In this document: positions 1-64,000 of the stretch, in pieces
Numbering within the stretch: position 1 is the first letter of the stretch
Layout of the letters: the number at the start of each line of letters is the position of its first letter
The notes under the pieces: generated by a model
Told to the model about the DNA's origin: nothing
Databases searched by the model: none
What the model saw: the letters and a program-made list of their open reading frames with translations, nothing else
Assembly (NCBI GenBank): GCA_017465885.1
Contig: JAFTVG010000014.1
Span: 6,819-70,818 of the forward strand
Reading direction: 5' to 3'
From: Clostridia bacterium
GTDB taxonomy: Bacteria > Bacillota > Clostridia > Oscillospirales > CAG-272
DNA length: 64,000 nt
Program-made: the position numbers and the translations under genes

Positions 1-5
1 GCGGC

Positions 6-2636
6 GTGATCACCAAGAGTGCCGCTCTTGAAAGCGAAAGCATACTTCTTCCTATGCGTCAGGACGCAAAATCGCTTTGCGTGCACTGTGTTGCTCACGC
101 TCACATCGATATGAACTGGGAATGGGGCTATCAGGAGACGGCGTCGCTGACCATCGACACCTTCCGCACCATTCTTGACCTGATGCACGACTATGAGAAC
201 TTTACCTTTGCTCAGTCTCAGGCGGCGACCTACGAGATGGTTGAAAAATTTGCTCCTTTTATGCTTGAGGAGATCAAGGCGCGAATCAAGGAGGGCAGAT
301 GGGAGGTCACAGCCTCTGCCTGGGTGGAGACCGACAAGAACCTGCCCTGCGGGGAATCTCTTGCCCGTCACATTTTGTATACCAAGCGCTATTTGTCAAG
401 ACTTCTTGACCTTTCCCCCGACTCCCTTCTCATCGATTTTGAGCCCGATACCTTTGGGCACAACCTGTCCGTACCCGCCATCTGTCAGTCGGGCGGCGTG
501 AAATACTATTATCATTGCCGCGGAAATTCCCGCCCCGCCCACCTTTATCGCTGGCAGGGCAAGGAAGGCAGTGAGCTGATCGTTTACCGCGATCCCCACT
601 GGTATACCTCCACCATCGACTACGATCTTTTTAGAGACGTTCCCTTGCTTTGCAAGCAAAGCGGTATTCCTCATCATCTGACTGTCTACGGCGTGGGCGA
701 TCACGGCGGCGGCCCCACCAGAAGAGACGTGGAAAGACTGATTCAGATGTCCTCCTTCCCCATTATGCCCGAGATCCGCTTTGCCACCTTCCGCTCCTTC
801 TTTGAGGAGGTGGAAAAGCAAAAAGAAAAGCTTCCCGTGATCAAGGGCGAGCTCAATTACGTCTTTAACGGCTGTTATACCTCCCAGTCCCGCATCAAGA
901 TGGCGAACCGTATTGCCGAAGCAAGGGCGTTTGAAAGCGAGTCGCTTTGCGCACAAGCATCTATGGCAGGCACAGACTCCTTTGCCGACTCCTTTGAAAA
1001 GGCGTGGAAGCACATCCTTTTCTCTCAATTTCACGATATCCTGCCGGGATCGGGCGTGCTTGAAAGCCGTGAATACGCTATGGGGCAATTTCAGGAATCA
1101 ATGGCGCACATCGGCATCAACGGCAACACCGCCATGCGCTATATCGCCTCAAAGATCGATACCGAAAATTCGGGGCTGAGTGTGGATAGCGAGTCGGTCT
1201 CCGAGGGCGGAGGCGTGGGCTTCGGCATTTCCTCCCACAATTATTACAGGATGCCCTCAACCGAGCGGGGATCAGGCAAGGTGCGCCTCTTCCATCTGTT
1301 CAACCCCACCCAATACGACTATTGCGGACTTACCGAAATCCTCGTTTACGATCTGGACAGAAAGGGTGCAAGGGCGGTCTTCACCACCGACGAGGGCACG
1401 CCCGTTGAATATCAGCTCCTTGAATCGGGCAAGGGCTACTGGGATCACTCCTACGAGCGCTACGCCCTGCATCTGACCGTACCTGCATTCGGCTATCTGA
1501 CCTGCAAAATGACCCTTGAAGAGATCCACTCTGCCGACAGCTACACCCTTCCCTACTACCGCAACGACCTGCACGCGGGAAATAGCGAGTCGGAGATCGT
1601 CCTTGAAAACGATCTGCTGCGCTGCACCTTTGATAAGCAAAACGGACGCCTTCTTTCTTTGACCGATAAGCAAAAGGGCTTGCCTCTCATAAGCCGTCCC
1701 TCCGCTCTTTTCCGTCTGATCACCGAGCACACCGACCGAGGAATGACCTCCTGGCGGATGGGCGAATACAAATCGGTAAAAGATCTGCATCAAAGCAAGG
1801 AGCTGACCGTTTACGGTCTCAGCAAGGGAGAGCTGCGCCAATCCTTCGGTTATAAGATGCCCTATGGCGACCGATCCTCGATTAGCGTGACCGTACGGCT
1901 TGACAAGAGCAGTCCCATCCTTGAATACGAGGTGACCTTGAACCACCACGAGCTGGGCAATGCAAAAAAGGGTATTCCTCAGGTGAATTTTGCCTTGCCC
2001 TTCAGCTATAGTGCAAAAAGCTGTAAATACGACGTTCCCTTTGCCACCGTCCTTCGTCAGCCGATGGACTACGACGTGCCCGCCTCCTGCTTTGCCCTGC
2101 CCATGCCAGAGGAAGGCAGTGGATTGATGCTTCTTTCCGACTGCAAGCACGGCTTCCGCTACACCGACGGACAGATCGCCCTTTCGCTGATCCGCTCGTC
2201 CTACGACCCCGATCCTTATCCCGAATACGGCGTACACAAGATGCGCATCGGTATTGCGCTCTGTCCCGATGCCAACTGCGACAGCGCCCTTTATAACACC
2301 GTGGACCGCTTCGTGCATCCCCTTTCCTACTGTGCATCAGACCGCCATCCCCACGGCGGACCGCTTGCTCAAAGCGGCTGCTTCGTCAAGCCCGAGGGCA
2401 AGATCAGGATCACCGCCTTAAAAAGCGCCGAGGAGGACGATGGCTTGATCCTCCGCTTCTTCAATACCCAAGAGGAAAGCGCCCCCTTCTCCTTCACCTT
2501 TGATAAGGAGATCAAAGCAGCATTTTATACCGACCTCAATGAAAAAGAGATCTGTAAGATCTCCTTTGACAAAAAGAGAGCTTCCGGCATTTGCCCGCCT
2601 TACGGGATCAAAACGGTAAAGATCCGCTTCAAGTAA
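6..2636 (+). CDS. GH38 alpha-mannosidase, probably 5'-truncated by the window edge
   Basis: 876-aa ORF whose frame is open to base 3. The AHAHIDMNWEW metal-site motif lies only ~30 aa from the ORF start. GVGDHGGGP and FSQFHDILPGS motifs are typical of the GH38 core. A long C-terminal beta-sandwich region follows. Confidence 0.85.
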   Translation: MITKSAALESESILLPMRQDAKSLCVHCVAHAHIDMNWEWGYQETASLTIDTFRTILDLMHDYENFTFAQSQAATYEMVEKFAPFMLEEIKARIKEGRWEVTASAWVETDKNLPCGESLARHILYTKRYLSRLLDLSPDSLLIDFEPDTFGHNLSVPAICQSGGVKYYYHCRGNSRPAHLYRWQGKEGSELIVYRDPHWYTSTIDYDLFRDVPLLCKQSGIPHHLTVYGVGDHGGGPTRRDVERLIQMSSFPIMPEIRFATFRSFFEEVEKQKEKLPVIKGELNYVFNGCYTSQSRIKMANRIAEARAFESESLCAQASMAGTDSFADSFEKAWKHILFSQFHDILPGSGVLESREYAMGQFQESMAHIGINGNTAMRYIASKIDTENSGLSVDSESVSEGGGVGFGISSHNYYRMPSTERGSGKVRLFHLFNPTQYDYCGLTEILVYDLDRKGARAVFTTDEGTPVEYQLLESGKGYWDHSYERYALHLTVPAFGYLTCKMTLEEIHSADSYTLPYYRNDLHAGNSESEIVLENDLLRCTFDKQNGRLLSLTDKQKGLPLISRPSALFRLITEHTDRGMTSWRMGEYKSVKDLHQSKELTVYGLSKGELRQSFGYKMPYGDRSSISVTVRLDKSSPILEYEVTLNHHELGNAKKGIPQVNFALPFSYSAKSCKYDVPFATVLRQPMDYDVPASCFALPMPEEGSGLMLLSDCKHGFRYTDGQIALSLIRSSYDPDPYPEYGVHKMRIGIALCPDANCDSALYNTVDRFVHPLSYCASDRHPHGGPLAQSGCFVKPEGKIRITALKSAEEDDGLILRFFNTQEESAPFSFTFDKEIKAAFYTDLNEKEICKISFDKKRASGICPPYGIKTVKIRFK

Positions 2637-2663
2637 GAAGATCTTCCCCCTTTCTCATAACCG

Positions 2664-2703
2664 AAAAAGAACCTCGGACGTTTTACCGTCCGAGGTTCTT
2701 TCA
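2664..2703. terminator. bidirectional rho-independent terminator between the convergent mannosidase genes
   Basis: 12-bp stem GAACCTCGGACG (2669-2680) / CGTCCGAGGTTC (2687-2698), with an A-run upstream and a T-run downstream. Confidence 0.75.
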
Positions 2704-2708
2704 GTATG

Positions 2709-2849
2709 TCAGGAGTTTATCCCTTCGTTTGTTTTTTTACGCGACGCGCTTTTTTTTGCAACGATCAACACGATCACTGCTCCCACAAGCACTGCAAGCA
2801 CCACGGCGGTTACCGCAAACACTGCGGTGGGGTCGCCTGTAGCGGGAGG
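2709..2849 (-). other. C-terminal cell-wall sorting signal of the GH92 protein (PPATG motif + hydrophobic helix + basic tail)
   Basis: The protein ends ...DPDNPPATGDPTAVFAVTAVVLAVLVGAVIVLIVAKKSASRKKTNEGINS. PPATG (nt 2835-2849) fits the (S/P)PXTG class used by clostridial sortases. It is preceded by a Pro/Glu/Ser linker PPVEPSEPVEPSEPSEDPSEDP. Confidence 0.55.
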
Positions 2850-5800
2850 ATTATCGGGATCCTCGGAGGGATCCTCGGAGGGCTCGGAGGGTTCTACCGG
2901 CTCGGAGGGCTCCACGGGAGGAGTCTGTCCGCCGGGGATCTCATCAAGACCGCCTGCAATATCCTGCTCGCCGATGAATTCCACTTCTGCAAGCGAGCTG
3001 CCGCCAAAGAGGGTCAGCTTATAGAAGCGATAGTTGCCCTGCAGCTCTTCGTCAATCGCGAAGGGTTTGATGAAGTTGTTGCAAAGGAAGGTGATCTCCT
3101 CTTCCTCAAGGACGGTCGCCCAGCTTTCGCCGTCGTTGGATACCTCAAGCTTGAAGGAGGTGGGTGCCTTGTTTACCGTGGAGGAGGTGAGGGTGATCAT
3201 CGAGATCTTGGAGCAGGTGGCGTCAAAGATCAGCTCTTCACCGTCGGAAATGGTGGCGGAGGTCAGGCTGTTGTCGTCAAACAGATCCTTCACCTTTTCA
3301 AGACCGCTTTCGATGGTACTCAGCACCACTGCCAGATCCTTCTTGCCTGCCTCGGGCTTTTGTCCGGGTGCGGTCAGAGAGGTGGGCTCGCTGTCCTCAG
3401 CACTGCCCCACTCGGAGGGCTTTGCACCCATCTCAAACTCGATGGTGCAGCCTGTGCTGAGCATTTCGTGGGTGAGGAACATCTTGTTGTAGCTCTCGCC
3501 ATTGACCTTTGCAGACTGAATGTACACGTTTTCGTCGGAATTGTTATTCGCAACGATCACGATATCGTTGCCGTTATCCAGATGCACGGTCACCTTGTCA
3601 AAGAGGGGAGAGCCGATCACGTATTCGCCCGATGCCACGCTGTAGGGATAGAAGCCCAGAGCGTTGAAGACGTACCAAGCCGACATTTCGCCGTTGTCCT
3701 CGTCACCGGGATAGCCCTGACCGATCTCAGAGCCCACGTATACGTGTCTGAGGACCTCTCTGACGTATTCTTGTACCTTATAGGGAGTGGAGGAGAAGGC
3801 GTAAGTGTAGATCACGTGGTGAGCGGGCTGGTTATTGTGCTCGTACTGACCCATCTTCACTTCCTTGAACTCGCTGATCTCGTGGTGTACCGAAGCCAGC
3901 TCAACCACCTTCTTCATTGCATCGTAGCTGTCATCAAAGAGCTGATCCAGCTTTGCGGAGAGCGCTTCCTCGCCGCCGTACAGGTTTGCAAGACCCTCGC
4001 CGTCAAATACTGCGGGGAAGGCGTTGACCCAACCTACCGACTCGGTGAAGTCGTACTTGTCACCGTTCCACTGTGCAGGATTGAAGTTGGTGGAGGACCA
4101 GATGCCTGCGGTGGACTTGCCCATGAAGAAGTCTGCCTTTTCGTTGAAGAGCAGAGCGTAATTCTTGCAACGGTTGAGGTAGTAAGCCGCCTCGTCCTCA
4201 AGTCCCATCGCCTCTGCCATCTTGTAGATGCCGTAGTCGTTGATGAAGCCCTCAATGGAGCTGGAATATGCCTCTTGCACGAAGGCGCCGGTTACGGGAT
4301 TATCGTTTGCAATGTAGCCCTTATAGGGAGCGGTGTTGTTTTCCTTTCTGCCGCCTGCGGTCATATTGGAGGAGTATGCCGCTGCATTCTTCACCATTGA
4401 CTCAAAGGCTGCCTGATAGTCAAACTCCACGCCCTTGATAAAGGCGTCTGCAAAGATCACGTCGCTGGAGGTACCGACCATACAGTTCACAGGACCGGGA
4501 CCCATCCATCTGGGGATCCAGCCGCTTTCCTTGTAGTGGCCCACGATACCGTCCACGTACTGCCCTGCTCTGTCTGCTGTAAACAGCGAGTAGCCGGGCC
4601 AAGCGGTACGATAAGTATCCCAGAAGCCGTTGTTGGTGTAAAGCATACCCTCGGTCTTCTTGCCGCTCTTATAAGGCGAGCCGTAGACCCACTTGGGTTC
4701 TTCGTTGGTGCCCTCGTTTTCGGAGAAGAGGCTGGGGAATGCGTACATTCTGTAAATGGAGGAATAGAAGGATACCAGCTCGTGATAGCTTGCACCCTCG
4801 ATCTCAAACTTGCCGCACAGATCGTCCCATTCCTTCTGTGCCGATGCCAAAACGGTGTCGAAGGTATCGTTTGCACCGATCTCGAGAGCCAGGTTGTGCG
4901 CCGCCTGATCGTAGCTGATGAAGGAGGTCGCCAGCTTCAAGGTCACCACGGTGGTGCCCTTTTCAAATGCGGCGATGCCCTTGACGCCGCTGACCACAGA
5001 AGCGTCTGCCCAAGCGGTATCAAACTGACCGTAAACGTACATCGCGGGCGAGCCGTGGGAGGTCTTCGCCTTGAAGGTCTTGCCATCCTCAAGGAAGGAC
5101 AGGCTTCCCGAGCCCCACATGCTGTCGAAGATCACGTTTACGTTTTCACTGCCCTCGGGGAAGGTGAAGCGCAGATATGCGCCGTGCAGGGTGGGCGTAA
5201 CCTCGATCTTAACGCCCGATGCGGCAGACCCTTCCTCTAACAAGACGCTGTAGAGATGAGCCGTTGCCTTTTCGTTCTTATGGCTGTAGCCCGCTTCTCT
5301 GTTCTGAGAAGAGATCTGAATCGAGGTGATGCCGTCGGTGCCGTTTTCGGTGTTCACACCGGTGTTGGGCATAAACTGCATGGAGCCGTAGCTTCCGATC
5401 CAGAAGTTGGGGGCGTGGATGATGGAGATAGAATCAAGAGGATTACCCGAACGGGTCTGCTGATAGGTATAAGGCAGAGTGGGGGCGTCAGCGTTGTTCA
5501 CGGGAGTGAAGAAGTTGAAGCCGCCGGGCATAGTCACGCCGGGAGTACACATACCGCGGGAGAAGGCGATATCGTTGTTGGTTCCACGCAGAATGTTGAC
5601 GTAGTCGGAAAGATGTTCGTTTACCACCTCAGCCTTGTCCTCGATCTTCAGATCGTCGAAGAAGGTGACGAAGCGGGAGGCGTCTACCGCATTTTCCATA
5701 TCGAAGTATACGCAGATCTTTTCGATGGTCTTGCCCTCGGCAACCTCACCGATTGCGCTTTCCACGTAGTTCCACTGAGCGGTATACAGGCATTCGCCCT

Positions 5801-8800
5801 CAGCCTGACCTGCAGGGGTCATCAAAGAACCGTACTGATCCTTTGCACCAAGCTCGGACAGGTACGTTCCGTCGGTGAACTTCAGGTCGATGACCACGCG
5901 GCAGGAGGTGTATTCGTAATCGTAGGAATGAATGTTGAACAGACCCGGGAAGATCACGTAGCTCAGTCTTGTGTTCTTGGTTACGGGAATGGACAGATCC
6001 TTGAAGATCACGTTCTTGGCGTAGGTCTTGTCGGTTGCGGTCTGCTCGCCGTATACGGCAAGGCATCTGAAGCCGCTCCACGCACCGGGAGTGTTGCACT
6101 CGGTGGCAATGGGACCAAAGCCGATCTCGGTGTTCATACCGGGGATCTCCTCGGGGATCAGGCTCTCGTCAAGCTGGGTATATAGGGTCAGCTCGGAGAA
6201 CTGGGTGTGGGCGTTGCCGCCGTTTTCAAGAACCTCCAGCTTGTAGTAGAGGTAGGAGGTGGCGTTGGCAATACCGAAGAGCTGCTCCTCAAAATAGTCG
6301 GAGAACTCCACGCCGGTACGGCTGTCAAGCTTTACCCAATCGGTGCCGTCCACAGAGCCGTAGAAGTTCCACTTTCTGGGGCTTCTGGAGATGTGGTCGT
6401 TGGCGGAGGTGATAGAATAGCCCTTCACCACCCGGGATTCCTTCAGTGCGAAGACCACGGTGAAAGTGGAGCCCGAGCAGACCATCTTGGTAGAGGTCTT
6501 GCCGTCAAAGAGGTTTGCCTTGGACTCGCCGCCGCCAAGGTCTTCCGAGCCAGAAACGGTGGAAGCATCCACCTCTGCCTTTACGGGTTTAGCTTCCTCT
6601 TCCTCCACCTTCGCGGAAGGATCTACAAAGAGCTGCCACTCGGAGAACTGCACCACCTGCAGACCCACCGCGTCTTGTCCTACGTTGGAGGTAACGTCCA
6701 GCTTGTAGTAGAGATACTCGGTGGTGTTGTTGAAGGTGTAGGTGTAGTAGGTATTTCTTTCGGGCATATCCTCGTCGCTGCGCACGTCAAGGGCTACCCA
6801 GTTCTCGCCATCGTTTGATCCGTAGAGTGTCCAGTCCTTGGGGTCTCTGGGATCGTGGTCGTTGGCAGAAGCGATCTTGTACATATTCACTGCCGCAGGT
6901 GCGGTCAGCTTTGCGGATACCCACAGAGTGGTGGTGTGGGGGATGCACACCTTGGAGTCTACCGATCCGTCAAAGATCTGCAGAATGCCCTGACCGCCGT
7001 CAAGAGCGGCAGAGCCCTTTACGGTGGAGGTGTCTACAGTCTGTTTTTCGGGCTCGGGCTTCTCTTCTTCGGCGGTCTCTGCAACGAAGAGCTGCCACTC
7101 GGAGAACTGTACCACCTGCAGACCCACCGCATCCTGTCCTACGTTGGAGGTAACGTCCAGCTTGTAGTAGAGATACTCGGTAGTATTGTCGAAGGTGTAG
7201 GTGTAGTAGGTATTTCTTTCGGGCATATCCTCGTCGCTGCGCACGTCAAGGGCTACCCAGTTCTCGCCATCGTTTGATCCGTAGAGCGTCCAGTCCTTGG
7301 GGTCTCTGGGATCATGGTCGTTGGCAGAAGCGATCTTGTACATATTAACTGCCGCAGGTGCGGTCAGCTTTGCGGATACCCACAGAGTGGTGGTGTGGGG
7401 GATGCACACCTTGGAATCTACCGATCCGTCAAAGATCTGCAGAATGCCCTGACCGCCGTCAAGAGCGGCAGAGCCCTTTACGGTGGAGGTGTCTACAGTC
7501 TGATTTTCGGGCTCGGCGACCTGCTCCTCTTCGGAAACGTATTCAAGCTGCAGCTCGGCAAACTGAATAAGGTCGTAGCCCCAAGGGTCAAGACCGTGAT
7601 TTGCGGTCACTTCCAGCTTGTAGTATTCGTAAGACTCTTCGTTTTCAAAGCCAAAGGCGTAAAGGGTCTTTCTGTCTGGCAGATCGATATTTTCGCGGTC
7701 ATCAAGAAGGGTCCAGCTCTCGCCGTCCTTTGAGCCGTAAAGCTTCCAGCTCTTGGGGTCTCTTGCGGGAGCGTCGGAAGCCGTACCGATAACGTAGCCG
7801 TTTACCACAGCGGAGGCGACCAGCTTCACGGACACCCACATAGAGCCGTTATAGGTGGTGCACAGCTTGCTGTCAAGGCTGCAGTCGAACAGCTTGTCAA
7901 GCCCTTCGCCTGCATTTGAAACCTCAGAGCCTTTTACGGTAGAAGCGTCCACTTGGACCTCTACCTGCTCTTCAGCCGCTTCGCTCTTGTATCCGAACTT
8001 CAATTCGGACATATGGGTGATGTTCAGTCCCACGTTATCGGTGCCGACGGCGTTCATCTCCGCCAGCTTATAATAAAGATATTCGGTGGTGTTTTCAAAG
8101 GTATAGGTCTTGGTCTCGAAGAAGTTTGCAAAGGTCTCCTCTTCTCTTGCATCAAGCAGATCCCAGCTTGCGCCGTCCTTTGAGCCGTAAAGCTTCCAGC
8201 TCTTGGGGTCACGCTTGTGATGGTCGTTGCAAACCGAGACAGAATAGAAGTTTGCCGCAAAGGCTTCCTTCAACTTCACCGATACCCAGACGTTCACGTT
8301 GCCGTCTGCGATCCACTTGGTGGAGGTGGCGCCGTCAAACAGATTTGCCTTCACCTCGGTACCGTTCAAGTCCTTGGTGCCGTCGTAGCTGTCGATAGCA
8401 GGATAGCTCACGCTGGAATCCACGTAGCCTTCGCCGCCATCTTCAAAGGACTCGGTGAAGAGATCCAGATTTGAAAACTGGGTCAGGCTTCCGCCGCAGT
8501 TGGAGGTCACTTCAAACTTGTACCATTTGAAAGCCTTCTTGTTTTCAAAGCCAAAGGTCTTGGTCTGCTGACGGGAGGTGAAGGACACACCCTCACGCAC
8601 GTCAAGGGAGACCCAGCTCTCTCCGTCCTTGGAGCCAAAGAGCGTCCAGTTCTTGGGGTCTCTTGCTGGCTCGTCATTTGCAGAAGCAATAGAATAGGAA
8701 CGAACCACTGCTTCCTTATCCAGCGCAAAGACAACGTACACGTTTGAACCGGTAGACAGGAACTTGGTGCCGGTCTTGCCGTCAAACAGATTGTATTTGC

Positions 8801-9095
8801 ACTCGCTTCCCAGATAATCCTCAGAGCCGTCTACCGTCTCGTAAAGAACGGTCAAGCCCTTTCCGCCGCCCGTGGGGGAGGAGGTGTTGATCACGCCCTG
8901 AAGAAGTCCTCCTTCAAGGGTGGAAGAAAGGAAGCCGTCGCTGTCGGTTTCTTCAAAGGAGGTCTCAAAGTGCACCTTATCCTTGCCTGCACCCTCAGCG
9001 ACCACGGAAAGACCGCCGAAAAGCTGTACTGCATTTGCAAAAACAAGAGAACACACGAGGACGTATGCCAATAGTTTTTTAAATACCGTTTTCAT
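2709..9095 (-). CDS. giant (2128 aa) cell-surface GH92-family alpha-mannosidase with seven F5/8-type-C (CBM32-like) modules
   Basis: N-terminal signal peptide MKTVFKKLLAYVLVCSLVFANA. Six N-terminal and one C-terminal discoidin-like modules (recurrent NLFDG..T.K, SANDxxxRDPKxWxLYGSxDGxxW, YYKLE motifs). Central region carries GH92-type motifs (GMCTPGVTMPGGFNFFTP, YEHNNQPAHHVIYTYAF, PGDEDNGEMSAWYVFNALGFYP). SD GAGAGG lies upstream of the ATG at 9095. Confidence 0.85.
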   Translation of the reverse strand: MKTVFKKLLAYVLVCSLVFANAVQLFGGLSVVAEGAGKDKVHFETSFEETDSDGFLSSTLEGGLLQGVINTSSPTGGGKGLTVLYETVDGSEDYLGSECKYNLFDGKTGTKFLSTGSNVYVVFALDKEAVVRSYSIASANDEPARDPKNWTLFGSKDGESWVSLDVREGVSFTSRQQTKTFGFENKKAFKWYKFEVTSNCGGSLTQFSNLDLFTESFEDGGEGYVDSSVSYPAIDSYDGTKDLNGTEVKANLFDGATSTKWIADGNVNVWVSVKLKEAFAANFYSVSVCNDHHKRDPKSWKLYGSKDGASWDLLDAREEETFANFFETKTYTFENTTEYLYYKLAEMNAVGTDNVGLNITHMSELKFGYKSEAAEEQVEVQVDASTVKGSEVSNAGEGLDKLFDCSLDSKLCTTYNGSMWVSVKLVASAVVNGYVIGTASDAPARDPKSWKLYGSKDGESWTLLDDRENIDLPDRKTLYAFGFENEESYEYYKLEVTANHGLDPWGYDLIQFAELQLEYVSEEEQVAEPENQTVDTSTVKGSAALDGGQGILQIFDGSVDSKVCIPHTTTLWVSAKLTAPAAVNMYKIASANDHDPRDPKDWTLYGSNDGENWVALDVRSDEDMPERNTYYTYTFDNTTEYLYYKLDVTSNVGQDAVGLQVVQFSEWQLFVAETAEEEKPEPEKQTVDTSTVKGSAALDGGQGILQIFDGSVDSKVCIPHTTTLWVSAKLTAPAAVNMYKIASANDHDPRDPKDWTLYGSNDGENWVALDVRSDEDMPERNTYYTYTFNNTTEYLYYKLDVTSNVGQDAVGLQVVQFSEWQLFVDPSAKVEEEEAKPVKAEVDASTVSGSEDLGGGESKANLFDGKTSTKMVCSGSTFTVVFALKESRVVKGYSITSANDHISRSPRKWNFYGSVDGTDWVKLDSRTGVEFSDYFEEQLFGIANATSYLYYKLEVLENGGNAHTQFSELTLYTQLDESLIPEEIPGMNTEIGFGPIATECNTPGAWSGFRCLAVYGEQTATDKTYAKNVIFKDLSIPVTKNTRLSYVIFPGLFNIHSYDYEYTSCRVVIDLKFTDGTYLSELGAKDQYGSLMTPAGQAEGECLYTAQWNYVESAIGEVAEGKTIEKICVYFDMENAVDASRFVTFFDDLKIEDKAEVVNEHLSDYVNILRGTNNDIAFSRGMCTPGVTMPGGFNFFTPVNNADAPTLPYTYQQTRSGNPLDSISIIHAPNFWIGSYGSMQFMPNTGVNTENGTDGITSIQISSQNREAGYSHKNEKATAHLYSVLLEEGSAASGVKIEVTPTLHGAYLRFTFPEGSENVNVIFDSMWGSGSLSFLEDGKTFKAKTSHGSPAMYVYGQFDTAWADASVVSGVKGIAAFEKGTTVVTLKLATSFISYDQAAHNLALEIGANDTFDTVLASAQKEWDDLCGKFEIEGASYHELVSFYSSIYRMYAFPSLFSENEGTNEEPKWVYGSPYKSGKKTEGMLYTNNGFWDTYRTAWPGYSLFTADRAGQYVDGIVGHYKESGWIPRWMGPGPVNCMVGTSSDVIFADAFIKGVEFDYQAAFESMVKNAAAYSSNMTAGGRKENNTAPYKGYIANDNPVTGAFVQEAYSSSIEGFINDYGIYKMAEAMGLEDEAAYYLNRCKNYALLFNEKADFFMGKSTAGIWSSTNFNPAQWNGDKYDFTESVGWVNAFPAVFDGEGLANLYGGEEALSAKLDQLFDDSYDAMKKVVELASVHHEISEFKEVKMGQYEHNNQPAHHVIYTYAFSSTPYKVQEYVREVLRHVYVGSEIGQGYPGDEDNGEMSAWYVFNALGFYPYSVASGEYVIGSPLFDKVTVHLDNGNDIVIVANNNSDENVYIQSAKVNGESYNKMFLTHEMLSTGCTIEFEMGAKPSEWGSAEDSEPTSLTAPGQKPEAGKKDLAVVLSTIESGLEKVKDLFDDNSLTSATISDGEELIFDATCSKISMITLTSSTVNKAPTSFKLEVSNDGESWATVLEEEEITFLCNNFIKPFAIDEELQGNYRFYKLTLFGGSSLAEVEFIGEQDIAGGLDEIPGGQTPPVEPSEPVEPSEPSEDPSEDPDNPPATGDPTAVFAVTAVVLAVLVGAVIVLIVAKKSASRKKTNEGINS
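6631..7548. repeat. tandem 2 x 459-bp near-identical duplication inside the GH92 gene (one whole CBM32-like module + linker)
   Basis: AGCTGCCACTCGGAGAACTG... starts at both 6631 and 7090. ACGGTGGAGGTGTCTACAGT occurs at 7021 and 7480. I counted about a dozen mismatches by eye, so identity is high. The two protein copies differ in the module only by TFDNTTEY vs TFNNTTEY. Confidence 0.9.
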
Positions 9096-9214
9096 AATTA
9101 CCTCTCTAAATTTCGTTTTAATCGTGCCGTGCCGGATCGTTATTTCATCGCATCCTCCTTTACATCGTTTATTTATCAGGTCCTTAAAGGACGCCTATTC
9201 TCTGATCCTGCCGA

Positions 9215-10429
9215 TCAGAGCTCTCTTCTCTTGAAGGGCAATACCATCTTTTCGATCGCCTTTCTGCTTTTTGCGCCATCGGAGGAGTTGGCGGAAAATA
9301 GACTGCACGCCGCCGTTGCCGCGGCAAATTCCAAAAGCTCGCGGTCCGACCAGTCGTTATAAAGACCGTAAAGACATCCCGAGCAGAAGGCATCTCCGGC
9401 ACCCACACGTCCCTTGATCAGATCAGCGGGGATCTCGTATGAGCCCACCTTGGTAAAGCTGCCATCCGCACTGAGACAGAAGCCGCCGTCCTTTGCGTGG
9501 ACGATCACCTTCTCCTTTACGCCCGCCGCCATGGTCTTTTGCATTGCCAGATAAACTCTGTCGATATCCAGCGTACCGCTTGCGGTATACGGCTGGATCT
9601 TCCAGATGTTACAGCACTCGATCTCATTGAAGATCACGTAATTTGCATATTTTAATGAAGGAATAATCACCCGCTCGTATTTGTCGGTATCGCTGCTGCT
9701 GACCACGTCAAGGGAGGTCTTGATCCCCTTTTTCTGCAGGGTGCAAAGGAATCGTGCCATCACCGTGCCGTATTCCTCGTCGGGCAGATCAAACTGATCC
9801 AAAAGCAAGAGATACCCGATATGGAAGATCTTACAGCTCAGATGCGCCACGTCGATGTCGGATGGCGAAAAATGCATATTTGCACCGCTGGAGCTGAAAA
9901 AGGTTCTTTCACCGCTGGGAAGGCTCATCACGTCACAAAAGGCGGTGGAATACTCTCCGGTGATCGATACGTTGTCTGTGTTCACCCCCGCTGAGCGGAG
10001 CTTATCCAAAAGAAACCGCCCGTTTTCATCGTTACCGACCATTCCCACCGCCGTGATATCAAGGCTGGGGTCAATGGTGGCAAGGTTGATGGAAACGTTT
10101 GAAACGCATCCACCCGATGCTCTGCAGGATTGCTGGATGTTGGCAAGCTTTCCCGCAACGGGATAAACGTCGATGGTCTTTACCGTATCGGCGATCAGAT
10201 TGCCCGCCACCACGATACCGCCGCCGCTTTCTCTTAAAAGATCGTCCACCCTGACGCACAGAATGCGGCTGATTGCAGGAAGCTGGCTGACGTTGGGCAG
10301 TCCTCTGCCGCATTCCCACTTGCTCACCGTTTTGTCGGTGACGCCCAGCTTTTCGGCAAACTGTGCCTGCGTCAGATCCTTCTTTCTGCGAAAGAGGGAC
10401 AGATTGTTTCCAAAATGCTTTACGTTCAT
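9215..10429 (-). CDS. XRE-type HTH domain fused to a PfkB-family (ribokinase-like) sugar/sugar-phosphate kinase
   Basis: N-terminus NLSLFRRKKDLTQAQFAEKLGVTDKTVSKWECGRGLPNVSQLPAISRIL is an HTH_3 domain. PfkB signatures are ASGGCVSNVSINLA and GRVGAGDAFCSGCLYGL. The preferred start is the ATG at 10429, preceded by GGAGAAAAAGAT. The ORF-track start at 10456 lacks an SD. Confidence 0.8.
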   Translation of the reverse strand: MNVKHFGNNLSLFRRKKDLTQAQFAEKLGVTDKTVSKWECGRGLPNVSQLPAISRILCVRVDDLLRESGGGIVVAGNLIADTVKTIDVYPVAGKLANIQQSCRASGGCVSNVSINLATIDPSLDITAVGMVGNDENGRFLLDKLRSAGVNTDNVSITGEYSTAFCDVMSLPSGERTFFSSSGANMHFSPSDIDVAHLSCKIFHIGYLLLLDQFDLPDEEYGTVMARFLCTLQKKGIKTSLDVVSSSDTDKYERVIIPSLKYANYVIFNEIECCNIWKIQPYTASGTLDIDRVYLAMQKTMAAGVKEKVIVHAKDGGFCLSADGSFTKVGSYEIPADLIKGRVGAGDAFCSGCLYGLYNDWSDRELLEFAAATAACSLFSANSSDGAKSRKAIEKMVLPFKRREL

Positions 10430-10663
10430 ATCTTTTTCTCCGCTGAGTGCGGGCATCGTCGGCTCAAGTTACAGCCGATGCCCTGTCCTTGTTTTTTGAT
10501 AAAACGTTTATACCAATCATATAATAATAAATCCGAGGAAAAAGTACAACCACTTCTCGGCATATTTTCAAAAAGGAAAGCGGAGAGGCTCTCTACTTTA
10601 AGTAGAGACACCCTTCCTTGCGCCCATATACGCCGTATACAAGCTTTTCCTTTCCGTTTTCTT

Positions 10664-11494
10664 TCAAGCCCTTCCGCAAGAGCCGAACAGCTTCATTTTT
10701 TCAATAACCGTTTCCTTGATGTACTGCACCTTCAGATCGCGGATGGCAAGATAGGAAAGACCGCCGTTCAGCCCATCCCTCATTGCCCGCTGACCTGCAA
10801 GACAGAGATCGGTATAGATATTGATCTTGCTGATGCCCAGCGAGATCGCCTTTTTGAAGTCCTCGTCAGTAAGCCCCGAGCCGCCGTGAAGAACGAGGGG
10901 AACGTCGGTGACCTTTCTGATCTCGGATAGACGCTCAAAATTCAGCTTTGGCGCCTGCTTGTACGCTCCGTGTGCCGTGCCGATGGCGATGGCAAGGGCG
11001 TCAACACCGGTATCCCGTGCATAATCCATTGCTTCTTTGGGGGTGGTATGGCAAAGAGCGCCGTCCTCCTCGTCGGCATTGCCGACGTGACCGATCTCGC
11101 CTTCCACCGTTGCACCAAAGGCATGGGCAATACGCACCATTTCCCCGGTATCCTTTACGTTTTCAGCGGGATCTCCAAGAGATCCGTCGAACATCACGCT
11201 GGAAAAGCCCAGCTTCAACGCCTGCATACAGCGATCGAAGGTCAATCCGTGATCGTAATGTACGGCAACAGGTACGGAAGCGTTCCTTGCAGCCGCAAGT
11301 ATCGAAGGAGCGATCAGAGAAAGCTCACCCGAGGGCAGCAGGATCTCTGCCGTGCCGATGATCACGGGAGAGCGGGTCTCCTCTGCTGCATCGATGACCG
11401 CCTGCAGCATATCGGTGTCCGTGGTGTTAAAAAGTCCTACGGCGTATCCCCCCGCCGCTGCTTTTGGCAAAAGCTCCTTTAAGGTTACCAGCAT
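10664..11494 (-). CDS. class II ketose-bisphosphate aldolase (fructose/tagatose-1,6-bisphosphate aldolase family)
   Basis: Motifs GYAVGLFNT, VAVHYDHG, IGTAHGAYK and LVLHGGSGL. The ATG at 11494 is preceded by AGGAGAGAGG. Confidence 0.85.
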   Translation of the reverse strand: MLVTLKELLPKAAAGGYAVGLFNTTDTDMLQAVIDAAEETRSPVIIGTAEILLPSGELSLIAPSILAAARNASVPVAVHYDHGLTFDRCMQALKLGFSSVMFDGSLGDPAENVKDTGEMVRIAHAFGATVEGEIGHVGNADEEDGALCHTTPKEAMDYARDTGVDALAIAIGTAHGAYKQAPKLNFERLSEIRKVTDVPLVLHGGSGLTDEDFKKAISLGISKINIYTDLCLAGQRAMRDGLNGGLSYLAIRDLKVQYIKETVIEKMKLFGSCGRA

Positions 11495-11785
11495 ATCCTC
11501 TCTCCTCACATATAACTATAACGTAGTAATTTGTTACGCACGACGCTGACCGAAACAGAGCTGCAAGCCGCAAAAGGGGCAAACATCCTTCTCGGTTTCA
11601 TAAAAAGACAGTCTTCTATTAGTAAAATCATTTTAACAAAAAAGCACCCCTTCTGTCAACAAATCAAAAAAAGAACTTTTAAGCCGTTTTCCCGTCTTCC
11701 CTCTACCCTTCGTAGAGATACCCGCAATACAGCAAAAAAATGCACTCTTTGCCATTGTTTTAATTAGAGGCAGCTCAGATCGCGC

Positions 11786-11819
11786 AAAAAAAGAACGAAG
11801 CGTTTGCTTCGTTCTTTTT
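11786..11819. terminator. bidirectional terminator hairpin
   Basis: AAAAAAAGAACGAAGC-GTTT-GCTTCGTTCTTTTT. Confidence 0.7.
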
Positions 11820-11883
11820 GGCTATGGGCTACAAAAAAGATATTTTCGGCAGTTTTGTGTATGACTTCGAGCTCTTACAGAAA

Positions 11884-12050
11884 ATGAAATCCTTGCTGAC
11901 GCAAGGATGAAATCAGCTAACGCTGATGAAATCTTCGGCTTTGCCTCAGATGAAATTAAATCCACCCATCCGCCGTCGAGGCGGATTTCACCCAACGAAG
12001 TTGGATTTCATCGTCGAAGACGATTTCACCCACCCGCAAGGGAAGATTTA
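11884..12050. repeat. inverted array of eight heptamers (4 x TGAAATC then 4 x GATTTCA-like) interleaved with mini-hairpins
   Basis: TGAAATC/T at 11885, 11908, 11927 and 11951. GATTTCA at 11985, 12004 and 12022, and GATTTAG at 12045. Spacing is 18-24 bp. Intervening stems are CTTGC/GCAAG, AGC/GCT, ATCCGCC/GGCGGAT, CCAAC/GTTGG, TCGTC/GACGA and CCC/GGG. Confidence 0.8.
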
Positions 12051-12054
12051 GTTG

Positions 12055-12088
12055 AAAACGACAGATTCCTGCCGGAATCTGTCGTTTT
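12055..12088. terminator. bidirectional terminator abutting the 3' end of tRNA-Leu
   Basis: AAAACGACAGATTC-CTGCCG-GAATCTGTCGTTTT, a 14-bp perfect stem with U-runs on both strands. Confidence 0.8.
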
Positions 12089-12089
12089 C

Positions 12090-12175
12090 TGGTGCGAGAG
12101 ACGGGACTTGAACCCGTACGGTGTAAACCACACGCCCCTCAAACGTGCGCGTCTGCCAGTTCCGCCACTCTCGCA
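12090..12175 (-). tRNA. tRNA-Leu (anticodon GAG), class II with long variable arm, CCA encoded
   Basis: Reverse complement reads GCGAGAG..CACGT-TTGAGGG-GCGTG..ACGGGTTCAAGTCCCGT-CTCTCGC-ACCA. Acceptor 7 bp. Anticodon loop UUGAGGG. T-loop TTCAAGT. Confidence 0.9.
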
Positions 12176-12203
12176 TATTGGGTTGCTCACAGGCAACGGT
12201 TAT

Positions 12204-12231
12204 ATTATACACAAATCAAAAAAAAAGTCAA
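12204..12231 (-). promoter_or_regulatory. sigma-A promoter for tRNA-Leu(GAG)
   Basis: On the minus strand: TTGACT (12231-12226), 16-nt spacer, TATAAT (12209-12204), about 25 nt upstream of the tRNA 5' end. Confidence 0.65.
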
Positions 12232-12383
12232 TAGGTTTTTTGAAAAAAGTTTTTGCAATTTTCAAAGCCGCCCCATGCGCCCTCCTGCCCCGCGCTTCCT
12301 CCTTCAAGGCCGTATGGCATCGCCTTGGGAGGAGGAACAAAAAAATATTCTGACTTTTTTCTGAAAAGTGAGCAGGTTCTCTC

Positions 12384-12412
12384 TTGATTTTGTTGCAAAA
12401 AAATGATATAAT
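12384..12412 (+). promoter_or_regulatory. sigma-A promoter (extended -10) for the DUF1846 gene
   Basis: TTGATT (12384-12389), 17-nt spacer, TGA-TATAAT (12404-12412). Confidence 0.6.
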
Positions 12413-12448
12413 GGCTGAGTTATTATGACACGAAAGAAGGGATACGAA

Positions 12449-13930
12449 ATGCGCATCGGTTTTGATAACGAAAAATATCTTTCTCTGCAGTCCGACTGTA
12501 TCAGACAGCGGATCGAGCAGTTTGGAGGAAAGCTGTATCTTGAGCTTGGCGGCAAGCTTTTTGACGACTACCACGCCTCAAGAGTTCTGCCCGGATTTGA
12601 GCCCGACAGCAAGATCAGAATGTTCTCTCAGCTCAAGGACGACGTGGAGATCATCATCTCCATCAACGCCGCAGATATCGAGAAGAACAAAAAGCGGGGC
12701 GATCTCGGCATCACATACGACGATGACGTTTTAAGGCTCACCGACGCCTTCCGCGCCCTCGGTTTTCTTGTGGGCAGCGTGTGTATCACCCAGTACACCG
12801 GTCAGCCCGGTGCAGACGCCTTCATCCGCAGACTCCAGAGTCTGGGCATCAAGAGCTATCTCCACTATTCCATCGAGGGCTATCCCTACAACGTGAAAAA
12901 GATCGTCAGCGAAGAGGGCTACGGCAAAAACGAGTATATCGAGACCTCCCGTCCTCTGGTGCTGGTCACCGCGCCCGGCCCCGGCAGCGGCAAGATGGCA
13001 ACCTGTCTTTCCCAGCTCTACCACGAGCATAAGAGAGGACAAAAAGCGGGATACGCCAAGTTTGAAACCTTCCCTATCTGGAACTTGCCCTTAAAGCATC
13101 CCGTAAACATCGCCTATGAAGCGGCAACCGCCGATCTTGACGATATGAATATGATCGATCCCTTCCACCTGGAGGCATACGGCAAGACCGCCGTCAACTA
13201 CAACCGTGACGTGGAGGTCTTCCCCGTGCTGAAGGCAATGATGGAAAAGATCCTCGGTCATTCCCCCTACAAATCTCCCACCGATATGGGCGTGAATATG
13301 GTGGGCTTTTGCATCATCAACGAGGACGTGGTCTGCCGCGCTTCCCAAATGGAGGTGATCCGCCGCTACTATCAGACGCAGGTCGCCATCAGACAGGGCG
13401 AGTCGGATGAGACACAGAAGGAAACCATCGAGCTGTTAATGCAAAAAGCCGACATTTCCCCCGATATGTGTCCTGCGATAAAAGCAGCTCTTGACCGTGC
13501 CGAAGAAACGGGCGCGCCTGCAGGAGCGATGGATCTTGGAAACGGAACCGTGGTCACCGGGAAAACCAGCTCGCTGCTTGGCCCCTCCGCCGCTCTGCTG
13601 TTAAACGCGCTGAAGTCTCTTGCGGGGATCGACGACGAGGTGGATCTGATCAGCCCCCAAACCCTTGAACCCATCTGCCGTTTAAAGACCGAAAATTTAA
13701 AGAATCACAACCCGAGGCTTCATTCCGACGAGGTGCTGATCGCCCTGTCCATCAGCTCGGTAACCAACCCCGATGCCGCAAGAGCGTTGGCACAGCTGAG
13801 CAATCTGCACGGATGTGACGCTCACTTCTCGGTCATCCTTTCAACGGTGGATGAAAAGACCTACAAAAAGCTGGGCATCAACGTGACAAGCGAGCCCAAA
13901 TATCAGATCAGAAAGCTTTACCACGGCTGA
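12449..13930 (+). CDS. DUF1846 / UPF0371 family protein
   Basis: N-terminus MRIGFDNEKYLSLQSDCIRQRIEQFGGKLYLELGGKLFDDYHASRVLPGFEPDSKI is characteristic of the ~490-aa UPF0371 family. The start at 12449 sits after AAGGGA. The track start at 12425 is also possible. Confidence 0.75.
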   Translation: MRIGFDNEKYLSLQSDCIRQRIEQFGGKLYLELGGKLFDDYHASRVLPGFEPDSKIRMFSQLKDDVEIIISINAADIEKNKKRGDLGITYDDDVLRLTDAFRALGFLVGSVCITQYTGQPGADAFIRRLQSLGIKSYLHYSIEGYPYNVKKIVSEEGYGKNEYIETSRPLVLVTAPGPGSGKMATCLSQLYHEHKRGQKAGYAKFETFPIWNLPLKHPVNIAYEAATADLDDMNMIDPFHLEAYGKTAVNYNRDVEVFPVLKAMMEKILGHSPYKSPTDMGVNMVGFCIINEDVVCRASQMEVIRRYYQTQVAIRQGESDETQKETIELLMQKADISPDMCPAIKAALDRAEETGAPAGAMDLGNGTVVTGKTSSLLGPSAALLLNALKSLAGIDDEVDLISPQTLEPICRLKTENLKNHNPRLHSDEVLIALSISSVTNPDAARALAQLSNLHGCDAHFSVILSTVDEKTYKKLGINVTSEPKYQIRKLYHG

Positions 13931-13943
13931 TTCTCATATATCC

Positions 13944-13976
13944 AAAACGGCTTCCCTTCGCGGGAAGCCGTTTTTA
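13944..13976. terminator. bidirectional terminator between convergent genes
   Basis: AAAACGGCTTCCC-TTCGC-GGGAAGCCGTTTTT. Confidence 0.8.
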
Positions 13977-13993
13977 TGTCTTTACCTATCCCT

Positions 13994-14770
13994 TCATCCC
14001 TTCATTTTCAGAGCGCATCGGTAGGCGTGGGGCGGAATGCCGAATTTTCTTTTAAAAAGCTTGATAAAATAATACTGGTTTTCATATCCGCACAGCTCGG
14101 CAACGGCAGAAATCTTTTCGTCCGTTGTTTCTAAAAGCAGGGCGGCGTGGGAAAGGCGGATGTCATTGAGATATGCGCTTGGCGTACAGCCGAACTCCTT
14201 CTTAAAAAAGCGATAGAAGGTCGCATTTGAGCAATTGATCTCCGATGCCAGCTCCTCAGGGGAGATCCCGCGGGAAAAACGGTCAAGAATGTATTTCTTG
14301 ATCCTCTCCTTTTGAGGGGCTTCTCTCGTTTTCTTTTCGCCAAGCTCAAGCAGCTCCCCTGCAAGAATGGCTATGTTGCCACGGCTGTTTTCGGGCTCGT
14401 TTAACAGTCTGCCGATCCGCTCGCCCATTCGCTGTGCCGTTTTTCCCGTAAGACAAACGGGAAAAGAAAACAGGTCGTCAACACGGAAGCCGTTTACGTA
14501 AAACTCCAAAAAGATCCAGCGCGCCCCCATTTTCCCCGACGCAGAGTCGTTATGATGCACGATTCTCTGGACCGATCCCGCAGGTGCAATAAACAAGCAG
14601 CCTGAAGGGACGGTATACGTCTGACCGCCGTCAAGGGAAAGGTCATACCATCCTTCTGTCGCCTGCACGATCGAAAGACAGGACAGACTCTTCACGTGGG
14701 TCAGTCCCTCACAGCCGCAGTACATCGAAGAAACGCTCCAATTTCTAATTTCCAAGCTCTCCATCTTCAT
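13994..14770 (-). CDS. AraC-family transcriptional regulator (cupin-like sensor + HTH_18)
   Basis: C-terminal IKKYILDRFSRGISPEELASEINCSNATFYRFFKKEFGCTPSAYLNDIRLSHAALLL...YENQYYFIKLFKRKFGIPPHAY. AAAGGAG spacing favours the ATG at 14770 over 14776. Confidence 0.85.
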   Translation of the reverse strand: MKMESLEIRNWSVSSMYCGCEGLTHVKSLSCLSIVQATEGWYDLSLDGGQTYTVPSGCLFIAPAGSVQRIVHHNDSASGKMGARWIFLEFYVNGFRVDDLFSFPVCLTGKTAQRMGERIGRLLNEPENSRGNIAILAGELLELGEKKTREAPQKERIKKYILDRFSRGISPEELASEINCSNATFYRFFKKEFGCTPSAYLNDIRLSHAALLLETTDEKISAVAELCGYENQYYFIKLFKRKFGIPPHAYRCALKMKG

Positions 14771-14805
14771 ACCCATACTCCTTTGAGAATATAGTACAAC
14801 TTTTT

Positions 14806-14876
14806 TATACCGTTGTCAATTGTCTTTTTTGAAAAAATCGGTATACTGATGATAGACAGTATACTTTTAGTATACC
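14806..14876. promoter_or_regulatory. AraC/GRE divergent control region with four GTATAC-type boxes
   Basis: TATACC 14806-14811, CGGTATACT 14839-14847, AGTATACT 14858-14865 and AGTATACC 14869-14876. A possible promoter is TTGTCT (14820-14825), 16 nt, TATACT (14842-14847). Confidence 0.4.
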
Positions 14877-14894
14877 GAGAGCAGAAAGGATGCG

Positions 14895-17045
14895 GTGATA
14901 GATATGATTACCTTTTCAGGCGCTTTTCCGCGCCCCATCAGACTAACGGAAGAAACAAGACGCTTTGCCTACGAATCCTTGAAGGGCAAATACGGAGATG
15001 AAGCCAAAAGCACGCTCTCCATCTCACTTGACCACATAGAGGGGCTTGACGAGCTCTCCACCTCAAAGCAATGTGCCATTGCAATGACCGAGGTGGCAAA
15101 GCGCGCCCCCTTGCGCATCTGCCCCCACGAATCGGTCAGCGGTGCTGCAACTTTAGGCGGTGCCTTTCTTGCCGGCGGGCTTGCCAACTATAATGGAAAA
15201 AACCTGCTTCCGGGCACCGATCACCTGACCCTCGGATTTATTGACGCCGTCAACCTGGGTATTGACGTCTATGAGAAAAAAATACAACAACGGAAGAACG
15301 ATCCCGCTCTGACCGCCCGTCAAATCGAGGTGCTTGACACCCTGCAGGCATCTGTTGACGCCCTGCGCATCTATCACCGAAGATATATGGAGGCACTGGC
15401 AGAAATAAAGCCAGAAAATGCCGAAAATCTGAAAAACGTTCCCTTTTTGCCACCCGCATCCTTCAAGGAGGCGGTTCAAAGCCTTTGGTTTCTCTTTTCC
15501 TTTGCAAGGCTTCTTGGAAACTGGCCGGGGATCGGAAGGATCGACGTGCTTTTGGGTCCGTACCTGGATGAGGACTTGAAAAAGGGTGTCATCACCATTG
15601 AAGAGGCGAGGGAGTTTCTTGCGGGCTTTTTCATCAAGGGATGTGAATGGATCGAAAGTGCTCCCACGAGAGGCTCGGGAGATGCGCAGACCTATCAAAA
15701 CATCGTTTTGGGCGGTCTGATCCGTGAAAACGGCATTCTCAGGGAGGCGTCAAACGAAGTGACCTACCTGATCCTTGAGATCATTGAGGAACTGCCCATC
15801 GGTGACTTTCCCATCACCGTGCGAATGCGCAAGGACAGCCCTGAGCGTTTAAAAGAATTAACGGCGCGGGCAATCCGATGCGGAGGGGGAACGGTGGCGG
15901 TCTACAACGAGGAGTTGATCTTTGACAGCATGGTGCGCTTTGGGTATCCCGAGGAGGAGATCGTTGACTTTGCCAACGACGGTTGCTGGGAGGTGCAGAT
16001 CCCCGGAAAGACCTGCTTTTCTTACTACCCCTTTGACGGACTACGCATACTTTTAAACGACACGCTGAGGCTTCACACCGACATCCCTGCCCACTTTGAC
16101 AATTATGCGTCACTATACGACTGCTTCCTTCGAAATTTGGAAAAACACCTTTCGCGCATCAAGCAGTATACTCTTGACAGATATATCACAAGGGACGAGG
16201 AGGGCAACGAGTACTTTAAAGAAAACGCCCCCTGCGCCTTTGTTTCCCTTCTTACCGACGACTGCATCAGCAAGGCACGGTATTACCACGAGGGAGGCGC
16301 ACGCTACACCATTCTTTCCCCCCACATTGGCGGTGTTCCCGATATCGGTAACAGCCTTTACGCCATTGACAGACTGGTATTTAAGGATAAGCTCATTTCC
16401 TTTGACGGTCTGATGAGGGCGCTGAAAAACGATTGGGCAAACGAAGAATATATCCGTCAATACGCACTGAACAAATACGCCTATTTCGGAAATGACAACG
16501 ATGAAGCCGATGCATACGTGACCCGCTTTCTTGATGACTACGGAAAAATGCTTGCGCCCAACAAGGAAGATCGGTTAATCCGCTTCCCTGCGGGGGTAAG
16601 CACCTTCGGTCGGCAGATCAATTGGGCGCCCTACCGCCTTGCCGTGCCCTTCGGAAAAAAGGCGGGCGAGATCCTTTCGGGCAATCTCTCCCCCACCCCC
16701 AACACCGATATGGAGGGGGCAAGTGCCGTGATCCGCTCCTACTGCAAAAGCGATCTCGCCGCACTCACCACGGGATGTGCTTTAGATCTCAAGCTCGATC
16801 CCGGCGCTATTGAGCATCCAAAGGGCATAGAGGTGCTTTGCGCGCTTATTGACGGATTTGTGGAGCTGGGAGGATATTTTATGCAGATCGACGTGGTTTC
16901 GGCAGAAATGCTGAGAGATGCGCAGGCGCATCCCGAGGACTATAAAAACCTGTCCGTGCGGGTATCGGGCTGGAACGCCCGCTTTGTCAGCTTAGACGAG
17001 CAATGGCAAAGAATGATCATTGAGCGCACCGAGCAAAAGAGATAG
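14895..17045 (+). CDS. glycyl-radical enzyme, PFL2/dehydratase-like class, unusually short (716 aa)
   Basis: C-terminal glycyl-radical motif SVRVSGWNARFV (Gly692, nt 16968-16970). Thiyl loop NDGCWEVQ with Cys364 and Glu366 (nt 15984-15992). Cys-to-Gly distance of 328 aa is typical of GREs. An in-frame TAG at 14868-14870 forbids a longer N-terminus. GTG 14895 or ATG 14904 could be the start. Confidence 0.85.
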   Translation: MIDMITFSGAFPRPIRLTEETRRFAYESLKGKYGDEAKSTLSISLDHIEGLDELSTSKQCAIAMTEVAKRAPLRICPHESVSGAATLGGAFLAGGLANYNGKNLLPGTDHLTLGFIDAVNLGIDVYEKKIQQRKNDPALTARQIEVLDTLQASVDALRIYHRRYMEALAEIKPENAENLKNVPFLPPASFKEAVQSLWFLFSFARLLGNWPGIGRIDVLLGPYLDEDLKKGVITIEEAREFLAGFFIKGCEWIESAPTRGSGDAQTYQNIVLGGLIRENGILREASNEVTYLILEIIEELPIGDFPITVRMRKDSPERLKELTARAIRCGGGTVAVYNEELIFDSMVRFGYPEEEIVDFANDGCWEVQIPGKTCFSYYPFDGLRILLNDTLRLHTDIPAHFDNYASLYDCFLRNLEKHLSRIKQYTLDRYITRDEEGNEYFKENAPCAFVSLLTDDCISKARYYHEGGARYTILSPHIGGVPDIGNSLYAIDRLVFKDKLISFDGLMRALKNDWANEEYIRQYALNKYAYFGNDNDEADAYVTRFLDDYGKMLAPNKEDRLIRFPAGVSTFGRQINWAPYRLAVPFGKKAGEILSGNLSPTPNTDMEGASAVIRSYCKSDLAALTTGCALDLKLDPGAIEHPKGIEVLCALIDGFVELGGYFMQIDVVSAEMLRDAQAHPEDYKNLSVRVSGWNARFVSLDEQWQRMIIERTEQKR

Positions 17046-17057
17046 AGGAGAGGACAG

Positions 17058-17945
17058 ATGAACGTACTGCGTATTCAGCGGTTCTGCACCGCCGACGGTC
17101 CGGGGATACGAACCACCGTCTTTTTAAAGGGATGTCCCCTTCATTGCCGCTGGTGCCATAATCCCGAGTCGCAAAAAAGTCTTTCGCAGATCTTTTTCAC
17201 CCCCGAGCGGTGTATCGGATGCGGACTTTGTCAAAAGGCTTGTCCTCAAAGCGCCCACCGTTTTTCAGACACCCACTCCTACCTACGCGATCTTTGCTCA
17301 GGGTGCGGCGCTTGCGCCAAATACTGTCCAACCGACGCATTAGAGCAGGCGGGAACGATCCTTTCTACCGACGAAATCCTTGAAATCGTGGAAAAAGACC
17401 GCGCGTTTTATGGAAAACAGGGCGGGCTGACCCTTTCGGGCGGTGAGCCCTTGATGCGGAGAGGGGACTGCATCGCTCTTCTTTCCAAAGCCAAGGAAAG
17501 AGGCATTCACACCGTGATCGAAAGCTGCGGTGTTTTTGACAGCGGCTCGATCCCCGCTCTTTCGTCCCTTTGCGATCTTATGCTTTTTGACTTGAAGGAC
17601 AGCGATCCCGTGCGCTTTTATGAAAACACGGGCGGACAGCTTGAAACCGTTTTAAGCAATCTTTACGCCCTTGACCGCGCGGGCGTTCAAACCCGCCTGC
17701 GGCTCATTCTTCTTGCGGGCGTGAACGATCACGACGAGCATCTTTCAAGGATTGCAGAGATCTACCGCTCCCTTTCGTGCTGTACTGGTGCGGAGGTCCT
17801 TGCCCACCATCCCGCAGGGCGTGCAAAATACGCCCAGCTTGATATGGAATACACCGATCTTGACAGCTACACGCCGCAAGACAGTCAGCTTTGCGCATTT
17901 AAGGAAAAGCTCAGCGCTCTGGGTGTACCTCTTGTAAATGATTGA
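17058..17945 (+). CDS. glycyl-radical enzyme activating enzyme (radical SAM)
   Basis: CPLHCRWCHN (CX3CX2C) near the N-terminus. Two ferredoxin-like motifs, CIGCGLCQKACP and CSGCGACAKYCP. GGEPL motif. SD GAGGAGAGG. Confidence 0.9.
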   Translation: MNVLRIQRFCTADGPGIRTTVFLKGCPLHCRWCHNPESQKSLSQIFFTPERCIGCGLCQKACPQSAHRFSDTHSYLRDLCSGCGACAKYCPTDALEQAGTILSTDEILEIVEKDRAFYGKQGGLTLSGGEPLMRRGDCIALLSKAKERGIHTVIESCGVFDSGSIPALSSLCDLMLFDLKDSDPVRFYENTGGQLETVLSNLYALDRAGVQTRLRLILLAGVNDHDEHLSRIAEIYRSLSCCTGAEVLAHHPAGRAKYAQLDMEYTDLDSYTPQDSQLCAFKEKLSALGVPLVND

Positions 17946-17971
17946 GCGCAGTCGTTTTTCTCCAACCGCAA

Positions 17972-17997
17972 GGTATACAATCTTTTGATTGTATACC
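17972..17997. promoter_or_regulatory. perfect 11-bp-arm palindrome GGTATACAATC-TTTT-GATTGTATACC just after the activase gene
   Basis: Seen directly. No U-run follows, so it is not a classical terminator. It shares the GTATAC core and TTTT spacer with the boxes upstream of the GRE gene. Confidence 0.45.
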
Positions 17998-18136
17998 GGT
18001 GCGCCTACCTTGGCTATGAAGTCCATTCGGGGCACATCGTTCATAAATGATCTTAAAATTTTTCTTTTTAAAACGTTTAACTTTCTGAAATTCGGGCATA
18101 TAATGCGCTTGAACGAAAAAGAAAGGAGATCAAACG

Positions 18137-18385
18137 ATGAAAGACAAGATCGAGATGCACAACGTGGATTTAAAAGAGTTCGTAAGCGTGGTGGAGAGCT
18201 GCAAGGGCGAGGTCTACCTGATCACCGATGAAGGCGACAAGCTGAATTTGAAGAGCAGACTTTGCCGCGTGATCGGACTGATCAATCTGGTGGAAGCAGG
18301 CAGACTGAGCGATGCAAAGCTGATCTGCACTGACCCTGATGATGAATCAAAGCTCTTCAGATTCAATTTGTTTGGACACGTTTAG
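18137..18385 (+). CDS. small (82 aa) hypothetical protein
   Basis: ORF with SD AAAGGAGA 7 nt upstream. A TATAAT lies at ~18098. A terminator hairpin follows (AGAACCGG...CCGGTTCTTTTC, 18388-18423). I recognise no domain. Confidence 0.6.
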   Translation: MKDKIEMHNVDLKEFVSVVESCKGEVYLITDEGDKLNLKSRLCRVIGLINLVEAGRLSDAKLICTDPDDESKLFRFNLFGHV

Positions 18386-18506
18386 AAAGAACCGGCTGTG
18401 ATATACACGACCGGTTCTTTTCTCATTTCTATTGACTTTTTTTCTCCCTTGCAGTATACTGTACTCAAGGAAGATCTTCCTCTCTGATTGTTTTTTGGAG
18501 CGTTCT

Positions 18507-19427
18507 ATGAGCTTTTTTATCACCTTAACGGCAGTTGCCACCATGCTTTTATACGCCCTTCCCGGCTTTTTGCTGGTGAAAACAAAGGCGGTTTCCCCCT
18601 CTGCCATTCCCGCATTCACCAAATTTCTTCTTTACGTTTGTCAGCCCTGCTTGACCTTCAACTCCCTTTCAAAGATCTCCTTTTCCGCCGAATCGGTCAA
18701 GAATCTGCTCCTTTGCCTTGCATTGACCCTCGGGCTTCAAGGAATTTTGATTCTGGTCTACTATCTTTTGTTCCGCAAAAAGAGGGAGGATATCTCCTGG
18801 CGTCTGGTCAACCTTGCCGCCGTCTTTTCCAACTGCGGCTTTATGGGCGTGCCTCTTCTTGAAAAGCTGCTGCCCGACCATCCCGAGGTTGCCGCATATT
18901 CTTGCGTTTTTGCCCTTTCAATGCATATTCTCGGCTGGTCTGTGGGTCTTTACATCATTTCAAGAGACAAAAAATTTATTTCTGCCAAAAAGATCTTCAT
19001 TAATCCCGCCACCCTCGCGCTGGCGGTGGCTCTTCCCTTCTTTTTCACAGGACGCTCCCTGCCCTCCGCTCTTTTTGACGTAATCGCCCTTCTTGCCAAG
19101 ACCTCCACGGTGATTTGCATGATGACCATGGGGATGCGTCTTGCCACCGTGCCCGTAAAAAGGATCTTCAATAACAAACAGCAATATCTTGCGGTGCTGC
19201 TCAATCAGTTCGTTTTCCCCCTCTTTACCTTTGCAGTCTTGTATTTTCTGCCCATTGACGGAGCGCTGAAAGCCACTCTTATCATCCTTTCCGCCTGCCC
19301 CGTTGCAAGCATGGTGCAAAACTATGCCGAGCTTTTGGGTCAAGGGCAGGACAAAGCCGCCAATATGGTGCTTCTGGGCACTCTTTCAAGCGTGCTGACC
19401 GTTCCCCTCATCTGCCTGCTTTTATAA
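18507..19427 (+). CDS. AEC (auxin efflux carrier) family transporter
   Basis: ~10 TM helices. N-terminus MSFFITLTAVATMLLYALPGFLLVK and C-terminal half typical of PF03547-type permeases. The ATG at 18507 sits after GGAG. The upstream part of the track ORF lacks an SD. Confidence 0.8.
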   Translation: MSFFITLTAVATMLLYALPGFLLVKTKAVSPSAIPAFTKFLLYVCQPCLTFNSLSKISFSAESVKNLLLCLALTLGLQGILILVYYLLFRKKREDISWRLVNLAAVFSNCGFMGVPLLEKLLPDHPEVAAYSCVFALSMHILGWSVGLYIISRDKKFISAKKIFINPATLALAVALPFFFTGRSLPSALFDVIALLAKTSTVICMMTMGMRLATVPVKRIFNNKQQYLAVLLNQFVFPLFTFAVLYFLPIDGALKATLIILSACPVASMVQNYAELLGQGQDKAANMVLLGTLSSVLTVPLICLLL

Positions 19428-19586
19428 ATCAATCTAAGAGCCTTCTTCCAAAAGAGGGCTCTTCTTTTTTTGAAAAATCCCCCTTTTTAATATAACAGAA
19501 ACATTTCTTAAAAAAGTGACAAACAATCCTCCCTTATAATAGCGCTGTAATCAAGAGCAAGTAAAAAATGAAACGAGGTAACAGCT

Positions 19587-19958
19587 ATGAACAAGAACGA
19601 TCAGGAATTTCTGGTACAAAAGATCCGCACTCAGTATACCGAAAGCAAAAAAGAATACTCGGGACTTGAAGAGTTAAAGCAGCTTGACGGCAAGGTAAAA
19701 AAGCCCGCATACGTGTTTGCCTATATTTTCGGCAGCTTCAGCGCCATCGTAATGGGCGCGGGTATGAGCTTGGTAATGACCGACATCGGCGGCACCGTCG
19801 GCATTGAAAGCCCGCTGATCCCCGGCATCGTGATCGGCGTGGTGGGTATGGCGATGGCGATCGTCAACTATCCCCTTTACAAGGGCATTCTTTCCTCCCG
19901 CAGAAAGAAGTACGCCGCAAGGATCCTGGCACTCAGCGAAGAATTGATGAAGAAATAA
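19587..19958 (+). CDS. small two-TM membrane protein, hypothetical
   Basis: 123-aa ORF with SD GAGG. Two hydrophobic helices (YVFAYIFGSFSAIVMGAGMSLVM, IPGIVIGVVGMAMAIV). Terminator GGAGTCGG-CAAA-CCGACTCC follows. Confidence 0.65.
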   Translation: MNKNDQEFLVQKIRTQYTESKKEYSGLEELKQLDGKVKKPAYVFAYIFGSFSAIVMGAGMSLVMTDIGGTVGIESPLIPGIVIGVVGMAMAIVNYPLYKGILSSRRKKYAARILALSEELMKK

Positions 19959-20071
19959 CCTCTTTTGGAGTCGGCAAACCGACTCCTTCTTTTTTTGAGA
20001 AAACCGTTGCTGTAAACAAATCTTTAACATTTGGGTGTTATACTGTAGATATAAAGTAGGCGGAGGATGCT

Positions 20072-20743
20072 ATGTTTAAAATACTGGTAGTGGAAGACGA
20101 TAAGGATCTGAACAGAACGGTCTGTTCCTTTTTGAATCACAGCGGCTATGAGGCGGTGGGGTGTCTTGATGCAAACGCCGCGTACGATGCGATGTATTCA
20201 AACGTCTTTGATCTGATCGTGACCGATATCATGATGCCCAAGGTGGACGGCTTTGAGTTCGTCAGCACGGTAAGACAGCTAAACGAGGATATTCCCGTGC
20301 TCTTCATTACGGCAAGGGACGACATCCTTTCAAAACAAAAGGGCTTTCGGGTGGGTGCAGACGATTATATGGTCAAGCCCATCGATCTTGACGAGCTGTT
20401 CTTGCGCATCGGCGCCCTTTTGAGGCGGGCAAAGATCGCCCAGAACAGAAAGCTGGAGGTGGGCGCCTTCGTGATGGATGCAGACGAGCATACCGCCTAT
20501 CTTGAAGGTGAGGAGATCCCCCTTACCAACAGAGAGTTCAGCATTCTCTACAAGCTCCTCTCCTATCCCAAAAAGACCTTCACCCGAAGCCAGCTGATGG
20601 ACGAGTTCTGGGATGCCGACACCGACACCGCCCCTCGCGCCGTGGACGTCTATATGACCAAGCTGCGCAGTAAGCTCTCCTCCTGCAAGGATTTCGAGAT
20701 CGTTACCGTACACGGTCTTGGCTACAAGGTGGTGATCAAATGA
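20072..20743 (+). CDS. OmpR-family response regulator
   Basis: Receiver domain (ILVVEDD...DLIVTDIMMPKVDG) plus winged-helix Trans_reg_C (LTNREFSILYKLL...VDVYMTKLRSKL...VHGLGYK). Confidence 0.92.
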   Translation: MFKILVVEDDKDLNRTVCSFLNHSGYEAVGCLDANAAYDAMYSNVFDLIVTDIMMPKVDGFEFVSTVRQLNEDIPVLFITARDDILSKQKGFRVGADDYMVKPIDLDELFLRIGALLRRAKIAQNRKLEVGAFVMDADEHTAYLEGEEIPLTNREFSILYKLLSYPKKTFTRSQLMDEFWDADTDTAPRAVDVYMTKLRSKLSSCKDFEIVTVHGLGYKVVIK

Positions 20744-21810
20744 ACGAAAAAAGGTCTAAAAGGCTTTTAAAGATCATCTATGATTTCCTGATCGTTTTTC
20801 TGCTCGTTTCCTTCGTGACTACCTGTTGTACCATGCTCTTCGTCAGTACCCTTTCGGTATCGCTTGGCATCACGTTGACCGAGGAAAATATCGCAGCCGC
20901 GGCAAAGGCAACCTTCTTAAACGTCTTTCTTTTAAGCGTCATTTTCACCACCGTGGACTGTATCCGCAGAAGGATCACCGTGGATAGACCCTTAAAGCAG
21001 ATCACCGATGCGGCAGAAAGAATTATGAAAGGCGACTTTTCGGTGCGCATCAAAACAAGAGGGCGCCTTGGCACCGACGGCTCCTTTTACAAGATCTCCA
21101 CCTGCTTTAACGATATGGCAAAGGAGCTTTCCAGCGTGGAGACCCTGCGCACCGACTTTATTGCCAACGTTTCCCACGAAATGAAGACCCCTCTTTCTGT
21201 CATCCGCAACTACGGCACTCTTTTGCAAATGCCCGATTTAACCGAGGAAAAGCGGATGGAATACGCTAAGGGCGTGGAGGAAGCAAGCCGCAAAATGGCG
21301 GATATGGTGACCAATATCTTAAAGCTCAACCGCCTTGAAAACCAGCAGATCTACCCCAACGCCAAAAGATACGATCTTGGTGAGCAGCTTTGCTCCTGCC
21401 TTTTGCAGTATGAGCAGGTCTGGGAAAAGAAAGGCATCGAGATCGACACCGATATTGCCGATGGGGTGTTGATTACCGCAGACGAGGAGCTGTTGGAGCT
21501 GGTCTTCAGCAATCTTTTATCAAACGCCTTCAAGTTTACCCCCTCGGGAGGAAGGGTCACGGTCACCCTTACCGAAAGCCCCCATCACGCCACGGTGACC
21601 GTTACCGACACCGGTTGCGGAATGACCAAGGAGGTGGGCGCACGGATCTTTGAGAAATTCTATCAGGCAGACACCTCCCACGCCTCCAGCGGTAACGGAC
21701 TGGGGCTTGCACTGGTCAAAAAGATCATCGAGATCACGGGCGGTGAGATCACCGTTGAAAGCACCCCCGAAAAAGGCTCTGCCTTTTCTGTGCGCATTCG
21801 CAAGGAATAA
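20740..21810 (+). CDS. sensor histidine kinase
   Basis: Two N-terminal TM helices, a HAMP-like segment, H-box NVSHEMKTPLS, and N/G boxes (LLSNAFKFTP, DTGCGM, GNGLGLALVKKI). ATGA overlap with the regulator gene. Confidence 0.92.
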   Translation: MNEKRSKRLLKIIYDFLIVFLLVSFVTTCCTMLFVSTLSVSLGITLTEENIAAAAKATFLNVFLLSVIFTTVDCIRRRITVDRPLKQITDAAERIMKGDFSVRIKTRGRLGTDGSFYKISTCFNDMAKELSSVETLRTDFIANVSHEMKTPLSVIRNYGTLLQMPDLTEEKRMEYAKGVEEASRKMADMVTNILKLNRLENQQIYPNAKRYDLGEQLCSCLLQYEQVWEKKGIEIDTDIADGVLITADEELLELVFSNLLSNAFKFTPSGGRVTVTLTESPHHATVTVTDTGCGMTKEVGARIFEKFYQADTSHASSGNGLGLALVKKIIEITGGEITVESTPEKGSAFSVRIRKE

Positions 21811-21851
21811 AAAATCGTATATCCGCTATTGGGCGGATATACGGTTTTTTT
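21809..21851. terminator. bidirectional terminator between the kinase and ABC genes
   Basis: CGTATATCCGC-TATTGG-GCGGATATACG flanked by A- and T-runs. Confidence 0.8.
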
Positions 21852-23747
21852 TTATTTTGCAGAGCCCGAGAGCTGCTGCTTCTTATACTGAAGAGTGTAA
21901 AGACGGTGGTAGCGTCCGCCAAGGGCGAGAAGCTCGCTATGACTGCCGCTTTCCACGATCCGTCCCTTTGACAAAACGATGATCTTATCCGCTCCCTTGA
22001 TGGTGGATAGTCTGTGTGCCACCATCAGCATCGTGCCGATATTCTTCATCTTTTCAAGTGAATCCTGAATAAGCACCTCTGTCTCGGTGTCGATGTTTGC
22101 CGTTGCTTCGTCAAGGATCATGATCTTTGGACGGTGGATGATGGTTCTGGCAAAGGATAACAGCTGTCTTTGTCCTGCCGAGAAGTTGTTGCCCCGCTCT
22201 CTGACCACCTCGTCAAGACCCTTATCAAGCTTGTCAATAAACTTGTCGGCGTTGACGTAGCGGCAGCTTTCCATGATCTGCTCGTCGGTAAATCCTTCTT
22301 CTCTTAACACGATATTTGAACGGATGGTGCCCGAAAAGAGGAAGACGTCCTGAAGCATCTGACCAAAGTGCTTTCTGAGACTCCCGATCTTGATTTTTCT
22401 GATGTCGATGCCGTCGATGAGGATTTGTCCCTTTTGAATATCGTAGTTGCGGCAGATCAACGAAAGGATGGTGGTCTTGCCCGAGCCCGTCGAGCCGACG
22501 AACGCCACCGTTTGTCCCGCCTCCACCTTGAAGGACACGTCCTGAAGCACCCACTCACCGGGCAGGTAGGCAAACCATACGTTTTTAAACTCGATCTCGC
22601 CCCGAACCTCCTCAAGCTCGATCGCATCGGGCTCGTCCACCACGGTGGGTTTGATATCCATCACGGTAAAGATCTTTTCAGCCGAGGCAAGAGCCGATTG
22701 CAGGAAATTGAACTGCTCGGCAAGATTCTGAATGGGATTGAAGAACTTGTTCACGTAAAGGTAGAACGCCACGATCACTTCGCTTGTAACCGCCTGACCC
22801 AAAAACTCCACGTCGTCGATATAGCCCTTTGCACCAAGGTAAAAGAGTACGAGCACCGAGGAGATATAGAGCATATAGACCATCGGTCTGAAAATACCGA
22901 AGACAAACATCTGACGGTACTTTGCTCTGCCAAGCTCCTTATTCTTTGCGGTAAACTCGGAAAGCTTTACCGATTCTCTGTTGAAAATCTGGGTGATCTT
23001 GATGCCCGACAGATTTTCGGACAGATAGGTGTTGATGTCGGTAGTACGGTCCTTTACCTGTCTGTAAGCGCGTCTTGAAAACTTTCTGAAAATGACGGTA
23101 AACAGAATGATAAAGGGAACGAAGGACAAAACTGCCAGCGTGAGCATATAGTTCAAGCACAGCATAGCAATGAACACGCCCACGATCACAAGGCAGTTTT
23201 TAATGAGATTCACCAAAAGGTTGGTGAACATCATGGAAATGGCGTTGGTATCGTTTGAAACGCGGGTGACCAGCTTGCCCACGGGAATCTGCGTCAGCTG
23301 CTCGTGAGAAAGTCCCTCGATGTGCTCAAAGAGGTCCATTCTGATGGCAGAAAGGATCTTCTGCCCCGTTTTTTGCAGGACGATTGCCTGTATATAGGTA
23401 CCGATGAGCGAAACGACCAGGATGCTTCCGTAAAGCGCCACGTGCCAATAGAGGGTCTCTAAAGCAAAGCCCTCTTCCTTCACCAGCCCCTCGATCCTGC
23501 CGACGAGTGTGGGGGCAAGGATATCGTAGGCAATGGAGAGGAGCATCACGCAGCCTGCAAAAACAAAGCTTCCAAGATGGGGACGGGCGTAGACCAAAAG
23601 GCGTCTGATGATCTCAGAGTCCTTCATATTGCGGTCAAACCCGATCGCCTCCTTCTTGTTTTTCATAAAGGCGTAGGCAAGGGTGAGGATGAGTGAAAAT
23701 GCACCGATGATCGCACCCACCACAAGAAGAGGAAAATACTTATACAT
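21852..23747 (-). CDS. ABC exporter, fused permease/ATPase (heterodimer partner 2)
   Basis: Six-TM ABC_membrane domain. Walker A GSTGSGKT, signature FSAGQRQL and Walker B ILDEAT. The ATG at 23747 sits after GGAGGGAAG and overlaps the upstream stop by 8 nt (ATGTATAA). Confidence 0.92.
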   Translation of the reverse strand: MYKYFPLLVVGAIIGAFSLILTLAYAFMKNKKEAIGFDRNMKDSEIIRRLLVYARPHLGSFVFAGCVMLLSIAYDILAPTLVGRIEGLVKEEGFALETLYWHVALYGSILVVSLIGTYIQAIVLQKTGQKILSAIRMDLFEHIEGLSHEQLTQIPVGKLVTRVSNDTNAISMMFTNLLVNLIKNCLVIVGVFIAMLCLNYMLTLAVLSFVPFIILFTVIFRKFSRRAYRQVKDRTTDINTYLSENLSGIKITQIFNRESVKLSEFTAKNKELGRAKYRQMFVFGIFRPMVYMLYISSVLVLFYLGAKGYIDDVEFLGQAVTSEVIVAFYLYVNKFFNPIQNLAEQFNFLQSALASAEKIFTVMDIKPTVVDEPDAIELEEVRGEIEFKNVWFAYLPGEWVLQDVSFKVEAGQTVAFVGSTGSGKTTILSLICRNYDIQKGQILIDGIDIRKIKIGSLRKHFGQMLQDVFLFSGTIRSNIVLREEGFTDEQIMESCRYVNADKFIDKLDKGLDEVVRERGNNFSAGQRQLLSFARTIIHRPKIMILDEATANIDTETEVLIQDSLEKMKNIGTMLMVAHRLSTIKGADKIIVLSKGRIVESGSHSELLALGGRYHRLYTLQYKKQQLSGSAK

Positions 23748-25524
23748 GTCCGCTTCCCTCCTCGCTTTCAAGCTTTTGAAGCTCCACTGCCGCGGCGTAT
23801 TCCCTACAGGAGGAAAGCAGCTGCTCGTGGGTTCCCGTTGCCAAAACGGTGCCGTTTTCGATATAAACGATCATATCCATATTTTCAATCGTGGAAATTC
23901 TGTGAGCGATGAGAATGGTGGTTTTGCCCTTTCTCAACTCATCAAGATTCTTCAAGATCTCCTTTTCGGTGGCGGTATCCACAGCGGACACCGAATCGTC
24001 AAGGATGAGGATGGGGGCGTCCTTCAAAAGGGCTCTTGCGATGGAAATACGCTGCTTCTGACCGCCTGAAACAGTCACGCCCCGCTCTCCAAGCACCGTT
24101 TCATAGCCCTCCTTGAAGGAAGAGATGTCGCCGTGTACACCCGAAAGCTCTGCGGCGCGGGTAATATCGGCGTGCCTTGTGCTTGTGCCCGAAAAGGCGA
24201 TGTTGTTTTCAATGGTATCACTGAACAAGAAATTGTCCTGAGGAACGTAGGCAACCGCATCACGTAAAGAGCGGATGGAGATCCTATTGACGTCCTTGCC
24301 GTCTATGAACAGCCTGCCGTCTTCAACGTTGTAGCTGCGCAAGATCAGGTCCACCACCGTGGTCTTGCCCGAGCCCGTTTTGCCAACGATGCCCACTCTC
24401 TGCCCTGCCTTGATGGTAAAGGAAACGCCTTCAAGGGCGTTGAACTCACCACCCGGATAACGGAAGGTCAGATCGCGGAATTCGATGGAGCCCTGCACGT
24501 TTCGAAGCTCTTGCACGTCAGGTGCATCCTTTACGTCGATCTTTGCATCCAATAGCTCGCCGATACGCTTTAAGGACGCCATACCCCTTGAGGACATCTC
24601 AAGGATCTGGGTCACCGCCATGATCGGCCAGACGATGGAAAGGAAATAGCCCACGTATTCCACCAGCTTTCCCGCATCAAAGACACCGGTATGTACAAGA
24701 TATCCGCCGTAACCGAGGATCACGCAGATCACCGACTCCACGAACAGCGTCACAAAAACGTTCATCATCGTGGAGGTGCGGGTGTATTCCACGTTGGCAT
24801 TCTCGTTCTTTTTGTTCAGCCATCTGAAGGCAAGAAGCTCCTTTGCTTCCTTAACGAACGCCTTGATGACCGAAAGCCCCGAAAAGCTTTCCTGAGAAAA
24901 GTCGGAAAGCTCGGAAAACGCCTCTTGTCTTACCGCCCATTTTCTCATCATAGACTTGCGCACGATCAGACCGACGATGAGCAAAAATGCCATGGGGATG
25001 AGGGAGAAAAGGGTGAGAAGAGGATCCATACGCCACATTTTGAAAATGACCATTGTGCCAAGCAACGCGGCGTCAAAGGTAGAAAGCACACCCATAGCAA
25101 AGCACTCGTGGATGGTTTCCAGGTCGTTTGTGAACAGCGACATCAGGTTGCCCACCTTGTTGACCTGATAGTATTCTCTTGACAGATCCTTGGCGTGATC
25201 GAACATCCGATTTCTTAAATCGGTCTCCACTCGGATCGCCGTACCAAAGAAGCAGATTCTCCAGGCAAAACGACCGATGACCATTGCAAAAATGGTCAAG
25301 ATCATCGGCAAACAGATCTCGTCAAGGAGAAACTGCATATCAAAAACTGCCACGCTTCCATTTCCCAGATCCACACTTCCGCCGTTCATACCGTTGACGA
25401 TCATTCTGTAAAATTCGGGGATCTTCAGCTGAAAATAGTCCACTACCAGCAGGGCAAAAAGTCCCGCAAGAAGGAGTGGTGCGTATTTCAGATAATATCT
25501 GTTGACGTGCTTTCCGAAAATCAA
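23740..25524 (-). CDS. ABC exporter, fused permease/ATPase (heterodimer partner 1)
   Basis: Walker A GKTGSGKT, signature VSGGQKQR and Walker B ILILDDS. The start codon at 25524 is TTG, preceded by GAGGTGA. Confidence 0.9.
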   Translation of the reverse strand: MIFGKHVNRYYLKYAPLLLAGLFALLVVDYFQLKIPEFYRMIVNGMNGGSVDLGNGSVAVFDMQFLLDEICLPMILTIFAMVIGRFAWRICFFGTAIRVETDLRNRMFDHAKDLSREYYQVNKVGNLMSLFTNDLETIHECFAMGVLSTFDAALLGTMVIFKMWRMDPLLTLFSLIPMAFLLIVGLIVRKSMMRKWAVRQEAFSELSDFSQESFSGLSVIKAFVKEAKELLAFRWLNKKNENANVEYTRTSTMMNVFVTLFVESVICVILGYGGYLVHTGVFDAGKLVEYVGYFLSIVWPIMAVTQILEMSSRGMASLKRIGELLDAKIDVKDAPDVQELRNVQGSIEFRDLTFRYPGGEFNALEGVSFTIKAGQRVGIVGKTGSGKTTVVDLILRSYNVEDGRLFIDGKDVNRISIRSLRDAVAYVPQDNFLFSDTIENNIAFSGTSTRHADITRAAELSGVHGDISSFKEGYETVLGERGVTVSGGQKQRISIARALLKDAPILILDDSVSAVDTATEKEILKNLDELRKGKTTILIAHRISTIENMDMIVYIENGTVLATGTHEQLLSSCREYAAAVELQKLESEEGSGHV

Positions 25525-25679
25525 GCCATCACCTCATTTCTTCAAATCTGTATCACTTATTTTGACCGATAGGTATTTTATAATAACGGATCAATTTTGT
25601 CAATACGCTTTTGAAAACAAAAGCGTTTTTTTCATCCCTCACGGGCAAAGGCGTTCCTCTCTTCTTTACCTTTTCCCAC

Positions 25680-25708
25680 TTGACAATCAAGGAAAACCGT
25701 GCTATAAT
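25680..25708 (+). promoter_or_regulatory. consensus sigma-A promoter for queT
   Basis: TTGACA (25680-25685), 17-nt spacer, TATAAT (25703-25708). Confidence 0.8.
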
Positions 25709-25718
25709 CTCCCCATCC

Positions 25719-25760
25719 GGTGAGTTCGTAACCATCCTCACCTTAAACAAAACTAAGGAG
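25719..25760 (+). promoter_or_regulatory. preQ1-I riboswitch
   Basis: GGUGAG-UUCGUAACCAUC-CUCACC hairpin followed by the A-rich tail UUAAACAAAACUAAGGAG that contains the SD. This matches the preQ1-I architecture (compare the tail UUAACAAAACAAGG of known examples). It lies directly upstream of a QueT gene. Confidence 0.75.
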
Positions 25761-25769
25761 TACAAATTT

Positions 25770-26315
25770 ATGAGAAGGCACATTCGTTTTTTGACCCATG
25801 GGGCGATCATCGGGGCGGTATACGCCGTTTTGACTCTTGCCACATGGTCTTTTTCATCTATGCAGATCCAGCTTCGCGTCGCGGAGGCGCTCACCGTCCT
25901 TCCGCTGTTTACCCCTGCCGCGATCCCCGGGCTGTTTATCGGGTGTCTTGTTGCCAATCTGATGAGCGGAAACGTGATCGACGCCATTTTCGGGTCGCTG
26001 ACCACCCTCCTTGCCGCCCTTTTGACCTACTTCATCGGACAAAAGATCAAGGGCAAAGCAAAGCTTCCCCTCGCCGTTCTGCCCCCCATTCTTTTAAACG
26101 CCGTTGCAGTCCCGCTGATCCTCTATTTCGGATACGGCTTCAAGGACTTTCTCGGCTTTGACACCATGCTTCCCGTGCTTTTTTTAAACGCCCTTTCGGT
26201 TCTGATCGGACAGTTCCTTTCCTGCGGGCTGCTGGGCGCACCCCTTTATTTTTCTCTTTCCACCATCGAAAAGAGGACAGGTATCTTTTCAAAAGACAGA
26301 TCACGTCGTGAATAA
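25770..26315 (+). CDS. queT: QueT queuosine-precursor transporter
   Basis: MRRHIRFLTHGAIIGAVYAVLTLA...LRVAEALTVLPLFTPAAIPGLFIGCLVANL. Small 5-6 TM protein of the QueT family. The ATG at 25770 lies 9 nt after AAGGAG. The track N-terminal extension covers the riboswitch. Confidence 0.8.
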   Translation: MRRHIRFLTHGAIIGAVYAVLTLATWSFSSMQIQLRVAEALTVLPLFTPAAIPGLFIGCLVANLMSGNVIDAIFGSLTTLLAALLTYFIGQKIKGKAKLPLAVLPPILLNAVAVPLILYFGYGFKDFLGFDTMLPVLFLNALSVLIGQFLSCGLLGAPLYFSLSTIEKRTGIFSKDRSRRE

Positions 26316-26362
26316 GCAAGGATACCGCCCTAAAATACAAATCCAAAAGGAGGGTTTCCCCT

Positions 26363-28045
26363 ATGATCGTCTCTCAGATCCCCTACAAGCGCTACACCAT
26401 CGAGGAAGGCAGAGCCGCCTTTGAAGAAGTAAAGGCTCTTGTGGCAGATGCAAAGGATGCCGACGGACTTTTAAAGGCAAAAAAGGTGTTTGACGATGCC
26501 TTTATCCTGTATTCCACCGCCTGCTCTCTGGCAAACTGCCGCTTCACCTTGGACACCCGCGACAAATTCTATTCTGCCGAGGTTGAGTATTACGACGGCG
26601 TATCTCCCTACTTCAGCGAGCTGTACGTGGCATTTTTGGATATGCTTTTGGAAAGCCCCTACAGAGCTGAGCTTGAAAAGAAGCTCAATCCCCGTATTTT
26701 AAAACAAGCGGAGATCTCCAAGAAGACCTTCTCCCCCGCCATCATCGAGGATTGTCAGAAGGAAAACGCACTGGTTACCGAGTATTCCAAAATGATGGCA
26801 AGCATGCTCTTTGAATACGAGGGTAAGGAATATCCTCTCTCCGCACTCCGCGGCAGGCTGGAGGACTCTGACAGAGCCGTCAGAAAGGCGGTGGCGGAAG
26901 CCATCGGCAGAGGGCTTGAAAAGCACAAAAACGAGCTTGACGACATCTACGATCGCTTGGTGAAGCTCCGCACGGGCATTGCAAGAAAGCTGGGCTACCA
27001 AAACTTCGTGGAGTTAGGCTACTACCGTATGGGCAGGCTGGATTATAACGCGGAAATGGTGGCGGCGTTCAGAGAAAACGTAAAAGAAGATCTGGTGCCC
27101 TGCGTCAAGACGCTCAAGGAGGGCCTTGCAAAGGAGCTGGGCTTTGACAGCATCACCTTCTACGACAACGAGATCTATTCTGCAGGCAAAACCCCCGCAC
27201 CAATTCTTGATAAGGACGGCATCTTTGCCGCAGCAACCGAAATGTACGACGATATGGACCCCGAGGTGGGTGCCTTTATGCACTCGATGCTTGAAAACGA
27301 GGCGTTCGACGTGGAGGCAAGAGAAGGCAAGTGGGGCGGCGGATACTGCACCACCTTCCCCCTTTACAAGCAACCCTTCATCCTTGCAAACTTCAACGGC
27401 AGCTGCGGCGATATCGACGTGATCACCCACGAATTCGGGCACGCTCTTGCCGCCCATTTCGCCTTCTGCCAAGGTGACCCCGACCTTGAAAGCGGCGGTA
27501 TGGAGACCTGCGAATGCCACTCCATGTCCATGGAATTTCTCTGCTGGAAGGACACAGAGAAATTCTTTGGCGATATGGCAAACGCCTACAGAAAAAAGCA
27601 TCTGCTCTCCAGCCTTTCCTTCATTCCCTACGGCGTGATCGTGGACGAATTCCAGCACGGCGTTTACGAGCATCCCGAGATGACCCCCGAGGATCGAAAG
27701 GCACTTTACCGTTCTCTTGAGGAAAAGTACCGTCCCTATCTTGACTACGACAACCTGCCCTATCTTTCGGAGGGCACCCGTTGGCAATATCAGATGCACA
27801 TCTACGAATCACCCTTTTACTACATCGACTACTGTCTTGCACAGACGGTGGCGCTGTGGTTCCTCGTCAAGAGCAGAGAAAACTACAAGGATGCCTTAAA
27901 GGGCTACCTGACCCTTGCAAAGACCGGCGGTCAGAAATCCTTTGAAGATCTGCTTGAAGATGCCGGCATTCCTTCTCCCTTTGCTAAAGGAAGCCTGAAA
28001 AATCTGAGCGAACAGATCTTAAAAACGGCAGCAGAATTGCAATAA
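26363..28045 (+). CDS. pepF: M3B oligoendopeptidase F family metallopeptidase
   Basis: 560 aa, HEFGH zinc motif (VITHEFGHALA), downstream Glu ligand region, SD AAGGAGGG. Confidence 0.85.
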   Translation: MIVSQIPYKRYTIEEGRAAFEEVKALVADAKDADGLLKAKKVFDDAFILYSTACSLANCRFTLDTRDKFYSAEVEYYDGVSPYFSELYVAFLDMLLESPYRAELEKKLNPRILKQAEISKKTFSPAIIEDCQKENALVTEYSKMMASMLFEYEGKEYPLSALRGRLEDSDRAVRKAVAEAIGRGLEKHKNELDDIYDRLVKLRTGIARKLGYQNFVELGYYRMGRLDYNAEMVAAFRENVKEDLVPCVKTLKEGLAKELGFDSITFYDNEIYSAGKTPAPILDKDGIFAAATEMYDDMDPEVGAFMHSMLENEAFDVEAREGKWGGGYCTTFPLYKQPFILANFNGSCGDIDVITHEFGHALAAHFAFCQGDPDLESGGMETCECHSMSMEFLCWKDTEKFFGDMANAYRKKHLLSSLSFIPYGVIVDEFQHGVYEHPEMTPEDRKALYRSLEEKYRPYLDYDNLPYLSEGTRWQYQMHIYESPFYYIDYCLAQTVALWFLVKSRENYKDALKGYLTLAKTGGQKSFEDLLEDAGIPSPFAKGSLKNLSEQILKTAAELQ

Positions 28046-28054
28046 ATCAACAAA

Positions 28055-28100
28055 GAACGACCGTTCACCCCAAAAGTGAACGATCGTTCACTGATTTTTA
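28055..28100 (+). terminator. terminator after pepF
   Basis: GAACGACCGTTCAC-CCCAAAA-GTGAACGATCGTTC (one mismatch) followed by a T-rich tract. Confidence 0.6.
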
Positions 28101-28222
28101 GAGAAGTTTTTTAGGGATTTTTTAGTTTTTTGCAAGAAAAGGCAGGTGCACATCTTGTATTTCGTGAAAAAATGTTGTATAATAAAGACGATATACTTAT
28201 TCTCTGATAGGAGCGTTTTAAT

Positions 28223-29185
28223 ATGGAAAAGATCAATGCCCTTTACGGCAAACTCAGCGAAAACATCCACAAGGTCATCGTCGGCAAGGACGAGACCATC
28301 AAGCTTCTTTACATCTCCCTGCTCTGCGGCGGTCATATCCTGATCGAGGACGTCCCCGGAACCGGTAAAACGATGCTGGTCAAGTCCTTCTCCGCATCTC
28401 TTGACTGCGTGTGCAAGCGTATTCAGTTCACTCCCGACCTGATGCCCTCCGACATCACCGGTATCAACTATTACAACATGAAGACCGCAGACTTCGAGCT
28501 CATCAAGGGCCCGATCTTTGCAAACATCGTTCTGGCTGACGAGATCAACCGCGCAACTCCCAAGACTCAGTCGGGTCTGCTTGAGTGTATGGAGGAGCGT
28601 CAGGCAACCATCGACGGCAGCCGCTATCCCTGCCCCGATCCCTTTATGATCATTGCAACTCAGAACCCTCTTGAGAATATGGGTACCTTCCCTCTGCCCG
28701 AGGCACAGATCGACCGTTTCTTCATCAAGTGCTCTATGAGCTATCCTAAGTTTAACGAAAACGTTGACATTCTTGAGCGCTTCAACCGCAACAATCCCCT
28801 CTCTTCCCTGCAGCCCATCGCGACCCAGGAGGACGTACTGGCGGCTATGGCGGAGCTGAACGACGTGTACATCCACAGAGACGTTTTAAAGTACATCACC
28901 TTCATCGTTGAGGCAACCAGAAGCTATCCTTCGGTTGTATTGGGCTCCTCTCCCAGAGGTGCACTTGCCCTGATGAAGGCGGCAAAGTGTATGGCGGCAA
29001 TCGAAGGCAGAAACTACGTTTTACCCGACGACGTCAAGAAGATGGCAGTCCCCACACTTGCACACAGACTGATGATGACCTCCTCTGCAAGACTGAAGCT
29101 CAACGCAGGCGAGGAAGTGATCAAGGATATCGTGGAAAAGGCACCCGTGCCCACCGAAACGGTATTTGACGGCGTTTACAACTGA
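28223..29185 (+). CDS. MoxR-family AAA+ ATPase
   Basis: GHILIEDVPGTGKT (Walker A), LADEINRA (Walker B), C-terminal AAA lid. Typical 320-aa MoxR size. Confidence 0.9.
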   Translation: MEKINALYGKLSENIHKVIVGKDETIKLLYISLLCGGHILIEDVPGTGKTMLVKSFSASLDCVCKRIQFTPDLMPSDITGINYYNMKTADFELIKGPIFANIVLADEINRATPKTQSGLLECMEERQATIDGSRYPCPDPFMIIATQNPLENMGTFPLPEAQIDRFFIKCSMSYPKFNENVDILERFNRNNPLSSLQPIATQEDVLAAMAELNDVYIHRDVLKYITFIVEATRSYPSVVLGSSPRGALALMKAAKCMAAIEGRNYVLPDDVKKMAVPTLAHRLMMTSSARLKLNAGEEVIKDIVEKAPVPTETVFDGVYN

Positions 29186-29226
29186 TCTTTCACCCCCACA
29201 AAATAACAACGTAAAGGACGAAAACC

Positions 29227-30420
29227 GTGAGTCGTTATTTAAACAATCTTTATAATTTTATTATGGGGTTGAACGAGAAGTTCCTTTCGGTGGTTGCCTT
29301 TTTCCGCGAGCGGCCGGCCCTGGTTGCCCTGCTGATCATCCTTTTGGTGATCCTGATCATCCTGTTCATTCTGATGATCATCTATAAGAAGCTCAAGGGC
29401 AAATATCTGGCAAAGCTGATCTACAAAAGAGAGTTTTCCACCGAAAACGTTTACGCAGGTGAAACGGTCACCCTGACCGAAACCATTTTCAACCCCACCT
29501 TCTTTCCGCTGTTCAGTGTGGACGTGGAGGAATATTTCCTTGGTGGACTTTGGCTTGACGGCGCCAAGCCAAATCCCGACGTAAAGGCGGGCGCCGAGCA
29601 GGAGCCGGTGCTCAGCCGCTTCACCCTTCTGCCCTTTATGCAGACCAAAAGACACCATCAGGTATTTTGCGAAAAAAGAGGGCACTATCAGATCAGCACG
29701 GTGCGTATCTACAGAAAGAACGATCCGCTCTTCATTAACGCCCCTGCCGAGATCTACGTTTACCCGCCGCTGGTGGATCCGATGATCAATTCCTTCCCCG
29801 TGTCCTGCCTGCTGGGCGAGTACACCTCCAAAAGAAGGCTGATCCAGGACCCCTTCTCCTTTGCGGGAATCAGAGAGTACCGCTTCGGCGACTCGATGAA
29901 CGCCATCAACTACAAGGCCACCGCCCGTCATCCCGTGATCACCATGTCTGACATTATGGTAAACGTCAGAGATTACTGCACCGGTCGTCTTTTTATGATC
30001 TATCAGAATTTCCATCTGCAGAATGCCGGTAAGGGTCTGTATGATAACTACGAAAAGCTGATGGAATACGGGCTTTCGGTCGCCTCTGCACTCATCCGCG
30101 ATGCGGTGCACAACGGATGCAAGGTAGGATTTTCCGCCAACTGTCCCGTAGAAAACGACAGCTATATCCGCTACCCGATGCAGTCGAGCGAGGAGCATTA
30201 TAAGCAGATCATGCACGGCTTTGCCGCAATGCGCCTCTCCGACGGTATTTCCATCAAGCAGCTGTTACAAATGGATATTGACGACGGATTGAACAACGCA
30301 GAGATCATCTTCCTCACCACCTATATGGACGACGAGATCGACGACCGTCTGCGGATGCTCAAGCAATACTCCAACGCCGTAACGGTCATCACCTTAAGCG
30401 AGGAGGATCTGGTACAATGA
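29227..30420 (+). CDS. DUF58 domain protein (MoxR partner), N-terminal TM
   Basis: REYRFGDSMNAINYKATAR matches the DUF58 signature (REY.xGD...I.WKATAR). The GTG start sits 8 nt after AAAGGA. Confidence 0.75.
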   Translation: MSRYLNNLYNFIMGLNEKFLSVVAFFRERPALVALLIILLVILIILFILMIIYKKLKGKYLAKLIYKREFSTENVYAGETVTLTETIFNPTFFPLFSVDVEEYFLGGLWLDGAKPNPDVKAGAEQEPVLSRFTLLPFMQTKRHHQVFCEKRGHYQISTVRIYRKNDPLFINAPAEIYVYPPLVDPMINSFPVSCLLGEYTSKRRLIQDPFSFAGIREYRFGDSMNAINYKATARHPVITMSDIMVNVRDYCTGRLFMIYQNFHLQNAGKGLYDNYEKLMEYGLSVASALIRDAVHNGCKVGFSANCPVENDSYIRYPMQSSEEHYKQIMHGFAAMRLSDGISIKQLLQMDIDDGLNNAEIIFLTTYMDDEIDDRLRMLKQYSNAVTVITLSEEDLVQ

Positions 30421-31076
30421 ACAAAAAAGAACCCAAATCCTTCTCCCAGCGCTTTGACAAAAAGTACGTTCTGCTGACGCTGATGTGGTTGGCTTTGCTG
30501 GCACTCTCCATCGTGCTGATGGTGGTCTTTATCAATCACGACATTTTCGGCGTATTCTTCGCTTTCACCAGCGTTGCCGCCTTCATTATGGTTGTCGTCT
30601 CCTACCGCAGAGCGGTACTGAAGGGCACGGTTGAGGAAGGTATGGTGCTCATCTTCATCGCCATCGGTAAGATGTTCAACTTTATCCTTTTACCCGTGGT
30701 CAAGCTATTGACAAAGCTGGGATTCCTGCGGGGACGCTTCGGCAACGCCAACGATGAACACAGCTTCATCTTCGATTTTGGAGAGCGTGCCGGTCGTGTA
30801 CGTGTTGACAAGATTCCCAAGTGGAAGAACCTGACCGACAATCACCAAAGAGTGCGTTACATCTTCATCAAGCACATCAAGTACCGTATGAAGAAGGGCT
30901 ACCGCTTCAACAAGACCCTGACCCCCAGCGAGACCGAAAAGGAGCTTGAAAAGTATCTCAAGGAGGAGGAAGACATTTCCCTGCTCTTTGACAGCTATCG
31001 GCTTGCCCGCTATGAAAATCCCGACCGCACCCAGTTTGACGACGATCTGGTAGAAAAGCTTCGGGAGCTGTACTAA
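30417..31076 (+). CDS. membrane protein, possibly DUF4129-like third member of the MoxR module
   Basis: ATGA overlap with the DUF58 gene. Three TM helices, then a helical C-terminus ...TPSETEKELEKYL...FDSYRLARYENP resembling DUF4129 tails. Confidence 0.4.
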   Translation: MNKKEPKSFSQRFDKKYVLLTLMWLALLALSIVLMVVFINHDIFGVFFAFTSVAAFIMVVVSYRRAVLKGTVEEGMVLIFIAIGKMFNFILLPVVKLLTKLGFLRGRFGNANDEHSFIFDFGERAGRVRVDKIPKWKNLTDNHQRVRYIFIKHIKYRMKKGYRFNKTLTPSETEKELEKYLKEEEDISLLFDSYRLARYENPDRTQFDDDLVEKLRELY

Positions 31077-31082
31077 AAATGA

Positions 31083-31127
31083 AAAGTGTCTTTTCCGACG
31101 GTACGTCGGGAAAGACACTTTTGTTTT
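31083..31127. terminator. bidirectional terminator
   Basis: AAGTGTCTTTTCCGAC...GTCGGGAAAGACACTT long stem with one mismatch. Confidence 0.7.
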
Positions 31128-31128
31128 A

Positions 31129-31740
31129 TCATATTCCTGCCAAACCGTCGTGCATATACTGCAAGTATTCCTCCTCCAGATCTTTATCGCTGTAAACGCC
31201 GGTAAGATAGCCCTTGAAAAGACGATCGATCATCCCGATATAATAGCTGATCAGATCAAGCCTTCCTTCATCGGAAAGCTTAAAAAAGCGGATGAATGCC
31301 CCCGCACCGCTCCCATAGCGCACCTGCCAAGGAAGATATCGCCCTTCAATGATCTTGATGATAGAAAAAAAGCTCTCACTTCGCTGTCTCATCAGCAGCG
31401 AATCACTTTTGCAATAGACGTGGATCTCTCCGTGAAGTTCCCCGCCCCGTCTGTAAAGAGAAAGATCGTATTGAATTCCCCGCTTTTCCTTGCTGATAAG
31501 CACCATTGAATCGCTATCGGGGATGCGGAAGGGATAGACCGTGCTTTGGTCCTTGTTGAAATATCTCTCTATCTCGGCAAATAGCGGATCTATTTGCCCT
31601 TCGGGGGTGGACATTTCCAGCCGTTCACCTAAAAGTCTGTTCACCGTTGCTGATCGACTGGTCGCCATACGCTTGGCAATATAGTCTATCCGCTCCATCA
31701 GGTCGTTTGAAAGCAACAGCTCGTATTTGCTCTTCTTCAT
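31129..31740 (-). CDS. hypothetical protein with N-terminal ribbon-helix-helix-like segment
   Basis: MKKSKYELLLSNDLMERIDYIAKRMATSRSATVNRLLGERL resembles CopG/RHH. I do not recognise the ~150-aa C-terminal domain. The ATG at 31740 sits after AAAGGAAGG. Confidence 0.55.
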   Translation of the reverse strand: MKKSKYELLLSNDLMERIDYIAKRMATSRSATVNRLLGERLEMSTPEGQIDPLFAEIERYFNKDQSTVYPFRIPDSDSMVLISKEKRGIQYDLSLYRRGGELHGEIHVYCKSDSLLMRQRSESFFSIIKIIEGRYLPWQVRYGSGAGAFIRFFKLSDEGRLDLISYYIGMIDRLFKGYLTGVYSDKDLEEEYLQYMHDGLAGI

Positions 31741-31836
31741 CTCTGCCTTCCTTTCGTTTACTATCCGTATTGTACCATTTATCTCTGCACAGGTCAAGGG
31801 CTCGTGACAAAAAAAGGAAAAATTTCAAACTTTCCG

Positions 31837-31865
31837 TTGACATCAAAAAAAAATTGTGCTATACT
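31837..31865 (+). promoter_or_regulatory. sigma-A promoter for ddh
   Basis: TTGACA (31837-31842), 17-nt spacer, TATACT (31860-31865). Confidence 0.7.
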
Positions 31866-31895
31866 TTCCCCAAACAAAGAAAAGAGGCGCATAGT

Positions 31896-32888
31896 ATGAT
31901 TGATCCCATTCGCATCGGTATTATCGGTTACGGAAACCTGGGCCGCGGCGTGGAGCTGGCGGTAGCACAGAATGAAGATATGCAGCTTTGCGGCGTTTTT
32001 ACCCGCAGAGCCCCCGAAAGTCTTGCCATCCTGACCCCTGACGTTCCCATTTATCACATCGACCGTCTTGAAGAGCTGACGGGCGACTTTGACGTGATGA
32101 TCCTTTGCGGCGGAAGCGCCACCGATCTGCCCCTGCAGACCCCCCGCTACGCCGCCCTTTACAACGTGGTGGACAGCTTTGACACCCACGCCAAGATCCC
32201 TGACCACTTTGAGGCAGTAAACGAGGCAGCCAATAAGGGTGGCAAGGTTGCTGTGATCTCGGTGGGTTGGGATCCGGGACTTTTCTCCATCAACCGTCTT
32301 TACGGCAACGCCATCCTTCCCTGCGGTGAGGACTATACCTTCTGGGGAAAGGGTGTGAGCCAAGGGCATTCGGACGCCATCAGACGCATTGAGGGCGTGG
32401 AGACGGCAAAGCAGTATACCGTGCCCGTACAAGAGGCGATCGAATCTGTCAGAAGAGGAGAAGCCCCTGCCCTGACAACCAGAGAAAAGCACAAGAGAGA
32501 GTGCTTCGTGGTGGCAAAGGAGGGCGCGGACAAGGAGCGGATCAGAGAGCAGATCGTGACCATGCCCAACTATTTTGCCGATTACGATACCACCGTTCAT
32601 TTCATCGACAGAGAGACCTTTGATAAAGAGCACGGCGGTATGGCGCACGGCGGATTCGTTATCCGCAGCGGCAGAACGGGCAAGAATTCCGAAACGGGAC
32701 ACGTGATCGAGTATTCGCTGCGCCTCGGCTCCAACCCCGAGTTTACCGCAAGCGTCCTTGTGGCGTATGCAAGAGCGGCATATAGGCTTTCAAAAGAAGG
32801 TCAGAGCGGCTGTAAGACCGCCTTTGACATTGCCCCTACTTACCTTTCACCGAAGAGTGGCGCGCAGTTGAGGAAAGAACTGCTGTAA
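31896..32888 (+). CDS. ddh: meso-diaminopimelate D-dehydrogenase
   Basis: IRIGIIGYGNLGRGVE Rossmann motif. WDPGLFSINR, FWGKGVSQGHSDAIRRI, HKRECFVV and GMAHGGFVIRSG are close to the Corynebacterium Ddh as I remember it. The true start is 31896, not the track start at 31647. Confidence 0.9.
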   Translation: MIDPIRIGIIGYGNLGRGVELAVAQNEDMQLCGVFTRRAPESLAILTPDVPIYHIDRLEELTGDFDVMILCGGSATDLPLQTPRYAALYNVVDSFDTHAKIPDHFEAVNEAANKGGKVAVISVGWDPGLFSINRLYGNAILPCGEDYTFWGKGVSQGHSDAIRRIEGVETAKQYTVPVQEAIESVRRGEAPALTTREKHKRECFVVAKEGADKERIREQIVTMPNYFADYDTTVHFIDRETFDKEHGGMAHGGFVIRSGRTGKNSETGHVIEYSLRLGSNPEFTASVLVAYARAAYRLSKEGQSGCKTAFDIAPTYLSPKSGAQLRKELL

Positions 32889-32990
32889 GCAAAAAAGCAG
32901 GGCTAACGGCACAAAAAACGTAATAAAGCACCGCCGAGAACAACCGTTATGATGGTCGTTTTCAGCGGTGCTTTTGTGTTCGTATCCTGT

Positions 32991-33215
32991 TCATTGCGTC
33001 GAACGTACCGACTTTCCCATCAACTCATCGATAGAAACGCCGATGATATTCGAGATATCGGAAAGCAGAAAAATATCGGGATAGCAAAGCTCCCTCTCCC
33101 ACTTGGATACGGCAAAGGCACTTACACCCACAAGGCTTCCGAATTCCCCCTGTGTGATTCCCTGCTCCTTACGGTAACACAAGATACGTTCTCCTATACA
33201 GATCTTGTTTTTCAT
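32991..33215 (-). CDS. small XRE-family HTH regulator (74 aa)
   Basis: GERILCYRKEQGITQGEFGSLVGVSAFAVSKWERELCYPDIFLLSDISNIIGVSIDELMG. Confidence 0.85.
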   Translation of the reverse strand: MKNKICIGERILCYRKEQGITQGEFGSLVGVSAFAVSKWERELCYPDIFLLSDISNIIGVSIDELMGKSVRSTQ

Positions 33216-33745
33216 TTTACCCTCTTATACGTTTCGTGATGCCGTGTCATCATTCCGAATGCAATCATTTCACGGCGAATGGTACAATAATCCCCATGAT
33301 AGCGCAAAATGATCTCGTTGACTTCTTGCTCCTCATACGTGCGGGAAGGATCAAACTGCTTTAATATCTCAGCAAGAACGATCTCCCGCTTCTTTCTTTG
33401 CGTGGGAATGCGCGTCAGCCTGCCATATTTGAAAAAGCCGGACAGCACCCCTTTTTTGTACTTTTCTTCGTCATCGACAAGCTCCTCATCCTTTTTTATC
33501 AACTCGTAAAGGGGCTTATCGAAGATCTCACGATTCAGCGAATAGATCATATAAAACTGTGACCGAGAGCAGTTGACTACGCCCGCCGCTTCCATCTTCT
33601 TTAAATGGTAGCAAATGGTTGCAGGGGTGAGTGAAAGGTCACAAGCGATCTTTTCCACGTACGAGTCCTCTTTTAAAAGGATATTGAGGATGTCAAGGCG
33701 CGTTTCATCCGCAAGAAGCTTTAAAAGTTCAAGTTTTTCTTTCAC
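33212..33745 (-). CDS. ArsR-type HTH + DUF2087-like C-terminal domain protein
   Basis: LLKLLADETRLDILNILLKEDSYVEKIACDLSLTPATICYHLKKMEAAGVV, then ...YEEQEVNEIILRYHGDYCTIRREMIAFGMM. The GTG start at 33745 sits after GGAGGG. GTGA overlap upstream and ATGA overlap downstream. Confidence 0.7.
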   Translation of the reverse strand: MKEKLELLKLLADETRLDILNILLKEDSYVEKIACDLSLTPATICYHLKKMEAAGVVNCSRSQFYMIYSLNREIFDKPLYELIKKDEELVDDEEKYKKGVLSGFFKYGRLTRIPTQRKKREIVLAEILKQFDPSRTYEEQEVNEIILRYHGDYCTIRREMIAFGMMTRHHETYKRVK

Positions 33746-34248
33746 GAAAGTCCCTCCGAAAACATCCCTGTGTAAAGATTCTTCTTCACACGCCACTCTT
33801 CCCATGCCTTAAATACGCTTTCACAGGCACCGATCTTGATCTGAAGCTCAAAGACGCTCTCAAAATCCATTGCGGCTTCGGCTTTTTTCAATTCGGCATA
33901 GTATGAATGCACGAACTGATCGCGCATAAAGATCTCTGCCTGCAAAGCTGCAGTGAATACCAACAGTTCCTCTTCATCAAGCTCTGTGAATACCTTGTTT
34001 AAACGCGGATACCTTTGCAGGATCCGTCCGATCACACCGCATCTCTTTGTAAGACAGGATTCACGAGGATCCAAAGCATACCAAAGCAAACCCGCGCGGT
34101 TGCAAAGACCGTACATTTCCCGCTCAATGATCAGTGCCTTGCGTTCAGCCTTGTTTTCTTTAGGTACTGCATCCAAACGGCGTTGGCAGTCGTTATACCT
34201 TTCCGTAACAATGTCATACATTGCCTTATCAATTTCTAAAGCGGTCAT
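33742..34248 (-). CDS. hypothetical helical protein (168 aa), first gene of a three-gene translationally coupled unit
   Basis: The ATG at 34248 sits after AAGGAGGG. No domain recognised. Confidence 0.65.
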   Translation of the reverse strand: MTALEIDKAMYDIVTERYNDCQRRLDAVPKENKAERKALIIEREMYGLCNRAGLLWYALDPRESCLTKRCGVIGRILQRYPRLNKVFTELDEEELLVFTAALQAEIFMRDQFVHSYYAELKKAEAAMDFESVFELQIKIGACESVFKAWEEWRVKKNLYTGMFSEGLS

Positions 34249-34384
34249 TCTTTTCCCTCCTTTTATGAATACGTGCTGTCTTGTGATCACACTGATATTA
34301 TACACATCTAATCACTTTTTGTCAATAGTGTTTCGATATGTTTCTAATCAATTAAACCAATGGTTTAAAATCAAAGATACTGTA

Positions 34385-35191
34385 TTATTGGCGGGAAAGC
34401 ACATTGTCAATTGATAAACGGTATTCATCGGCATCTATCCCCGAAATTGCAAGCTCATCCACGTGTACCATACCCTCCAAGGGTATTCCGTCATGTGAAA
34501 GTTGTAGGACAGATTCTCTAAAAATCTGATAATACAAAACGGCGTTTAGTTTTAATCTATTTTGTAGCTTTTCACCATTATGGATATATGTCAGCATATA
34601 TTCACGAGTACAGCGTGGGCCGGGCATTTGATATGCCAGATCAAGAGCCTTTTCCGTCATGCCAAGATCTGCGTATGTCACCAGCAATATTTGTTTTGCA
34701 GAATCACGCCAGCGTTCTTCGGTGCAACGTGCAAGAATGTCTTCACAGAGCGAGATCGCTTCTTCAAACAACTTGTATTTTTCGGATTGGTCAAGCGTAT
34801 TCTTTCCTTTCCATGACAGATCAGAGGCAAGCAGCTGCTCCAAGAAAAACACGCCCGGTACTTCCTTTAGCGCATTTCGAACCAATTCAATGCCTTCATC
34901 CAATTTGTAATTTTTGTCCAGCGGAACATGGTGGCGAAGGCTGTTATATTCTGCAGTAACATCATCTATTCTTCGTTGCTTGGTTAGTTCATCCACACCG
35001 AGAAGATCGTCGACCGAAACATGAAAATAGCCTGCAATCTTGGGCAGTAGGGTAATATCAGGATATCCGTCATTCCTTTCCCACTTGGAAACAGCTTGAG
35101 ACGATATTCCAAGAAAAAGCGCAAGCTCATCTTGTGTTTTTTCGTTTTGTAAACGCAAAGATTTCAGTCTTTTTGAAAGTTGTATCTCCAT
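34385..35191 (-). CDS. XRE HTH + helical-repeat (TPR-like) regulator, 268 aa
   Basis: N-terminal LKSLRLQNEKTQDELALFLGISSQAVSKWERNDGYPDITLLPKIAGYFHVSVDDLLG followed by ~200 aa of helical repeats. Visibly AT-richer than its neighbours. Confidence 0.8.
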   Translation of the reverse strand: MEIQLSKRLKSLRLQNEKTQDELALFLGISSQAVSKWERNDGYPDITLLPKIAGYFHVSVDDLLGVDELTKQRRIDDVTAEYNSLRHHVPLDKNYKLDEGIELVRNALKEVPGVFFLEQLLASDLSWKGKNTLDQSEKYKLFEEAISLCEDILARCTEERWRDSAKQILLVTYADLGMTEKALDLAYQMPGPRCTREYMLTYIHNGEKLQNRLKLNAVLYYQIFRESVLQLSHDGIPLEGMVHVDELAISGIDADEYRLSIDNVLSRQ

Positions 35192-35530
35192 TATTTTTTC
35201 CTCATATTTTCATAAATTAATTGCAATGATCATCGCAGTGTTATTATACCATGTTCTACGAGTATTAACAATAACGGGAAAGTTGTATTAAGGTTGTAAA
35301 AAACAACCTTGCGTTTAATTCAAACATTTATACTCAATCAGACCAACACATACCCTTCGATTTGGCTTATCAAAAAACTCTTCATTCTTGTCTGCCAAGG
35401 ATTCTTTAACAAAACAAAGATCCCTGACAGTTTTTAAGCTATCAAGGATCTATCGTGCTTAACTTTAGAAACTTATATTATTTACTTTTATTTTGGTCCC
35501 AAAGGTAAAAATGCATTTTTTGAAAATTCC

Positions 35531-36217
35531 TCAGAACTGCTCCTCAAGGAACTTCAAAACGTAGGGATAGAGTGCATCGTAGCCCTGTGCGTTGGGGTGT
35601 ACGAAGTCTGCGGTGTTGATTCTTTCGGTAACCTTGAACTCTTCCGAGAAGGCGGCATCGTGGTAAAGGTCCAGGGTGGGGATCTGCCACTTGTCAAGGA
35701 TCTTCACCATCTCGTCAAAGTAGGGATCCATATTGGAAAGGGCGCCGATCTTGGAGGAAGGGGTGGCAAAATTCACAAGATAGCAGACCTTTGTTTCGGG
35801 GAAATACTTTTTTACGTAGTAAAGAAGCTCCTCAAGTCCGCCGCAGCAGGTGGTGGTGTCAAAGCTGTCAAGGTCAAAGCCCTCTGCCATTTTACCCGGC
35901 TCAATGGCGTCCCAGCCGTCATTGACGCCGCCGTGGAGCACGATCAGGTCAAAGCACTCCTCCTTGCAGGCTTCGATCTGGAAAAGAATGCGATTATCCT
36001 TTCTGCAGGTGGAAAGGGAGGCACCGTCAAGCCCCTTATTGATGTACTTCAGCCCCGTCACCGAGGAGCATCTGCCTGCCCATCCCCATCTGGGACAGTC
36101 TTTGTAGTCATATACCGCCGCAGAGCAGATGGAGTCGCCGCAGAACAGCACCTTTTTGTCCTTTAAAACGCTTTCTCTTCTAGGGTATCTTTCGTCATTC
36201 TGTACCAAAAATTCCAT
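35531..36217 (-). CDS. SGNH/GDSL-family hydrolase
   Basis: Block I VLFCGDSI, block III LHGGVNDGW, block V region DFVHPN. Confidence 0.8.
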   Translation of the reverse strand: MEFLVQNDERYPRRESVLKDKKVLFCGDSICSAAVYDYKDCPRWGWAGRCSSVTGLKYINKGLDGASLSTCRKDNRILFQIEACKEECFDLIVLHGGVNDGWDAIEPGKMAEGFDLDSFDTTTCCGGLEELLYYVKKYFPETKVCYLVNFATPSSKIGALSNMDPYFDEMVKILDKWQIPTLDLYHDAAFSEEFKVTERINTADFVHPNAQGYDALYPYVLKFLEEQF

Positions 36218-36277
36218 AGCGTATTCCTTTCATATAAAGCCAAGGCAGGAGCGTACACTCCTGCCTCTGGGTTTCTA

Positions 36278-37000
36278 TCAGCCTTCGTAAGCGTCCTTGT
36301 CAACGATCAGGGTCACGTCAGCGTGAGCCAGCAGCAGAGTGCCGGGGCACATGGTGGTGATTCTGCCCGACATGATCTTCTCGATCACGGCGTGCTTGCC
36401 CTTACCGGATGCCAGAACGATGATCTTCTTTGCCTTCATGATGGAGCCGATACCCATGGTCACTGCCTGAGTGGGCACGTCGTCGATGGACTCGAAGAAT
36501 CTGGAGTTTGCCTTGATGGTGCTTTCGGTCAGACCCGTCAGATGAGTGCCTGCATACAGCTCCTCTTCGGGCTCGTTGAAGGCGATGTGACCGTTGGGAC
36601 CAAGACCCAGGACCTGCAGATCGATGCCGCCTGCAGCCTCGATAGCAGCGTCGTATGCCTCGCCCATAGCGGCGGGATCCTCAGCCAGACCGTCGGGAAC
36701 GTTGGTGTTTGCCTTGTCGATGTCTACGTTATCGAACAGATTGGTGTTCATGAAGTAACGGTAAGACTGATCGTGGGTGGGAGCTAAGGGATAGTATTCA
36801 TCCAGATTGAAGCTGGTTACGTTTTTGAAGGTAATCTCGCCTGCTTTGTTCATCTTGGTCAGCTCCTTGTACATTCCAACGGGAGTGGAACCGGTAGCAA
36901 GACCGAGGATGCAGTCGGGCTTTGCCTTCAAGAGATCAGCAATGATGCCTGCGCCGACCTTGGACATTTCTTCGTAGTTTTCGCATACAACGATTTTCAT
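36278..37000 (-). CDS. nagB: glucosamine-6-phosphate deaminase
   Basis: ILGLATGSTPVGMYKEL, FNLDEYYPL and GLGPNGHIAFNEP. 240 aa. Confidence 0.92.
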   Translation of the reverse strand: MKIVVCENYEEMSKVGAGIIADLLKAKPDCILGLATGSTPVGMYKELTKMNKAGEITFKNVTSFNLDEYYPLAPTHDQSYRYFMNTNLFDNVDIDKANTNVPDGLAEDPAAMGEAYDAAIEAAGGIDLQVLGLGPNGHIAFNEPEEELYAGTHLTGLTESTIKANSRFFESIDDVPTQAVTMGIGSIMKAKKIIVLASGKGKHAVIEKIMSGRITTMCPGTLLLAHADVTLIVDKDAYEG

Positions 37001-37260
37001 AGTAATCCTCCGTTATTCGCCTGTGGCGTTCTACCTTATAAGAATACCACATCTTCCCTGATTTTTCAAGGGCTTTTGAAAAACTTCCGCACTTTTTCAA
37101 ACTTTTTTCGGAAAAAGGATGCAAAATACAACCAACCTAAACGGTGCGGCATACAAACTACCAACCGACGGCACATCAAAGGCGCTTGCGGTATGGCAGA
37201 TCAAGGCGAAAAAGCTTACGAGAAAATTCAAAAACCTTTTGGAATTTTTAAAAAAAGGGG

Positions 37261-37289
37261 TTGACAACAGGAAGAAAGTGTGGTATACT
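37261..37289 (+). promoter_or_regulatory. sigma-A promoter of the tRNA-Leu/tRNA-fMet operon
   Basis: TTGACA (37261-37266), 17-nt spacer, TATACT (37284-37289). Confidence 0.75.
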
Positions 37290-37310
37290 CTTCCCTGCTG
37301 GTGAGCAAAT

Positions 37311-37399
37311 GCCGGTGTGGCGGAATAGGCAGACGCCCGGGACTTAAAATCCCGTGAGACTTAAATCTCGTACCGGTTCGACCCCGGTCACCGGCACCA
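37311..37399 (+). tRNA. tRNA-Leu (anticodon UAA), class II, CCA encoded
   Basis: GCCGGTG...CGGGA-CTTAAAA-TCCCG...long variable arm...CCGGTTCGACCCCGG-CACCGGC-ACCA. Confidence 0.92.
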
Positions 37400-37430
37400 C
37401 ACCAACGTGTGATTCACCAAAACCAAATAT

Positions 37431-37507
<77 letters not shown>

Positions 37508-37543
37508 AAAAGAAAAGTCGCGCAAGCGGCTTTTTCTTTTTGT

Positions 37544-37672
37544 ACTTTTCACTATTCTCTTTTCACTCTTCACTTTTCTCTAAATCTCCCGCGCGACTTT
37601 TCCAGAGAAGAGATAAGAGGGAAAAGAGAAAAGAAAAGGTAGCCTTTCTCCCTTTGGTCGAAAAGCATTGAT
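37544..37672. repeat. structured intergenic repeat, copy A (diverged)
   Basis: Pyrimidine arm ACTTTTCACTATTCTCTTTTCACTCTTCACTTTTCTC, a loop, then purine arm GAGAAGAGATAAGAGGGAAAAGAGAAAAGAAAAGGTA. It shares CTTTTCACTATTC and AAAAGGTA with copies B and C. Confidence 0.7.
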
Positions 37673-37696
37673 TTTTAGTTAAAATCGTGGTATAAT
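37668..37696 (+). promoter_or_regulatory. promoter (extended -10) for the first island module
   Basis: TTGATT (37668-37673), 17-nt spacer, TGG-TATAAT (37688-37696). Confidence 0.65.
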
Positions 37697-37721
37697 CATA
37701 TTACAGAGTGAGGTGAAGACA

Positions 37722-38069
37722 ATGAATAGCCCATTACTTGAAAAGTCTATGGACTTTGCAACGCAGATTGTACTTTTCTACGAGGAGTTTTCAAAGAGTA
37801 AAAAGGATACGACGATCGCAAAGCAATTATTGCGTTCTGCTACAAGTGTAGGTGCGAACATAAACGAAGCGATTTACGGAAACAGTAAGGCAGATTTTAT
37901 TTCTAAATTACATATTTCTCTCAAAGAAACGGGCGAAAGTATTTATTGGCTCACCTTGTTGAAGCGCACAAATTTAATTGTTTATGATTTTGATAAGTTG
38001 CTTTCGTTAGCCGAAGAAATCAAACGAATGCTGATCGCTTCTCTTAATACTGCTAAGGAAAACAAATGA
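37722..38069 (+). CDS. four-helix-bundle protein (23S rRNA-IVS protein / Avd-like family)
   Basis: LLRSATSVGANINEAIYGNSKADFISKLHISLKETGESIYWLTLL is the hallmark of this family. SD GAGGTG lies 6 nt before the ATG at 37722. AT-rich. Confidence 0.8.
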   Translation: MNSPLLEKSMDFATQIVLFYEEFSKSKKDTTIAKQLLRSATSVGANINEAIYGNSKADFISKLHISLKETGESIYWLTLLKRTNLIVYDFDKLLSLAEEIKRMLIASLNTAKENK

Positions 38070-38500
38070 AAACTCTTTATACTGCTTTCAAAGGTAAAAA
38101 TAACACCTCTTATCAGCTTGTTTCACGCATTGATAAGAATTCACTGTTTTTAACCAATTCTTTTACCGGCCTTGAAAAAGATATTACGAGCCTTGATTGT
38201 GATTTTGATACCGTGTATATGTTTGGCATTGACAAAAACTTGGTTAATGAAATTCGTATAGATCTTTGTGCTTGTTATAATTGTGAGCATATATGTACTG
38301 ATTTTTATTTGTTGCCTTTTGAAAGAAAACTAATCGAATCAAACATTCCATATTCTATTTCAAGTATTCCAACCAAATATTTATGTAATGCAGCTTATTA
38401 TCACATGTTGAAAAAGAATTCAAATACCGTTTTTATTCATATTCCGTCACTAAGGGGTATGAACGAAACGTTAATGAACAGATTGGCAGAGATGTTTTGA
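38066..38500 (+). CDS. short pyroglutamyl-peptidase (C15)-like protein, 144 aa
   Basis: ATGA overlap with the upstream gene. KYLCNAAYYHML and VFIHIPSL align with the Cys and His segments of Pcp (TFVCNHLFY, GFIHIPY). About 70 aa shorter than canonical Pcp. Confidence 0.45.
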   Translation: MKTLYTAFKGKNNTSYQLVSRIDKNSLFLTNSFTGLEKDITSLDCDFDTVYMFGIDKNLVNEIRIDLCACYNCEHICTDFYLLPFERKLIESNIPYSISSIPTKYLCNAAYYHMLKKNSNTVFIHIPSLRGMNETLMNRLAEMF

Positions 38501-38508
38501 AATGCATC

Positions 38509-38692
38509 TTTTTCGGCACCTCTACTCAAAAAAAATCCTCGGACTTGTTCCGAGGATATTTTTTTACCTCTTCACTTTTCACTCTTCACTCTTCACTTTT
38601 TTCCCTTCGCAGATGAATTTTTTTGGAAGTAATAAGTAAGAGTGAATAGTGAAAAGGTATTTGATGTAGCTTTTTGTCACGGCAAAAAGCAT
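38509..38692. repeat. structured intergenic repeat, copy B
   Basis: Order of parts: ATCTTTTTCGG; terminator hairpin ATCCTCGG-ACTTGTT-CCGAGGAT + T7; pyrimidine arm CTTCACTTTTCACTCTTCACTCTTCAC; ~45-nt loop; complementary arm AAGAGTGAATAGTGAAAAGG; hairpin GCTTTTTG-TCACGG-CAAAAAGC. Positions 38527-38583 are identical to 40838-40894. Confidence 0.85.
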
Positions 38693-38801
38693 TTTTCGTT
38701 TTCTCACTTTTTCAAAACTCGAAAAATAGTCAAAATAAAAAGATATCATTTCCCCAAAACGACCTTTGGGGAGGACTTGAACTAAATACTTGAGCTTTTA
38801 G

Positions 38802-38844
38802 GAGCAGACACCGCGAACATAATCGCAGTGTCTGCTCTTTTTTT
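38802..38844 (+). terminator. orphan rho-independent terminator upstream of the PadR promoter
   Basis: GAGCAGACAC-(16 nt)-GTGTCTGCTC followed by T7. No ORF ends in front of it. Confidence 0.6.
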
Positions 38845-38874
38845 GATTTCTTTTTGATGTTTTTGCAAAATCTA

Positions 38875-38904
38875 TTGACAAAAATCAATACTTCGTGCTA
38901 TGAT
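38875..38904 (+). promoter_or_regulatory. promoter of the PadR operon
   Basis: TTGACA (38875-38880), 17-18 nt spacer, TATGAT. The ATGT-N5-ACAT half-palindrome just downstream may be an operator. Confidence 0.55.
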
Positions 38905-38928
38905 GTATAACACATAGGGAGGTATGTT

Positions 38929-39249
38929 ATGGATATTCAGTTAAAACGAGGTCTTTTAGATGTATGCGTGTTGGCTGCGATTAAAAGCGAGGATTCATAT
39001 GGATATAAGATCATTAAAGATATGAAGCCGTACATTGAACTTTCTGAATCCACTTTATATACCATTTTGAAGCGCTTGGAAATTGCAAATATGCTGACCG
39101 TCCGCACCGCAGAACATGGCGGCAGACTTCGGAAATATTACCGGATAACCGGTGAGGGACTAAAACGTATTGAAGATTTCAAGGATGAGTGGAAAGAAAT
39201 TCTGTCTATATATCGATTCGTAACCAAGGAGGATAATGGCAATGAGTAA
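38929..39249 (+). CDS. PadR-family transcriptional regulator
   Basis: LKRGLLDVCVLAAIKSEDSYGYKIIKDM...LYTILKRLEIANMLT...RKYYRITGEG. Confidence 0.9.
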   Translation: MDIQLKRGLLDVCVLAAIKSEDSYGYKIIKDMKPYIELSESTLYTILKRLEIANMLTVRTAEHGGRLRKYYRITGEGLKRIEDFKDEWKEILSIYRFVTKEDNGNE

Positions 39250-39841
39250 GCAAGAGTTTCTTGTGCAATTACGCAAAGGATTGTCAGGCTTTCCGCAAGA
39301 GGACATTGAGGAACGCGTGACGTTTTACAGTGAAATGATAGATGATCGAATTGAAGAAGGTATTACGGAGGAAGAAGCTGTTGCGGCAATAGGCACGGTT
39401 GATGAAATCGTTAAACAGGTAATAGCGGAAACGCCTCTTGCGAAAATCGCAAAGAAAAAAATTAAATCTAAAAGACGGTCGCGTGTGGGTGAAATTGTCC
39501 TCTTGGTTCTCGGCTCTCCAATATGGCTTTCGCTTCTGATTGCCGCATTTGCCGTAATTCTTTCGCTTTATGCCTCGTTATGGTCTGTGGTAATTTCCTT
39601 GTGGGCTGTTTTCGGTTTGCTTATTGGCTGTGCGTTCGGCGGCGTTGTAGCAGGGGTTGTCTTTGCTTGTAGCGGCAATGCTCCTTCGGGAATCGCCCTG
39701 CTTGCCGCAGGTATTGTATGTGTAGGGCTTTCCATCTTTATGTTCTACGGATGCAAAGCAGCAACAAATGGCACCTTGATACTCACAAAGAAAATGGCAA
39801 TATGGACTAAGAATTGCTTTATCAAAAAGGAGGTAGCATAA
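39242..39841 (+). CDS. DUF1700 membrane protein (PadR-associated)
   Basis: MSKQEFLVQLRKGLSGFPQEDIEERVTFYSEMIDDRIEEG followed by 4 TM helices. AAGGAGGA spacing favours the ATG at 39242 over 39236. Confidence 0.8.
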   Translation: MSKQEFLVQLRKGLSGFPQEDIEERVTFYSEMIDDRIEEGITEEEAVAAIGTVDEIVKQVIAETPLAKIAKKKIKSKRRSRVGEIVLLVLGSPIWLSLLIAAFAVILSLYASLWSVVISLWAVFGLLIGCAFGGVVAGVVFACSGNAPSGIALLAAGIVCVGLSIFMFYGCKAATNGTLILTKKMAIWTKNCFIKKEVA

Positions 39842-40806
39842 TGAGAACGAGAACAAAAGTATGGCTTATTATAGCAGCTTCTTTTGTGTTGGTTGGGGGT
39901 CTCATTTTTGGAGGTGTAATGTCAATGCTTAAATGGGATTTTACGAAATTATCAACGGACGAATACGAAACCCATGATTATGAGATTGATGAAAATTTTA
40001 ATAACATATCGATTATAACAGATACAGCCGATATTTTATTTGTGCCTTCTGAAAACCAAAAAACTTCCGTTGTCTGCCACGAACAGAAAAATATGAAGCA
40101 TTCGGTTACAGTGCAGAACGGCAAGCTTGTAATTGAGATCGTTGATACGCGGAAATGGTATGAATATATCGGTATAAACTTCGGCACGCCGAAAATAACA
40201 GTATATATTCCGCAGGGCGAATATGGTGCGCTTTTGGTGAAATCCAGTACCGGTAACGTAGAAATACCCAAAGAATTCAAATTCGAAAATATTGATATTT
40301 CGGAAAGCACAGGCAATGTAACGAACTATGCTTCCGCTTCGGAAAATATAATAATCAAGACAAGTACAGGCAATATTCGTGTTGAAAATGTATCCGCAAG
40401 CACACTTGATCTTTCTGTTTCAACGGGCGGTGTTGCGGTTTCTAATGTAACCTGCGAAAGCGATGTTAAAATTAGTGTTTCCACCGGAAAGACGAATCTG
40501 ACAAATATCAGGTGTAAAAATGTTGTGTCGACTGGAAACACGGGAGAAATATCCTTAAATAATGTTATTGCCGCAGAAAAGTTTTCTATTGAAAGAAGTA
40601 CAGGTGATGTAAGATTTGAAGGTAGTGACGCTACTGAAATATCTGTAAAAACCGACACCGGTGATGTTACCGGCACATTGCTTTCAGAAAAGGTGTTCAT
40701 TACGGAAACCTCTACCGGCAGCATCAATGTACCTAAAACAACATCAGGTGGAAAATGTGAGATTACAACCTCGACCGGTGATATTAACATAAGCATAAAG
40801 AAGTAA
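39841..40806 (+). CDS. DUF4097 (putative adhesin / beta-helical) protein with N-terminal TM
   Basis: Iterated STGN(V/I)...STGD(V/I) beta-strand repeats. TAATG stop-start junction with the upstream gene. SD AAGGAGG. Confidence 0.8.
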   Translation: MRTRTKVWLIIAASFVLVGGLIFGGVMSMLKWDFTKLSTDEYETHDYEIDENFNNISIITDTADILFVPSENQKTSVVCHEQKNMKHSVTVQNGKLVIEIVDTRKWYEYIGINFGTPKITVYIPQGEYGALLVKSSTGNVEIPKEFKFENIDISESTGNVTNYASASENIIIKTSTGNIRVENVSASTLDLSVSTGGVAVSNVTCESDVKISVSTGKTNLTNIRCKNVVSTGNTGEISLNNVIAAEKFSIERSTGDVRFEGSDATEISVKTDTGDVTGTLLSEKVFITETSTGSINVPKTTSGGKCEITTSTGDINISIKK

Positions 40807-40813
40807 ACAAGCC

Positions 40814-40990
40814 GATATCTTTTTCGGTGCGACTTGCCAAAAAAAATCCTCGGACTTGTTCCGAGGATATTTTTTTACCTCTTCACTTTTCACTTTTCTC
40901 CTTCCGTCGAGGAATTTTTTGGAGGTAATAAGTAATAGTGAATAGTGAAAAGGTATCGGATATAGCTTTTTGTCATGGCAAAAAGCTTTT
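40814..40990. repeat. structured intergenic repeat, copy C
   Basis: Same architecture as copy B. Shares the 57-nt identical core and a highly similar (by eye) right half (GGAGGTAATAAGTAATAGTGAATAGTGAAAAGGTATCGGATATAGCTTTTTGTCATGGCAAAAAGC). Confidence 0.85.
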
Positions 40991-40994
40991 TTAT

Positions 40995-41084
40995 TATAAA
41001 TTTCCTGTATATGATATTTTAAAGGATCATCCCAGGTACGTGGAGCTTCTTGAAAAGTTGAAGAATTCAGATAGATGTGACTAA
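40995..41084 (+). pseudogene. possible C-terminal gene remnant (…FPVYDILKDHPRYVELLEKLKNSDRCD*) between repeats C and D
   Basis: Open frame without an ATG, ending at the TAA at 41082-41084. It sits where a cassette gene would be expected. Confidence 0.25.
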
Positions 41085-41154
41085 CCGCATTATATCAATA
41101 GCTACCGAAAAACGTTCACTGCGGCTTGATATATGCGACGATCTTCCTATATTT

Positions 41155-41300
41155 CCATCTTTTTCGGCATCTCTATCATAAAATCTTCTCGAACAAAGTC
41201 CGAGAAGGTTTTATTTTTTCACTTTCCCTCCGTCCTTTTCCCTGAATCTCTCCTCGACTTTTCTGAGCAGTGATAAGGTAGAGGATGCTTGATGTAAGAC
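41155..41300. repeat. structured intergenic repeat, copy D (diverged)
   Basis: CCATCTTTTTCGGCATC, then hairpin CTTCTCG-AACAAAGTC-CGAGAAG + T-run, then TTCACTTTCCCTCCGTCC..., then GATAAGGTAGAGGATG. Same order of parts as copies B and C. Confidence 0.6.
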
Positions 41301-41472
41301 CCCCTTTTATAGTCTCTGCGGGTAATGCGGATTGATGTCTTATTCTCAATTTAAACTCGCTTTTGAAGCGAATTATTCTCTCTGTTTCGGTGATTGTCAA
41401 GTTCCGTTATTTATGATACAATATACACAAAGGATGTGCACACCGAAAAATATTTGATGAGGAATCGTAACT

Positions 41473-42528
41473 ATGGAAAACAATTTAGGCAAAAAAATCA
41501 GAGAATTGCGTCGCGCAAGGGATATGACACAAGAACAGCTTGCGGACTGTCTGAACGTATCCTATCAATCGGTCAGTAAATGGGAAACGGGCGTGGCGAC
41601 ACCCGATCTGTCTTTCATAATTCCCTTGGCAAGATTGTTCGGTATATCTACCGATGCGCTTTTGGGATTTGAGCAGTCTAAAGAAGAGCTGTTGAAAAAA
41701 GAATACTTGGATGCGTATGAGGAAACCTGGAAAAGCGGCGATCTTGAAAAGCGCTTGGAAATCTGCCGCAGTGCTGTTCGTGAGTATCCCGGTGATATGC
41801 AGTGGATGACGCGGCTGGCAATGGCTCTTGATATGCATTGCTTTTCTTACGAGGATAATGAACGGTATCAAGCGGAGCGTGCACAAGCAATTCAATGCTA
41901 TAAAATCGTGATTGAAAACGCAACCGACGAAAAGCTTCGGGAGAATGCAATTGCAGCCATTGTACAGCAGCTATCTTATGCGGGACGAAAGGAAGAGGCA
42001 ATGGAATATGCGCTTCTCTATCCCGAAGAAAAGCGAGATGAAATCGAACAGTATTATCTTGAAGGCGAGGAGTTAATCAAGCACAAGCAAAAGCTTTTAA
42101 AGAAGGAGTACGGGCATCTTTTGTCAAAGCTCAATTACTTTTTTGATGAGTACCACCTTCAAATCGCGGTTGGTATCATCAAGCTGTTTTTCCCCGATGA
42201 AAACTACCTTGACAAGCATTATATTCTGTTTGTTTATGAGCTTACAAACAGCAAGAAAGCGTTAAAGGAGGAGCGGTCTTCAGACGCCTTGGCGCATCTG
42301 AAAAAAGCCAAGCATCATGCAGCCGAGATGGATAAAATCGAGTTTGACGCACCGGGTGAATATCGTTATACCGCCCCTTTGTTTGACAAGCTTACGGTCG
42401 ATACAAGCACGTTTTTGCACACGAACGACGGTCCCGCCCTCAAAGAGCTTGCAAAGCAATTGGAGAATCCCGAGTTTGACGTGCTGCGTAGTGATGACAG
42501 ATTTCAAGATTTGATATGCTCGTTATAG
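41473..42528 (+). CDS. XRE HTH + TPR-like helical-repeat regulator, 351 aa
   Basis: IRELRRARDMTQEQLADCLNVSYQSVSKWETGVATPDLSFIIPLARLFGISTDALLG followed by ~280 aa of helical repeats. Promoter TTGTCA-17-TACAAT lies upstream. Confidence 0.8.
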   Translation: MENNLGKKIRELRRARDMTQEQLADCLNVSYQSVSKWETGVATPDLSFIIPLARLFGISTDALLGFEQSKEELLKKEYLDAYEETWKSGDLEKRLEICRSAVREYPGDMQWMTRLAMALDMHCFSYEDNERYQAERAQAIQCYKIVIENATDEKLRENAIAAIVQQLSYAGRKEEAMEYALLYPEEKRDEIEQYYLEGEELIKHKQKLLKKEYGHLLSKLNYFFDEYHLQIAVGIIKLFFPDENYLDKHYILFVYELTNSKKALKEERSSDALAHLKKAKHHAAEMDKIEFDAPGEYRYTAPLFDKLTVDTSTFLHTNDGPALKELAKQLENPEFDVLRSDDRFQDLICSL

Positions 42529-42625
42529 GTTATTTCTGTTTTTCTCCTAAGTAAACACAAGCAATACGGTGGTGCTTTGCCCGAAAGCAAAAAGCTTGCC
42601 GAATATAAATATAACAGATAACAAA

Positions 42626-42666
42626 TAACAGACAACGGACACCGCGGGGGTGTCCGTTGTCTGTTA
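42626..42666. terminator. bidirectional terminator between convergent genes
   Basis: TAACAGACAACGGACACC-GCGG-GGTGTCCGTTGTCTGTTA. Confidence 0.8.
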
Positions 42667-44409
42667 TTAAAGGTCTGTTTTTACGTTTTGACAGTGCTCT
42701 TCCCTTGTGGCGGTGGTAGCGTGCATACCAAACCACCTATTGCCCTCAACCAAAACGTTCTTGCAGTAGCGCAGGCACAGGGGGGCTTTGTTTTCGGGCT
42801 GATAGGAGATCGACGGGCTTTTGAAGATGCGGTTTTCTGAAAAGACCAGATCCTTACAAGAAAAGGCGTAAAGCAGCGGGACACCCACAGTATCGAAAAC
42901 GTTTTCCGTGATACGGATATTCTTATGGAAGGGCTTTTCCTCCTCGGGGGATGGCACCACGGGACAGATGCTGATCACCCCGTCGCAAAACTGATAGATG
43001 GAGGAAAGGCAGGCACTTGTAAAGACGTTGCGGGAGATCTCCACGTCGTGGCACTCCCCCGACTCAAACCAATAGTTGGCATCACCCGCCACGAGGATCG
43101 CAGATCCCGAGGATTCAAAATAGTTGTCTGTGATCTTCACCGGTTTGGGTGTGGAAACGAGAACTCCCCTTGCGCGGCAGCTGCCAAAGCGGTTGTTCGT
43201 GCAGACAAAGGCTGCGGTATGGGTCAGATTGTCCAGTGCCAGCCCATCCCCTTCCCTTGCCTTTTCAAGGATCTCTTGAGGCAGAGGTCGATCAAAGGTC
43301 AGCAAGAAGGTCATTCTGTCTTCAAGGATATAGGACGAAACGATCGCATTGCCGATCGACTCCATTGAGGCACGGTTGATAAAGGAGATCTCGTTGCCCT
43401 GCTCTGCCCAGTATAAAAAGCCGCATGCCTGATGGTGGCGGAAGTTACAGCGAAGGGTGCGCTCGTCCACCACCTCGTCGGAGGTAACCGAGCATCCGTG
43501 GACGTTTATGGGATCGTCCATCAAGGCGTGGAAGGTGCATTCGGTGATGGTGACCGTACCCGCATTGCAGGTGATATGCATTCCGTCGTCCCTTCCCCCC
43601 GAAACCAATCTGCCAAGGCTCTTGTCGGTCAGGAAATGCACCCCTTTATAGGTCATATTGCGGCAGAACTGAGAAAGACAGCCAAGCCCTCCGCAGGAAT
43701 AAAAAACAATGTTTTCCACGGTAATATCCGAGCATTTCTCGCTGAAAACGCCTGCGTGGATACGGGGACAATGGCGCATATTCAAGAGGTCGCCCTCGTG
43801 AATATTCTCATCTCCGTAAAGAGTCATCCGATACACCGACCCACCCAGATCTCTGATGCTCTTGATGCAAACGTCGCTCACGTCGCGGCGGGCAAGCAGT
43901 CCGTGGGGCTCGAAAACGATGGTGCTTTTGCCAAAGGCGTACCACTCGTCCGCTCCGACGTCAAACTCAAGATTGTCCCCCGTAAAGCGGTGTGGGAAGC
44001 ATTCCGGATCGATATACACGTCCATTTCCCATCCCTTTTTGGAAACCACCCGTCCTTCTGCGGCAAGAGGCTTTTTCCAGTTGACGGTGAAGCCCTCAAG
44101 ACTGACCTTTTCACAGTGGTCAAGGGTAAAGACCTGCATCTGCCCCGACAGCCAAAGGCGGGCACCGTTTCCCTTCAAGGCGCAGTTTTTCATATCCTTC
44201 AGAAGGATCGCCAGAGTGCGCAGGGGGATAACGTCTGTATTTGAAAGACGGTAGTCAGCCTGCAAGGCGTTGGTTGGCGAAAAATAGTAGTCGCCATCCT
44301 CAAAAAGAAATTCGGTATCCTCCTTATACCCCTCAAAGAGAGCACGAAGCGAGGCGGTGATATCGGTGTTTGGCAGGATGCCGTGATCTTTCAAGCGGAC
44401 GGTCTTCAT
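42667..44409 (-). CDS. right-handed parallel beta-helix protein, putative glycoside hydrolase (GH110-like?)
   Basis: 580 aa, no signal peptide. Repeated short beta-helix turns (…ITVENIVFYSCGG…, …VTITECTFHALMDDPINVHG…, …FVCTNNRFGSCRARGV…). N-terminus resembles beta-helix glycosidases. Family assignment is tentative. Confidence 0.5.
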   Translation of the reverse strand: MKTVRLKDHGILPNTDITASLRALFEGYKEDTEFLFEDGDYYFSPTNALQADYRLSNTDVIPLRTLAILLKDMKNCALKGNGARLWLSGQMQVFTLDHCEKVSLEGFTVNWKKPLAAEGRVVSKKGWEMDVYIDPECFPHRFTGDNLEFDVGADEWYAFGKSTIVFEPHGLLARRDVSDVCIKSIRDLGGSVYRMTLYGDENIHEGDLLNMRHCPRIHAGVFSEKCSDITVENIVFYSCGGLGCLSQFCRNMTYKGVHFLTDKSLGRLVSGGRDDGMHITCNAGTVTITECTFHALMDDPINVHGCSVTSDEVVDERTLRCNFRHHQACGFLYWAEQGNEISFINRASMESIGNAIVSSYILEDRMTFLLTFDRPLPQEILEKAREGDGLALDNLTHTAAFVCTNNRFGSCRARGVLVSTPKPVKITDNYFESSGSAILVAGDANYWFESGECHDVEISRNVFTSACLSSIYQFCDGVISICPVVPSPEEEKPFHKNIRITENVFDTVGVPLLYAFSCKDLVFSENRIFKSPSISYQPENKAPLCLRYCKNVLVEGNRWFGMHATTATREEHCQNVKTDL

Positions 44410-44522
44410 ATATACGCTCCTTTTGAACTGTGGTGACTTCGCCGTTTATTATACCATATCTGCTTTCCTCTGTCAAGAATCGACCGACCAGCGACTTCTT
44501 TTCGGGATATTTGTCAATACAC

Positions 44523-44551
44523 TTGACAAAGCAAGCCTTTCGCGGTATAAT
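44523..44551 (+). promoter_or_regulatory. consensus sigma-A promoter for the phosphodiesterase lipoprotein gene
   Basis: TTGACA (44523-44528), 17-nt spacer, TATAAT (44546-44551). Confidence 0.75.
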
Positions 44552-44587
44552 ACTCAATAGTTTAAAACCAATAAAAAGGAGTATCTT

Positions 44588-47086
44588 ATGAAGCACTTAA
44601 AATTCATCTCCTCGCTTTTACTTTGCGCTCTTTTACTTTCGGTATTTTTGCCTGCCTGCTCAAGCAAAAAGACCGAAAAGACCGAGCCCGCTCCCTCTCC
44701 TTCGGAAGGTACCCCCTCTGAAGAATCCTCAACGAAGCCTTCAGACGGCACCCCTTCCCTGCCTTCGGTAAAGCCCTCTCCCGACAGCGGCACCGAAAGC
44801 CCCTCGACCGAGCCCGAGCCTACCGCTACCCCCTATAAACACGTGGTGGTGATCGGCGTGGACGGCGCAGGCACCTTCTTCAAGAGTGCCGACACCCCCA
44901 ACATTGACAAGATCTTTGAAAACGGTGCCGTCTCCTACAAGTGCTTGACCTCTGCCCCCACCATCAGCGCACAGTGCTGGGGCTCTCTTTTGCACGGTGT
45001 GACACCCGTTTTCCACAAGCTGACCAACAGCATCGTTGAAAACACCGCCTACCCCACCGATTCGCCCTTCCCCAGCTTTTTCAAGGTGATCCGCCAAAAC
45101 GACAAGGATGCGGTGCTTGCCTCCTTTACCCACTGGAATCCCATCAACGTGGGCATCGTTGAAAATGACATCGACGTTCACAAGATGGGCAATATGGACG
45201 ACAGACGCCTGGCGCAGGCTATCTGCTCTTACGTGAAAAAGAACGATCCCAAAGCCCTGTTCGTACAGTTTGACGAAACGGACAGCACCGGTCACTCGGT
45301 GGGATACGGCACCAAAAAGCATCTTGAAAAGATCACCGAGGTAGACGGCTACATCGGACAGATCTACGAGGCTTACGAAAAGAAGGGACTTCTTGACGAG
45401 ACCCTCTTCATCGTGACCGCCGACCACGGCGGAAACGGCACCAGCCACGGCGGTCTTACAGACAGTGAAAAATACGTGATGTTTGCCGCCAGCGGCAAGA
45501 GCGTTGAGAAGGGCGAGATCGAGGATATCGAGATCCGCGACACCGCCGCCATCGTCCTCTATGCTCTGGGCTACGACTGCCCCGAGACCTGGACAGCCCG
45601 CGTTCCCTCCGGACTGTTCAAGGGCGTGACCGCATCCGATCGTCCCGTTTACGTCAACAAGGACTCTGACCGTTACCACGAGCCCGAGCCCACTCCCGAA
45701 AAGGACAGCGAAAAATATATCACCAATTTCGTTACCAAAACACCTCTGAAGGTCTACCTGCCCTTTGACGGCAACAGCACCGACGTGCAGGGCAACAAGA
45801 CCTCCGAATCGGGCAAGCTTTACTTCGTGGAAGGCTACTACGGTCAGGGCGTATCCCTTGACGACGGCTACGTATCCTTAGACGATTTCAAGCCCGGCAC
45901 AGACAGCTTTACCGTATCCATGTGGCTAAAGACCGAGGGATCGGGCGGTGACCCTGCCATCATCTCCAATAAAGACTGGGAAAGCGGTAAAAACAAGGGC
46001 ATCATCCTTTCTTTGCGCAACGGCGAAGACATCCGCTTCAACGTGGGTAACGGCTCCTCCCGTATGGATGCTGATGCCATCCTGCCTTCAGACTACAACG
46101 AGGGCTGGATGCATATCCTTCTCATCGTGGACAGAGAGCAGAATAAGGTACGCTTCTGCTACGACTTCGGACTGTTCAGCACCACCGCAATTCCCTCCTC
46201 CCTGGCAAAAGCATCCTTTGACGGTATCAGCGGACTGAACATCGGTCAGGACGGCACGGGTGTATACGAGCACCGACTGCCCGCAACAGTAGACGAACTG
46301 ATGATCTTTGACGGCGCACTTGACACTAACGAGGCTGCCGCCCTTGCCGCCTATTACGGCAAGACCCTGCAGAGCAGCCCCAGCTTCAGAGACAGAGAGT
46401 CCTCTCCCACCCCCGAAAAGGACAGCAAGGACTACGTGACCAACTTTATCAAGGACAAGGAGCTGTCGGCATACATCACCTTTGATGAGAAGATCGCCGA
46501 TCAGACCGGCAAATCCACCCTTACCGAGCACGGAACCATCAGCTATAAGGACGGCGTCTTCGGCAAGGCGGCAGTTTTAGATAAGGGCTTCGTTTCCATC
46601 GAAAACTACGCACCCGAAAAGAATTCCTTCAGTGCGGCATTCTGGATCAATACCAAGGGCGTAAAGGGAGACCCCGGTATCCTCTCCAATAAAAACTGGC
46701 AAAGCGGCGGCAATGCGGGATGGATCCTTTCCTTCCGTGATACCCCCGATGTGAAGTTCAATTTCGGCAACGGCTCTTCCCGTATGGATCAGACCTACGC
46801 CCTGCCCGGTGACTTTGCCGACGGCTGGGTCTATATGGTCCTGGTTGTAGACAGAGAGGCAAACAAGGTAAAGCTCTCTATGGACTTTGGTGAGTTTATC
46901 GAGACCGATATTCCCGACAGCCTGAAGAACGCCTCTGCAAACGGCTATGACGTGCTCAACGTCGGTCAGGACGGCACGGGCAAGCTTCAGTATCCTTTGA
47001 CAGGCGCGCTTGACGAGCTGATGCTCTTTGACGGCGTTTTGGACGAAAAGGACGTTGCAGCACTTGCCTCCTACTACGGCATCTGA
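44588..47086 (+). CDS. lipoprotein: alkaline-phosphatase-superfamily (ENPP-type) phosphodiesterase + two LamG/ConA-like modules
   Basis: Lipobox LSVFLPAC. VVVIGVDGAGTFF, TSAPTISAQCW, FDETDSTGHSVGYG and TADHGGNG correspond to type I phosphodiesterase motifs. Two ~240-aa repeats each begin PTPEKDS(E/K).Y(I/V)TNF and contain LamG-like WMHILLIVDRE/WVYMVLVVDRE and LDELM(I/L)FDG. Confidence 0.75.
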   Translation: MKHLKFISSLLLCALLLSVFLPACSSKKTEKTEPAPSPSEGTPSEESSTKPSDGTPSLPSVKPSPDSGTESPSTEPEPTATPYKHVVVIGVDGAGTFFKSADTPNIDKIFENGAVSYKCLTSAPTISAQCWGSLLHGVTPVFHKLTNSIVENTAYPTDSPFPSFFKVIRQNDKDAVLASFTHWNPINVGIVENDIDVHKMGNMDDRRLAQAICSYVKKNDPKALFVQFDETDSTGHSVGYGTKKHLEKITEVDGYIGQIYEAYEKKGLLDETLFIVTADHGGNGTSHGGLTDSEKYVMFAASGKSVEKGEIEDIEIRDTAAIVLYALGYDCPETWTARVPSGLFKGVTASDRPVYVNKDSDRYHEPEPTPEKDSEKYITNFVTKTPLKVYLPFDGNSTDVQGNKTSESGKLYFVEGYYGQGVSLDDGYVSLDDFKPGTDSFTVSMWLKTEGSGGDPAIISNKDWESGKNKGIILSLRNGEDIRFNVGNGSSRMDADAILPSDYNEGWMHILLIVDREQNKVRFCYDFGLFSTTAIPSSLAKASFDGISGLNIGQDGTGVYEHRLPATVDELMIFDGALDTNEAAALAAYYGKTLQSSPSFRDRESSPTPEKDSKDYVTNFIKDKELSAYITFDEKIADQTGKSTLTEHGTISYKDGVFGKAAVLDKGFVSIENYAPEKNSFSAAFWINTKGVKGDPGILSNKNWQSGGNAGWILSFRDTPDVKFNFGNGSSRMDQTYALPGDFADGWVYMVLVVDREANKVKLSMDFGEFIETDIPDSLKNASANGYDVLNVGQDGTGKLQYPLTGALDELMLFDGVLDEKDVAALASYYGI

Positions 47087-47100
47087 ACACAATATCTGCA

Positions 47101-47136
47101 AAGCAGACCGATGACCTTCATCGGTCTGCTTTTTTG
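47101..47136 (+). terminator. terminator
   Basis: AAGCAGACCGATGA-CCT-TCATCGGTCTGCTT followed by TTTTT. Confidence 0.8.
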
Positions 47137-47235
47137 ATGCCGTCAAAAGTATTTTTCAAAAATCTTAATAAACTCTCTTTACAAATGCAAAAAAATGTGA
47201 TATACTGTATTCACAAGATCTCTTTGGAGGTTGCT

Positions 47236-48795
47236 ATGTACACCAAAACACCCGATCACATCACCCTGCAGCTGGAGGGATCCACCGTTGATTTGACCGA
47301 ATCGCTGACCTTTGAAGGAGGACAGCTCACTTTAAAAAGTGAAGACGGCTTGGATATTTTCCTAACAAGCCCAGAGGAAGGCGTTTCTTACCTCACCCTC
47401 AAATGGAAGGTTACGATCGATCCCTCCTTAAAATGCCTGGGGGATGCCTGGGAGCGAGGCTACGGCGATCTTGAATGGCGGACTGTGGAGTATAAGCGGC
47501 TGATGCCATGGTATATGGCGCTGTCAAACGGAAGCGACTCTTGCCTTGACGTGCGGGGGCGAAGAACGCAGTGCTTTGGCGTGGGCGTGCGCCCCAATGC
47601 CTTTGCCCTCTGGCAATGCCACGAGGACGGGATCAGTCTGACGCTGGATCTGAGAAACGGCTGTGCTCCCGTGAAGCTTGGAGAGCGGACGCTTCACTGT
47701 GCCACCGTCTATTTTGAGGAATATAACGATTGCTCTGCCTTTGACGCTCTTTCACTCTTTTGCAAAAAGCTGTGCAAGGATCCGCTGTTGCCCTCCTTTG
47801 CCGTATACGGCTCAAACAACTGGTATTACGCCTATGGTAACAGCTCTCATAACGAGATTTTGGAGGATGCCCGATTCGTTTGCTCGATGTGCAAGAAGGC
47901 TGAAAACAAGCCCTATATGGTCATTGACGACGGCTGGCAGTTAAACGGATGCGATGCCCCGTGGGATAAAGGAAACGAGCGCTTTCCCGATATGAAGGGC
48001 CTTGCAGACCAGATCAAGGGGCTGGGCGTACGCCCCGGCATCTGGGTCAGATACCTCATCAACGGCACACCCGAAAAAAGGGGCGTTGATGGGTTTGAGA
48101 ACGACTGCTATCTGATGCGGGACGGACGGTATCTTGACCCCTCCCATCCTGTAGTGCTTGACTACGTGAAAAAGACGACCAAACGCCTTTACGAGTGGGG
48201 ATACACCCTCATCAAGCACGATTATTCCACCTTTGATATTTTCGGAAAATGGGGCTTTCAGATGTCCCGCTTCCCTGCCGAGGGTGATTGGCACTTTTAC
48301 GATCAAAGCAAGACGAGTGCCGAGATCGTGAAAAACTTCTATCTTACTGTCAAAAACGCCGCACCTGATGCGGTGATCATCGGGTGCAACACCATCGGAC
48401 ACCTTTGCGCAGGTATTCATCAGCTTCAGCGCACGGGCGACGACACCAGCGGCTACGAATGGGCACGCACCTTGAAGATGGGGGTCAACACCCTCGCCTT
48501 CCGTATGGTGCAAAACGGCGCATTCTTCGTTTCAGATGCCGACTGTGCAGGGATCACTCCCCATATCTGCTGGGAAAACAACCGAAAGTGGCTAAAGCTC
48601 CTTGCCTATAGCGGCAGCTGTTTATTCGTTTCCTGCAAGAGCGACACTCTGCAGGGCGATGCCCTTTCAGAGCTTGAGGAATGCTATCTGCAAGGCTCGG
48701 TGCAGCAAGACGTTCTTCGTCCTCTTGATTGGATGGAAAGCCGTACACCGGGCAGATACCTGCTAAACGGCAAAGAGATCACCTTCGAATGGTGA
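47236..48795 (+). CDS. alpha-galactosidase-like glycoside hydrolase (clan GH-D, melibiase fold)
   Basis: YMVIDDGWQ, GVRPGIWV, LIKHDYS and RTGDDTS resemble GH27/GH36-type motifs. The ATG at 47236 sits after GGAGG. The track start at 47134 is upstream of the promoter TTTACA-17-TATACT. Confidence 0.55.
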   Translation: MYTKTPDHITLQLEGSTVDLTESLTFEGGQLTLKSEDGLDIFLTSPEEGVSYLTLKWKVTIDPSLKCLGDAWERGYGDLEWRTVEYKRLMPWYMALSNGSDSCLDVRGRRTQCFGVGVRPNAFALWQCHEDGISLTLDLRNGCAPVKLGERTLHCATVYFEEYNDCSAFDALSLFCKKLCKDPLLPSFAVYGSNNWYYAYGNSSHNEILEDARFVCSMCKKAENKPYMVIDDGWQLNGCDAPWDKGNERFPDMKGLADQIKGLGVRPGIWVRYLINGTPEKRGVDGFENDCYLMRDGRYLDPSHPVVLDYVKKTTKRLYEWGYTLIKHDYSTFDIFGKWGFQMSRFPAEGDWHFYDQSKTSAEIVKNFYLTVKNAAPDAVIIGCNTIGHLCAGIHQLQRTGDDTSGYEWARTLKMGVNTLAFRMVQNGAFFVSDADCAGITPHICWENNRKWLKLLAYSGSCLFVSCKSDTLQGDALSELEECYLQGSVQQDVLRPLDWMESRTPGRYLLNGKEITFEW

Positions 48796-48860
48796 GTATT
48801 TTAAAAACGCTTTAGAAATTTTAAAAATACAAAAATATGATACCGAAAGGAAACAACACT

Positions 48861-50204
48861 ATGAAAAAATGTATAGTCCTCTCTCTTTTGGCGGTGCTGA
48901 TCGCACTGCTTGCCCTTTTAAGCGGCTGTAATAACACCGCCAAGACCGATCCCCCCGCTCCGTCCGCCCCCACCTCAGCTCCCGACAGTGAGCAGTCCGA
49001 AGAAAAATTCGAGTTCCCCGAAAACGGCGTGCTTGCTCTTATGGGCGACGGCCACGTGGAAGGTGTGATCGACGGCAAAAACCCTTCTCTTGACGGCACC
49101 AAGCTGGTGGTAGTCTTTACCTTTGCCAAGGAAAAGGCAGGCCTTGATCTGGAAGAAGCAACCCCCATCCACTACACCTTCCGCAAGAGCGACGGCAGCG
49201 TTGTGGAAGGCCAGGCACCCCTTGACAGCTCGGTTGACGCCATCAAAAACGACTACGGATACGTGGGCGTGTGCTTTGATATGGGCTTTTCCATCGATCT
49301 TTACGACAAGGTGTCCTTCGATCTGTCCTTCAAGGACAAGAGCGGCAAGGAATTTTCCGTAAAGGAAAAGAGCATCTTCAAGGGTATTTGCTACTACGGG
49401 CTGGATGCCGCAAGCTTTGATGCAAAGCTTGGCGACAAGGTGAGCACAATGGTGGCAAAGAATATGATCCGTCAGACCGCAACGGTCAACGGCACCGACT
49501 TTTCGCTGACCATCGGTTTAAACAAATGGGCACAGCGAACCTCTCCCGAGCAGATCGTGACCCTCTCACAGCTCTTCTGGGAGTGCTACCCCAGAATGCA
49601 CGCCCGCTTCGGTGAGGCCGGAGAAAGCCCTGTGGACGTACAGCTCAACGTGGAAAACGAGGGCTATGAGATCGCATCCGCCTCGGGCAACAGCGTTCAT
49701 TTGTACGATGGCTGGCTTGCCGATCACCCCTCTGACTTTGACTGCATCACCCACGAGCTTGCCCACGTGATCCAGAACGGCTGGGACGGAAGCTACTGCG
49801 AATACAGCGGATACATCGAGCGCTTTGCCGATGCCTGCAGATACATCTACGCCTTTGACGGCGGCAGGATCAACGACGAGGTCTGGGAGCTTCAGACGGT
49901 ATCGAGCGAAAACACCAGAGAGACCTCTGTGCGCTTCCTCGTCTGGATGGACTACACCTACTCTACCGAAGAGGTAGACCTGCTTTTGAACTTCTTCACC
50001 GTTTGCCGCTCCGAAAAATACCACAAGGACAACTGGAAAAAGGCTTGGCAGGAGATCTTAAAGGGCACCGATCTGGAAGGCAAGGATATTGAGGTCATCT
50101 GGAAGGAATACGAAAGCAGTGAATTTGCCAAGCTCTCCTCCAAGGGCAGAAACGGCATTTCCCAGCTTTCAAAGAAATATCCCATCAGAGAAAAATACGA
50201 ATAG
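48861..50204 (+). CDS. lipoprotein with C-terminal basic-secretory-protein (BSP)-like HExxH metallopeptidase domain
   Basis: Lipobox LLSGC. ITHELAHVIQNGWDG zinc motif in a domain resembling PF04450. Confidence 0.5.
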   Translation: MKKCIVLSLLAVLIALLALLSGCNNTAKTDPPAPSAPTSAPDSEQSEEKFEFPENGVLALMGDGHVEGVIDGKNPSLDGTKLVVVFTFAKEKAGLDLEEATPIHYTFRKSDGSVVEGQAPLDSSVDAIKNDYGYVGVCFDMGFSIDLYDKVSFDLSFKDKSGKEFSVKEKSIFKGICYYGLDAASFDAKLGDKVSTMVAKNMIRQTATVNGTDFSLTIGLNKWAQRTSPEQIVTLSQLFWECYPRMHARFGEAGESPVDVQLNVENEGYEIASASGNSVHLYDGWLADHPSDFDCITHELAHVIQNGWDGSYCEYSGYIERFADACRYIYAFDGGRINDEVWELQTVSSENTRETSVRFLVWMDYTYSTEEVDLLLNFFTVCRSEKYHKDNWKKAWQEILKGTDLEGKDIEVIWKEYESSEFAKLSSKGRNGISQLSKKYPIREKYE

Positions 50205-50215
50205 CCTGAAAACAC

Positions 50216-50252
50216 AAAGGACTGCCGAGTGCGATGCACTCGGCAGTCCTTT
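50216..50252. terminator. bidirectional terminator
   Basis: AAAGGACTGCCGAGTGC-GAT-GCACTCGGCAGTCCTTT, 17-bp perfect stem. Confidence 0.85.
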
Positions 50253-50254
50253 CG

Positions 50255-51040
50255 TTAAGAAAGATCCTTTTTAAGATATTTTCGAAATCCCACGATGATG
50301 CCCGCCGCGGCAAGAGCCATTCCCACCGACAGAGAGCGCCATTCCAAGGAGTAGTTGTTGATCACATGCCCGCCGTCGGCAAAGCCGTAGGGCGTGAGAT
50401 ACTTCAAGAATTCCAGCTCCTCTAAAAGATTGGAAGCGATGTTCATAAAGTAAAAGCCCAGGGCAAGTCCAAGACCGATCCCAAGTCCTCCCCGCTTTAA
50501 GAATGCCGAAATACCGAAGGTGATGGCGGCGATCTCCACCTGCAAAAGGAAGTATGCAAGAAACATCAGAAGCAGCTTACCGTAATGCACCTCCACACCC
50601 ACGATCAGCGCAGAAAGAAGGCAGGCTGCAACTACTGCCAGATTTAAGATCAGCAGAGAGCATAGCATCGAAAGAAGCTTTTCACCAAGCGCTCTCGATC
50701 TCGAAACGGGATGGCTGAAGAGGAACTCCGCCGTACCGTCCTTTTCCTCCTTTGATAGCATGGAGATGCCCAGGATGGCGGCAAAGAGCGCTCCGCCAAT
50801 ACCCAGCGTGTTGCCGCATTCGATGCCGAAATAGCCCATAAATTCGCCGAAGTTCAGCTGATCCATACCGAAAGCATCGGAAAATGCCCCCATATCGGCA
50901 AACATATCGCTGATCTGATCCATTTCCCCCGCCATTTCGGGGTAAATGAAGACGCAAACGGCAAGCATAAAGGAGATCGCTGCCGTCCAAATGGCAAGAG
51001 CAAGCGCTCCTCTTTTCATCTCATGGCGGAATATCGTCAT
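50255..51040 (-). CDS. ABC-2 type transporter permease
   Basis: Six TM helices. MTIFRHEMKRGALALAIW is a typical ABC-2 N-terminus. The ATG at 51040 lies 1 nt after the upstream stop. Confidence 0.8.
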   Translation of the reverse strand: MTIFRHEMKRGALALAIWTAAISFMLAVCVFIYPEMAGEMDQISDMFADMGAFSDAFGMDQLNFGEFMGYFGIECGNTLGIGGALFAAILGISMLSKEEKDGTAEFLFSHPVSRSRALGEKLLSMLCSLLILNLAVVAACLLSALIVGVEVHYGKLLLMFLAYFLLQVEIAAITFGISAFLKRGGLGIGLGLALGFYFMNIASNLLEELEFLKYLTPYGFADGGHVINNYSLEWRSLSVGMALAAAGIIVGFRKYLKKDLS

Positions 51041-51041
51041 T

Positions 51042-51917
51042 TTACATTTCCTCCTTTGCATAGTAGTGTAAAAAGACCTCGTCAAGCTCGGGATCCGTCA
51101 GACTCACGTCGGCAGGAGCAAGATCAAGAAGCGCCTCTAAAAGCGCGCCGATCTGACCGCTATAAAGGAAGGAAAGCGTATCGTTTTCCCTCTTGACGTC
51201 CTTGATCCCTTCAAGCGTGGGTGTCTCTCTTGCCCCGCGCAGCTGTACCTTCTTTACCCCCGTGTGCCCAAGACGCTCCACGCTGTCGCAGGCAAGGATC
51301 TGTCCGTTTCTGATGATGGCGGCGTTTTTGCAATACCGCCCGATCTCGGAAAGGACGTGGGAGGAAAGGAAGACGGTGGCGCCCTGCTCGTTTCGCTCCT
51401 TCAGAATGGCGTAGAATTCCTTTTGCATCAGCGGGTCAAGACCACTGGTGGGCTCGTCAAGGATATAGAGGTCGGGCTTATGCTGAAGAGCGCAAACGAT
51501 ACCCACCTTTTTGCGGTTTCCTAAGGACAGTCTGTCGATCTGCCGCTCAGGATCAAGCTCCAGGCGTTTGCAGAGAGCCTCCGCCTCGCTGTGGCAATCC
51601 GCCTTTCTCAGCCTTGCGGAAAGAGCCAAGGCGTCCTTGACCTTCATTCCGCTGTAAAGAGCGGTTTCCGAGGGCAGATAGCCGATCCTTGAAAGGATCT
51701 CTTCTCTTTGCTTGCTTACGTCCATGGATAGGATCTCCGCCTGCCCCGAGGTTTTGGAGATCAGTCCGAGAAGGGTGCGAATCAGCGTGCTTTTGCCTGC
51801 ACCGTTTGGTCCGATAAAGCCGAAAAAGTCGCCCTGCTCTACCTGCAGACTCACCTTTTCAATGCCACGAGTCTTTCCGTAATATTTGGTCAAGCCTTCC
51901 GTTTTGATCGCGTACAT
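51042..51917 (-). CDS. ABC transporter ATP-binding protein
   Basis: Walker A GPNGAGKST, signature LSLGNRKK and Walker B LYILDEPTSGLD. TAATG junction with the upstream gene. Confidence 0.92.
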   Translation of the reverse strand: MYAIKTEGLTKYYGKTRGIEKVSLQVEQGDFFGFIGPNGAGKSTLIRTLLGLISKTSGQAEILSMDVSKQREEILSRIGYLPSETALYSGMKVKDALALSARLRKADCHSEAEALCKRLELDPERQIDRLSLGNRKKVGIVCALQHKPDLYILDEPTSGLDPLMQKEFYAILKERNEQGATVFLSSHVLSEIGRYCKNAAIIRNGQILACDSVERLGHTGVKKVQLRGARETPTLEGIKDVKRENDTLSFLYSGQIGALLEALLDLAPADVSLTDPELDEVFLHYYAKEEM

Positions 51918-53035
51918 TACTCTTCCTCCTTTTTTTGCTTTTCGATCGCGTCCTTAAGCTGATCGTAAAGCGTCTTGGTTTCCTCGTCGTTTTTCGCACC
52001 GAGTACGAGCGCCTCTCCCTTGACCGTCAGCACGATGCAAGCCCTTCCTTCGGTATATGAATACCGGGTATAACTGCCAAGCTCGTCGTTCTTAAACCAC
52101 CCCATCAGTAGCCGAGGCGTTCCAAACCCATTGATCCTGCTGCCGGGATCGTCGTTTTCTCTGAATTCTATGCTTTCAACGTCCTCATAGCAGACGTTCA
52201 GATCCTCATAGTAGTCCGCAAGGACGGTAAAGGAGTCCTCGCCCATCTTAACGGTAATATCGCCCGTAAAGCAAAACACCAGACAACTCACCAGTAAAAC
52301 AGGGATCATACAAAGCGCGACCGTACCTGCGATCTTATCGGACTTTCTCACCTGCAGCGTGTAGTCTTCGAGCGCGGCATCACCCGAGGCAAGCTGCTTT
52401 TTGTAGAAAAGATAGGAATAAAGGGTGGGCAAGAGAGCAGCACCCACAAGCAGGATCGCCCCCGAAACCATAAAGCATTCCTCGGGCAAAAAGGCGCAAA
52501 GAAGAACAAGAATGCCGCAAACCACCCAGACCTTGCCGCCGAAGCGGTGGGTGGCGTTCCAGTTTTCATCGTTTGCAAGCGCCCATTTCACCTTGATGCC
52601 CATGGTGCGGTTGCGTCTGCATTTGGGCAGATAATTGCCTATAGCCACAAACATCACGCCAAGAAGCAGGCAGGTAAGAAAGGAGATGCGGATCTTCAGT
52701 CCAAACGCCGTGCCGTATATCACGGCAGAAGCATAAAGGGAGATAAAGGGGATGATCCAAAAGACCAGACGCATCATTTTTTCATTTTGCTCTCCACCGC
52801 TTTTACCATTCACTCTTACCGTGATAAAAATACAAAGCAGATGTACTGCAAGAAGCACAAGGGGCATAAAAAGCACAGCGGCAAGCGGACCTGCAAAGGT
52901 GTCTGCATTGCCGTCAAATCCCCAATGGATGGCAATGAGCCGTGGCAGCTTTTCCCACATTGCCACACCGAAAACCATCGGCAACAGAATGGTCAGCGAC
53001 GACAGCAGGATCCTCCATTTATTCTTTTTGATCAT
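51917..53035 (-). CDS. SdpI/DUF1648-family membrane protein with C-terminal bacterial PH-like domain
   Basis: IAIHWGFDGNADTFAGP (DUF1648), multiple TM helices with an SdpI-like core, and a soluble tail resembling bPH domains. The start at 53035 is favoured by AAAGGAGAGG spacing. Confidence 0.7.
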   Translation of the reverse strand: MIKKNKWRILLSSLTILLPMVFGVAMWEKLPRLIAIHWGFDGNADTFAGPLAAVLFMPLVLLAVHLLCIFITVRVNGKSGGEQNEKMMRLVFWIIPFISLYASAVIYGTAFGLKIRISFLTCLLLGVMFVAIGNYLPKCRRNRTMGIKVKWALANDENWNATHRFGGKVWVVCGILVLLCAFLPEECFMVSGAILLVGAALLPTLYSYLFYKKQLASGDAALEDYTLQVRKSDKIAGTVALCMIPVLLVSCLVFCFTGDITVKMGEDSFTVLADYYEDLNVCYEDVESIEFRENDDPGSRINGFGTPRLLMGWFKNDELGSYTRYSYTEGRACIVLTVKGEALVLGAKNDEETKTLYDQLKDAIEKQKKEEE

Positions 53036-53303
53036 GTTCATCCTCTCCTTTCAAATCTGCAATCCACATCATAATCTCCTCAAGAACAGATGCGTTAAGC
53101 TCGTAATAAATAAATTTTCCCTCCCGATGATCTCTGATCAGATCGGCATCCTTCAAAACCGAGAGGTGTCTTGAAACTGAAGCGCCCGTCATTTCAAAAT
53201 GCTCCACGATCTGCCCTGCCTGAAGACGGCCGCTCTTCAGCAGATTCAGGATCTCTCTTCTCGTGGGATCGGACAGCGCCTTTAGCGTTTGCTGTATGCC
53301 CAT
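53019..53303 (-). CDS. ArsR/SdpR-family transcriptional repressor
   Basis: LKALSDPTRREILNLLKSGRLQAGQIVEHFEMTGASVSRHLSVLKDADLI. Confidence 0.9.
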   Translation of the reverse strand: MGIQQTLKALSDPTRREILNLLKSGRLQAGQIVEHFEMTGASVSRHLSVLKDADLIRDHREGKFIYYELNASVLEEIMMWIADLKGEDEHDQKE

Positions 53304-53398
53304 GGCTCCTCCTCATTTAACATTTAGCCTAAATGCTAAATATATTATATCATATGAAACCGCCCTTGTCAAGAGCAAATCCTCCTTTTACAAAAAGC

Positions 53399-53422
53399 TC
53401 CCCGCCCTTTCGGGCGGGGAGC
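53399..53422 (-). terminator. GC-rich hairpin terminator, family copy 1 (CCCCGCCC-TTTC-GGGCGGGG)
   Basis: CTCCCCGCCCTTTCGGGCGGGGAG followed on the minus strand by CTTTTTG. Confidence 0.8.
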
Positions 53423-53444
53423 GCTTATAAGATCACTCGGTTTT

Positions 53445-54260
53445 TCACCAGCTCTTAATATAGGAAATCTGCTCTTCCGAAAGCGAAGTGTTCTTTACAT
53501 CCACTTCATCAAAGATCACCACGTCAGGACGATCATCTCCTTGGTTAAACATATGCGTTATGCGCGCCGCTACCGCAGTACCATCCGACTCAAAGAAAAC
53601 CTGTATAGCACTGCCTTCGCTCAAATGCCACAGCCAACCATAAGTTGAAACAAAGTACTCAACTCCAAGGCTGCCATTCGTTAATATTCGAATTTCGTCC
53701 ACTGTCACGCCGGGCTTCAACAATGCTACGGCATCCTTAGACGTTAAAATCTTTTCGCCCTTTTCATCCGCATTTGAATCGGTATGAATCTTGTCACTTT
53801 CGTCCTTCCATTTCTTTATATAAGAAATTTGCCCCTCAAACAGCTCGGTGTTATCCGGCTCCACCTCATCAAAGAGCACTCTCTCGGGACGATCATCCTC
53901 CTCTAATATATACGTAATCCGCGCGGCAACAGCGCCGTCCGATTCAAAAAAGACCTCCAGTCCGCTTCCATCGCTAAGACTCCAGTACCATCCCCTTATG
54001 CTGGCAAAATTTTTGGGATCAGTCCCAAATCGCCCACCGGTAAGCTCCCGAATCTCTTCAATAGTCATTCCGGGATGTATGAACGCCGATGCATCCTTTG
54101 CCGTATAGATCCGCATTTCTTCGTCGGAAGGGCTCTCTGACAGCACCTGAGAAGGATCGCTTTCCTCGGGCGGAAGGGTGTTTGCAGTGGTGTTGTTGCA
54201 AGAGGAGAACAGCAACAGAGCCGCAAGGAGCAGGACGGTTAAAATCGTTATTCTACGCAT
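53445..54260 (-). CDS. lipoprotein with an internal two-fold ~105-aa repeat
   Basis: Lipobox LLFSSC. Modules …KDASAFIHPGMTIEEIRELTGG…VFFESDGAVAARITY…EGQISYIKKW and …KDAVALLKPGVTVDEIRILTNG…VFFESDGTAVAARITH…EEQISYIKSW. Confidence 0.75.
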   Translation of the reverse strand: MRRITILTVLLLAALLLFSSCNNTTANTLPPEESDPSQVLSESPSDEEMRIYTAKDASAFIHPGMTIEEIRELTGGRFGTDPKNFASIRGWYWSLSDGSGLEVFFESDGAVAARITYILEEDDRPERVLFDEVEPDNTELFEGQISYIKKWKDESDKIHTDSNADEKGEKILTSKDAVALLKPGVTVDEIRILTNGSLGVEYFVSTYGWLWHLSEGSAIQVFFESDGTAVAARITHMFNQGDDRPDVVIFDEVDVKNTSLSEEQISYIKSW

Positions 54261-54327
54261 GGTACGTGCCTCCTTTTTCTTAATTTTGTTTTTAAATTTT
54301 GGTTTTGTTTTTTTGAACGGGACTCCT

Positions 54328-54347
54328 CCCCGCCCTTTCGGGCGGGG
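54328..54347 (-). terminator. GC-rich hairpin terminator, family copy 2
   Basis: CCCCGCCCTTTCGGGCGGGG, identical core to copy 1. Confidence 0.75.
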
Positions 54348-54374
54348 AAATCAATTTGATTCCTTAAGCGCTTT

Positions 54375-55424
54375 TCAAGTAACAACGAAAGATAAATACG
54401 CACCTGTAACCAAAGAATACTCACCCCTGATATTTATGAAATCCACATTGATTTCACAAATCACTCCGCAAGAGCCGTCCTTTAAAACAGTTATCATATA
54501 GGTGACTTCGCCGTATTCAACTCTATCATAATTGTCTTTTATCGGTGCATAAAGTGCATCCACTCTTTCATATACTGCCGATTTCAACTTTTCTTCATCA
54601 ATAGAAGCATTTGAATCAATATTTATTTTCCCCAGCATGGAGGAGGAAAAGCTATATAATTCTCCTGTATATTGCACACAAATCTCTGCAAACTCCGAAG
54701 TTTTGTATCCGTTGATCGGCTTCGTAAACTTCATTCGGTAAAACTTTCCTTGCGGATCATCCGTTACTCTGAGTTGGTAGGAAGAAATATCAAAAATCTC
54801 CGCAGCGAAGGCTTTGCCAATATCAACACATTGCTCCCGCGTCAACGGATCCTTGTCTGAAACGGTCTGCCCCCAAAAGCAAGACACTAAATTTCCATCG
54901 GGATCAACGTAAAAGAGATTATTGTGCTTATCCGTATATACGTACTCAGGATAATAATTGTAAGCGGAATATCTGCTTCTTCTGTAGGTTCCTTCAATTT
55001 TGTTCTGCTGAATGGTGATCTGTATCTTCTCGGAAGGCGTTATTTGTTCATATCGATCGCGTTCTGCAAACTCGTATTCAACCGTACAGGATACTCCGTC
55101 CACGGAATCCGAATAATCCACCAAAAGCGCTGTATAATCCAGATCAAAAGGCTCCTCTTCATCATCCGGTTTCTCGCTCGGCTCCGGTGTGGGCGATTCG
55201 TCGCTTGAGGGTGTACAGGATGCATCTTCTGTCAAAATAGGTTTTGAAGATACATTTTCCGACATCACATCGCTATCCGCCAGCGGGCTTGATGATGACG
55301 GATCGTCATCAATTGAAGAATTTGAGGGAATTGAAGACATTGAAGGAGTGGAAGTCTGCTGAATGGCAGTGCATCCGGTAAAAAAAACGCACATTGTTAT
55401 CAATAAGCAAAATATATTTTTCAT
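54375..55424 (-). CDS. hypothetical lipoprotein (349 aa)
   Basis: MKNIFCLLITMCVFFTGC lipobox after GGAGGAATAATA, then a Ser/Pro/Asp-rich linker. AT-richer than the flanks. Confidence 0.7.
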   Translation of the reverse strand: MKNIFCLLITMCVFFTGCTAIQQTSTPSMSSIPSNSSIDDDPSSSSPLADSDVMSENVSSKPILTEDASCTPSSDESPTPEPSEKPDDEEEPFDLDYTALLVDYSDSVDGVSCTVEYEFAERDRYEQITPSEKIQITIQQNKIEGTYRRSRYSAYNYYPEYVYTDKHNNLFYVDPDGNLVSCFWGQTVSDKDPLTREQCVDIGKAFAAEIFDISSYQLRVTDDPQGKFYRMKFTKPINGYKTSEFAEICVQYTGELYSFSSSMLGKINIDSNASIDEEKLKSAVYERVDALYAPIKDNYDRVEYGEVTYMITVLKDGSCGVICEINVDFINIRGEYSLVTGAYLSFVVT

Positions 55425-55557
55425 TATTATTCCTCCATCAAATACATTGGTAAAGTGTAAGTACCATCTCCACAAACAACAACACTTCGTAATGGTGATG
55501 TTTCGCTTGTTTTGGATGTAGCAACATTAACTGCCTCATATACTGTACTTCCTGAAA

Positions 55558-55573
55558 GCCCTTTCGGGCGGGG
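55558..55573 (-). terminator. GC-rich hairpin terminator, family copy 3 (left arm eroded)
   Basis: GCCCTTTCGGGCGGGG. Confidence 0.5.
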
Positions 55574-55584
55574 AGAAGCGCTTT

Positions 55585-56508
55585 TTATTGGATCGTTACA
55601 GAATTTGCGACCAGATCATCAAAGTATTCTCCGCCCTCCGCAAGGGGTTCAAAGCGAACTACAAGAGATTGGTATCCATCCTCTGAAATAAGCCACTCAA
55701 AAGTATACGTGTGGTTTTCATTGTAATAAATATAACAATACCCTCCGTTGCCTAACTTTTCCTTGATCTGTCCGTAGGTCATACCGGCCTTAATCTGTGC
55801 TCCTGCCTCGCAGGTAATCTTCTCAGGCATATATTCTGCCGCAGTCATATGCTCGGCCCGCCCCCACTCGGCCATACTCTTTTCGGCAAGTGCTTCAAGA
55901 CTCAAAATCTCAACAGAAATCAGTTCCTTCCAAGAATAATCTGCACCAACCTTTATTACATCCGTGTAGTACTTTTCATAAGGGATCCGTTTTGAAAGCT
56001 CCGACCACTCGTACTTGCCATAATACAACGCACTGTATCTCAATAGCAAGATATTTCCGTCATCCAAAACATACATCGTGAACATATCGTACCATGGGTA
56101 GAACCCCTGTTGCATTGGCCTATACTCTGAATTGTAGTGTGGAGCTCCCAATAGATCATACACTTCATTTATGAACAAGCCGGGATGTATTCTCTCTACC
56201 TCTTGGCGCGAAGGAAACACAGGGGCGTTCACATCATCGTACAGATAATAATCCACATATGGAAAATCATCTGCAGACTCTGCCTGAGAAAGCGGCATCG
56301 AGAAATACGAATACTTTGAATTGCCAAGACTACCAGCCTGCAACTCATCAAACACTTGTTTTGCAAGCGCCGGATTGGGAGGATACTCTTCCAAAGACGC
56401 GCTTTCAAAAGCTGAGGGCGCAGGCTCGGTGGTAATAGTGGCATCGTTGCAAGAACACAGAAGAAGCGAAAGCGCAACGATCAGTAACAAAACATTTTTG
56501 ATTTTCAT
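55585..56508 (-). CDS. hypothetical lipoprotein (307 aa)
   Basis: MKIKNVLLLIVALSLLLCSC lipobox after AAGGAGGA. The track N-terminal extension to 56691 has no SD. Confidence 0.7.
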   Translation of the reverse strand: MKIKNVLLLIVALSLLLCSCNDATITTEPAPSAFESASLEEYPPNPALAKQVFDELQAGSLGNSKYSYFSMPLSQAESADDFPYVDYYLYDDVNAPVFPSRQEVERIHPGLFINEVYDLLGAPHYNSEYRPMQQGFYPWYDMFTMYVLDDGNILLLRYSALYYGKYEWSELSKRIPYEKYYTDVIKVGADYSWKELISVEILSLEALAEKSMAEWGRAEHMTAAEYMPEKITCEAGAQIKAGMTYGQIKEKLGNGGYCYIYYNENHTYTFEWLISEDGYQSLVVRFEPLAEGGEYFDDLVANSVTIQ

Positions 56509-56873
56509 TCGTAGATCCTCCTTGCATATTTGAATAGGTACAGGCCACTTCCGTTTTAAGGGAACACTTTCCCAAGGATATTTTACCATACCAAGGCACA
56601 CTTTGTCAAGGGCATTTACCAAAAAAAGGAAATTTGTTCCCGCTTTTTGAAAGGAAACCGCCGCATCCGCCCCCACCCCCGTACAGTGCACGGCGAGAAA
56701 AGTGCCTTCACCTATATAGTCGTTTTTTTTCGAAAATGTTCCGGGTTTTCAAAAATTTTTTTCGATTTTTTAAAAAAACTTTTTGCTCCTTCTTTACAAG
56801 CCTTAAAAAAGGTGCTATACTTTCTGCTGGCAAGCCGCTACGGTTCAGGCAAGTAACAGAAAGAGGAACAACA

Positions 56874-57344
56874 ATGAACATCAGAAGAGCTACCGAAAAA
56901 GATATGCCCGCCCTTGACCGCCTGCTTTGTCAGGTGCTGGAGGTCCATCATCAGGGCAGACCCGACCTTTTCAAAACGGGAACGAAAAAGTATACCGACG
57001 AGGAGCTGGCCCTGATTTTAAAGGACGATAAAACGCCCGTTTTCGTTGCGGTAAACGAGGAGGACGAGGTGCTTGGCTACGCCTTCTGTATCTTTATTCA
57101 GCATCTTGACAACAACATTCTCACCGATATAAAGACGCTCTATATCGACGATCTGTGCGTTGACGAAAGGAGACGAGGTCTGCACGTGGGCACAGCTCTT
57201 TTCGACCACGTGGTCGCCTTTGCAAAGGAGCAGAGTTGCTACAATCTGACCTTGAATGTCTGGTCGTGCAACAAATCCGCCATGGCGTTTTATGAAAAAC
57301 GAGGACTGCTCCCCCAAAAGGTGGGTATGGAGCTGATCTTATAA
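56874..57344 (+). CDS. GNAT-family N-acetyltransferase
   Basis: 156 aa. IRRATEKDMPALDRLL…, LYIDDLCVDERRRGLHVGTALF (acetyl-CoA Q/RxxGxG/A-type loop) and AMAFYEKRG. Promoter TTTACA-17-TATACT lies upstream. Confidence 0.85.
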   Translation: MNIRRATEKDMPALDRLLCQVLEVHHQGRPDLFKTGTKKYTDEELALILKDDKTPVFVAVNEEDEVLGYAFCIFIQHLDNNILTDIKTLYIDDLCVDERRRGLHVGTALFDHVVAFAKEQSCYNLTLNVWSCNKSAMAFYEKRGLLPQKVGMELIL

Positions 57345-57504
57345 GCACCCTTCCCTGCCTGAAAAAAGGCAGGGCGTTTTCTTTTTCAAAAATGTGTCAG
57401 TTTAAAAGTCAAAGGAGTTAACTCTTCGTTGAGTTGACTCCTTTTTTATTGCATTTCATAAAGATCTGTGGTATACTGTCCCCGTCAGAGAGGAGGAATC
57501 CATT

Positions 57505-58026
57505 ATGAGCATAAAAAAACATTTTTTCATCAACAGAATATGGATCGTAACCCTACTCATCTTTTTTCTGCTCGTTATGATGACCGTTTCTTTTTTCAAG
57601 GAAGACGTGATCATCGGAATTCTTTGGCTTTTGCTCGATCTCGTTTGCCTTTTCGGGCTTGTACTGTTCCCTCCCTTTTTCGTCATAGATGGGCGTGGCA
57701 TCCGCATCCACTATTTTTTTGCAAAAGAAAGCTATCTATGGAAAAATATAAATTGGGTGGAGGTGAGATACAGTCCGCCAACGCGAGGCAAATGTATTCC
57801 CTATCTTTTTGACACCTTTACCATCAACGGCAAGTCGGAAGAAAAGAAGCGTTTCTTTATGCAGGGCGAAATTGCCCGCTCAAGAAGAGCACGAAAGCTG
57901 ATCGAAAAATACAGCGGCAAAAAGATCGAGGGATATTTTTCAGACGACGTAAAGGCTTTTTTTGAAAAAAGAAAGGCAAAAAAAGAAAAGACGAAAAAGC
58001 AGAAAAAGCACCAAAAGAGAACATAG
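57505..58026 (+). CDS. hypothetical membrane protein with lysine-rich tail
   Basis: Two N-terminal TM helices, a soluble beta-rich middle and a C-terminal KRKAKKEKTKKQKKHQKR tail. A hairpin terminator follows. Confidence 0.6.
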   Translation: MSIKKHFFINRIWIVTLLIFFLLVMMTVSFFKEDVIIGILWLLLDLVCLFGLVLFPPFFVIDGRGIRIHYFFAKESYLWKNINWVEVRYSPPTRGKCIPYLFDTFTINGKSEEKKRFFMQGEIARSRRARKLIEKYSGKKIEGYFSDDVKAFFEKRKAKKEKTKKQKKHQKRT

Positions 58027-58140
58027 CCGTCTTCACTCATCCCGCCCTCGGTTTTCCGAGGGCATTTATTTTTTTAAAAAATACCAACTTTCGGTTAACC
58101 CCTATTGACAAACGGGCAAAAATGTTGTATTATTGTATTA

Positions 58141-58174
58141 GTACAAGAGTACAAGCAAAGTGCACAGCTTGTAC
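58141..58174. promoter_or_regulatory. candidate GntR operator: GTACAAGC-N10-GCTTGTAC plus an extra GTACAAG half-site
   Basis: Perfect 8-bp inverted repeat (58149-58156 / 58167-58174) just downstream of the promoter TTGACA-17-TATTAT at 58105-58133. Confidence 0.4.
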
Positions 58175-58217
58175 CTCGGTACGACCTTGATACTGCCTTA
58201 ACGAAGGGAGGGATGAC

Positions 58218-58595
58218 ATGGCGTGGAAGATCAGCGGTGATCTGCCCATATCACAGCAGCTTTACGCCAAGCTGCAGACGGATATTTTAAGCGGCGTTTA
58301 TCCCCCGGGAAGCCAGTTTCCCCCGGTAAGAAAGCTGGCAATGGACCATTCGGTCAACCCCAACACCATGCAAAAGGTGATGGGACTTCTTGAAAGCGAA
58401 GGGTTGCTTCTTTGCTCCTCCACCGCAGGGCGCTTCGTGACAGAGGATCAGGCACTTCTTTTGAAAAAGAAAAAGCAAGTGCAGGAGTCCTTTTTGAAGG
58501 AAGCCTTGGCGGAAGCACGGGCGCTGGGCATTGACAAGGAGCAGATGACAGACTTCGTTTTAAACCATTTTGATGAAAGTGAGGAGAACCTATGA
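58218..58595 (+). CDS. GntR-family (YtrA-like, short) transcriptional regulator
   Basis: ISQQLYAKLQTDILSGVYPPGSQFPPVRKLAMDHSVNPNTMQKVMGLLESEGLL. 125 aa with a short helical C-terminus. Confidence 0.88.
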   Translation: MAWKISGDLPISQQLYAKLQTDILSGVYPPGSQFPPVRKLAMDHSVNPNTMQKVMGLLESEGLLLCSSTAGRFVTEDQALLLKKKKQVQESFLKEALAEARALGIDKEQMTDFVLNHFDESEENL

Positions 58596-59395
58596 ACGGA
58601 TCGGTAAACGAGTGCTTGACGGATCGCACCGCGGAAAATCAAGCCGTTGAAACGCCACCCGCAGATCCTTTATCCGAGGTTATGATTGAAAGCACGCCCA
58701 TTTTGTGCTGTAAGGATCTTTGCAAAAGCTACAAAAAGAACAAGCCTGTTTTAAAGGATTTCAATTTCACGGTGGAAGCAGGCAAGATCACGGGACTACT
58801 CGGCCCCAACGGCTGCGGAAAATCCACCCTTTTAAAGCTCGTTTCGGGCATTCTTGTGCCCGATGGCGGCGACATCCTTTTGTGCGGGCAAAAGAGGAGT
58901 GAAAAGAGCAACGCGCTCATTTCCTTTTTGCCCGACTCCCCCTATTTCAGCGGCGGCCAGCGGGTTTCGAGTATGCTTTCCTACTTCGCCGACTTTTACC
59001 CCGACTTCGATATGACTCTTGCAAAAAATATGCTTGCCGATCTGGGTATTGACCCCAAAGCCCGCTTCAGAACCCTTTCAAAGGGTACGAAGGAAAAGGT
59101 TCAACTGGTGCTCGTGATGTCAAGAAGAGCAAAGCTTTATATGCTCGACGAGCCCCTTGGCGGCGTTGATCCCGCGGCAAGAGACTACATCTTAAAGACC
59201 ATCATCGGCAACTATTCCCCCGACTCTGCCGTGGTCATCACCACCCATCTGATCTCCGACGTGGAGGCTGCCCTTGACGATTTCGCCTTTATGAACTACG
59301 GCGGGCAGATCCTTCTTTCGGGAAGTGCGGATGAAGTCAGAGAGCGGGAAGGCAAGTCGCTTGACACACTTTTCAGGGAGGTGTTCGCATGTTAG
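58592..59395 (+). CDS. ABC transporter ATP-binding protein
   Basis: Walker A GPNGCGKST, signature LSKGTKEK and Walker B LYMLDEPLGGVD. ATGA overlap with the GntR gene. Confidence 0.9.
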   Translation: MNGSVNECLTDRTAENQAVETPPADPLSEVMIESTPILCCKDLCKSYKKNKPVLKDFNFTVEAGKITGLLGPNGCGKSTLLKLVSGILVPDGGDILLCGQKRSEKSNALISFLPDSPYFSGGQRVSSMLSYFADFYPDFDMTLAKNMLADLGIDPKARFRTLSKGTKEKVQLVLVMSRRAKLYMLDEPLGGVDPAARDYILKTIIGNYSPDSAVVITTHLISDVEAALDDFAFMNYGGQILLSGSADEVREREGKSLDTLFREVFAC

Positions 59396-60222
59396 GAAAA
59401 TGCTTAAAATACGATTTTAAAGAGACCTTCAAGCTTTGGTGGGTGGGTGCGCTGGTCAGCCTTCTTTCCGCCCTACCCTTAAGCCTGCTGATTTTCTCCA
59501 TAATGAACGATATAGGCGATCAATCCTCTTTCCGCTGGCAGGTTTTCCCTCTAATGATCTGCTATATCGGGGTGGTCGTTGGAATGATGATCTCTCTTTT
59601 CTCGGTGTACGTTCGCTATTACCGTCATTTCTTCGGCAAGGAAGCCTATCTGACCTTTACCCTGCCCGTGAAGAGAACGACCCTCTTCACATCAAAGTAT
59701 ATCACCGCACTCTTTTTCAACATTGCGTCCTATGCAATACTGATTTTCGGAATGGCGGGGTTTATGGGATATGCTATTCTCGATACGGCAGGATCCGGTT
59801 TTTCTGGCAGTGCTGAGCGTGAGTCCCTTGTGACGATGGTCATCGTCGCTTTGATCGTTATAGTGGTCTACGCACTGTTTTTCCTTTACACCATTTCGCT
59901 AAGCACCCTTTCTTACTTTTTCATCATCACCTTCTGCGGCGTTTACTTCAAAAAGTACAGCCTGCTTGCCATCATCGTGGCGTTCTTCTGTTTAAGTTTC
60001 TTTGGCTCTTACGCCATGATGCTTCCGATGATGGGTGGGATGCTCGGTATTTTCGGACTGGTCGGGTTAATCGATGCCAATATCGTAAGCATGGGCCCTC
60101 TTCAGGGCTTTGCCCTGATCGGTGCGGGATTGCTCCTCGTGATCGTTGCCGTCACCGCCCTCAATATGCTCCTTGCCTTCCTTTCCAAGGAACTGCTGGA
60201 GCGCAAGCTCAACGTAACGTGA
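59389..60222 (+). CDS. multi-pass membrane protein, presumed permease partner of the ABC ATPase
   Basis: ~6 TM helices, 7-nt overlap with the ATPase gene. Confidence 0.65.
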   Translation: MLGKCLKYDFKETFKLWWVGALVSLLSALPLSLLIFSIMNDIGDQSSFRWQVFPLMICYIGVVVGMMISLFSVYVRYYRHFFGKEAYLTFTLPVKRTTLFTSKYITALFFNIASYAILIFGMAGFMGYAILDTAGSGFSGSAERESLVTMVIVALIVIVVYALFFLYTISLSTLSYFFIITFCGVYFKKYSLLAIIVAFFCLSFFGSYAMMLPMMGGMLGIFGLVGLIDANIVSMGPLQGFALIGAGLLLVIVAVTALNMLLAFLSKELLERKLNVT

Positions 60223-60235
60223 AAGGAGAAAAGAT

Positions 60236-61195
60236 ATGAAAAAGAACCTTAGATCCTATCTTGCACTCTTTCTTTCCCTCTTCCTCCTGCTTTGTCTGCC
60301 CACCCTCTCTTTTGCAGAAGATGAGGAGGCTACTGCAGAATGGCGTATTGACGAAAGCGGAGATCTGCTTTATTACGGACAAGAGCGGTATCTGCCCTTT
60401 GATCTGTCCTACGATTATCTCAACCTTTGGGACTTCTCCAAGGAAGCGACCGTCCTCTTAAACGACAGGGAACTGAGCGTAGCTATATGCGATGACAACC
60501 CCGATTTGGTCCTTCTTTACGAGGACAGCAAGGACTATGCCGACGGCGGCTGCAAGCACCTTTACTACAAAGAATCTGCCTTAGCCGAGGCAAAAGCACT
60601 TCTTGAGGGGGAGTTCACCTCCTATAAGCTCAACGATGAGTTTTACATCTCAAAGGTGGAAAATGCGCTGATCGAGGGCATCCTTTCCCGCTATGAAGAG
60701 CAAAAGCAGACGGTAGAGGTTTTGGAGCTTGAGAATGCCGATCAATACGAGCTCTTAGGTTATTTCAAAAAGGGCTTGCCCTTAAAAAAGCTGGGCGTTC
60801 TTCTTGACAGCGACAAGGGCTATTACTACGTCAGCTACCAAGGACTGACCAACGACCGCTTTACCTCCGACGGCAAGCTTTCCACAAGAGAAGGACAGGT
60901 AAGCGCCCTTCTGCTTACCGAGGAAGAAAGTGCGGCGATAAGCGATGCCCTTTACGATTACACCTTCACAAAGCCCCAGGTAAGTGCGGATCCTCCCACC
61001 GCCCTGCTTTACGTGTTCTTCTTTATCGGCGTTGCGCTTTTCGGCATATTTTCCCCCCTGCTCATCTTGGTCTTCGCCGTGATCATGCTGGTGCGCAAAA
61101 AGACCCTGCATCCCGCCCGCTACGTGGCACTTGGCCTGCTGTCAATTGCATGGATCGTTCTGGCACTTCTCGTTGCCCTGCTGATCCTGATCTGA
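60236..61195 (+). CDS. secreted protein with two C-terminal TM helices, hypothetical
   Basis: Signal peptide LALFLSLFLLLCLPTLSFA, ~240-aa soluble domain, two C-terminal TM helices, SD AAGGAG. Confidence 0.65.
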   Translation: MKKNLRSYLALFLSLFLLLCLPTLSFAEDEEATAEWRIDESGDLLYYGQERYLPFDLSYDYLNLWDFSKEATVLLNDRELSVAICDDNPDLVLLYEDSKDYADGGCKHLYYKESALAEAKALLEGEFTSYKLNDEFYISKVENALIEGILSRYEEQKQTVEVLELENADQYELLGYFKKGLPLKKLGVLLDSDKGYYYVSYQGLTNDRFTSDGKLSTREGQVSALLLTEEESAAISDALYDYTFTKPQVSADPPTALLYVFFFIGVALFGIFSPLLILVFAVIMLVRKKTLHPARYVALGLLSIAWIVLALLVALLILI

Positions 61196-61207
61196 AAGGA
61201 GTTTTCT

Positions 61208-61627
61208 ATGAAAAAAGCCATTTTCATTCTTCTGTGTCTTTCCCTTCTGCCTTTGCTTTGCTCCTGCGATAACGCCATTTCAAGGGACGAGGCAGAATAC
61301 CGCATCGAAAAGCTGATGACGGAGCTTGAAGGCGAGAACTACCAAGAAGTGCTGTCTTTGATGCATCCCGACTACAAATGCGATGAAGAGCAGATCGTCG
61401 AATTAGTCGATCAGGTGGAAAAAGCCGAGGGCGTGGAATTTTCCGATGGGATCACCGTTGCCCGCTACACCAATTTCCGCTCTGCTCTTTACGATTCAAA
61501 CGTGGGCGGCGGCTACTACAGCCTGAGCGGATACATCACCGTCAGCGAAAAACAGGTCTACTTCAAGGTAGAACTTGCGCGCACCGGCGAAGACTTCGGC
61601 ATTTGCAACTTCTCCTTTGGCAACTGA
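61208..61627 (+). CDS. small lipoprotein, hypothetical
   Basis: Lipobox LLCSC, 139 aa, SD AAGGAG. Confidence 0.7.
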   Translation: MKKAIFILLCLSLLPLLCSCDNAISRDEAEYRIEKLMTELEGENYQEVLSLMHPDYKCDEEQIVELVDQVEKAEGVEFSDGITVARYTNFRSALYDSNVGGGYYSLSGYITVSEKQVYFKVELARTGEDFGICNFSFGN

Positions 61628-61634
61628 CCCCCTT

Positions 61635-61656
61635 CCCCGCCCTCCTTCGGGCGGGG
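61635..61656 (+). terminator. GC-rich hairpin terminator, family copy 4 (CCCCGCCC-TCCTTC-GGGCGGGG)
   Basis: Same stem as copies 1-3, followed by ATCTTTTTT. Confidence 0.8.
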
Positions 61657-61748
61657 ATCTTTTTTGCAAAAAGACGGATGAATATTGACGAAACGCTCTT
61701 TTTTTGATATAATAAAGCCATCTTTTGAATGCTCAAGGAGTTTGACCT

Positions 61749-62936
61749 ATGAAATCCATTCGTCTCGTTTCACTTTTCATCTCGCTGATTCTTCTCCTTT
61801 CTCTCTGCTCCTCCTGCAGCAAGGATGCCACCACCAAGGAGCCTTATCCCTCCTCCCCTGAGGGTGCGGTGTCGGCTGACGCTTCTTCCCCCCTCCCTTC
61901 GGAAAAGCAAAGCCCCTCCTCCCCTGAAGTCCCTTTATCGGAGGACGAGCAATTCCTTGCCGAGGTAGAATACCATCGCTACGAGCTGACGGGCAAAAGC
62001 ACCCCCTACTTTATGGGCAGATGGTTCAAATATAAGATCGGCGGCGAAGATCATATGGTCACCACCAACAGCGGCAGTATGCTCTATTTTATGGTGAAGG
62101 GTGCCACCGCTATAGACGTGAATTTCACCCCCAACACGGGTGAGCATGCCGCCTTCTACGCCTGCTCCATCGACGGCGGCGAGCCCATCAGAAAGAACGT
62201 GACCGATCCCACCATCCCCCTGCCCGACGAGGGAAGACACACCGTGCGCATCATCACAGAGGGCGTACACGAGCACGTGGGCAAGTGGAGCAACGAAAAG
62301 GGCTACGCCTTTAAAAACGTCGTCCCCTCAGAGGGGGGAGAGATCCTGGGCATCAAGCCCACCGAAAAGATCATTTTCTTTTACGGCGACAGCATCACCG
62401 AGGGCATCAACGCCATCGGCTCTACGGGCTACGGCGAAAGCCACAGCGCCACCAACGCCTACCCCTGGTACTGCTCGGAAAAGCTGGGCACCGTTCTTTA
62501 TAATATCGGCTACGGTGCTACGGGTCTGATCAACACAGGCTCCTTTAACACCATGTATCAAGCCATCGACAAGATGACCAACCGCCGCAAGGTGAGTATG
62601 GACGTCACCCCTGACGTGATCGTGATCAACCACGGACACAACGACCAATACTACGGCGCTGATCAGATGAAGGAAGCACTTGAAAAGACCATCACTCACC
62701 TAAAGGAAAAGTACCCCGGAGTGACCATCGTTTATATGATCCCCTTCAACCAAGCCCACGCCAAGACCATCACCGAATATATGGCAGGGGTGGAGAACAG
62801 CTACGTGATCGCCACAAAAGGGTGGAGTATCTCCATGACCGAGGGGGTACACCCCAACAAGGCGGGTGCAAAATATGCCGGAGAGCGGCTTGCCGAGGAG
62901 CTTTTGACCATTTTCGGCGAAGAATATTTTAAGTAA
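61749..62936 (+). CDS. lipoprotein with C-terminal SGNH/GDSL hydrolase domain
   Basis: Lipobox LSLCSSC, Ser/Pro linker, beta-sandwich middle, then FFYGDSITEG (block I), VIVINHGHND (block III) and EGVHPN (block V). Confidence 0.8.
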   Translation: MKSIRLVSLFISLILLLSLCSSCSKDATTKEPYPSSPEGAVSADASSPLPSEKQSPSSPEVPLSEDEQFLAEVEYHRYELTGKSTPYFMGRWFKYKIGGEDHMVTTNSGSMLYFMVKGATAIDVNFTPNTGEHAAFYACSIDGGEPIRKNVTDPTIPLPDEGRHTVRIITEGVHEHVGKWSNEKGYAFKNVVPSEGGEILGIKPTEKIIFFYGDSITEGINAIGSTGYGESHSATNAYPWYCSEKLGTVLYNIGYGATGLINTGSFNTMYQAIDKMTNRRKVSMDVTPDVIVINHGHNDQYYGADQMKEALEKTITHLKEKYPGVTIVYMIPFNQAHAKTITEYMAGVENSYVIATKGWSISMTEGVHPNKAGAKYAGERLAEELLTIFGEEYFK

Positions 62937-62989
62937 ATCATTAAATCATACCGCAATACCACGTCAAAAAACAAGAAAGGAGGTGCCGT

Positions 62990-64000
62990 ATGATCCTGAT
63001 CATTGCAGAAAAGCCCAGCCTTGCCCGCAACATTGCCGAGGGCATTCTGGAGCTTGAAAAAAGCAGAGGAAATGCCAATCCATCACAGCTTATAAAAAGA
63101 AACGGTTATCTTGAGGGACACGGGTATCTGGTATCCTGGGCGTTCGGTCACCTCTTTTCGCTGTGCGATATTGAAAAGTATAACCCCTTGCCCCGGGGCA
63201 AGAGCGGGTGGTGTATGGACAATCTGCCCTGCTTTCCCCGAGAATTCTCCTTTGAACTGAGAAAGAGAGAAAAGGGGCAGGAGGACGAGGGCGTTGCCAA
63301 GCAATTCCACATTCTGAAATCCCTTTGCGAGCGGCAGGACGTTGACACCGTGGTAAACGCGGGGGACGCCGACAGAGAGGGCGAGATCATCGTCCGTCTT
63401 TGCATCGACCACGCCTTAAAGGACAGCGACAGCGGCATATCCAAGGCACAAAAAAGGCTTTGGCTTCCCGACCAGACGCCCAAGACGGTGGCAGCTGCCC
63501 TTGCAGATCTGAAGGACGAGAAGGAATACGATCTGCTTGCAAGCGAGGGCTACGCCCGCACCTTCATCGACTGGCTTTACGGGGTCAATTTGACCCGCTA
63601 CGCCACCCTGCGCACGGGAACGCTGCTGCGGGTGGGCAGAGTGATCGTGCCCATCGTGAAGGCCATCTATGAGCGGGATATGGCGATCCGAAATTTCGTC
63701 CCCGGCAAATATCTTGCTATGGTAAGCAAGGAGGAGACGGCGGGTGAGGTCATCGAGCTTCTTTCCAAAAACCGCTTTGAAGAAAACGAGCGGGCAAAGG
63801 CTGAGGAGCTTTGCAGAAAATATAACGAGGCGGGAGCTGTCGTTCTTTCGGTCAAGCGCAAAAAGGACAAGCTCTCCCCCGGTAAGCTCTATTCCCTTTC
63901 CAAGCTTCAAAACGTGCTGGGCAAGAAGTTCAAGATGTCCATGAATGAGTCCCTTGAGATCGTTCAAAAGCTTTACGAGCAGGGGTATTTAACCTATCCC
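62990..64000 (+). CDS. topB: DNA topoisomerase III (type IA), 3'-truncated by the window edge
   Basis: Not in the ORF track because it never reaches a stop. My translation from the ATG at 62990 (after AAGGAGG) gives MILIIAEKPSLARNIAEG…WAFGHLF…NAGDADREGEIIVRL (TOPRIM)…LYEQGYLTYP. The frame is open to base 64000. Confidence 0.88.
   Translation, partial: MILIIAEKPSLARNIAEGILELEKSRGNANPSQLIKRNGYLEGHGYLVSWAFGHLFSLCDIEKYNPLPRGKSGWCMDNLPCFPREFSFELRKREKGQEDEGVAKQFHILKSLCERQDVDTVVNAGDADREGEIIVRLCIDHALKDSDSGISKAQKRLWLPDQTPKTVAAALADLKDEKEYDLLASEGYARTFIDWLYGVNLTRYATLRTGTLLRVGRVIVPIVKAIYERDMAIRNFVPGKYLAMVSKEETAGEVIELLSKNRFEENERAKAEELCRKYNEAGAVVLSVKRKKDKLSPGKLYSLSKLQNVLGKKFKMSMNESLEIVQKLYEQGYLTYP

Follow-up and report, generated by a model that had tools for sequence, protein, structure and literature searches.

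The Gut-1 motif was described by Weinberg et al. in 2010 (PMC2864571) in human-gut metagenomes only, and no function was proposed for it. No paper on Gut-1 other than this original one was found in the literature searched. The flanks of the original seed alignment contain a tRNA, a terminator, a GUGAUAU array and an inverted AUAUCAC array. The locus analyzed here resembles Gut-1 in having four (G/A)UGAAAU sites, with three covarying hairpins between them (arm A), in uncultured gut Clostridia. The Rfam model of Gut-1 represents arm A only: it lacks the upstream hairpin, the S1:S3 helix and the mirrored arm B described below, as well as the tRNA linkage, the PF05635 neighbor and the right end of the cassette.

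Two described systems involve proteins related to the gene product found beside many Gut-1 arrays. The 23S rRNA intervening sequences with an S23p/PF05635 open reading frame (ORF) are likewise inverted-repeat, hairpin-rich noncoding DNA with a PF05635 gene at highly expressed stable-RNA genes, and members of the PF05635 family are found as small insertions at scattered sites, cas loci among them (PMC3936711). The present insertion differs in lying directly after a tRNA or tmRNA 3' CCA and not inside 23S helices, in showing no sign of excision from RNA and, for the copy studied here, in having lost the gene. PF05635 proteins resemble Avd (PMC10053308). Avd is a pentamer that forms a positively charged barrel, is "similar to S23 ribosomal proteins" and contacts a defined "Avd-binding RNA" (bioRxiv 10.1101/2023.10.23.563531). 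The Avd and Spacer RNA of diversity-generating retroelements, in which a basic pentameric barrel contacts a dedicated structured RNA, thus provide a precedent for pairing of a protein with an array. In contrast to these systems, the loci examined contained neither a reverse transcriptase nor a template or variable repeat, and the Gut-1 arms, unlike the Spacer RNA, are repeats of one heptamer.

Other systems share single features with the locus. Pneumococcal BOX elements, REP/BIME doublets and MITE-like elements are likewise gene-less and rich in hairpins, have a variable number of units between end modules that are complementary, and reside behind terminators; their miniature copies derive from larger elements. 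The Gut-1 unit is an invariant 7-mer plus a sequence-free hairpin rather than a copied 35-45-mer, the element is present as a single copy in 64 kb, and we know of no cognate transposase. The Escherichia coli 3'ETS-leuZ sponge, from a tRNA 3' external transcribed spacer, is a functional RNA on a tRNA transcript, but the first terminator precedes the Gut-1 element instead of following it. In the ToxI type III antitoxin, tandem structured units have conserved single-stranded tails that bind protein, whereas the units of Gut-1 differ from one another and are not followed by a toxin gene of the ToxN/AbiQ type. The P1 ParB box A and the Shigella VirB boxes have an identical heptamer (RTGAAAT/ATTTCAY), but these are double-stranded DNA sites near par or virulence genes, and the Gut-1 sites have irregular spacing, structured spacers and no par context.

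An inverted heptamer array beside tRNA-Leu is a copy of Gut-1

The window (the whole stretch of 64,000 nucleotides of Clostridia DNA that was analyzed) contains an inverted heptamer array at 11884-12054. Four plus-strand copies of ATGAAAT, followed by C in copies 1 to 3 and by T in copy 4, face three copies of the complement ATTTCAC/ATTTCAT and a degenerate fourth complement, AGATTTAG, at ~12045-12051 (Table 1). The exact heptamers on the left start 23, 19 and 24 nt apart, and those on the right start 20 and 18 nt apart. The heptamer TGAAATC occurred 20 times on the two strands of the window, compared to 14.7 ± 4.2 in shuffled sequences; six of these exact TGAAATC/GATTTCA copies fell within 145 bp, where ~0.03 was expected, and no enrichment was detected in the window outside the array. 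The inverted 4+4 arrangement reported by the first-pass annotation is therefore present, with hairpins between the copies and with the fourth right copy degenerate. All six of the mini-hairpins that it listed were located in the sequence (the one at 11933-11949 has a GGC/GCC core lengthened through a tandem mismatch), and the perfect complementarity that it claimed was found to be exact for GATGAAATC and GATTTCATC. Folds of the region were more stable than those of shuffled sequences on both strands (z = -8.6 and -7.8), and the minimum-free-energy (MFE) folds retained the local hairpins. The conserved unit is the heptamer RTGAAAT. A predicted 148-aa ORF, already regarded as implausible, was likewise rejected here; it spans the hairpin array and crosses the opposite-strand tRNA gene.

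An Rfam scan matched Gut-1 (RF01706) to 11980-12054 of the minus strand with E = 5.6e-12 and a score above the gathering threshold (Table 1), and the alignment covered the model end to end (positions 1-77). The mirrored half (11882-11961, plus strand) scored 42.3 bits, which is under the threshold. In a set of 20 related loci, the Rfam model matched arm A of every locus on the tRNA strand, and arm B reached the threshold on the opposite strand in one. The array in the window is Gut-1 in its full form, with two arms, and hence, as a match to a known RNA family, not a new kind of feature, an outcome for which the first-pass annotation had allowed. Its proposal of a structured noncoding RNA on the plus strand stood in part. 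The region is noncoding and highly structured and belongs to a family curated as RNA, but the strand was not upheld, since the strong Gut-1 match and the best support for the S1:S3 helix are on the minus (tRNA) strand and a promoter scan detected no plus-strand promoter-like site ahead of the array. A pair of convergent small RNAs was rejected because of this lack of a plus-strand promoter-like site and the 1-in-20 frequency of arm B matches.

Organization of the element

The element adjoins the CCA end (12090-12092) of tRNA-Leu(GAG), which has a predicted promoter, TTGACT-16-TATAAT, at 12231-12204. As this minus-strand tRNA gene is transcribed in the direction of the array, the hairpin at the left end of the element is 3' of the tRNA on its own strand. 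This hairpin belongs to the same AAACGACAG...CUGUCGUUU family as those of other Gut-1 and PF05635 cassettes (loci L207, L364, L366 and L548-L566). It had been described as a strong bidirectional terminator, but its U tract is merely UUUUC and the terminator scan made no call.

Arm A, a center hairpin, S3 and arm B follow on the minus strand. The first six bases of S3 are a repeat of S2, and the S1:S3 helix of the window has 9 Watson-Crick pairs and 1 G.U pair in 11 positions. The last arm B hairpin and its U-rich tail were terminator-like on the minus strand (11908-11889 plus the tail) and formed the only unit that passed the terminator scan; the inner units end in AUUUCAU tails with three U residues. 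On the plus strand, the right end opens a 28-codon ORF, MGYKKDIFGSFVYDFELLQK… (11824-11910). The hairpin beyond the right end is probably the original tRNA-Leu terminator, pushed away by the 268-bp element. An Rfam E-value search gave terminator-only partial matches to rli61 and ryfA for this hairpin, and a terminator 3' of the right end is also present in L548, L557 and L561. Neighboring genes encode a class II aldolase, a PfkB kinase, a DUF1846 protein and an AraC regulator.

Table 1. Positions of the parts of the Gut-1 copy, its flanks and a related cassette in the window
Feature	Position	Strand	Evidence or detail
tRNA-Leu(GAG)	12090..12174	-	ARAGORN; Rfam tRNA 48 bits
Element left end: terminator-type hairpin GAAAACGACAGAUUCC-GGCA-GGAAUCUGUCGUUUUC directly after CCA	12054..12089	-	Sequence
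Arm A (Gut-1 proper)	11980..12054	-	Rfam RF01706, 70.2 bits; gathering score 50
Arm A: degenerate heptamer and S1	12040-12050	-	
Arm A: hairpin 0	12030-12045	-	S2 within, at 12030-12035
Arm A heptamers	X1 12023-12029; X2 12005-12011; X3 11985-11991	-	X1 GUGAAAU; X2 AUGAAAU; X3 GUGAAAU
Arm A interheptamer hairpins	12012-12022; 11992-12004	-	Between X1 and X2; between X2 and X3
Center hairpin CCGCC-UCGAC-GGCGG	11970-11984	-	
S3 GGGUGGAUUUA	11957-11967	-	Pairs with S1 UAAAUCUUCCC, 12040-12050
Arm B	11884..11956	-	Four AUUUCAU heptamers (plus strand, ATGAAAT): 11950-11956, 11926-11932, 11907-11913, 11884-11890
Arm B hairpin CU-GA-GGC AAA GCC-GA-AG	11933-11949	-	Tandem G.A
Arm B hairpins	11914-11925; 11891-11906	-	Loop GUUA; loop GUCA
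Element right end (…CUGUAAGAGCUCGAAGUCAUACACAAAACUGCCGAAAAUAUCUUUUUUGUAGCCCAUAG)	11822..11883	-	62 nt; alignment A2; BLAST of cassette ends
Bidirectional terminator hairpin AAAAAAAGAACGAAGC-GUUU-GCUUCGUUCUUUUU	11785..11820	.	Sequence
Array hairpins, left	11891-11906; 11914-11925; 11933-11949		Sequence
Array hairpins, center and right	11968-11986; 11992-12004; 12012-12022		Sequence
CCC-GCAA-GGG hairpin	12033-12042		Sequence
Related gene-carrying cassette	37507..38500	+	Behind tRNA-Met CCA
PF05635 gene	37713-38069	+	Pfam 23S_rRNA_IVP, E = 3.6e-25
144-aa gene overlapping the PF05635 gene	38066-38500	+	

Related loci share one architecture

Three scans of viral contigs with plain three-heptamer patterns returned mostly coding tandem repeats, with ~3% true arrays among the matches listed; a loop-anchored pattern for viral contigs and a two-arm pattern for metagenomes were effective. 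These yielded 18 composites from viral-contig scans and 116 unique composites from the metagenome scan. The ~135 related loci, drawn from metagenomes of gut and rumen and from the host flanks of viral-contig records, exhibited one architecture on the tRNA strand: tRNA CCA, terminator hairpin, arm A with GUGAAAU heptamers, and arm B with AUUUCAC heptamers, longer hairpins and tandem G.A mismatches. Arm A was in every case the arm beside the upstream tRNA and terminator, and on their strand. A same-strand tRNA ended 42 to 79 nt upstream in 40 of 94 composites, with 21 anticodons represented, and a tRNA on the opposite strand only was found in 2 of the 94. The upstream hairpins of relatives are mostly good terminators with U6 tracts. 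In many loci, the -35 box of a promoter adjoins the last heptamer. Loci L398 and L423 have a common tRNA, flank and arm B and wholly different arm A modules, and S2 and S3 form direct repeats on either side of arm A.

Arrays also occurred in other settings. In L455, L498 and the phage locus L249, AUWUCAY arrays lie directly 5' of a ribosome-binding site and hence within mRNA leaders, and many arrays in phage contigs, with 3 to 7 heptamers each, are located between head genes, inside operons. Composites in "viral" contigs were situated in the host flanks, on the far side of complete or partial tRNA copies that adjoin integrases; this finding and the absence of phage genes near the array in the window led to rejection of a prophage att site. 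No syntenic copy, array or tRNA was detected at DUF1846 neighborhoods of 80 species, among which the best protein identity was 82%; the identical DUF1846 protein had no database record.

Stems covary and heptamers are nearly invariant

In the alignment of relatives (alignment A1), the stems were 87% to 98% paired, with double changes in 27 of 32 pairs. The covariation score was reached by none of 500 shuffles and collapsed in slid-partner controls. Covariation was shown for hairpin 0 on the same alignment, the arm A hairpins were 92% Watson-Crick in 123 unique sequences, and all 21 pairs of the arm B stems covaried in relatives. Pairing was 98.5% in S1:S3 and 97.8% in S1:S2. In S1:S3, both partners had changed in 6 of the 11 pairs, and the window alone contributed a double change from G-C to U-A; S1, S2 and S3 covaried as a triple in at least six sequence classes. 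These results indicated an 11-bp long-range helix, S1:S3, that can close arm A and competes with the local S1:S2 hairpin. A long-range helix closing a multihairpin junction had been suggested by the first-pass annotation and is thus supported by covariation, with S1 and S3 as the partners.

The heptamers behaved differently. They were >95% invariant across loci in which the stems differed freely and covaried, and the arm B variant ATATCAC, present in 17 of 123 loci, was never compensated in arm A. As they are nearly invariant and lack compensation between the arms, the heptamers look like recognition sites and not like pairing partners. The pairwise pairing of left and right heptamers that had been proposed was accordingly abandoned, as was a "Christmas tree" fold with a left-right heptamer trunk, for which the retention of local hairpins in the MFE folds was a further objection. 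Heptamer spacing ranged from 16 to 32 bp, with modes of 18/20 in one arm and 24/25 in the other.

Strand preference was examined through wobble pairs, predicted stability and loops. G.U pairs exceeded A.C pairs in S1:S3 on the tRNA strand in a hand count of the listed sequences, and by inspection three G.U pairs are required for this helix, on that strand, in L566, the closest relative. As a strand test, the G.U/A.C ratio was 39:32 on the common tRNA strand, which is not significant, and 45:26 with each arm read on its own ATTTCAC strand. Predicted stability favored the ATTTCAC strand in arm A (34:6) and in arm B (121:33). Since the preferred strand is thus a different one in each arm, no single transcript has all of the optimal hairpins, and the arm A strand used by Rfam is the weaker-folding one. 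On the tRNA strand, arm A hairpins have UNC or UNNC loops. Loops on the ATTTCAC strand are GNA or GNNA closed by C-G, with GNRA and GNYA at a ratio of 22:20, and tandem G.A mismatches were found in 34 of 222 unique arm B hairpins on this strand, with none as U.C.

Gut-1 arrays are associated with PF05635 cassettes

In 28 of ~98 relatives (~29%), arm B is followed on the same strand by a PF05635 gene that starts 20 to 96 nt beyond it, and these assignments were confirmed with Pfam; ~70% of composites, including the copy in the window, have no adjacent PF05635 gene. No PF05635 match was found in 680 kb of control Clostridia DNA, and none of the phage loci with arrays (70 kb) had a PF05635 gene. 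Heads of gene-carrying cassettes were located directly after the CCA at seven stable-RNA genes with differing flanking genes; the window shows the same junction, its terminator hairpin adjoining the CCA at 12090. Cassettes at different tRNA or tmRNA genes with different neighbors were 97% to 100% identical; no empty site was recovered.

The right end of the element in the window aligns with the right ends of PF05635 cassettes at about five or six other tRNA/tmRNA loci (tRNA-Gln, Ser, Tyr and Leu and tmRNA), and all of these diverge at one point (alignment A2): the cassettes end in …GCCGAAAATATCTTTTTTGTAGCCCATAG and unrelated sequence follows, as it does in the window. The 62-nt right end had no match behind 116 metagenomic composites, or behind composites of the other subfamily, and is therefore specific to the lineage of the window. 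No PF05635-family ORF is present between 11822 and 12089, which makes the copy in the window a gene-less derivative, and its possession of a right end in common with tRNA/tmRNA PF05635 cassettes is best read as that of a gene-less remnant. From these sequence comparisons, the copy is apparently a miniature form, without the gene, of a small tRNA-3'-end cassette of gut Clostridia, which often encodes an Avd-like four-helix-bundle protein.

A related gene-carrying cassette is present elsewhere in the window, in the order tRNA-Met CCA, terminator, inverted repeat, promoter (TTGATT-TATAAT), PF05635 gene and 144-aa gene (Table 1). Its pyrimidine/purine inverted repeat (37544-37582) consists of contiguous TTTTCAC/TCTTCAC heptads. 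The PF05635 protein matched PDB entry 2RLD, which has five chains, with E = 9e-23. This cassette is a candidate source of a trans-acting protein.

Discussion

The reading that we prefer, and hold tentatively, is that the Gut-1 copy is a gene-less miniature of a cassette whose heptamers are read, most likely, by a PF05635 protein, an assignment by guilt by association. The nearly invariant heptamers would be recognition sites, and the covarying hairpins, free in sequence, would act as clamps and spacers that hold the heptamers exposed. By analogy with Avd, the most likely reader would be the pentameric, basic, nucleic-acid-binding PF05635 protein, which in this genome might be supplied in trans, e.g., from 37713-38069. 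Each arm would offer approximately five sites (three full and two partial in arm A; four full and one partial in arm B), although the range of 3 to 7 heptamers in phage arrays weakens an argument of five sites for a pentamer. Binding may control the promoter or leader of the cassette itself, which adjoins arm B in relatives, or propagation of the cassette, and the bound form could be either folded DNA or an RNA that arises when transcription from the tRNA promoter reads through. Against this reading stand the ~70% of composites, this copy among them, that have no PF05635 gene beside them, the lack of such a gene in the phage loci with arrays (70 kb), the strand preference of the hairpins, the restriction of the right end to one lineage, and the failure to recover an empty site or a syntenic copy.

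An extension of this reading, which we consider speculative and on balance unlikely, is that Gut-1 and its PF05635 relatives are unrecognized small mobile cassettes which have no recombinase of their own and spread via a nucleic-acid intermediate. Their target would be the site immediately after the 3' CCA of tRNA and tmRNA genes in general, and each would carry a terminator of its own. An arm-bound Avd-like pentamer might recruit reverse transcriptase or recombination machinery, priming from the tRNA 3' end being one possible route, and arms in phage head operons could be decoys for, or targets of, the PF05635 protein.

The array may instead be an autonomous RNA, free-standing or a tRNA trailer, in line with the Rfam class of Gut-1 ("Gene; sRNA"), with PF05635 merely a frequent neighbor. 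Read-through from the strong tRNA-Leu promoter would produce a ~230-nt minus-strand RNA in which exposed GUGAAAU/AUUUCAU heptamers sponge a complementary RNA or a housekeeping RNA-binding protein and the alternative S1:S2 and S1:S3 pairings form a conformational switch. The curation of Gut-1 as RNA, the fixed orientation to the tRNA (40 versus 2), the acceptance of G.U in S1:S3 on the tRNA strand, the terminator-like last arm B hairpin and the AUWUCAY arrays in mRNA leaders (L455, L498 and phage L249) are all consistent with this, as are the lack of room for a separate promoter and the weak upstream terminator (UUUUC) of the window. We nevertheless regard an autonomous RNA as doubtful: the upstream hairpins of relatives are mostly good terminators, the arm A hairpins with their UNC/UNNC loops fold less well on the tRNA strand, and both the common right end of the cassettes and the 29% adjacency of PF05635 are left unexplained. 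The better folding of the ATTTCAC strand in both arms would be accounted for if the arrays were cis-acting cassette ends or recombination substrates that function as folded single-stranded DNA or extruded cruciforms. The mirrored arms would then ensure that one good arm is exposed whichever strand becomes single stranded, and ATTTCAC heptamers between extra-stable DNA hairpins would be read by a recombinase, a nuclease or the reverse-transcription machinery. The stable DNA motifs d(cGNAg) and d(cGNNAg) fit the loops of the array, which are closed by C-G and contain GNRA and GNYA equally often, better than RNA GNRA loops do. The tandem G.A mismatches with no U.C counterpart, the 45:26 ratio of G.U to A.C on the ATTTCAC strand, the location of the cassette at many tRNA/tmRNA 3' ends without an internal recombinase, the wholly different arm A modules of L398 and L423 beside a common arm B and the S2/S3 direct repeats flanking arm A also point in this direction. 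Against this stand the acceptance of GNNA loops and tandem G.A by RNA as well and the energy asymmetry, which is not independent evidence because it comes largely from the same loop and G.A features. In addition, no transposase, integrase or reverse transcriptase is present in or beside the element, short palindromes seldom extrude in vivo, and transposition ends would hardly be expected in such numbers inside phage head operons, and so a role as folded DNA also seems unlikely to us.

The remaining explanations are considerably less probable. A bidirectional transcription insulator, which we judge quite improbable, would consist of stacked weak terminators (hairpin plus AUUUCAC) shielding the next promoter, with arm B stopping read-through from the tRNA promoter and arm A, on the other strand, stopping antisense transcription towards the tRNA. 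The element does always follow a terminator and in many loci is bounded on its other side by a promoter, the -35 box of which adjoins the last heptamer; the stable-loop strand of each arm has AUUUCAC directly 3' of a hairpin, and the last unit in the window was called terminator-like. However, AUUUCAC has three U residues and a standard terminator scan passed the last unit alone, the U tracts of real terminators vary in sequence whereas these heptamers are invariant, and phage arrays are inside operons that need read-through. The iteron- or centromere-like array of the first-pass annotation, bound as double-stranded DNA by a ParB/VirB-type protein, went no further than motif resemblance and is very improbable. 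RTGAAAT/ATTTCAY is the box-A-type motif of P1 ParB and of the VirB boxes ATTTCAGtATGAAAT (PMC6410309), and the heptamers are direct repeats inside each arm and inverted between the arms. The irregular spacing, with different modes in the two arms, gives no helical phasing, however; the palindromes of the spacers covary as stems, which binding of double-stranded DNA does not need, the neighbors are housekeeping genes with no rep or par genes, and the GTGATAT variant departs from box A. A decaying chance repeat without function would account for the degenerate outer copies and nothing else, and it is refuted, to the point of being negligible, by the clustering of heptamers, the covariation of stems in >130 loci and the curated Rfam match.

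Several further identities were considered and rejected. A type III antitoxin array was not supported, as the hairpin units differ from each other, TRF detected no tandem array and no ToxN/AbiQ-type gene is adjacent. A CRISPR array or RNA anti-CRISPR mimic was discarded because the repeated unit is just 7 nt long and TRF detected nothing resembling a CRISPR array in the window; the "hairpin + GUGGAUU…" arrangement resembles type I-C repeats, and that segment varies with S1. For an anticodon-loop mimic (UGAAA/UGAUA), a DnaA box, an integron core site and Chi, there was resemblance only, and nothing supported them.

For annotation, the region should be labeled Gut-1 and the overlapping 148-aa ORF should be removed. 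Gut-1, an orphan motif since 2010, now has two mirrored arms and a switchable closing helix, and it has gained a fixed position behind tRNA genes and a specific candidate protein partner. The PF05635 (23S-rRNA-IVS) family is also an orphan, and its only characterized relative, Avd, is an RNA-binding pentamer. With this anatomy and context, the functions of the two orphans can be put to the test in cultured gut Clostridia. If the mobile-cassette reading is true, it would offer a mechanism for the spread of PF05635-bearing intervening sequences in 23S rRNA genes, long without an explanation, and Gut-1 may represent a new kind of cassette that targets tRNA ends.

Identification of the array as a Gut-1 element

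Reading of the sequence from 11500 to 12500 confirmed an inverted 4+4 array of TGAAATC/GATTTCA heptamers with a short hairpin in each interval, as described in the first-pass annotation. Local composition had been raised there as a possible source of the heptamers; TGAAATC occurred 20 times in the 64-kb window compared to 14.7 ± 4.2 times in shuffled sequences, and clustering of 6 of the 20 copies within 145 bp favored a genuine array. Both strands of 11875-12090 folded much better than shuffles (z = -8.6 and -7.8), bearing out the expectation of a structured region, and the minimum-energy folds were chiefly local hairpins. As tRNA-Leu(GAG) is on the minus strand, it reads towards the array and is followed by a hairpin on the same strand. 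Housekeeping genes surround the locus. Genes for a class II aldolase and a PfkB-type kinase flank it on one side, and those for DUF1846 and an AraC-type regulator flank it on the other.

Rfam scans of the window were performed at the gathering threshold (score of 50 for Gut-1) and permissively. A Gut-1 (RF01706) match was detected on the minus strand and a subthreshold mirror match on the plus strand; thus, the 4+4 array comprises one Gut-1 copy and its mirror-image partner, and the window feature is a new member of this known family. One of the two readings in the annotation was a plus-strand noncoding RNA with a long-range closing helix; the structure and the helix were correct and a known RNA family was matched, but the stronger match is on the minus strand. 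Gut-1 was reported as a probable noncoding RNA, from human-gut metagenome sequence only and with no function proposed (Weinberg et al. 2010, PMC2864571); no other mention was found in the literature searched. In the flanks of some seed-alignment members, a tRNA, a terminator and a GUGAUAU array are followed by an inverted AUAUCAC array.

Features of the window, with positions as window coordinates
Feature	Position	Strand	Remark
459-bp repeat unit	6628-7516		1.9 copies, 97% identity (TRF); probably within a large repetitive ORF, unrelated to Gut-1
Terminator beyond right end	11785-11820		likewise at related loci L548, L557 and L561
Putative gene-less cassette	11822-12089		268 bp
Cassette right end	11822-11883	-	62 nt past arm B
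Right-end ORF	11824-11910	+	
Gut-1 match, subthreshold	11882-11961	+	42.3 bits
ATGAAAT heptamers	11884, 11907, 11926, 11950	+	
Hairpin with tandem G.A	11933-11949		
S3	11957-11967		GGGUGGAUUUA
Gut-1 match	11980-12054	-	70.2 bits
ATTTCAC/T heptamers	11985, 12005, 12023	+	degenerate copy near 12045
S1	12040-12050		UAAAUCUUCCC
Hairpin 3' of tRNA-Leu	12054-12089	-	
tRNA-Leu(GAG)	12090-12174	-	
Cassette behind tRNA-Met(CAU)	37507-38500	+	terminator, inverted repeat, promoter, two overlapping genes
PF05635 gene	37713-38069		overlapped by a 144-aa gene with no Pfam match
Second terminator and pyrimidine/purine inverted repeat	38500-38700	+	CTCTTCA x4.3 (TRF 38568-38608)

Linkage of Gut-1 elements to tRNA genes

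The array could not be traced in related genomes through the neighboring DUF1846 gene: neither array nor synteny was found at 80 loci around DUF1846 homologues from uncultured Clostridia and Oscillospiraceae MAGs (best protein identity, 82%). Related elements were recovered by a loop-anchored pattern (74 viral-contig loci, ∼20 with real arrays) and a two-arm pattern (at least 120 metagenome loci and 116 unique elements). All had a single orientation relative to the upstream gene. On the strand of this gene, the order is a stable hairpin, usually of terminator type; S1, consisting of (C)GAAAU and a variable hexamer; hairpin 0, with S2 as its 3' arm; arm A, made up of three GUGAAAU heptamers interspersed with short hairpins; a center in which a repeat of S2 plus AUUUC forms S3; and arm B, made up of four AUUUCAC heptamers interspersed with longer hairpins. 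Of 20 loci scanned with the Rfam model, all 20 gave an arm-A match on this strand, and one gave an arm-B match that reached threshold on the opposite strand.

A same-strand tRNA ended 42 to 79 nt before the first matched heptamer in 40 of the 94 loci with enough upstream sequence (21 different anticodons), while 2 loci had a tRNA on the opposite strand only. Two-armed composites in "viral" contigs lay in host flanks, on the far side of complete or partial copies of a tRNA that mark the prophage ends. Two viral-contig loci (L398 and L423) shared the tRNA, downstream flank and arm B and had wholly different arm-A modules, including S1, S2 and S3; by sequence, arm A seemingly behaves as an exchangeable unit between GAAAT…ATTTC boundaries. 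At another locus (L061, 9780-9900), a tRNA and a terminator precede an arm A that stops right after the third hairpin; the sequence then continues as the 3' portion of a sugar-kinase-like ORF, a pattern suggestive of a rearrangement breakpoint at the element center.

Phage operons of head genes (portal, major head and prohead protease) also contained arrays, singly or as widely spaced pairs. One 37.8-kb contig (L115, L379, L412) had at least five Gut-1-like arrays in intergenic regions, one with seven heptamers, and a further locus (L249) had four within 4.5 kb, in which GUGAUAU arrays began at stop codons and AUAUCAU arrays stopped just before ribosome-binding sites. Additional conserved hairpins in inverted orientation, GGTACACGC-TAAA-GCGTGATTGG and the mirror image, bordered these phage arrays. 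A search of 70 kb of array-bearing phage contigs for PF05635 genes gave no match.

Covariation and the role of the heptamers

Pairing was examined in an alignment (A1) of 30 diverse elements including the window. The three arm-B hairpins were 87 to 92% paired, with both-side changes in 21 of 21 pairs, and the 11-bp S1:S3 helix was 98.5% paired, with such changes in 6 of 11. Covariation at this level was reached in none of 500 shuffles, and a one-column shift of the partners halved the pairing. In the GAAAU:AUUUC part of S1:S3, which is invariant in the other elements, the window alone has a G-C to U-A double change. Within this helix, a hand count on the tRNA strand gave G.U versus A.C at ∼10 to 3, and L566, the closest relative of the window element, requires three G.U pairs as read by eye. 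The local alternative, S1:S2, was 97.8% paired with support equal to that of S1:S3, and the three segments covaried as a triple over at least six sequence classes (e.g., AAAUCC, CCGUCC, CCACCC, UUGCCC and UCGCC). This covariation suggests that arm A can adopt two alternative states, open with hairpin 0 formed or closed as a three-hairpin multiloop.

The annotation had proposed left-right pairing between heptamers or, as its second reading, an iteron- or centromere-like protein-binding array. All stems varied among the 123 unique elements, and the heptamers were more than 95% identical; in 17 loci, the second arm-B heptamer was the variant ATATCAC, for which arm A never had a matching GUGAUAU. 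This invariance and the unmatched variant speak against heptamer-heptamer pairing and favor a trans-acting factor that recognizes the heptamers; the half-site pair within S1:S3 is the one supported case of heptamer-like pairing. The heptamer does equal the P1 ParB/VirB box-A type of motif (PMC6410309), the one point in favor of an iteron-like array; its spacing of 16 to 32 bp, with modes differing between the two arms, and the covarying stems argue against a plain double-stranded DNA array, and the iteron reading is not supported.

Loops on the ATTTCAC strand were GNA or GNNA closed by C-G (GNRA, 22; GNYA, 20), and tandem G.A, corresponding to U.C mismatches on the other strand, occurred in 34 of 222 unique arm-B hairpins and in one window hairpin. 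Predicted stability favored the ATTTCAC strand in both arms with RNA and DNA parameters (arm A, 34:6; arm B, 121:33); the optimal hairpins therefore do not all lie on one strand. Either RNA or folded DNA could, on these predictions, be the active form.

Association with a PF05635 cassette

The gene directly after arm B at two related loci (L274 and L402) resembled a PF05635 (23S_rRNA_IVP) gene of the window, and the L402 gene had the same Pfam assignment. By tblastn, 28 of the 116 unique elements were followed by a same-strand PF05635 gene starting 20 to 96 nt past the last heptamer; downstream sequence extended for at least 600 nt in ∼98 of the 116. The same screen of 680 kb of control Clostridia DNA gave zero matches. 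A sigma-70-type promoter adjoined the last heptamer in most of these loci, and at L455 and L498 the interval accommodates only a ribosome-binding site.

Homologues of the window protein numbered more than 3,400, including at least 120 clusters at 92 to 100% identity, and their contexts had an almost unchanging module in common. In it, a terminator precedes a pyrimidine/purine inverted repeat with TTTTCAC heptads, and a promoter then leads into the PF05635 gene, which is overlapped by a small gene encoding a 150-aa protein without known function or a GNAT acetyltransferase. The CCA directly preceding the module is that of tRNA-Leu(UAG), -Gln, -Ser, -Val, -Tyr or a tmRNA, and in the window that of tRNA-Met. 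Near-identical copies of the window cassette, whose long pyrimidine-run/purine-run repeat has contiguous TTTTCAC/TCTTCAC heptads (TRF period, 14), lie behind six other tRNA or tmRNA genes in other assemblies. Flanking genes differ between loci; the similarity of 97 to 100% stops ∼60 nt past the second gene, and the final segment is common to cassettes with different second genes. We infer that the cassette may be mobile.

The 62 nt past arm B aligned to this right end with the same divergence point (alignment A2); no such segment was found behind composites of the other subfamily. The tRNA-adjacent head and shared right end, with no gene between them, indicate that the window element is probably a gene-less head-plus-tail version of the cassette, and the terminator beyond may be read as the native tRNA terminator displaced by insertion. 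At L566, a gene-containing cassette precedes a Gut-1 element closely related to that of the window, with compensatory stem changes. The opposite strand of the right end has a short ORF, M(G/R)Y(K/E)KDIFG(T/S)F(A/V)Y(E/D)FELLQ…, in the window and at L556, L558, L561, L566 and L548; differences were conservative or synonymous and an obvious ribosome-binding site was absent, and it could encode a microprotein or merely be a conserved DNA or RNA signal.

Two Gut-1 elements occurred in tandem or at most ∼1 kb apart at five loci (L402, L462, L467, L428 and L518), and at L518 a new head begins directly after the terminator of a PF05635 gene. In the window, 38500-38700 looks like the head of a further, gene-less cassette, followed by a PadR-like 106-aa ORF and membrane proteins. 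Cassettes seem to stack one behind another. At L547, L549 and L551, the PF05635 gene is preceded, at a distance of ∼95 nt, by the end of a DDE_Tnp_1 transposase gene; the sequence upstream in L547, the one read, has no tRNA or pyrimidine/purine repeat and matches cassettes only from the promoter-proximal hairpin on. A large serine recombinase gene lies just past a cassette at L556, and this site is apparently a hotspot of other mobile DNA.

PF05635 proteins resemble the diversity-generating retroelement (DGR) protein Avd (PMC10053308). Avd forms a pentameric barrel with positive charge, "similar to S23 ribosomal proteins," and is in contact with a defined Avd-binding RNA (bioRxiv 10.1101/2023.10.23.563531). 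Among solved structures, the nearest homologue of the window protein is 2RLD, an entry with five chains. There are ∼5 heptamer-type sites per arm (three full and two partial in arm A, four full and one partial in arm B), a count that would fit a PF05635 pentamer and is no proof of binding. Our best explanation, to which we give somewhat less than an even chance, is that the arms would act as a display platform in which invariant heptamers are held out by hairpins of free sequence, that this platform would belong to the tRNA-3'-end cassette and that the PF05635 pentamer may be the likeliest reader of the heptamers.

Follow-up and report, generated by a model that had tools for sequence, protein, structure and literature searches.

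A compact glycyl radical enzyme paired with its own activase in Clostridia, a candidate distinct and uncharacterized clade

Glycyl radical enzymes (GREs) are oxygen-sensitive, and in gut microbiomes they are responsible for several highly consequential anaerobic reactions, among them the formation of trimethylamine, p-cresol, skatole and H2S precursors and the use of hydroxyproline. Many GRE clades are known to be uncharacterized, and a 2026 review notes that entire clades have yet to be validated by experiment (PMC13450708). Here we ask what a GRE gene from a Clostridia bacterium represents when its product is short by textbook standards: a damaged gene, a trimmed version of a known enzyme, or a lineage of its own? 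The window analyzed, a stretch of 64,000 nucleotides, carries this gene beside genes for an activase, a divergent regulator, a small protein and a permease.

The enzyme, its activase and neighboring genes

The open reading frame called for the GRE runs along the forward strand from a GTG at 14895 to 17045 (716 aa). The ATG at 14904, which gives a coding sequence of 713 aa (14904–17045, forward strand), is most likely the true start because it lies ~11 nt after a ribosome-binding site (AAAGGA, 14887–14892, forward strand, upstream of the GRE) and matches the start of both a 100% identical database entry (P0001, 713 aa) and the gene call on a contig of the same species (L010); residue numbers below follow this form. 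Both Pfam models proposed as a check in the initial annotation scored above their cut-offs: PFL-like (2e-74; 251.7 bits versus 24.3) and Gly_radical (2.2e-21; 76.8 bits versus 22.2). Translation places the glycyl radical loop RVSGW at 16959–16973 (forward strand; Gly689, or Gly692 in the 716-aa numbering) and the Cys loop GCWE at 15981–15992 (forward strand; Cys361, Trp362 and Glu363, with Cys364 and Glu366 in the 716-aa numbering), in agreement with the residues originally assigned. RVSGW is invariant in the family, as is N-D-G-C-W-E (86/86 members), and a profile alignment pairs Cys361 and Glu363 with Cys433 and Glu435 of glycerol dehydratase (GD). A GTDHLT segment (15213–15230, forward strand) contains His107, which profile alignment to GD (1r8w) equates with the catalytic His164; His107 and Thr109 are invariant in 86/86 members. 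In alignments, the family-specific strand STFGRQ (Ser566–Gln571; 16599–16616, forward strand) falls on beta-8, the strand that binds substrate in HypD (Thr645) and GD (Tyr640), and its S, T, F, G and R are kept in 85–86 of the 86 members. The AlphaFold model (pLDDT 89.3, pTM 0.91) predicts the ten-stranded beta/alpha barrel of the GRE superfamily, with Foldseek TM-scores of 0.79–0.83 against GRE eliminases and isomerases (TMq 0.74–0.83 over the 50 GRE chains listed).

The activase gene (17058–17945, forward strand) follows the GRE stop codon at a distance of 12 nt and encodes a GRE-activating radical SAM enzyme of 295 aa. This protein matches TIGR02494 (279.6 bits; cut-off 174.35) together with Pfam Radical_SAM and two Fer4 motifs, and its translation contains CPLHCRWC (CX3CX2C; 17133–17156) and two ferredoxin-like Cys motifs. 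Just 3' of its stop codon is a perfect 11-bp hairpin, GGTATACAATC-TTTT-GATTGTATACC (17970–18000, forward strand), which has no T-run, contains GGTATAC sites at 17972 and 17991, and may mark the end of the operon. With glycine loop, Cys loop, PFL-like domain and adjacent activase all present, the enzyme is a member of the GRE superfamily, and the matches to Pfam and NCBIfam, along with the motifs, bear out the description of a genuine Cys-x-Glu GRE that has a dedicated activase and a divergent AraC gene.

The divergent gene (13994–14776, reverse strand) encodes an AraC-family transcriptional regulator of 260 aa. Its Pfam matches to HTH_18 (3.4e-22) and HTH_AraC (8.4e-19) both fall in the C-terminal 100 aa, and the N-terminal 150 aa matched no Pfam domain. 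In the divergent promoter region (14777–14903, from promoter scan and sequence), an araC promoter on the reverse strand (TTGACA at 14819–14814, a 17-nt spacer, and TACTAT at 14796–14791) lies back-to-back with a promoter-like site for the GRE (TTGTCT-16-TATACT, 14820–14847). The araC -35/-10 pair (TGTCAAT ... ATAGTA on the forward strand) recurs in the AraC–GRE spacers of ~25 distant loci. A leader RNA or riboswitch in this spacer was considered and rejected: the fold of the 5'UTR was not significant (z = -0.57), and the conserved motif is the araC -35/-10 pair itself. No Rfam family matched anywhere in the locus. Induction through AraC is something we infer; the sensor and its promoter, found in many genomes, could serve as a reporter for the inducing substrate.

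Farther along the forward strand lie an 82-aa open reading frame (18137–18385) and that of a Mem_trans/AEC permease (18432–19427; Pfam Mem_trans, 5e-20), the latter probably starting at ATG 18507 (306 aa). Five adjacent genes, four of them on one strand, both in the window and on the same-species contig, could form a catabolic island in which the AEC permease imports a substrate that induces through AraC, as was first proposed. We regard such an island as improbable. Among the 80 related loci retrieved, the 82-aa gene and the AEC permease lie downstream of the GRE only in this species (the window and L010); an AEC homolog occurs in one other locus (L053), ~2 kb upstream of the GRE, and relatives at 72% and 69% identity continue from AraC–GRE–activase into unrelated genes. 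The promoter scan gave the 82-aa gene and the AEC gene promoter-like sites of their own, and a hairpin with a T-tract follows the 82-aa gene. The 82-aa protein is no orphan: at least 168 clusters make up the conserved small-protein family to which it belongs, and homologs elsewhere lie in a conserved spoVA–pgm–ABC context that lacks a GRE. The two genes appear to be separate transcription units that are not conserved with the GRE, and import through AEC is not a family trait, since these genes follow the GRE only in this species, have their own promoter-like sites and, for the 82-aa gene, have homologs in an unrelated context elsewhere.

Compact length and distribution of the clade

The initial annotation considered the GRE unusually short and missing 70–125 N-terminal residues. 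It is indeed short relative to textbook GREs, but "unusually" overstates the case: more than 120 homolog protein clusters measure 700–740 aa, like the window GRE, and this length is the norm for a large clade. GREs of ~700–750 aa also turned up beyond the compact clade in the homology search. The shortfall is likewise real, but only ~56–58 of the missing residues are N-terminal, corresponding to a remodeled stretch before the barrel, and the remainder is accounted for by shorter internal loops. We give its size without exact deletion boundaries because the methods disagree on the N-terminus: the gap placement by MAFFT (against YbiW/PflD) conflicts with the local HMM matches, and hhalign left the region unaligned.

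The sole point in favor of an artefact, whether from gene truncation, pseudogene formation or mis-assembly, is how short the GRE is beside textbook GREs, and we give that reading almost no probability. The same length recurs in the >120 clusters and in hundreds of genomes, the catalytic motifs are all invariant, and the full barrel is modeled confidently. A hidden longer N-terminus or a frameshift was likewise rejected: the in-frame TAG at 14868–14870 lies upstream of the GRE and bars an extension, as originally noted, the called start agrees with the promoter and the ribosome-binding site, and the homologs of equal length argue against a frameshift, also as supposed. The trimmed N-terminal region is the dimer-forming one, and its trimming may produce a quaternary structure unlike that of canonical GRE dimers; a GRE with so short a pre-barrel region would be a test of what portion of the canonical dimer interface is dispensable.

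Gut, rumen and digester Clostridia carry relatives of the compact GRE, which are present in at least 592 species genomes, and all 80 retrieved loci (80/80) belong to Clostridia or other Bacillota, nearly all of them metagenome-assembled genomes. Members of the clade score 460–777 bits at 40–51% identity, after which other GREs follow at ≤317 bits. By these measures of sequence, the window GRE belongs to a distinct compact clade (~700–740 aa) that has no characterized member. A literature search returned no paper on this clade and none that connects an AraC regulator with a functionally unassigned GRE; the words truncated, shorter and uncharacterized are absent from the 2026 review, which describes no compact class in its available part (PMC13450708). 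Two long relatives (964 aa and 875 aa) were uninformative as functional hints, one carrying Laminin_G_3 and the other no extra domain; the Laminin_G_3 relative, built on a truncated GRE, is probably a chimeric gene call.

The synteny survey suggested at the outset, run on the 80 loci, shows that the GRE and activase are kept together and the AraC gene in part. The activase directly follows the GRE in 53 of 76 related loci, a count based on crude ORF calling in which some loci have no activase directly downstream, and a divergent AraC homolog lies directly upstream of the GRE in ~30 of 76 (~40%), including the relatives at 89%, 72% and 69% identity. Since more than half of the loci have no AraC gene there, regulation is not uniform across the family, and these two partners are all that recurs of the five-gene unit originally described. 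When 1089 ORFs from the 80 loci were clustered, no recurrent partner besides the activase and AraC emerged; no Pfam family occurred in more than two of the 137 close neighbors scanned, and the few small recurring neighbor clusters looked housekeeping-like when their sequences were inspected by eye. Microcompartment (BMC) genes were absent among the annotated window neighbors, as had been stated. Genes for aldehyde or product processing, or microcompartments, are the usual company of known eliminases. No such neighbors recur beside the compact GRE, an arrangement that is atypical for an eliminase.

Proposed chemistry, alternatives and pocket

The reaction type and the nature of the substrate are what we infer for this locus. 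It seems fairly likely that the window encodes a two-gene GRE–activase operon from an uncharacterized clade whose enzyme is a 1,2-eliminase of a small hydroxylated substrate; the compact GRE is probably a radical eliminase, and its small hydroxylated metabolite is perhaps anionic. The conserved unit would be the GRE–activase operon, under divergent AraC control here and in ~40% of relatives. The [4Fe-4S] cluster of the activase CX3CX2C motif, together with S-adenosylmethionine, would take an H atom from Gly689 of RVSGW, and the resulting stable glycyl radical would give rise to a thiyl radical on Cys361 of GCWE, which in turn would take an H atom from the small hydroxylated substrate. Glu363 and His107 would serve as the acid/base pair for 1,2-elimination, with dehydration or a related C–X bond cleavage as the most likely outcome, and the H atom would be handed back to the product. 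The module has no product-handling gene as a regular companion, so its product would pass into general metabolism via housekeeping enzymes.

Elimination is consistent with C361-W362-E363, which is invariant, and with His107, which by alignment only corresponds to the general acid His of the dehydratase subclass (GD His164/HypD His160). The score against TIGR01774 (PFL2/glycerol dehydratase family) stayed below its cut-off (301.4 versus 678.2 bits, over residues 175–714 only). The roles of GD Cys433/Glu435/His164-type residues in catalysis have been described (PMC7077986, PMC13450708). In the review, Cys-x-Glu is conserved in all GRE eliminases but also occurs in GRE isomerases and so is not exclusive to eliminases (PMC13450708); because isomerases carry it too, elimination is not the sole chemistry that fits the motifs.

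Alternatively, the enzyme could isomerize its substrate or open a ring, as GREs of the YbiW/PflD/HplG type do, although we consider this unlikely; the same Cys-x-Glu and His would then rearrange a cyclic or phosphorylated compound in a redox-neutral way instead of performing a net elimination. Cys-x-Glu and an aligned His are also found in YbiW and PflD, the isomerases are no less similar than the eliminases in sequence and structure (8id7, TM 0.83; hhalign, 29% identity over 599 columns), and the invariant Arg570 could bind phosphate or carboxylate. However, YbiW has Ala, not Arg, at that position, the NF007437 model scored 226 bits against a cut-off of 1109, and genes for a PTS, a sugar kinase or an aldolase are not recurrent neighbors of the family.

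Arylacetate decarboxylases of the hydroxyphenylacetate decarboxylase type also carry Cys-x-Glu, and the pocket of the compact GRE combines invariant aromatics (W207, Y264, W362, F372, Y374 and F568) with an invariant Arg. A decarboxylase of an (aryl)acetate-type acid, in which Arg570 binds the carboxylate and the aromatic residues bind the ring, would suit these features, but there is little chance that this is the activity: decarboxylases 7e7l and 2y8n scored 226 and 160 bits versus 300–336 bits for eliminases, NCBIfam decarboxylase models gave 128–186 bits against cut-offs of 1100–1150, and no small-subunit gene recurs beside the family.

For the eliminase we favor, the pocket residues, read from sequence alignment to solved structures, give some indication of the substrate. 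Across 86 family members, with identity as low as 40%, the pocket positions do not vary; W207, D260, Q262, Y264, W362, Y374 and STFGRQ make up the family signature, and this invariance points to one conserved specificity. With the invariant Arg570, Ser566 and Thr567 on beta-8 and with Ser258, Asp260 and Gln262, the pocket looks suited to a polar substrate, probably an anion or a zwitterion. The pocket appears to be strictly conserved and to differ from every known GRE pocket, with the catalytic Cys, Glu and His kept and the substrate-binding residues of HypD and GD replaced. We put at roughly even odds that the clade is a new GRE functional class, with a reaction or substrate outside the characterized set, a metabolite common in the guts of herbivores and humans, and an enzyme, activase and sensor that together form a self-contained module. 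Present in so many species genomes, compact and with a strictly conserved pocket, the clade is a well-defined target, and once its substrate is assigned, the metabolism of gut anaerobes would gain a reaction.

Comparison with characterized glycyl radical enzymes

A shortened ortholog of a known eliminase (HypD, GD or propanediol (PD) dehydratase, CutC, or a sulfonate lyase/dehydratase) would act on the same substrate as its parent, and we judge such an ortholog very unlikely. Identity to all solved GRE eliminases and isomerases is 20–27%, roughly equal throughout, with none that stands out, and all NCBIfam equivalog cut-offs were missed, with scores given as 4–5-fold below them; both results agree with the earlier view that this is no ordinary ortholog of a characterized subfamily. 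By score comparison only, CutC (TIGR04394) reached 187.6 versus 1050 bits, and the sulfonate GREs IslA, HpsG and HpfG (NF048009, NF048011) reached 204.3 and 200.3 versus 1000 bits. Pyruvate formate-lyase has an adjacent Cys-Cys pair on its Cys loop; the compact GRE has D-G-C-W-E with a single Cys and scored 75 versus 994 bits against TIGR01255.

Among the hydroxyproline-type dehydratases compared (HypD, 6VXC; HpyG, 8ID1; HpzG, 8IOF), HpyG 8ID1 was the best single-sequence PDB match (1.3e-61) and HypD (NF043068) the best NCBIfam equivalog, though at 258 bits versus a cut-off of 1100. Three HypD pocket positions, Trp277, Ser334 and Phe340, are retained or similar in the window GRE (W207, S258 and Y264), which would fit an ortholog. 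However, of the essential HypD residues Asp278, Asp339, Ser334, Phe340, Tyr450 and Thr645, the last a substrate-binding residue on beta-8 (PMC7077986), similarity is confined to the positions of Ser334 and Phe340: Asp278 and Asp339 become Pro208 and His/Thr263, and the carboxylate binders Thr645 and Tyr450 become Phe568 and Phe377. Also on beta-8, HypD Cys647 occupies the position of the invariant Arg570.

GD (Clostridium butyricum, 1R8W/1R9D) gave the best profile match (336 bits), and PD dehydratase (Roseburia inulinivorans, 5I2A/5I2G) the best Foldseek match (4.9e-39, TM 0.83). These enzymes share with the window GRE the Cys-x-Glu motif, a His equivalent to GD His164, an RVxG[YW] loop and the two ferredoxin-like motifs of the activase. 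They differ in that identity is 23–24%, the window GRE is 74–130 residues shorter, its Cys loop reads GCWE rather than GCVE, and its N-terminus is ~56 residues shorter and barely alignable, with a marginal match at P-x-x-I...E-x-V-G; furthermore, neither dhaT/aldehyde dehydrogenase nor microcompartment genes lie nearby. The residues GD Ser282 and Asp447, which O'Brien et al. in 2004 reportedly identified as diol-binding, are replaced by Gly209, beside a 2-residue deletion, and by Tyr374, and Tyr640 is replaced by Ser, such that His164 alone is kept of the diol-binding set His164, Ser282 and Asp447.

YbiW/PflD of E. coli (8ID7, 8YJO, 8ID0) has the GRE fold (TM 0.79–0.83) in common with the compact GRE, as well as Cys-x-Glu and the aligned His, at 26–27% identity by MAFFT and with an hhalign probability of 100% over residues 103–712. 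In contrast, the first 160 residues of YbiW do not align with the first 102 of the window GRE in hhalign, the compact family is 52–97 residues shorter, and it has no PTS/aldolase context. The PFL2 of Archaeoglobus fulgidus (2F3O; 304 bits, ~23% identity) is itself relatively short (776 aa) and has a similar glycyl radical loop (RVAGWSAYF versus RVSGWNARF), but it is archaeal and tetrameric, with an N-terminal region of normal length; its function is still debated, according to the 2026 review (PMC13450708). Set beside these enzymes, the compact GRE is, judging from its sequence, a new subfamily of a known enzyme superfamily, and one that leaves the known paradigm of GRE chemistry unchanged.

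Gene content and context of the locus

An ORF scan recovered the same five genes as the initial annotation: a divergent AraC-family gene (13994-14776, minus strand) and, on the plus strand, the glycyl radical enzyme (GRE; 14895-17045, with a GTG start), its radical-SAM activase (17058-17945, starting 12 nt past the GRE stop codon), an 82-aa ORF (18137-18385), and a Mem_trans/AEC permease ORF (18432-19427). The in-frame TAG upstream of the GRE (14868-14870) is likewise present. The ATG at 14904 is a more likely GRE start than the GTG at 14895, since it lies ~11 nt 3' of the ribosome-binding site AAAGGA and yields a 713-aa protein that exactly matches both a database entry (P0001) and the gene called in a same-species contig (L010); residue numbers below refer to this form and are three lower than those first assigned. 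Pfam models PFL-like (2e-74) and Gly_radical (2e-21) both match the GRE, and translation confirmed the previously noted Cys loop GCWE (15981-15992, plus) and glycyl radical loop RVSGW (16959-16973, plus), with GTDHLT at 15213-15230 (plus). The activase contains CPLHCRWC (17133-17156, plus) and, as described earlier, two ferredoxin-type motifs, and scores well above the cut-off of the curated model TIGR02494 (279.6 bits; cut-off 174).

The five-gene order, whose conservation the initial annotation had proposed to survey, does not recur as a whole. ORFs were called in 80 related loci with flanks of up to 10 kb, and the resulting 1089 proteins were clustered. Only three clusters were recurrent: GRE (76 loci), activase (53 loci, directly downstream of the GRE), and AraC (32 loci, directly upstream and divergent in ~30). 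The next commonest cluster was present in just 5 loci; judged by eye from their sequences, the small clusters that recur resemble housekeeping genes, and no Pfam family was shared by more than two of the 137 close neighbours scanned. AraC-GRE-activase is kept in the 89%, 72%, and 69% relatives; beyond it come a contig end, the gene for a giant surface protein, or mobile-element genes. The 82-aa and AEC genes lie 3' of the GRE only in this species (the window and L010). The functional unit is the GRE with its activase, often plus the AraC sensor; this self-contained module has become established in many different genomic settings. In the 69% relative (L009 6503-12709), TnpV, HTH_Tnp, and DUF4143/AAA_14 genes flank these three genes, an arrangement consistent with a module carried by, or adjacent to, a mobile element and with the highly variable context overall.

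Several features set the 82-aa and AEC genes apart from the GRE operon: a separate promoter-like site precedes or overlaps the start of each ORF (TTAACT-16-TATAAT, 18077-18104, and TTGACT-17-TATACT, 18432-18460, respectively), a hairpin and T-tract lie 3' of the 82-aa gene, and that gene has another context elsewhere. The 82-aa gene also has a strong ribosome-binding site, and the AEC permease probably starts at ATG 18507. Far from being an orphan, as first described, the 82-aa protein is one of a conserved Oscillospiraceae/Ruminococcaceae family of small proteins (50-62% identity, at least 168 clusters) in which no Pfam domain was found; homologs in other genomes (L093-L097) occupy a fixed spoVAC-spoVAD/phosphoglucomutase (pgm)/ABC-ATPase neighbourhood without a GRE.

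Promoters stand back-to-back in the AraC-GRE spacer, and the near-consensus araC -35/-10 pair (minus strand) is recognisable in ~25 distant loci. The heptamer GGTATAC occurs 16 times in the window against ~2 expected, a count reached in none of 100 shuffles. Its inverted pairs at 14840/14870 and 17972/17991 bracket the GRE-activase operon: the former overlaps the GRE -10 box and 5'UTR, and the latter forms a perfect 11-bp hairpin without a T-run just past the activase stop codon. These could be regulator or methylase sites, or a repeat element.

The annotated outer neighbours encode a GH92 surface protein, a PfkB kinase, a class II aldolase, a DUF1846 protein, a two-component system, and ABC exporters; as originally reported, no microcompartment genes are among them, nor are aldehyde-processing genes. 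The DUF1846 gene (PRK13663, 834 bits; 12425-13930, plus), directly upstream of the AraC gene and followed by a strong terminator-like hairpin (13944-13974), is also present in same-species contigs L010-L012 but shows no conserved association with the GRE outside them. Between it and the aldolase gene lies a Gut-1 RNA (Rfam RF01706; 11980-12054, minus; 70.2 bits, gathering score 50), an orphan sRNA motif from gut metagenomes. The 2128-aa product of a giant ORF (2709-9095, minus) combines a catalytic domain of GH92 (alpha-mannosidase-type) with several carbohydrate-binding domains of the F5/8 type C (discoidin) kind and probably degrades glycans at the cell surface.

Compactness as a clade trait

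The short length of the GRE, flagged at the outset as unusual, is real but is the norm for its clade, a trait rather than an artefact. In a word-indexed search, homologs at 49-58% identity formed more than 120 clusters, nearly all of 700-740 aa and named only "pyruvate formate lyase family protein" or "hypothetical". An exhaustive search of 50%-identity representatives returned ~18 full-length clusters of 696-741 aa (40-51% identity, 460-777 bits), below which scores fall to at most 317 bits, the range in which ordinary 740-820 aa GREs begin; this drop marks the family as a discrete clade. Compactness is not unique to it, since the same representatives include other ~700-750 aa GREs at ~30% identity. 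A genome scan found the family motifs FANDGCWE/SGWNARF in at least 592 species genomes, and a water-deer rectum MAG 100% identical to the window. All 80 retrieved loci derive from Clostridia or other Bacillota, nearly all labelled MAGs, with sources in rumen, hindgut, human gut, poultry, and digesters. An artefactually short GRE was effectively excluded.

Of the 70-125 N-terminal residues initially thought to be lacking, ~56-58 are accounted for by N-terminal shortening. The family profile aligns with Clostridium butyricum glycerol dehydratase (GD; PDB 1R8W) only from family residue 96/GD residue 152, preceded by a single marginal match near a P-x-x-I...E-x-V-G segment. In an hhalign comparison with E. 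coli YbiW/PflD, family residues 103-712 pair with YbiW 161-809, and no alignment was found between the first 102 residues of the family and the first 160 of YbiW. By these offsets, the pre-barrel region is ~56-58 residues shorter and remodelled; the rest of the shortfall (~18 residues relative to GD, ~39 to YbiW) lies in shorter internal loops. Since a 2026 review (PMC13450708) assigns the conserved GRE dimer interface to the helices ahead of the barrel, the oligomeric state of family members could possibly be altered. The AlphaFold model of the GRE is confident (pLDDT 89.3, pTM 0.91) and overlays every solved eliminase and isomerase at TM 0.79-0.83 and 20-24% identity, with no single best relative emerging among them.

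Active site and relation to characterised GREs

The GRE missed all curated NCBIfam GRE models by a wide margin: TIGR01774 (PFL2/glycerol dehydratase subfamily; 301 bits, cut-off 678), HypD (258, 1100), PflD-type (226, 1109), HpfG (204, 1000), HpsG (200, 1000), CutC (188, 1050), the decarboxylases (128-186, 1100-1150), and PFL (75, 994). Orthology to a known enzyme was effectively excluded.

Residues were mapped by HMM alignment and cross-checked with the HypD paper (PMC7077986) and the review (PMC13450708). Cys361/Glu363 (GD Cys433/Glu435) and His107 (GD His164, the general acid) are retained, as is Ser258 relative to HypD (Ser334; Phe in GD), and Tyr264 is similar to GD Tyr339 and HypD Phe340. 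Changed positions are Trp207-Pro208-Gly209 beside a 2-residue deletion (GD Gly280-His281-Ser282; HypD Trp277-Asp278-Ala279), His/Thr263 (HypD Asp339), Tyr374 (GD Asp447), Phe377 (HypD Tyr450), and Ser566/Phe568/Arg570 on strand beta-8 (GD Tyr640/Ser642/Ile644; HypD Leu643/Thr645/Cys647). In these alignments, the family keeps the catalytic triad of dehydratase-type eliminases but not the substrate-specifying residues of HypD and GD.

In 86 family members, with identities as low as 40%, H107, T109, W207, G209, D260, Q262, Y264, Q265, N266, N-D-G-C-W-E (358-363), T370, F372, Y374, D378, S-T-F-G-R-Q (566-571), and R578 are invariant or nearly so. Such strict conservation of the pocket argues for one substrate common to the whole family, and the invariant Arg that faces inward from beta-8, along with the Ser/Thr, Asp, and Gln residues, suggests that it is polar, possibly carboxylated or otherwise anionic. 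At position 263, that of the essential HypD Asp339, the window GRE has Thr and 73 of the 86 members have His; at residues 104 and 106, both Ser in most members, it carries Gly and Asp. Given these departures, the pocket or proton relay of its subclade may be subtly different from that of the main clade.

The chemistry is most likely a radical 1,2-elimination. The activase would generate the Gly689 radical, Glu363 and His107 would assist loss of the leaving group, and housekeeping enzymes would handle the product, which would explain why no pathway genes are linked. Alternatively, isomerase-type chemistry is a serious rival, since YbiW/PflD/HplG carry the same motifs; decarboxylation is the less likely option, given the clearly greater distance of the decarboxylases from the family.

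A description of this clade was not found in the literature. The 2026 review, which sets out all characterised GRE classes, notes that entire clades still await validation (PMC13450708). GRE clades without a characterised member are known to be common; this one is widespread, tightly conserved, and experimentally approachable via its own sensor and promoter. Our data identify it as a new, uncharacterised GRE subfamily with a compact N-terminus and its own pocket signature. They do not suggest a new catalytic principle.

Follow-up and report, generated by a model that had tools for sequence, protein, structure and literature searches.

What arranges the genes behind a tRNA-Leu/tRNA-fMet operon in a Clostridia bacterium, where four related folded repeats divide AT-rich DNA into modules? 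The window, the whole 64,000-nt stretch analysed here, contains an island (37507–42600) with a GC content of 39.3% versus 52–53% in its flanks, bearing out the compositional shift that a preliminary description had noticed by eye. That description proposed an integron-like layout or, failing that, a species-specific intergenic repeat. Its interpretation is partly supported: discrete gene modules do stand in tandem, anchored at a tRNA gene and with repeats marking their boundaries. We put at about two in three the probability that the region consists of small, non-autonomous insertion cassettes, arrayed in tandem, that target the base 3′ of the CCA of tRNAs and tmRNA in gut Clostridia (Oscillospirales-like MAGs). 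These cassettes have a regular anatomy and exact junctions, occupy many target tRNAs, vary between strains and lack a linked recombinase. We found no description in the literature of cassettes targeting tRNA/tmRNA CCA ends in this way.

Anatomy of the structured repeats

The array is anchored at the CCA end of a tRNA gene. Downstream of a promoter-like site (TTGACA-17-TATACT, 37261–37289; all features are on the plus strand unless noted), the operon encodes tRNA-Leu(taa) (37311–37399) and tRNA-Met(cat) (37431–37507). ARAGORN output limits of 37430–37506 for the latter, and the sequence together with Rfam places its CCA, the array anchor, at 37505–37507. Two hallmarks of initiator tRNAs can be read directly from the gene, namely a C1:A72 mismatch and an anticodon stem with GGG/CCC, which makes the fMet label reasonable.

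Four elements follow this anchor at the places first reported, with refined limits. Including the right-end motif discussed below, they span 37508–37667 (A), 38503–38692 (B), 40811–40990 (C) and 41155–41300 (D), with folding z scores against shuffled sequences of −3.4, −6.4, −6.6 and −3.1, respectively. The 57-nt core shared by B and C is exactly identical (38527–38583 = 40838–40894), and the part order given earlier is correct: leader, terminator hairpin, pyrimidine arm, loop, purine arm and small hairpin. Exact copies of the leader ATCTTTTTCGG start at 38506, 40817 and 41157, which are 5, 10 and 72 nt past the stop codons preceding B, C and D, also as described; the minus strand holds a fourth, likewise exact, at 56893. 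Some details required correction. The unpaired hairpin loop is about 22 nt long rather than ~45 nt, and element A, previously placed at 37544–37672, exists, but that start omits a terminator hairpin directly after the CCA.

The core of each element is a structured region (SR) comprising an intrinsic terminator, a ~35-bp pyrimidine/purine hairpin of 7-nt units and a small hairpin, usually with a promoter next. SR A (A-type, 37508–37667; profile E = 5e-37) opens with the terminator hairpin (37512–37535) and a T-run, followed by a pyrimidine heptad arm (37543–37581), a loop (37582–37603), a purine arm (37604–37639) and a small hairpin (37640–37666). Its loop bears GCGCGACTTTTC (37591–37602), which is fully complementary to the 5′ arm of the terminator. 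SR B (B-type, 38529–38692; E = 1e-23) has a bidirectional terminator (38535–38557), a pyrimidine arm (~38566–38603), a loop holding an imperfect copy of the terminator 3′ arm, a purine arm (38627–38659) and a small hairpin (38669–38690). SR C (B-type, 40840–40990; E = 7e-18) repeats this order, with a terminator at 40846–40868, a pyrimidine arm, a loop containing CGAGGAATTTTTT, a purine arm and a small hairpin at 40964–40987. SR D (41179–41300) is a decayed copy: it retains a terminator-like hairpin (41185–41207), its heptad arms are degenerate, and it does not match the sequence profile built from related copies.

As a rule the loop repeats the 3′ arm of the terminator perfectly, and the two vary together. 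Across 24 haplotypes, 382 of 386 positions of the loop and the terminator 5′ arm are Watson-Crick complementary and covary, and 9/9 arm/loop matches occur in 64% of cognate pairs versus 1.5% of non-cognate pairs. The first hairpin, also called a terminator by a consensus scan, folds as plus-strand RNA at −19.4 versus −14.9 kcal/mol, is more stable in that form in 33 of 36 copies, and has 31 G-U wobbles in the arms examined. The heptad hairpin gave no plus-strand RNA signature, and the ambiguity of its pairing register leaves little covariation of the classical kind. Past the small hairpin, promoter-like sites stand where a promoter would be expected.

Cassette cargo and boundaries

Each module in the window carries different cargo, and the gene families first named were recovered. 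Cassette 1 begins with a promoter-like site (TTGATT-17-TATAAT with TG, 37668–37696), found at the matching position in all loci with its first gene. This gene (37722–38069) encodes a 115-aa four-helix-bundle (4HB) protein, annotated as "four helix bundle protein" (PF05635, the 23S rRNA intervening-sequence protein family, E = 3e-25; PDB 2RLD, 1e-22). It overlaps by 4 nt with a gene for a 144-aa C15-like protein (38066–38500). Although the Pfam match of the latter is weak (E = 0.023), all eight of its weak PDB hits are pyroglutamyl peptidase I, with alignments that span the catalytic Cys and His motifs; this weak but consistent resemblance suggests a remote, shortened relative of pyroglutamyl peptidase I (C15). 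Cassette 2 has a promoter-like site (TTGACA-18-TATGAT, 38875–38904) and a PadR triad as cargo (38929–40806): PadR (38929–39249), HAAS/DUF1700 (39236–39841) and DUF4097 (39841–40806). Cassette 3 (40991–41154) is only a coding remnant, with an ORF (40938–41084) that begins inside the purine arm. A further promoter-like site (41394–41422) precedes a gene for a 351-aa HTH_3 regulator (41473–42528), the last AT-rich gene ahead of a convergent terminator (42624–42668); this gene may be part of the array. A separate sigma-70-like promoter thus serves each of the 4HB, PadR and HTH_3 modules, and a terminator stands at the start of each unit. Among related loci the 4HB protein is by far the commonest cargo, with or without the C15-like gene, a homologue of which follows it in 11 of the loci L140–L188; other cargoes are the PadR-HAAS-DUF4097 triad and small membrane proteins.

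A conserved right-end motif closes each cassette. This motif, ATATCTTTTTCGG followed by ~12 nt with CA at the end, closes cassette 1 at 38503–38528 (TGCATCTTTTTCGGCACCTCTACTCA), cassette 2 at 40811–40839 (GCCGATATCTTTTTCGGTGCGACTTGCCA) and cassette 3 at 41155–41178 (CCATCTTTTTCGGCATCTCTATCA), and that of cassette 2 recurs downstream of DUF4097 homologues in three other genomic contexts. Where the preliminary description had each module ending in a folded repeat, the repeat instead combines the 3′ end motif of the preceding cassette with the 5′ module of the following one. On this reading, elements A to D are the 5′ SRs of consecutive cassettes, and in B, C and D the SR comes after the motif that closes the cassette to its left.

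Single-cassette loci define the unit. There it spans from the base after the CCA to the right end, ...ATATCTTTTT[CT]GTAGCCCATAGACA, beyond which each site has a different, site-specific terminator hairpin (L147/L176, L179, L186, L188, L171). This hairpin is the native terminator of the tRNA; unoccupied tRNAs on those contigs have such terminators directly 3′ of their CCA. The units measure only 0.6–2.3 kb, with an intact native terminator immediately beyond them.

Target tRNAs and strain polymorphism

The same composite is found behind many different tRNAs. Related loci were collected by way of the 4HB or DUF4097 protein or of the heptad motif, and the counts given here cover these sampled loci rather than whole genomes. 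Among them, an SR lies directly 3′ of the CCA at 37 distinct tRNA/tmRNA genes, which represent 13 tRNA families as well as tmRNA and have 34 upstream contexts unrelated to one another. Of 74 distinct SR instances, 51 begin at a called tRNA/tmRNA end, and most of the others are preceded by an uncalled ...CCA or by a right-end motif whose last letters are ACA or CCA. The genes for one 4HB protein, P0089, identical at every site, are found behind tRNA-Gln, tRNA-Val, tRNA-Ser and tmRNA, each time with a near-identical SR starting right after the CCA, and wherever the 4HB gene lies behind a tRNA it is preceded by a matching SR. The 90% cluster of the 4HB protein has 1226 members, versus 8–19 for neighbouring host genes, and most 4HB homologues are on short contigs with the repeats at their ends.

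At one and the same tRNA, strains and species differ in the cassettes they carry. In a strain with 98% identical flanks (L153), a cassette for a 109-aa membrane protein replaces the 4HB/C15 pair at the same tRNA-fMet; a relative at ~90% identity (L156) has a B-type SR and a 161-aa gene. In L263 the PadR cassette directly follows tRNA-Leu/tRNA-fMet, and L264 has an additional PHP_C cassette relative to L261–L263 with an identical DUF4097 protein. The 5′ module is exchangeable: in the window the PadR cassette carries a B-type SR, but in L263 and L267 its 5′ module is a plain hairpin/terminator. The first SR of L153 is a hybrid, its left half matching A in the window and its right half that of its own cassette, with the breakpoint in the hairpin loop. 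The hybrid and the exchangeable module therefore indicate that homologous recombination between repeats also reshuffles arrays; unit boundaries could lie inside the hairpin.

These features suggest a route by which such arrays may form. A cassette consists, in order, of a terminator, a ~35-bp imperfect heptad hairpin whose loop copies the terminator 3′ arm, a short hairpin, a sigma-70-type promoter, cargo and the right-end motif. Because insertion parts the tRNA from its native terminator, the intrinsic terminator of the cassette would take over termination of the tRNA transcript, a putative terminator/insulator role. Repeated insertion would stack cassettes behind the tRNA in a presumed direction of growth; in the window they stand in the order 4HB/C15, PadR triad, remnant and decayed copy. 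Insertion may be catalysed in trans by an enzyme that recognizes a tRNA-like 3′ end or the folded element. We count in favour of this scheme the decay with distance from the tRNA, seen in the remnant state of cassette 3, the degenerate D, and the bare right-end/terminator remnants behind intact cassettes in L141 and L179.

Alternative explanations

An accretion of remnants of classical tRNA-integrating islands is unlikely. Tyrosine or serine integrases encoded on larger elements would have inserted one island after another at the tRNA 3′ end, and the islands would then have lost their integrases and tRNA-fragment repeats, leaving the repeats as conserved island ends. Partial tRNA 3′ fragments do occur, as a duplicated tRNA-Tyr 3′ half in L192, a pseudo tRNA-fMet 3′ half ahead of an SR with a duplicated 265-nt trailer in L267, and a degenerate T-arm (GAGTTCGAAT) near the right ends in L189 and L147, so that integrase events of the classical type must play a part in some cases at least. 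Isolated recombinases near a few arrays fit as well: L140 has a large serine recombinase, L261 a tyrosine integrase 2.7 kb from the array and L272 a resolvase fragment. However, one unit stands behind targets that share only the CCA end, whereas each known integrase is restricted to a single target sequence. The window's island lacks any direct repeat of the 3′ end of tRNA-fMet, and short units followed by an intact native terminator also argue against island remnants. As first noted, ORFs of at least 90 aa in the window include no integrase or transposase, nor any reverse-transcriptase family. Recombinase, transposase and reverse-transcriptase families are likewise absent from the listed families of 232 ORF clusters within 7 kb of cassettes, where no recombinase family recurs and all recurring families are housekeeping.

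It is improbable that the repeats are ordinary dispersed REP/MITE or terminator-associated sequences whose adjacency to genes is incidental. The bare heptad-hairpin pattern YTYTTCACTYTTCACTYTTC does occur in at least 120 stretches from species-representative genomes of many phyla, most of those listed lying between ordinary genes and off tRNAs, and contigs break at the repeats. Within the window, however, the heptad motif CTTCACTTTTCAC has 13 matches with at most two mismatches, versus 2.1 expected, and 11 of these fall within A, B and C in the 4-kb island. The full composite, in which a terminator is followed by a pyrimidine-first hairpin with the loop copy and then by a small hairpin, is not species-specific: it occurs in many species of gut Clostridia and, among sampled loci, is confined to the 3′ ends of tRNA/tmRNA genes and to cassette junctions, where a right-end motif precedes it. 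It also moves together with promoter, cargo and right-end motif, and the elements do not in general have terminal inverted repeats.

An integron-type array whose integrase is encoded elsewhere (a CALIN), with attC-like sites ending promoterless cassettes, is very improbable. Tandem modules with a folded imperfect palindrome at every boundary, the strain differences in cassette content and the L153 hybrid, whose breakpoint in the loop would be expected from crossing over within a folded site, all resemble such an array. Yet the island contains no R″(RYYYAAC)...R′(GTTRRRY) pair versus 1.2 expected, and neither the window nor the surroundings of 80 related loci yielded an IntI. Integron attC sites conserve shape with variable sequence, whereas the arms here are conserved 7-nt pyrimidine/purine repeats. 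Three modules have their own promoters, a terminator opens each unit, and single-cassette units are bounded by the CCA and the right-end motif, not inside the hairpin.

Equally improbable is a primary identity as structured RNA (a small RNA, or a tRNA/mRNA processing or stability element) with the cassette layout secondary: the strong folds of A to D, the arm/loop covariation and the window's other tRNA, followed by a terminator and then a Gut-1 RNA motif, would suit it, but the element matches no Rfam family at gathering score, its heptad hairpin is no more stable on the transcribed strand, its place between terminator and promoter means that most transcripts should lack it, and the right-end motif and variable cargo are left unexplained. 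An RNA role is compatible with insertion cassettes as an added layer.

Repeats of the same kind also occur outside the Clostridia. In Prevotella, the PF05635 protein family is bracketed by such 7-nt repeats, which points to a cross-phylum association of the two.

A cassette array behind the tRNA-Leu/tRNA-fMet operon

The AT-rich island of the window belongs to a real family of cassettes that is specific to the 3' ends of tRNA and tmRNA genes and carries a heptad hairpin, with arms built from 7-nt pyrimidine or purine repeats, at its front end. Through its cargo the family is related to the PF05635 proteins of ORF-bearing 23S rRNA intervening sequences (IVSs), and the array resembles, in function, a site-specific cassette array. 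We found no description in the literature of this family or of bacterial elements that insert downstream of tRNA genes.

The array is anchored at a tRNA-Leu(taa) gene (37311-37399) and a tRNA-Met(cat) gene whose CCA lies at 37505-37507. Read from the sequence, the latter has a C1:A72 mismatch and GGG/CCC in the anticodon stem, which we take to be initiator hallmarks. From 37507 to about 42600 the GC content is 39.3%, against 52-53% in both flanks. The preliminary description had placed four related elements here (A, 37544-37672; B, 38509-38692; C, 40814-40990; D, 41155-41300), with a 57-nt core common to B and C and a fixed order of parts; all four are present, the core identity is exact and the order stands. 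Two details needed correction: the loop of the heptad hairpin measures about 22 nt instead of about 45, and a terminator hairpin opens element A too, directly after the CCA. Heptads matched 13 times in the 64 kb window, with 2.1 matches expected by chance, and 11 of the 13 fall inside A, B and C. All four copies fold with much greater stability than their shuffled versions (z -3.1 to -6.6).

Gene content also agrees with the first reading of the island. The first cassette encodes a PF05635 four-helix-bundle protein (4HB; Pfam E = 3e-25; PDB 2RLD E = 1e-22) and a remote C15-like protein, and the second encodes PadR, HAAS and DUF4097 proteins. In the window, the ORFs of the first cassette are bracketed by the purine arm of A and the pyrimidine arm of B. 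B, C and D are each preceded by a right-end motif (RE) that ends in CA; the sequence ATCTTTTTCGG, earlier taken for the leader of the elements, is real and is in fact the RE of the preceding cassette. Decay grows with distance from the tRNA, running from the intact 4HB/C15 and PadR cassettes to a coding remnant and a degenerate copy of the repeat, and two related loci (L141, L179) have the same trend. Such a gradient would fit repeated insertion at the tRNA-proximal end.

Among relatives the island varies, so the invariance that would have counted against the preliminary description is not seen; cassettes are present or absent in L153, L156, L263, L264 and L267 relative to the window. Behind the same tRNA-fMet, strain L153 (98% identical flanks) carries an A-type structured region (SR, the composite front end of a cassette), a promoter, a gene for a 109-aa membrane protein, an RE and a second SR; the relative L156 (about 90% identity) has an SR of the other kind, B-type, with a 161-aa gene. 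In L263 the PadR cassette stands directly behind tRNA-Leu/tRNA-fMet with no 4HB cassette. L264 has an additional PHP_C cassette compared with L261-L263 despite an identical DUF4097 protein. In L267, tRNA-fMet is followed by an additional element of 265 nt, then by a B-type SR with a 4HB gene, and finally by the PadR cassette; the 4HB protein encoded there is only 47% identical to that of the window. Evidence also points to homologous recombination, and at times integrase events, in the reshaping of arrays. Cassettes create strain-variable micro-islands with regulators and membrane proteins in abundant gut Clostridia, and they break metagenome assemblies at tRNA loci.

Two further inserts accompany these arrays. 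An element of about 265 nt, GC-rich, with a terminator at its start and a pseudo tRNA-fMet 3' half (T-arm, acceptor strand, CCA) at its end, lies between cassettes in L267 (2267-2544 and 5504-5765), L261 (about 950-1195) and L264 (2570-2740); in L267 it is duplicated, with one copy on each side of the array, and the copies of L267 and L261 had no Rfam match. In the window, a second AT-rich stretch (33058-35530, 35-45% GC) lies about 2 kb upstream of the tRNA operon and carries a 268-aa HTH_3 regulator resembling the island's 351-aa HTH_3 regulator. Because this stretch is missing in strain L153 and rearranged in L151, L155 and L159, it is another strain-variable insert.

Placement, unit ends and folds

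Cassettes occupy one precise position relative to stable-RNA genes. The loci compared came from searches with 4HB, DUF4097 or the heptad motif, a metagenome scan contributed 80 further loci, and nearly all are fragmented metagenome or MAG contigs. At nearly all loci with enough upstream sequence, the 4HB start codon lies 158-290 nt past the end of a same-strand tRNA or tmRNA gene. This interval is always one composite SR, comprising an A-run, terminator hairpin, T-run, pyrimidine heptad arm, loop, purine heptad arm and short hairpin, and then a sigma-70-like promoter. SRs begin directly past the CCA of 37 distinct tRNA/tmRNA sequences in 34 unrelated upstream contexts, and their targets span 13 tRNA families plus tmRNA. 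Where tRNAs form an operon, the SR stands behind the last of them, and internal tRNAs and the few unoccupied ones have plain terminators after the CCA. The 4HB variant P0089 recurs unchanged behind tRNA-Gln, tRNA-Val, tRNA-Ser and tmRNA, in no fewer than four unrelated contexts. Close homologues of the protein number in the thousands, mostly on short contigs; clustered at 90%, it has 1226 members, against 8-19 for adjacent host genes.

The right end is equally well defined. Units of 4HB and C15-like genes end in ...AAAATATCTTTTT[CT]GTAGCCCATAGACA, and the sequence past this RE differs at each site. At several sites a terminator hairpin comes next, the tRNA's own, which places the unit precisely between the CCA and the native tRNA trailer. 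The internal SRs of L189, L244, L166 and L153 are preceded by REs too, with ACA or CCA as their last bases. The motif accompanies cargo unrelated to 4HB as well: for the PadR-HAAS-DUF4097 triad (78-88% identical), AAGCCRATATCTTTTTCGGTGCRACTTGCCA stands directly past the DUF4097 stop in two further genomic contexts, and a third context (L272) has the RE in diverged form.

Front ends also occur in duplicated, permuted and interrupted forms. Tandem or partial SR duplicates lie between tRNA and 4HB gene in L214 (6571-6966) and in L217, L218, L223 and L239 (for example L218 6531-6862); some tRNA-Tyr loci have two full copies, and L214 has three partial copies about 89 nt apart. The SR of L238 (1407-1563) is permuted to CCA, terminator 5' arm, purine arm, small hairpin, terminator 3' arm and pyrimidine arm. 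There the order of the heptad arms is inverted relative to all other copies, and the 4HB start codon comes next with no promoter between. IS elements lie just downstream of SR hairpins in L132/L134 (about 2360-3990), with a DDE_Tnp_1 transposase between SR and 4HB gene, and in L201 (about 200-570), with an IS3-like OrfA, which suggests that the SR hairpin region is itself an insertion hotspot.

The first two hairpins of the SR differ in strand preference. The first is predicted to behave as a plus-strand RNA terminator: it contains G-U wobbles, is more stable as plus-strand RNA in 33 of 36 copies (-19.4 vs -14.9 kcal/mol), and is called as a terminator by a consensus scan too. For the heptad hairpin we saw no plus-strand preference, and it is slightly more stable on the minus strand. 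Its arm consensus (MAFFT alignment, RNAalifold) has only 13 pairs at about 0 kcal/mol, since several pairing registers are open to the repeats, and we therefore make no covariation claim for the heptad arms. We describe the heptad hairpin only as a conserved, strongly folding, imperfect pyrimidine/purine hairpin.

A sequence copy ties the two hairpins together. The loop of the heptad hairpin always holds a copy of the terminator 3' arm, and this copy matches the terminator 5' arm by Watson-Crick pairing at 382 of 386 positions (mean length 10.7 nt, 24 haplotypes); over those same positions the real 3' arm has 31 G-U wobbles. Full 9/9 matches between arm and loop occur in 64% of cognate pairs but in 1.5% of pairs across terminator classes, with the haplotypes related by descent, and so not independent events, and falling into about 10 distinct arm classes. 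Where a single substitution has occurred, as in L196 and L209, arm and loop change together. The pairing may reflect an alternative RNA fold, a feature of synapsis at the DNA level, or a footprint left when the unit is made.

Other structural candidates at the cassette ends did not hold. A tRNA-like right end is contradicted by the lack of an Rfam tRNA match and by folds no better than shuffles (z -0.6 to -0.9). Terminal inverted repeats are not a general cassette feature, since only the PadR cassette has, at its left end, a significant inverted copy of its right end. At the Rfam gathering score the only matches were tRNA, tmRNA and Gut-1 RNA, the last elsewhere in the window; SRs gave only sub-threshold, hairpin-like matches.

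Relation to known mobile elements

One close comparison is with the 23S rRNA IVSs. Both share the PF05635 cargo family, a tie to a stable-RNA gene and a long imperfect hairpin, and both exist in ORF-less ('solo') hairpin forms (L048, L017, L049, L056). In Prevotella/Bacteroidales the ORF is enclosed by an inverted repeat, as in IVSs. Unlike IVSs, the cassettes lie behind tRNA and tmRNA genes instead of within a 23S helix, have their own terminator and promoter, bear arms of 7-nt repeats and form arrays with unrelated cargo. Their ORF is not enclosed by the hairpin stem: in the window and in other Clostridial elements both heptad-hairpin arms lie upstream of it.

Single-strand transposition of the IS200/IS605 type, including PATEs, provides a lead for the mechanism by analogy. 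The comparison uses general features of those elements. Shared with them are a fixed orientation to the target strand, insertion 3' of a short ...CA, no clear target duplication, passenger genes, and hairpins near both ends (the terminator on the left and CCGAnnnnTCGG in the RE). Differences are that the 64 kb window has no Y1 HUH transposase, that the cassette ends are only putative cleavage sites, and that a target of 2-3 nt alone cannot explain the restriction to tRNA ends.

A search around the cassettes yielded no candidate catalyst. As the preliminary description had remarked, the ORFs of the window include no integrase or transposase, and they include no reverse transcriptase (RT). ORFs of at least 200 aa within 7 kb of cassettes formed 233 clusters, of which 232 had a representative searched against Pfam. 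Recurring neighbour families were all housekeeping, and no recombinase, transposase or RT family was among the families listed for the 232 clusters. Isolated recombinase genes are present in L140, L261 and L272. The plasmid collection gave no cassette match, and the phage collection gave one, of 98 nt, to a gut phage record.

An integron-like layout without an integrase was the original interpretation of the island. Its cassette idea was right, and its integron identity was wrong. Integrons and CALINs likewise have tandem cassettes at one anchor, a folded imperfect palindrome at each boundary, strain-variable content and no catalyst encoded within the array. An attC signature is missing, with no R''(RYYYAAC)/R'(GTTRRRY) pair spaced 45-150 nt on either strand of the island against 1.2 expected; the arms are 7-nt pyrimidine/purine repeats, no IntI was found in the window or near 80 related loci, and the anchor is the CCA of many tRNA genes instead of attI. 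Integron cassettes are also promoterless and carry their site at the 3' end, whereas here promoter-like sites lie between SR and cargo. The SR accompanies the 4HB gene on its 5' side at every tRNA site, each unit opens with the terminator of its SR, and at least three modules have a promoter-like site of their own.

Classical tRNA-integrating islands do not match either. Tycheposons of Prochlorococcus are an example of tRNA-targeting islands with tandem accretion, and the cassettes resemble such islands in being AT-rich, anchored at a tRNA and made of successive units with variable cargo; some related loci (L189, L192, L267) also hold partial tRNA fragments. Such islands have one-tRNA specificity and an integrase within them or at their end. 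The cassettes use 37 target sequences from 13 tRNA families plus tmRNA, an integrase is absent from the window, and recombinase genes occur singly in L140, L261 and L272. Units are shorter than 2.5 kb, and the junction lies exactly after the CCA instead of inside the tRNA. The window has no direct repeat of the tRNA 3' segment, and the RE GGTGCRACTTGCCA only loosely resembles the tRNA-fMet end CCGCAACCA.

A MITE or REP family, a scattered repeat, is contradicted by composite copies that, in the sampled loci, lie only at tRNA/tmRNA ends or cassette junctions, and by inverted ends confined to the PadR cassette. A diversity-generating retroelement (DGR), which would combine an RT and TR/VR repeats with 4HB as its Avd accessory protein, does not match: no RT family occurs in the window or among the families listed for neighbour clusters, and the repeats beside the 4HB gene are those of the SR.

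Heptad repeats, PF05635 and Gut-1 RNA

Heptad hairpins extend far beyond this lineage. The bare pattern gives at least 120 matches in species-representative genomes of many phyla, and those listed include Prevotella, Saprospiraceae, Gemmataceae, Acidobacteriota, Nitrospirae, Synechococcus and Akkermansia. Most listed matches are hairpins between ordinary genes, adjoining neither tRNAs nor 4HB genes. The idea that every heptad hairpin adjoins a 4HB gene thus fails: among the 120 matches listed an adjacent PF05635 ORF occurs only in L129 and L055, with one more about 4 kb from the hairpin in L038, and the neighbours of the remaining loci are ordinary genes. A tRNA link is likewise confined to the Clostridial loci. 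We found no description of the repeat sequences, or of 4HB/IVS proteins together with repeats, in the literature.

The converse association, from 4HB gene to heptads, appears strong in a small sample of sequences. Four distinct Prevotella/Bacteroidales contexts have the PF05635 gene between purine heptads, which abut the ATG, and pyrimidine heptads immediately past the stop; the units in L246-L260 and L129 are (AGTTAAA/AGTGAAR)n at the ATG and (CTTTTCA/CTTTTAA)n past the stop codon. Heptad number varies by strain at one locus (4, 5 and 7 in L249, L254 and L250) and reaches about 15 at L259. In Sulfurovum (L055) a 4HB remnant has purine heptads on its upstream side, the 7-nt repeats in Chitinophagales (L038) differ in sequence, and two Clostridial 4HB lineages only 47% identical both have a heptad SR.

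These associations would allow a broader reading, to which we give roughly one chance in five: PF05635 genes and 7-nt-repeat hairpins would belong to a single class of very small selfish elements, spread across phyla and living on stable-RNA genes and in intergenic regions, with 23S rRNA IVSs as one branch and the tRNA/tmRNA-trailer cassettes as another. Insertion would proceed without an element-encoded recombinase, guided by structure or RNA to the mature-tRNA-like CCA end. Possible routes would be priming or template switching at the CCA-3' end, or recognition of a folded, tRNA-like DNA. The covarying pairing of terminator arm and loop might be part of the recognition or synapsis step, and a pentameric 4HB protein might bind the heptad arms.

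If true, targeting of essentially any tRNA or tmRNA 3' end with single-base precision and no recombinase of its own would be a bacterial counterpart of the targeting of Pol III genes known from eukaryotic retrotransposons; we found no description of such a mode in bacteria in the literature. To our knowledge, the function of the PF05635 '23S rRNA intervening-sequence protein' and the spread of IVSs are still not known. Three observations supply a concrete sequence partner for the IVS-protein question: 7-nt repeat hairpins accompany the family in every case, in both Clostridial lineages and in Bacteroidota; repeat number is strain-variable; and ORF-less hairpins occur.

The cassettes may also account for the orphan Gut-1 RNA motif, which would then be an element of tRNA trailers. 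Behind the window's other tRNA, tRNA-Leu(gag) (12090-12174, minus strand), a strong terminator (GAAAACGACAGATTCC...) lies right past the CCA, and next past it comes a full-length Gut-1 RNA (RF01706; 11980-12054, minus strand; 70 bits). The original description (Weinberg et al. 2010, PMC2864571) has Gut-1 as an orphan motif confined to samples from the human gut. Its covariance model had no match to SRs, and Gut-1 was seen once, with no further copies behind tRNAs in 22 related loci. Like an SR of the same genome, it stands directly behind a tRNA and a similar terminator and has hairpins with heptamers; unlike an SR, it has three short hairpins between the heptamers and no evident cargo. GUGAAAU heptamers stand between the Gut-1 hairpins, inverted AUUUCAU units come after them, and the region as a whole (11880-12174, minus strand) folds with z = -7.9. 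In this Clostridia MAG, Gut-1 appears to be a tRNA-trailer element.

Heptads elsewhere take several forms. Several Prevotella/Bacteroidales PF05635 genes are wedged between other same-strand genes, and Prevotella hairpins combine an outer heptad stem with an inner one whose complementary sequence is unique. An array of more than 300 nt of purine-rich 7-8-nt units (AGTGACA, AGTGAAG, AGTTACA) occupies about 4399-4738 of L028 (Clostridium sp. UBA701), and the part inspected shows no obvious inverted counterpart. Matches to YTYTTCACTYTTCACTYTTC (L011-L130) are intergenic hairpins with arms (GTGAARA)n and (TYTTCAC)n, and some of the genomes that carry them, such as those of Gemmataceae, are GC-rich.
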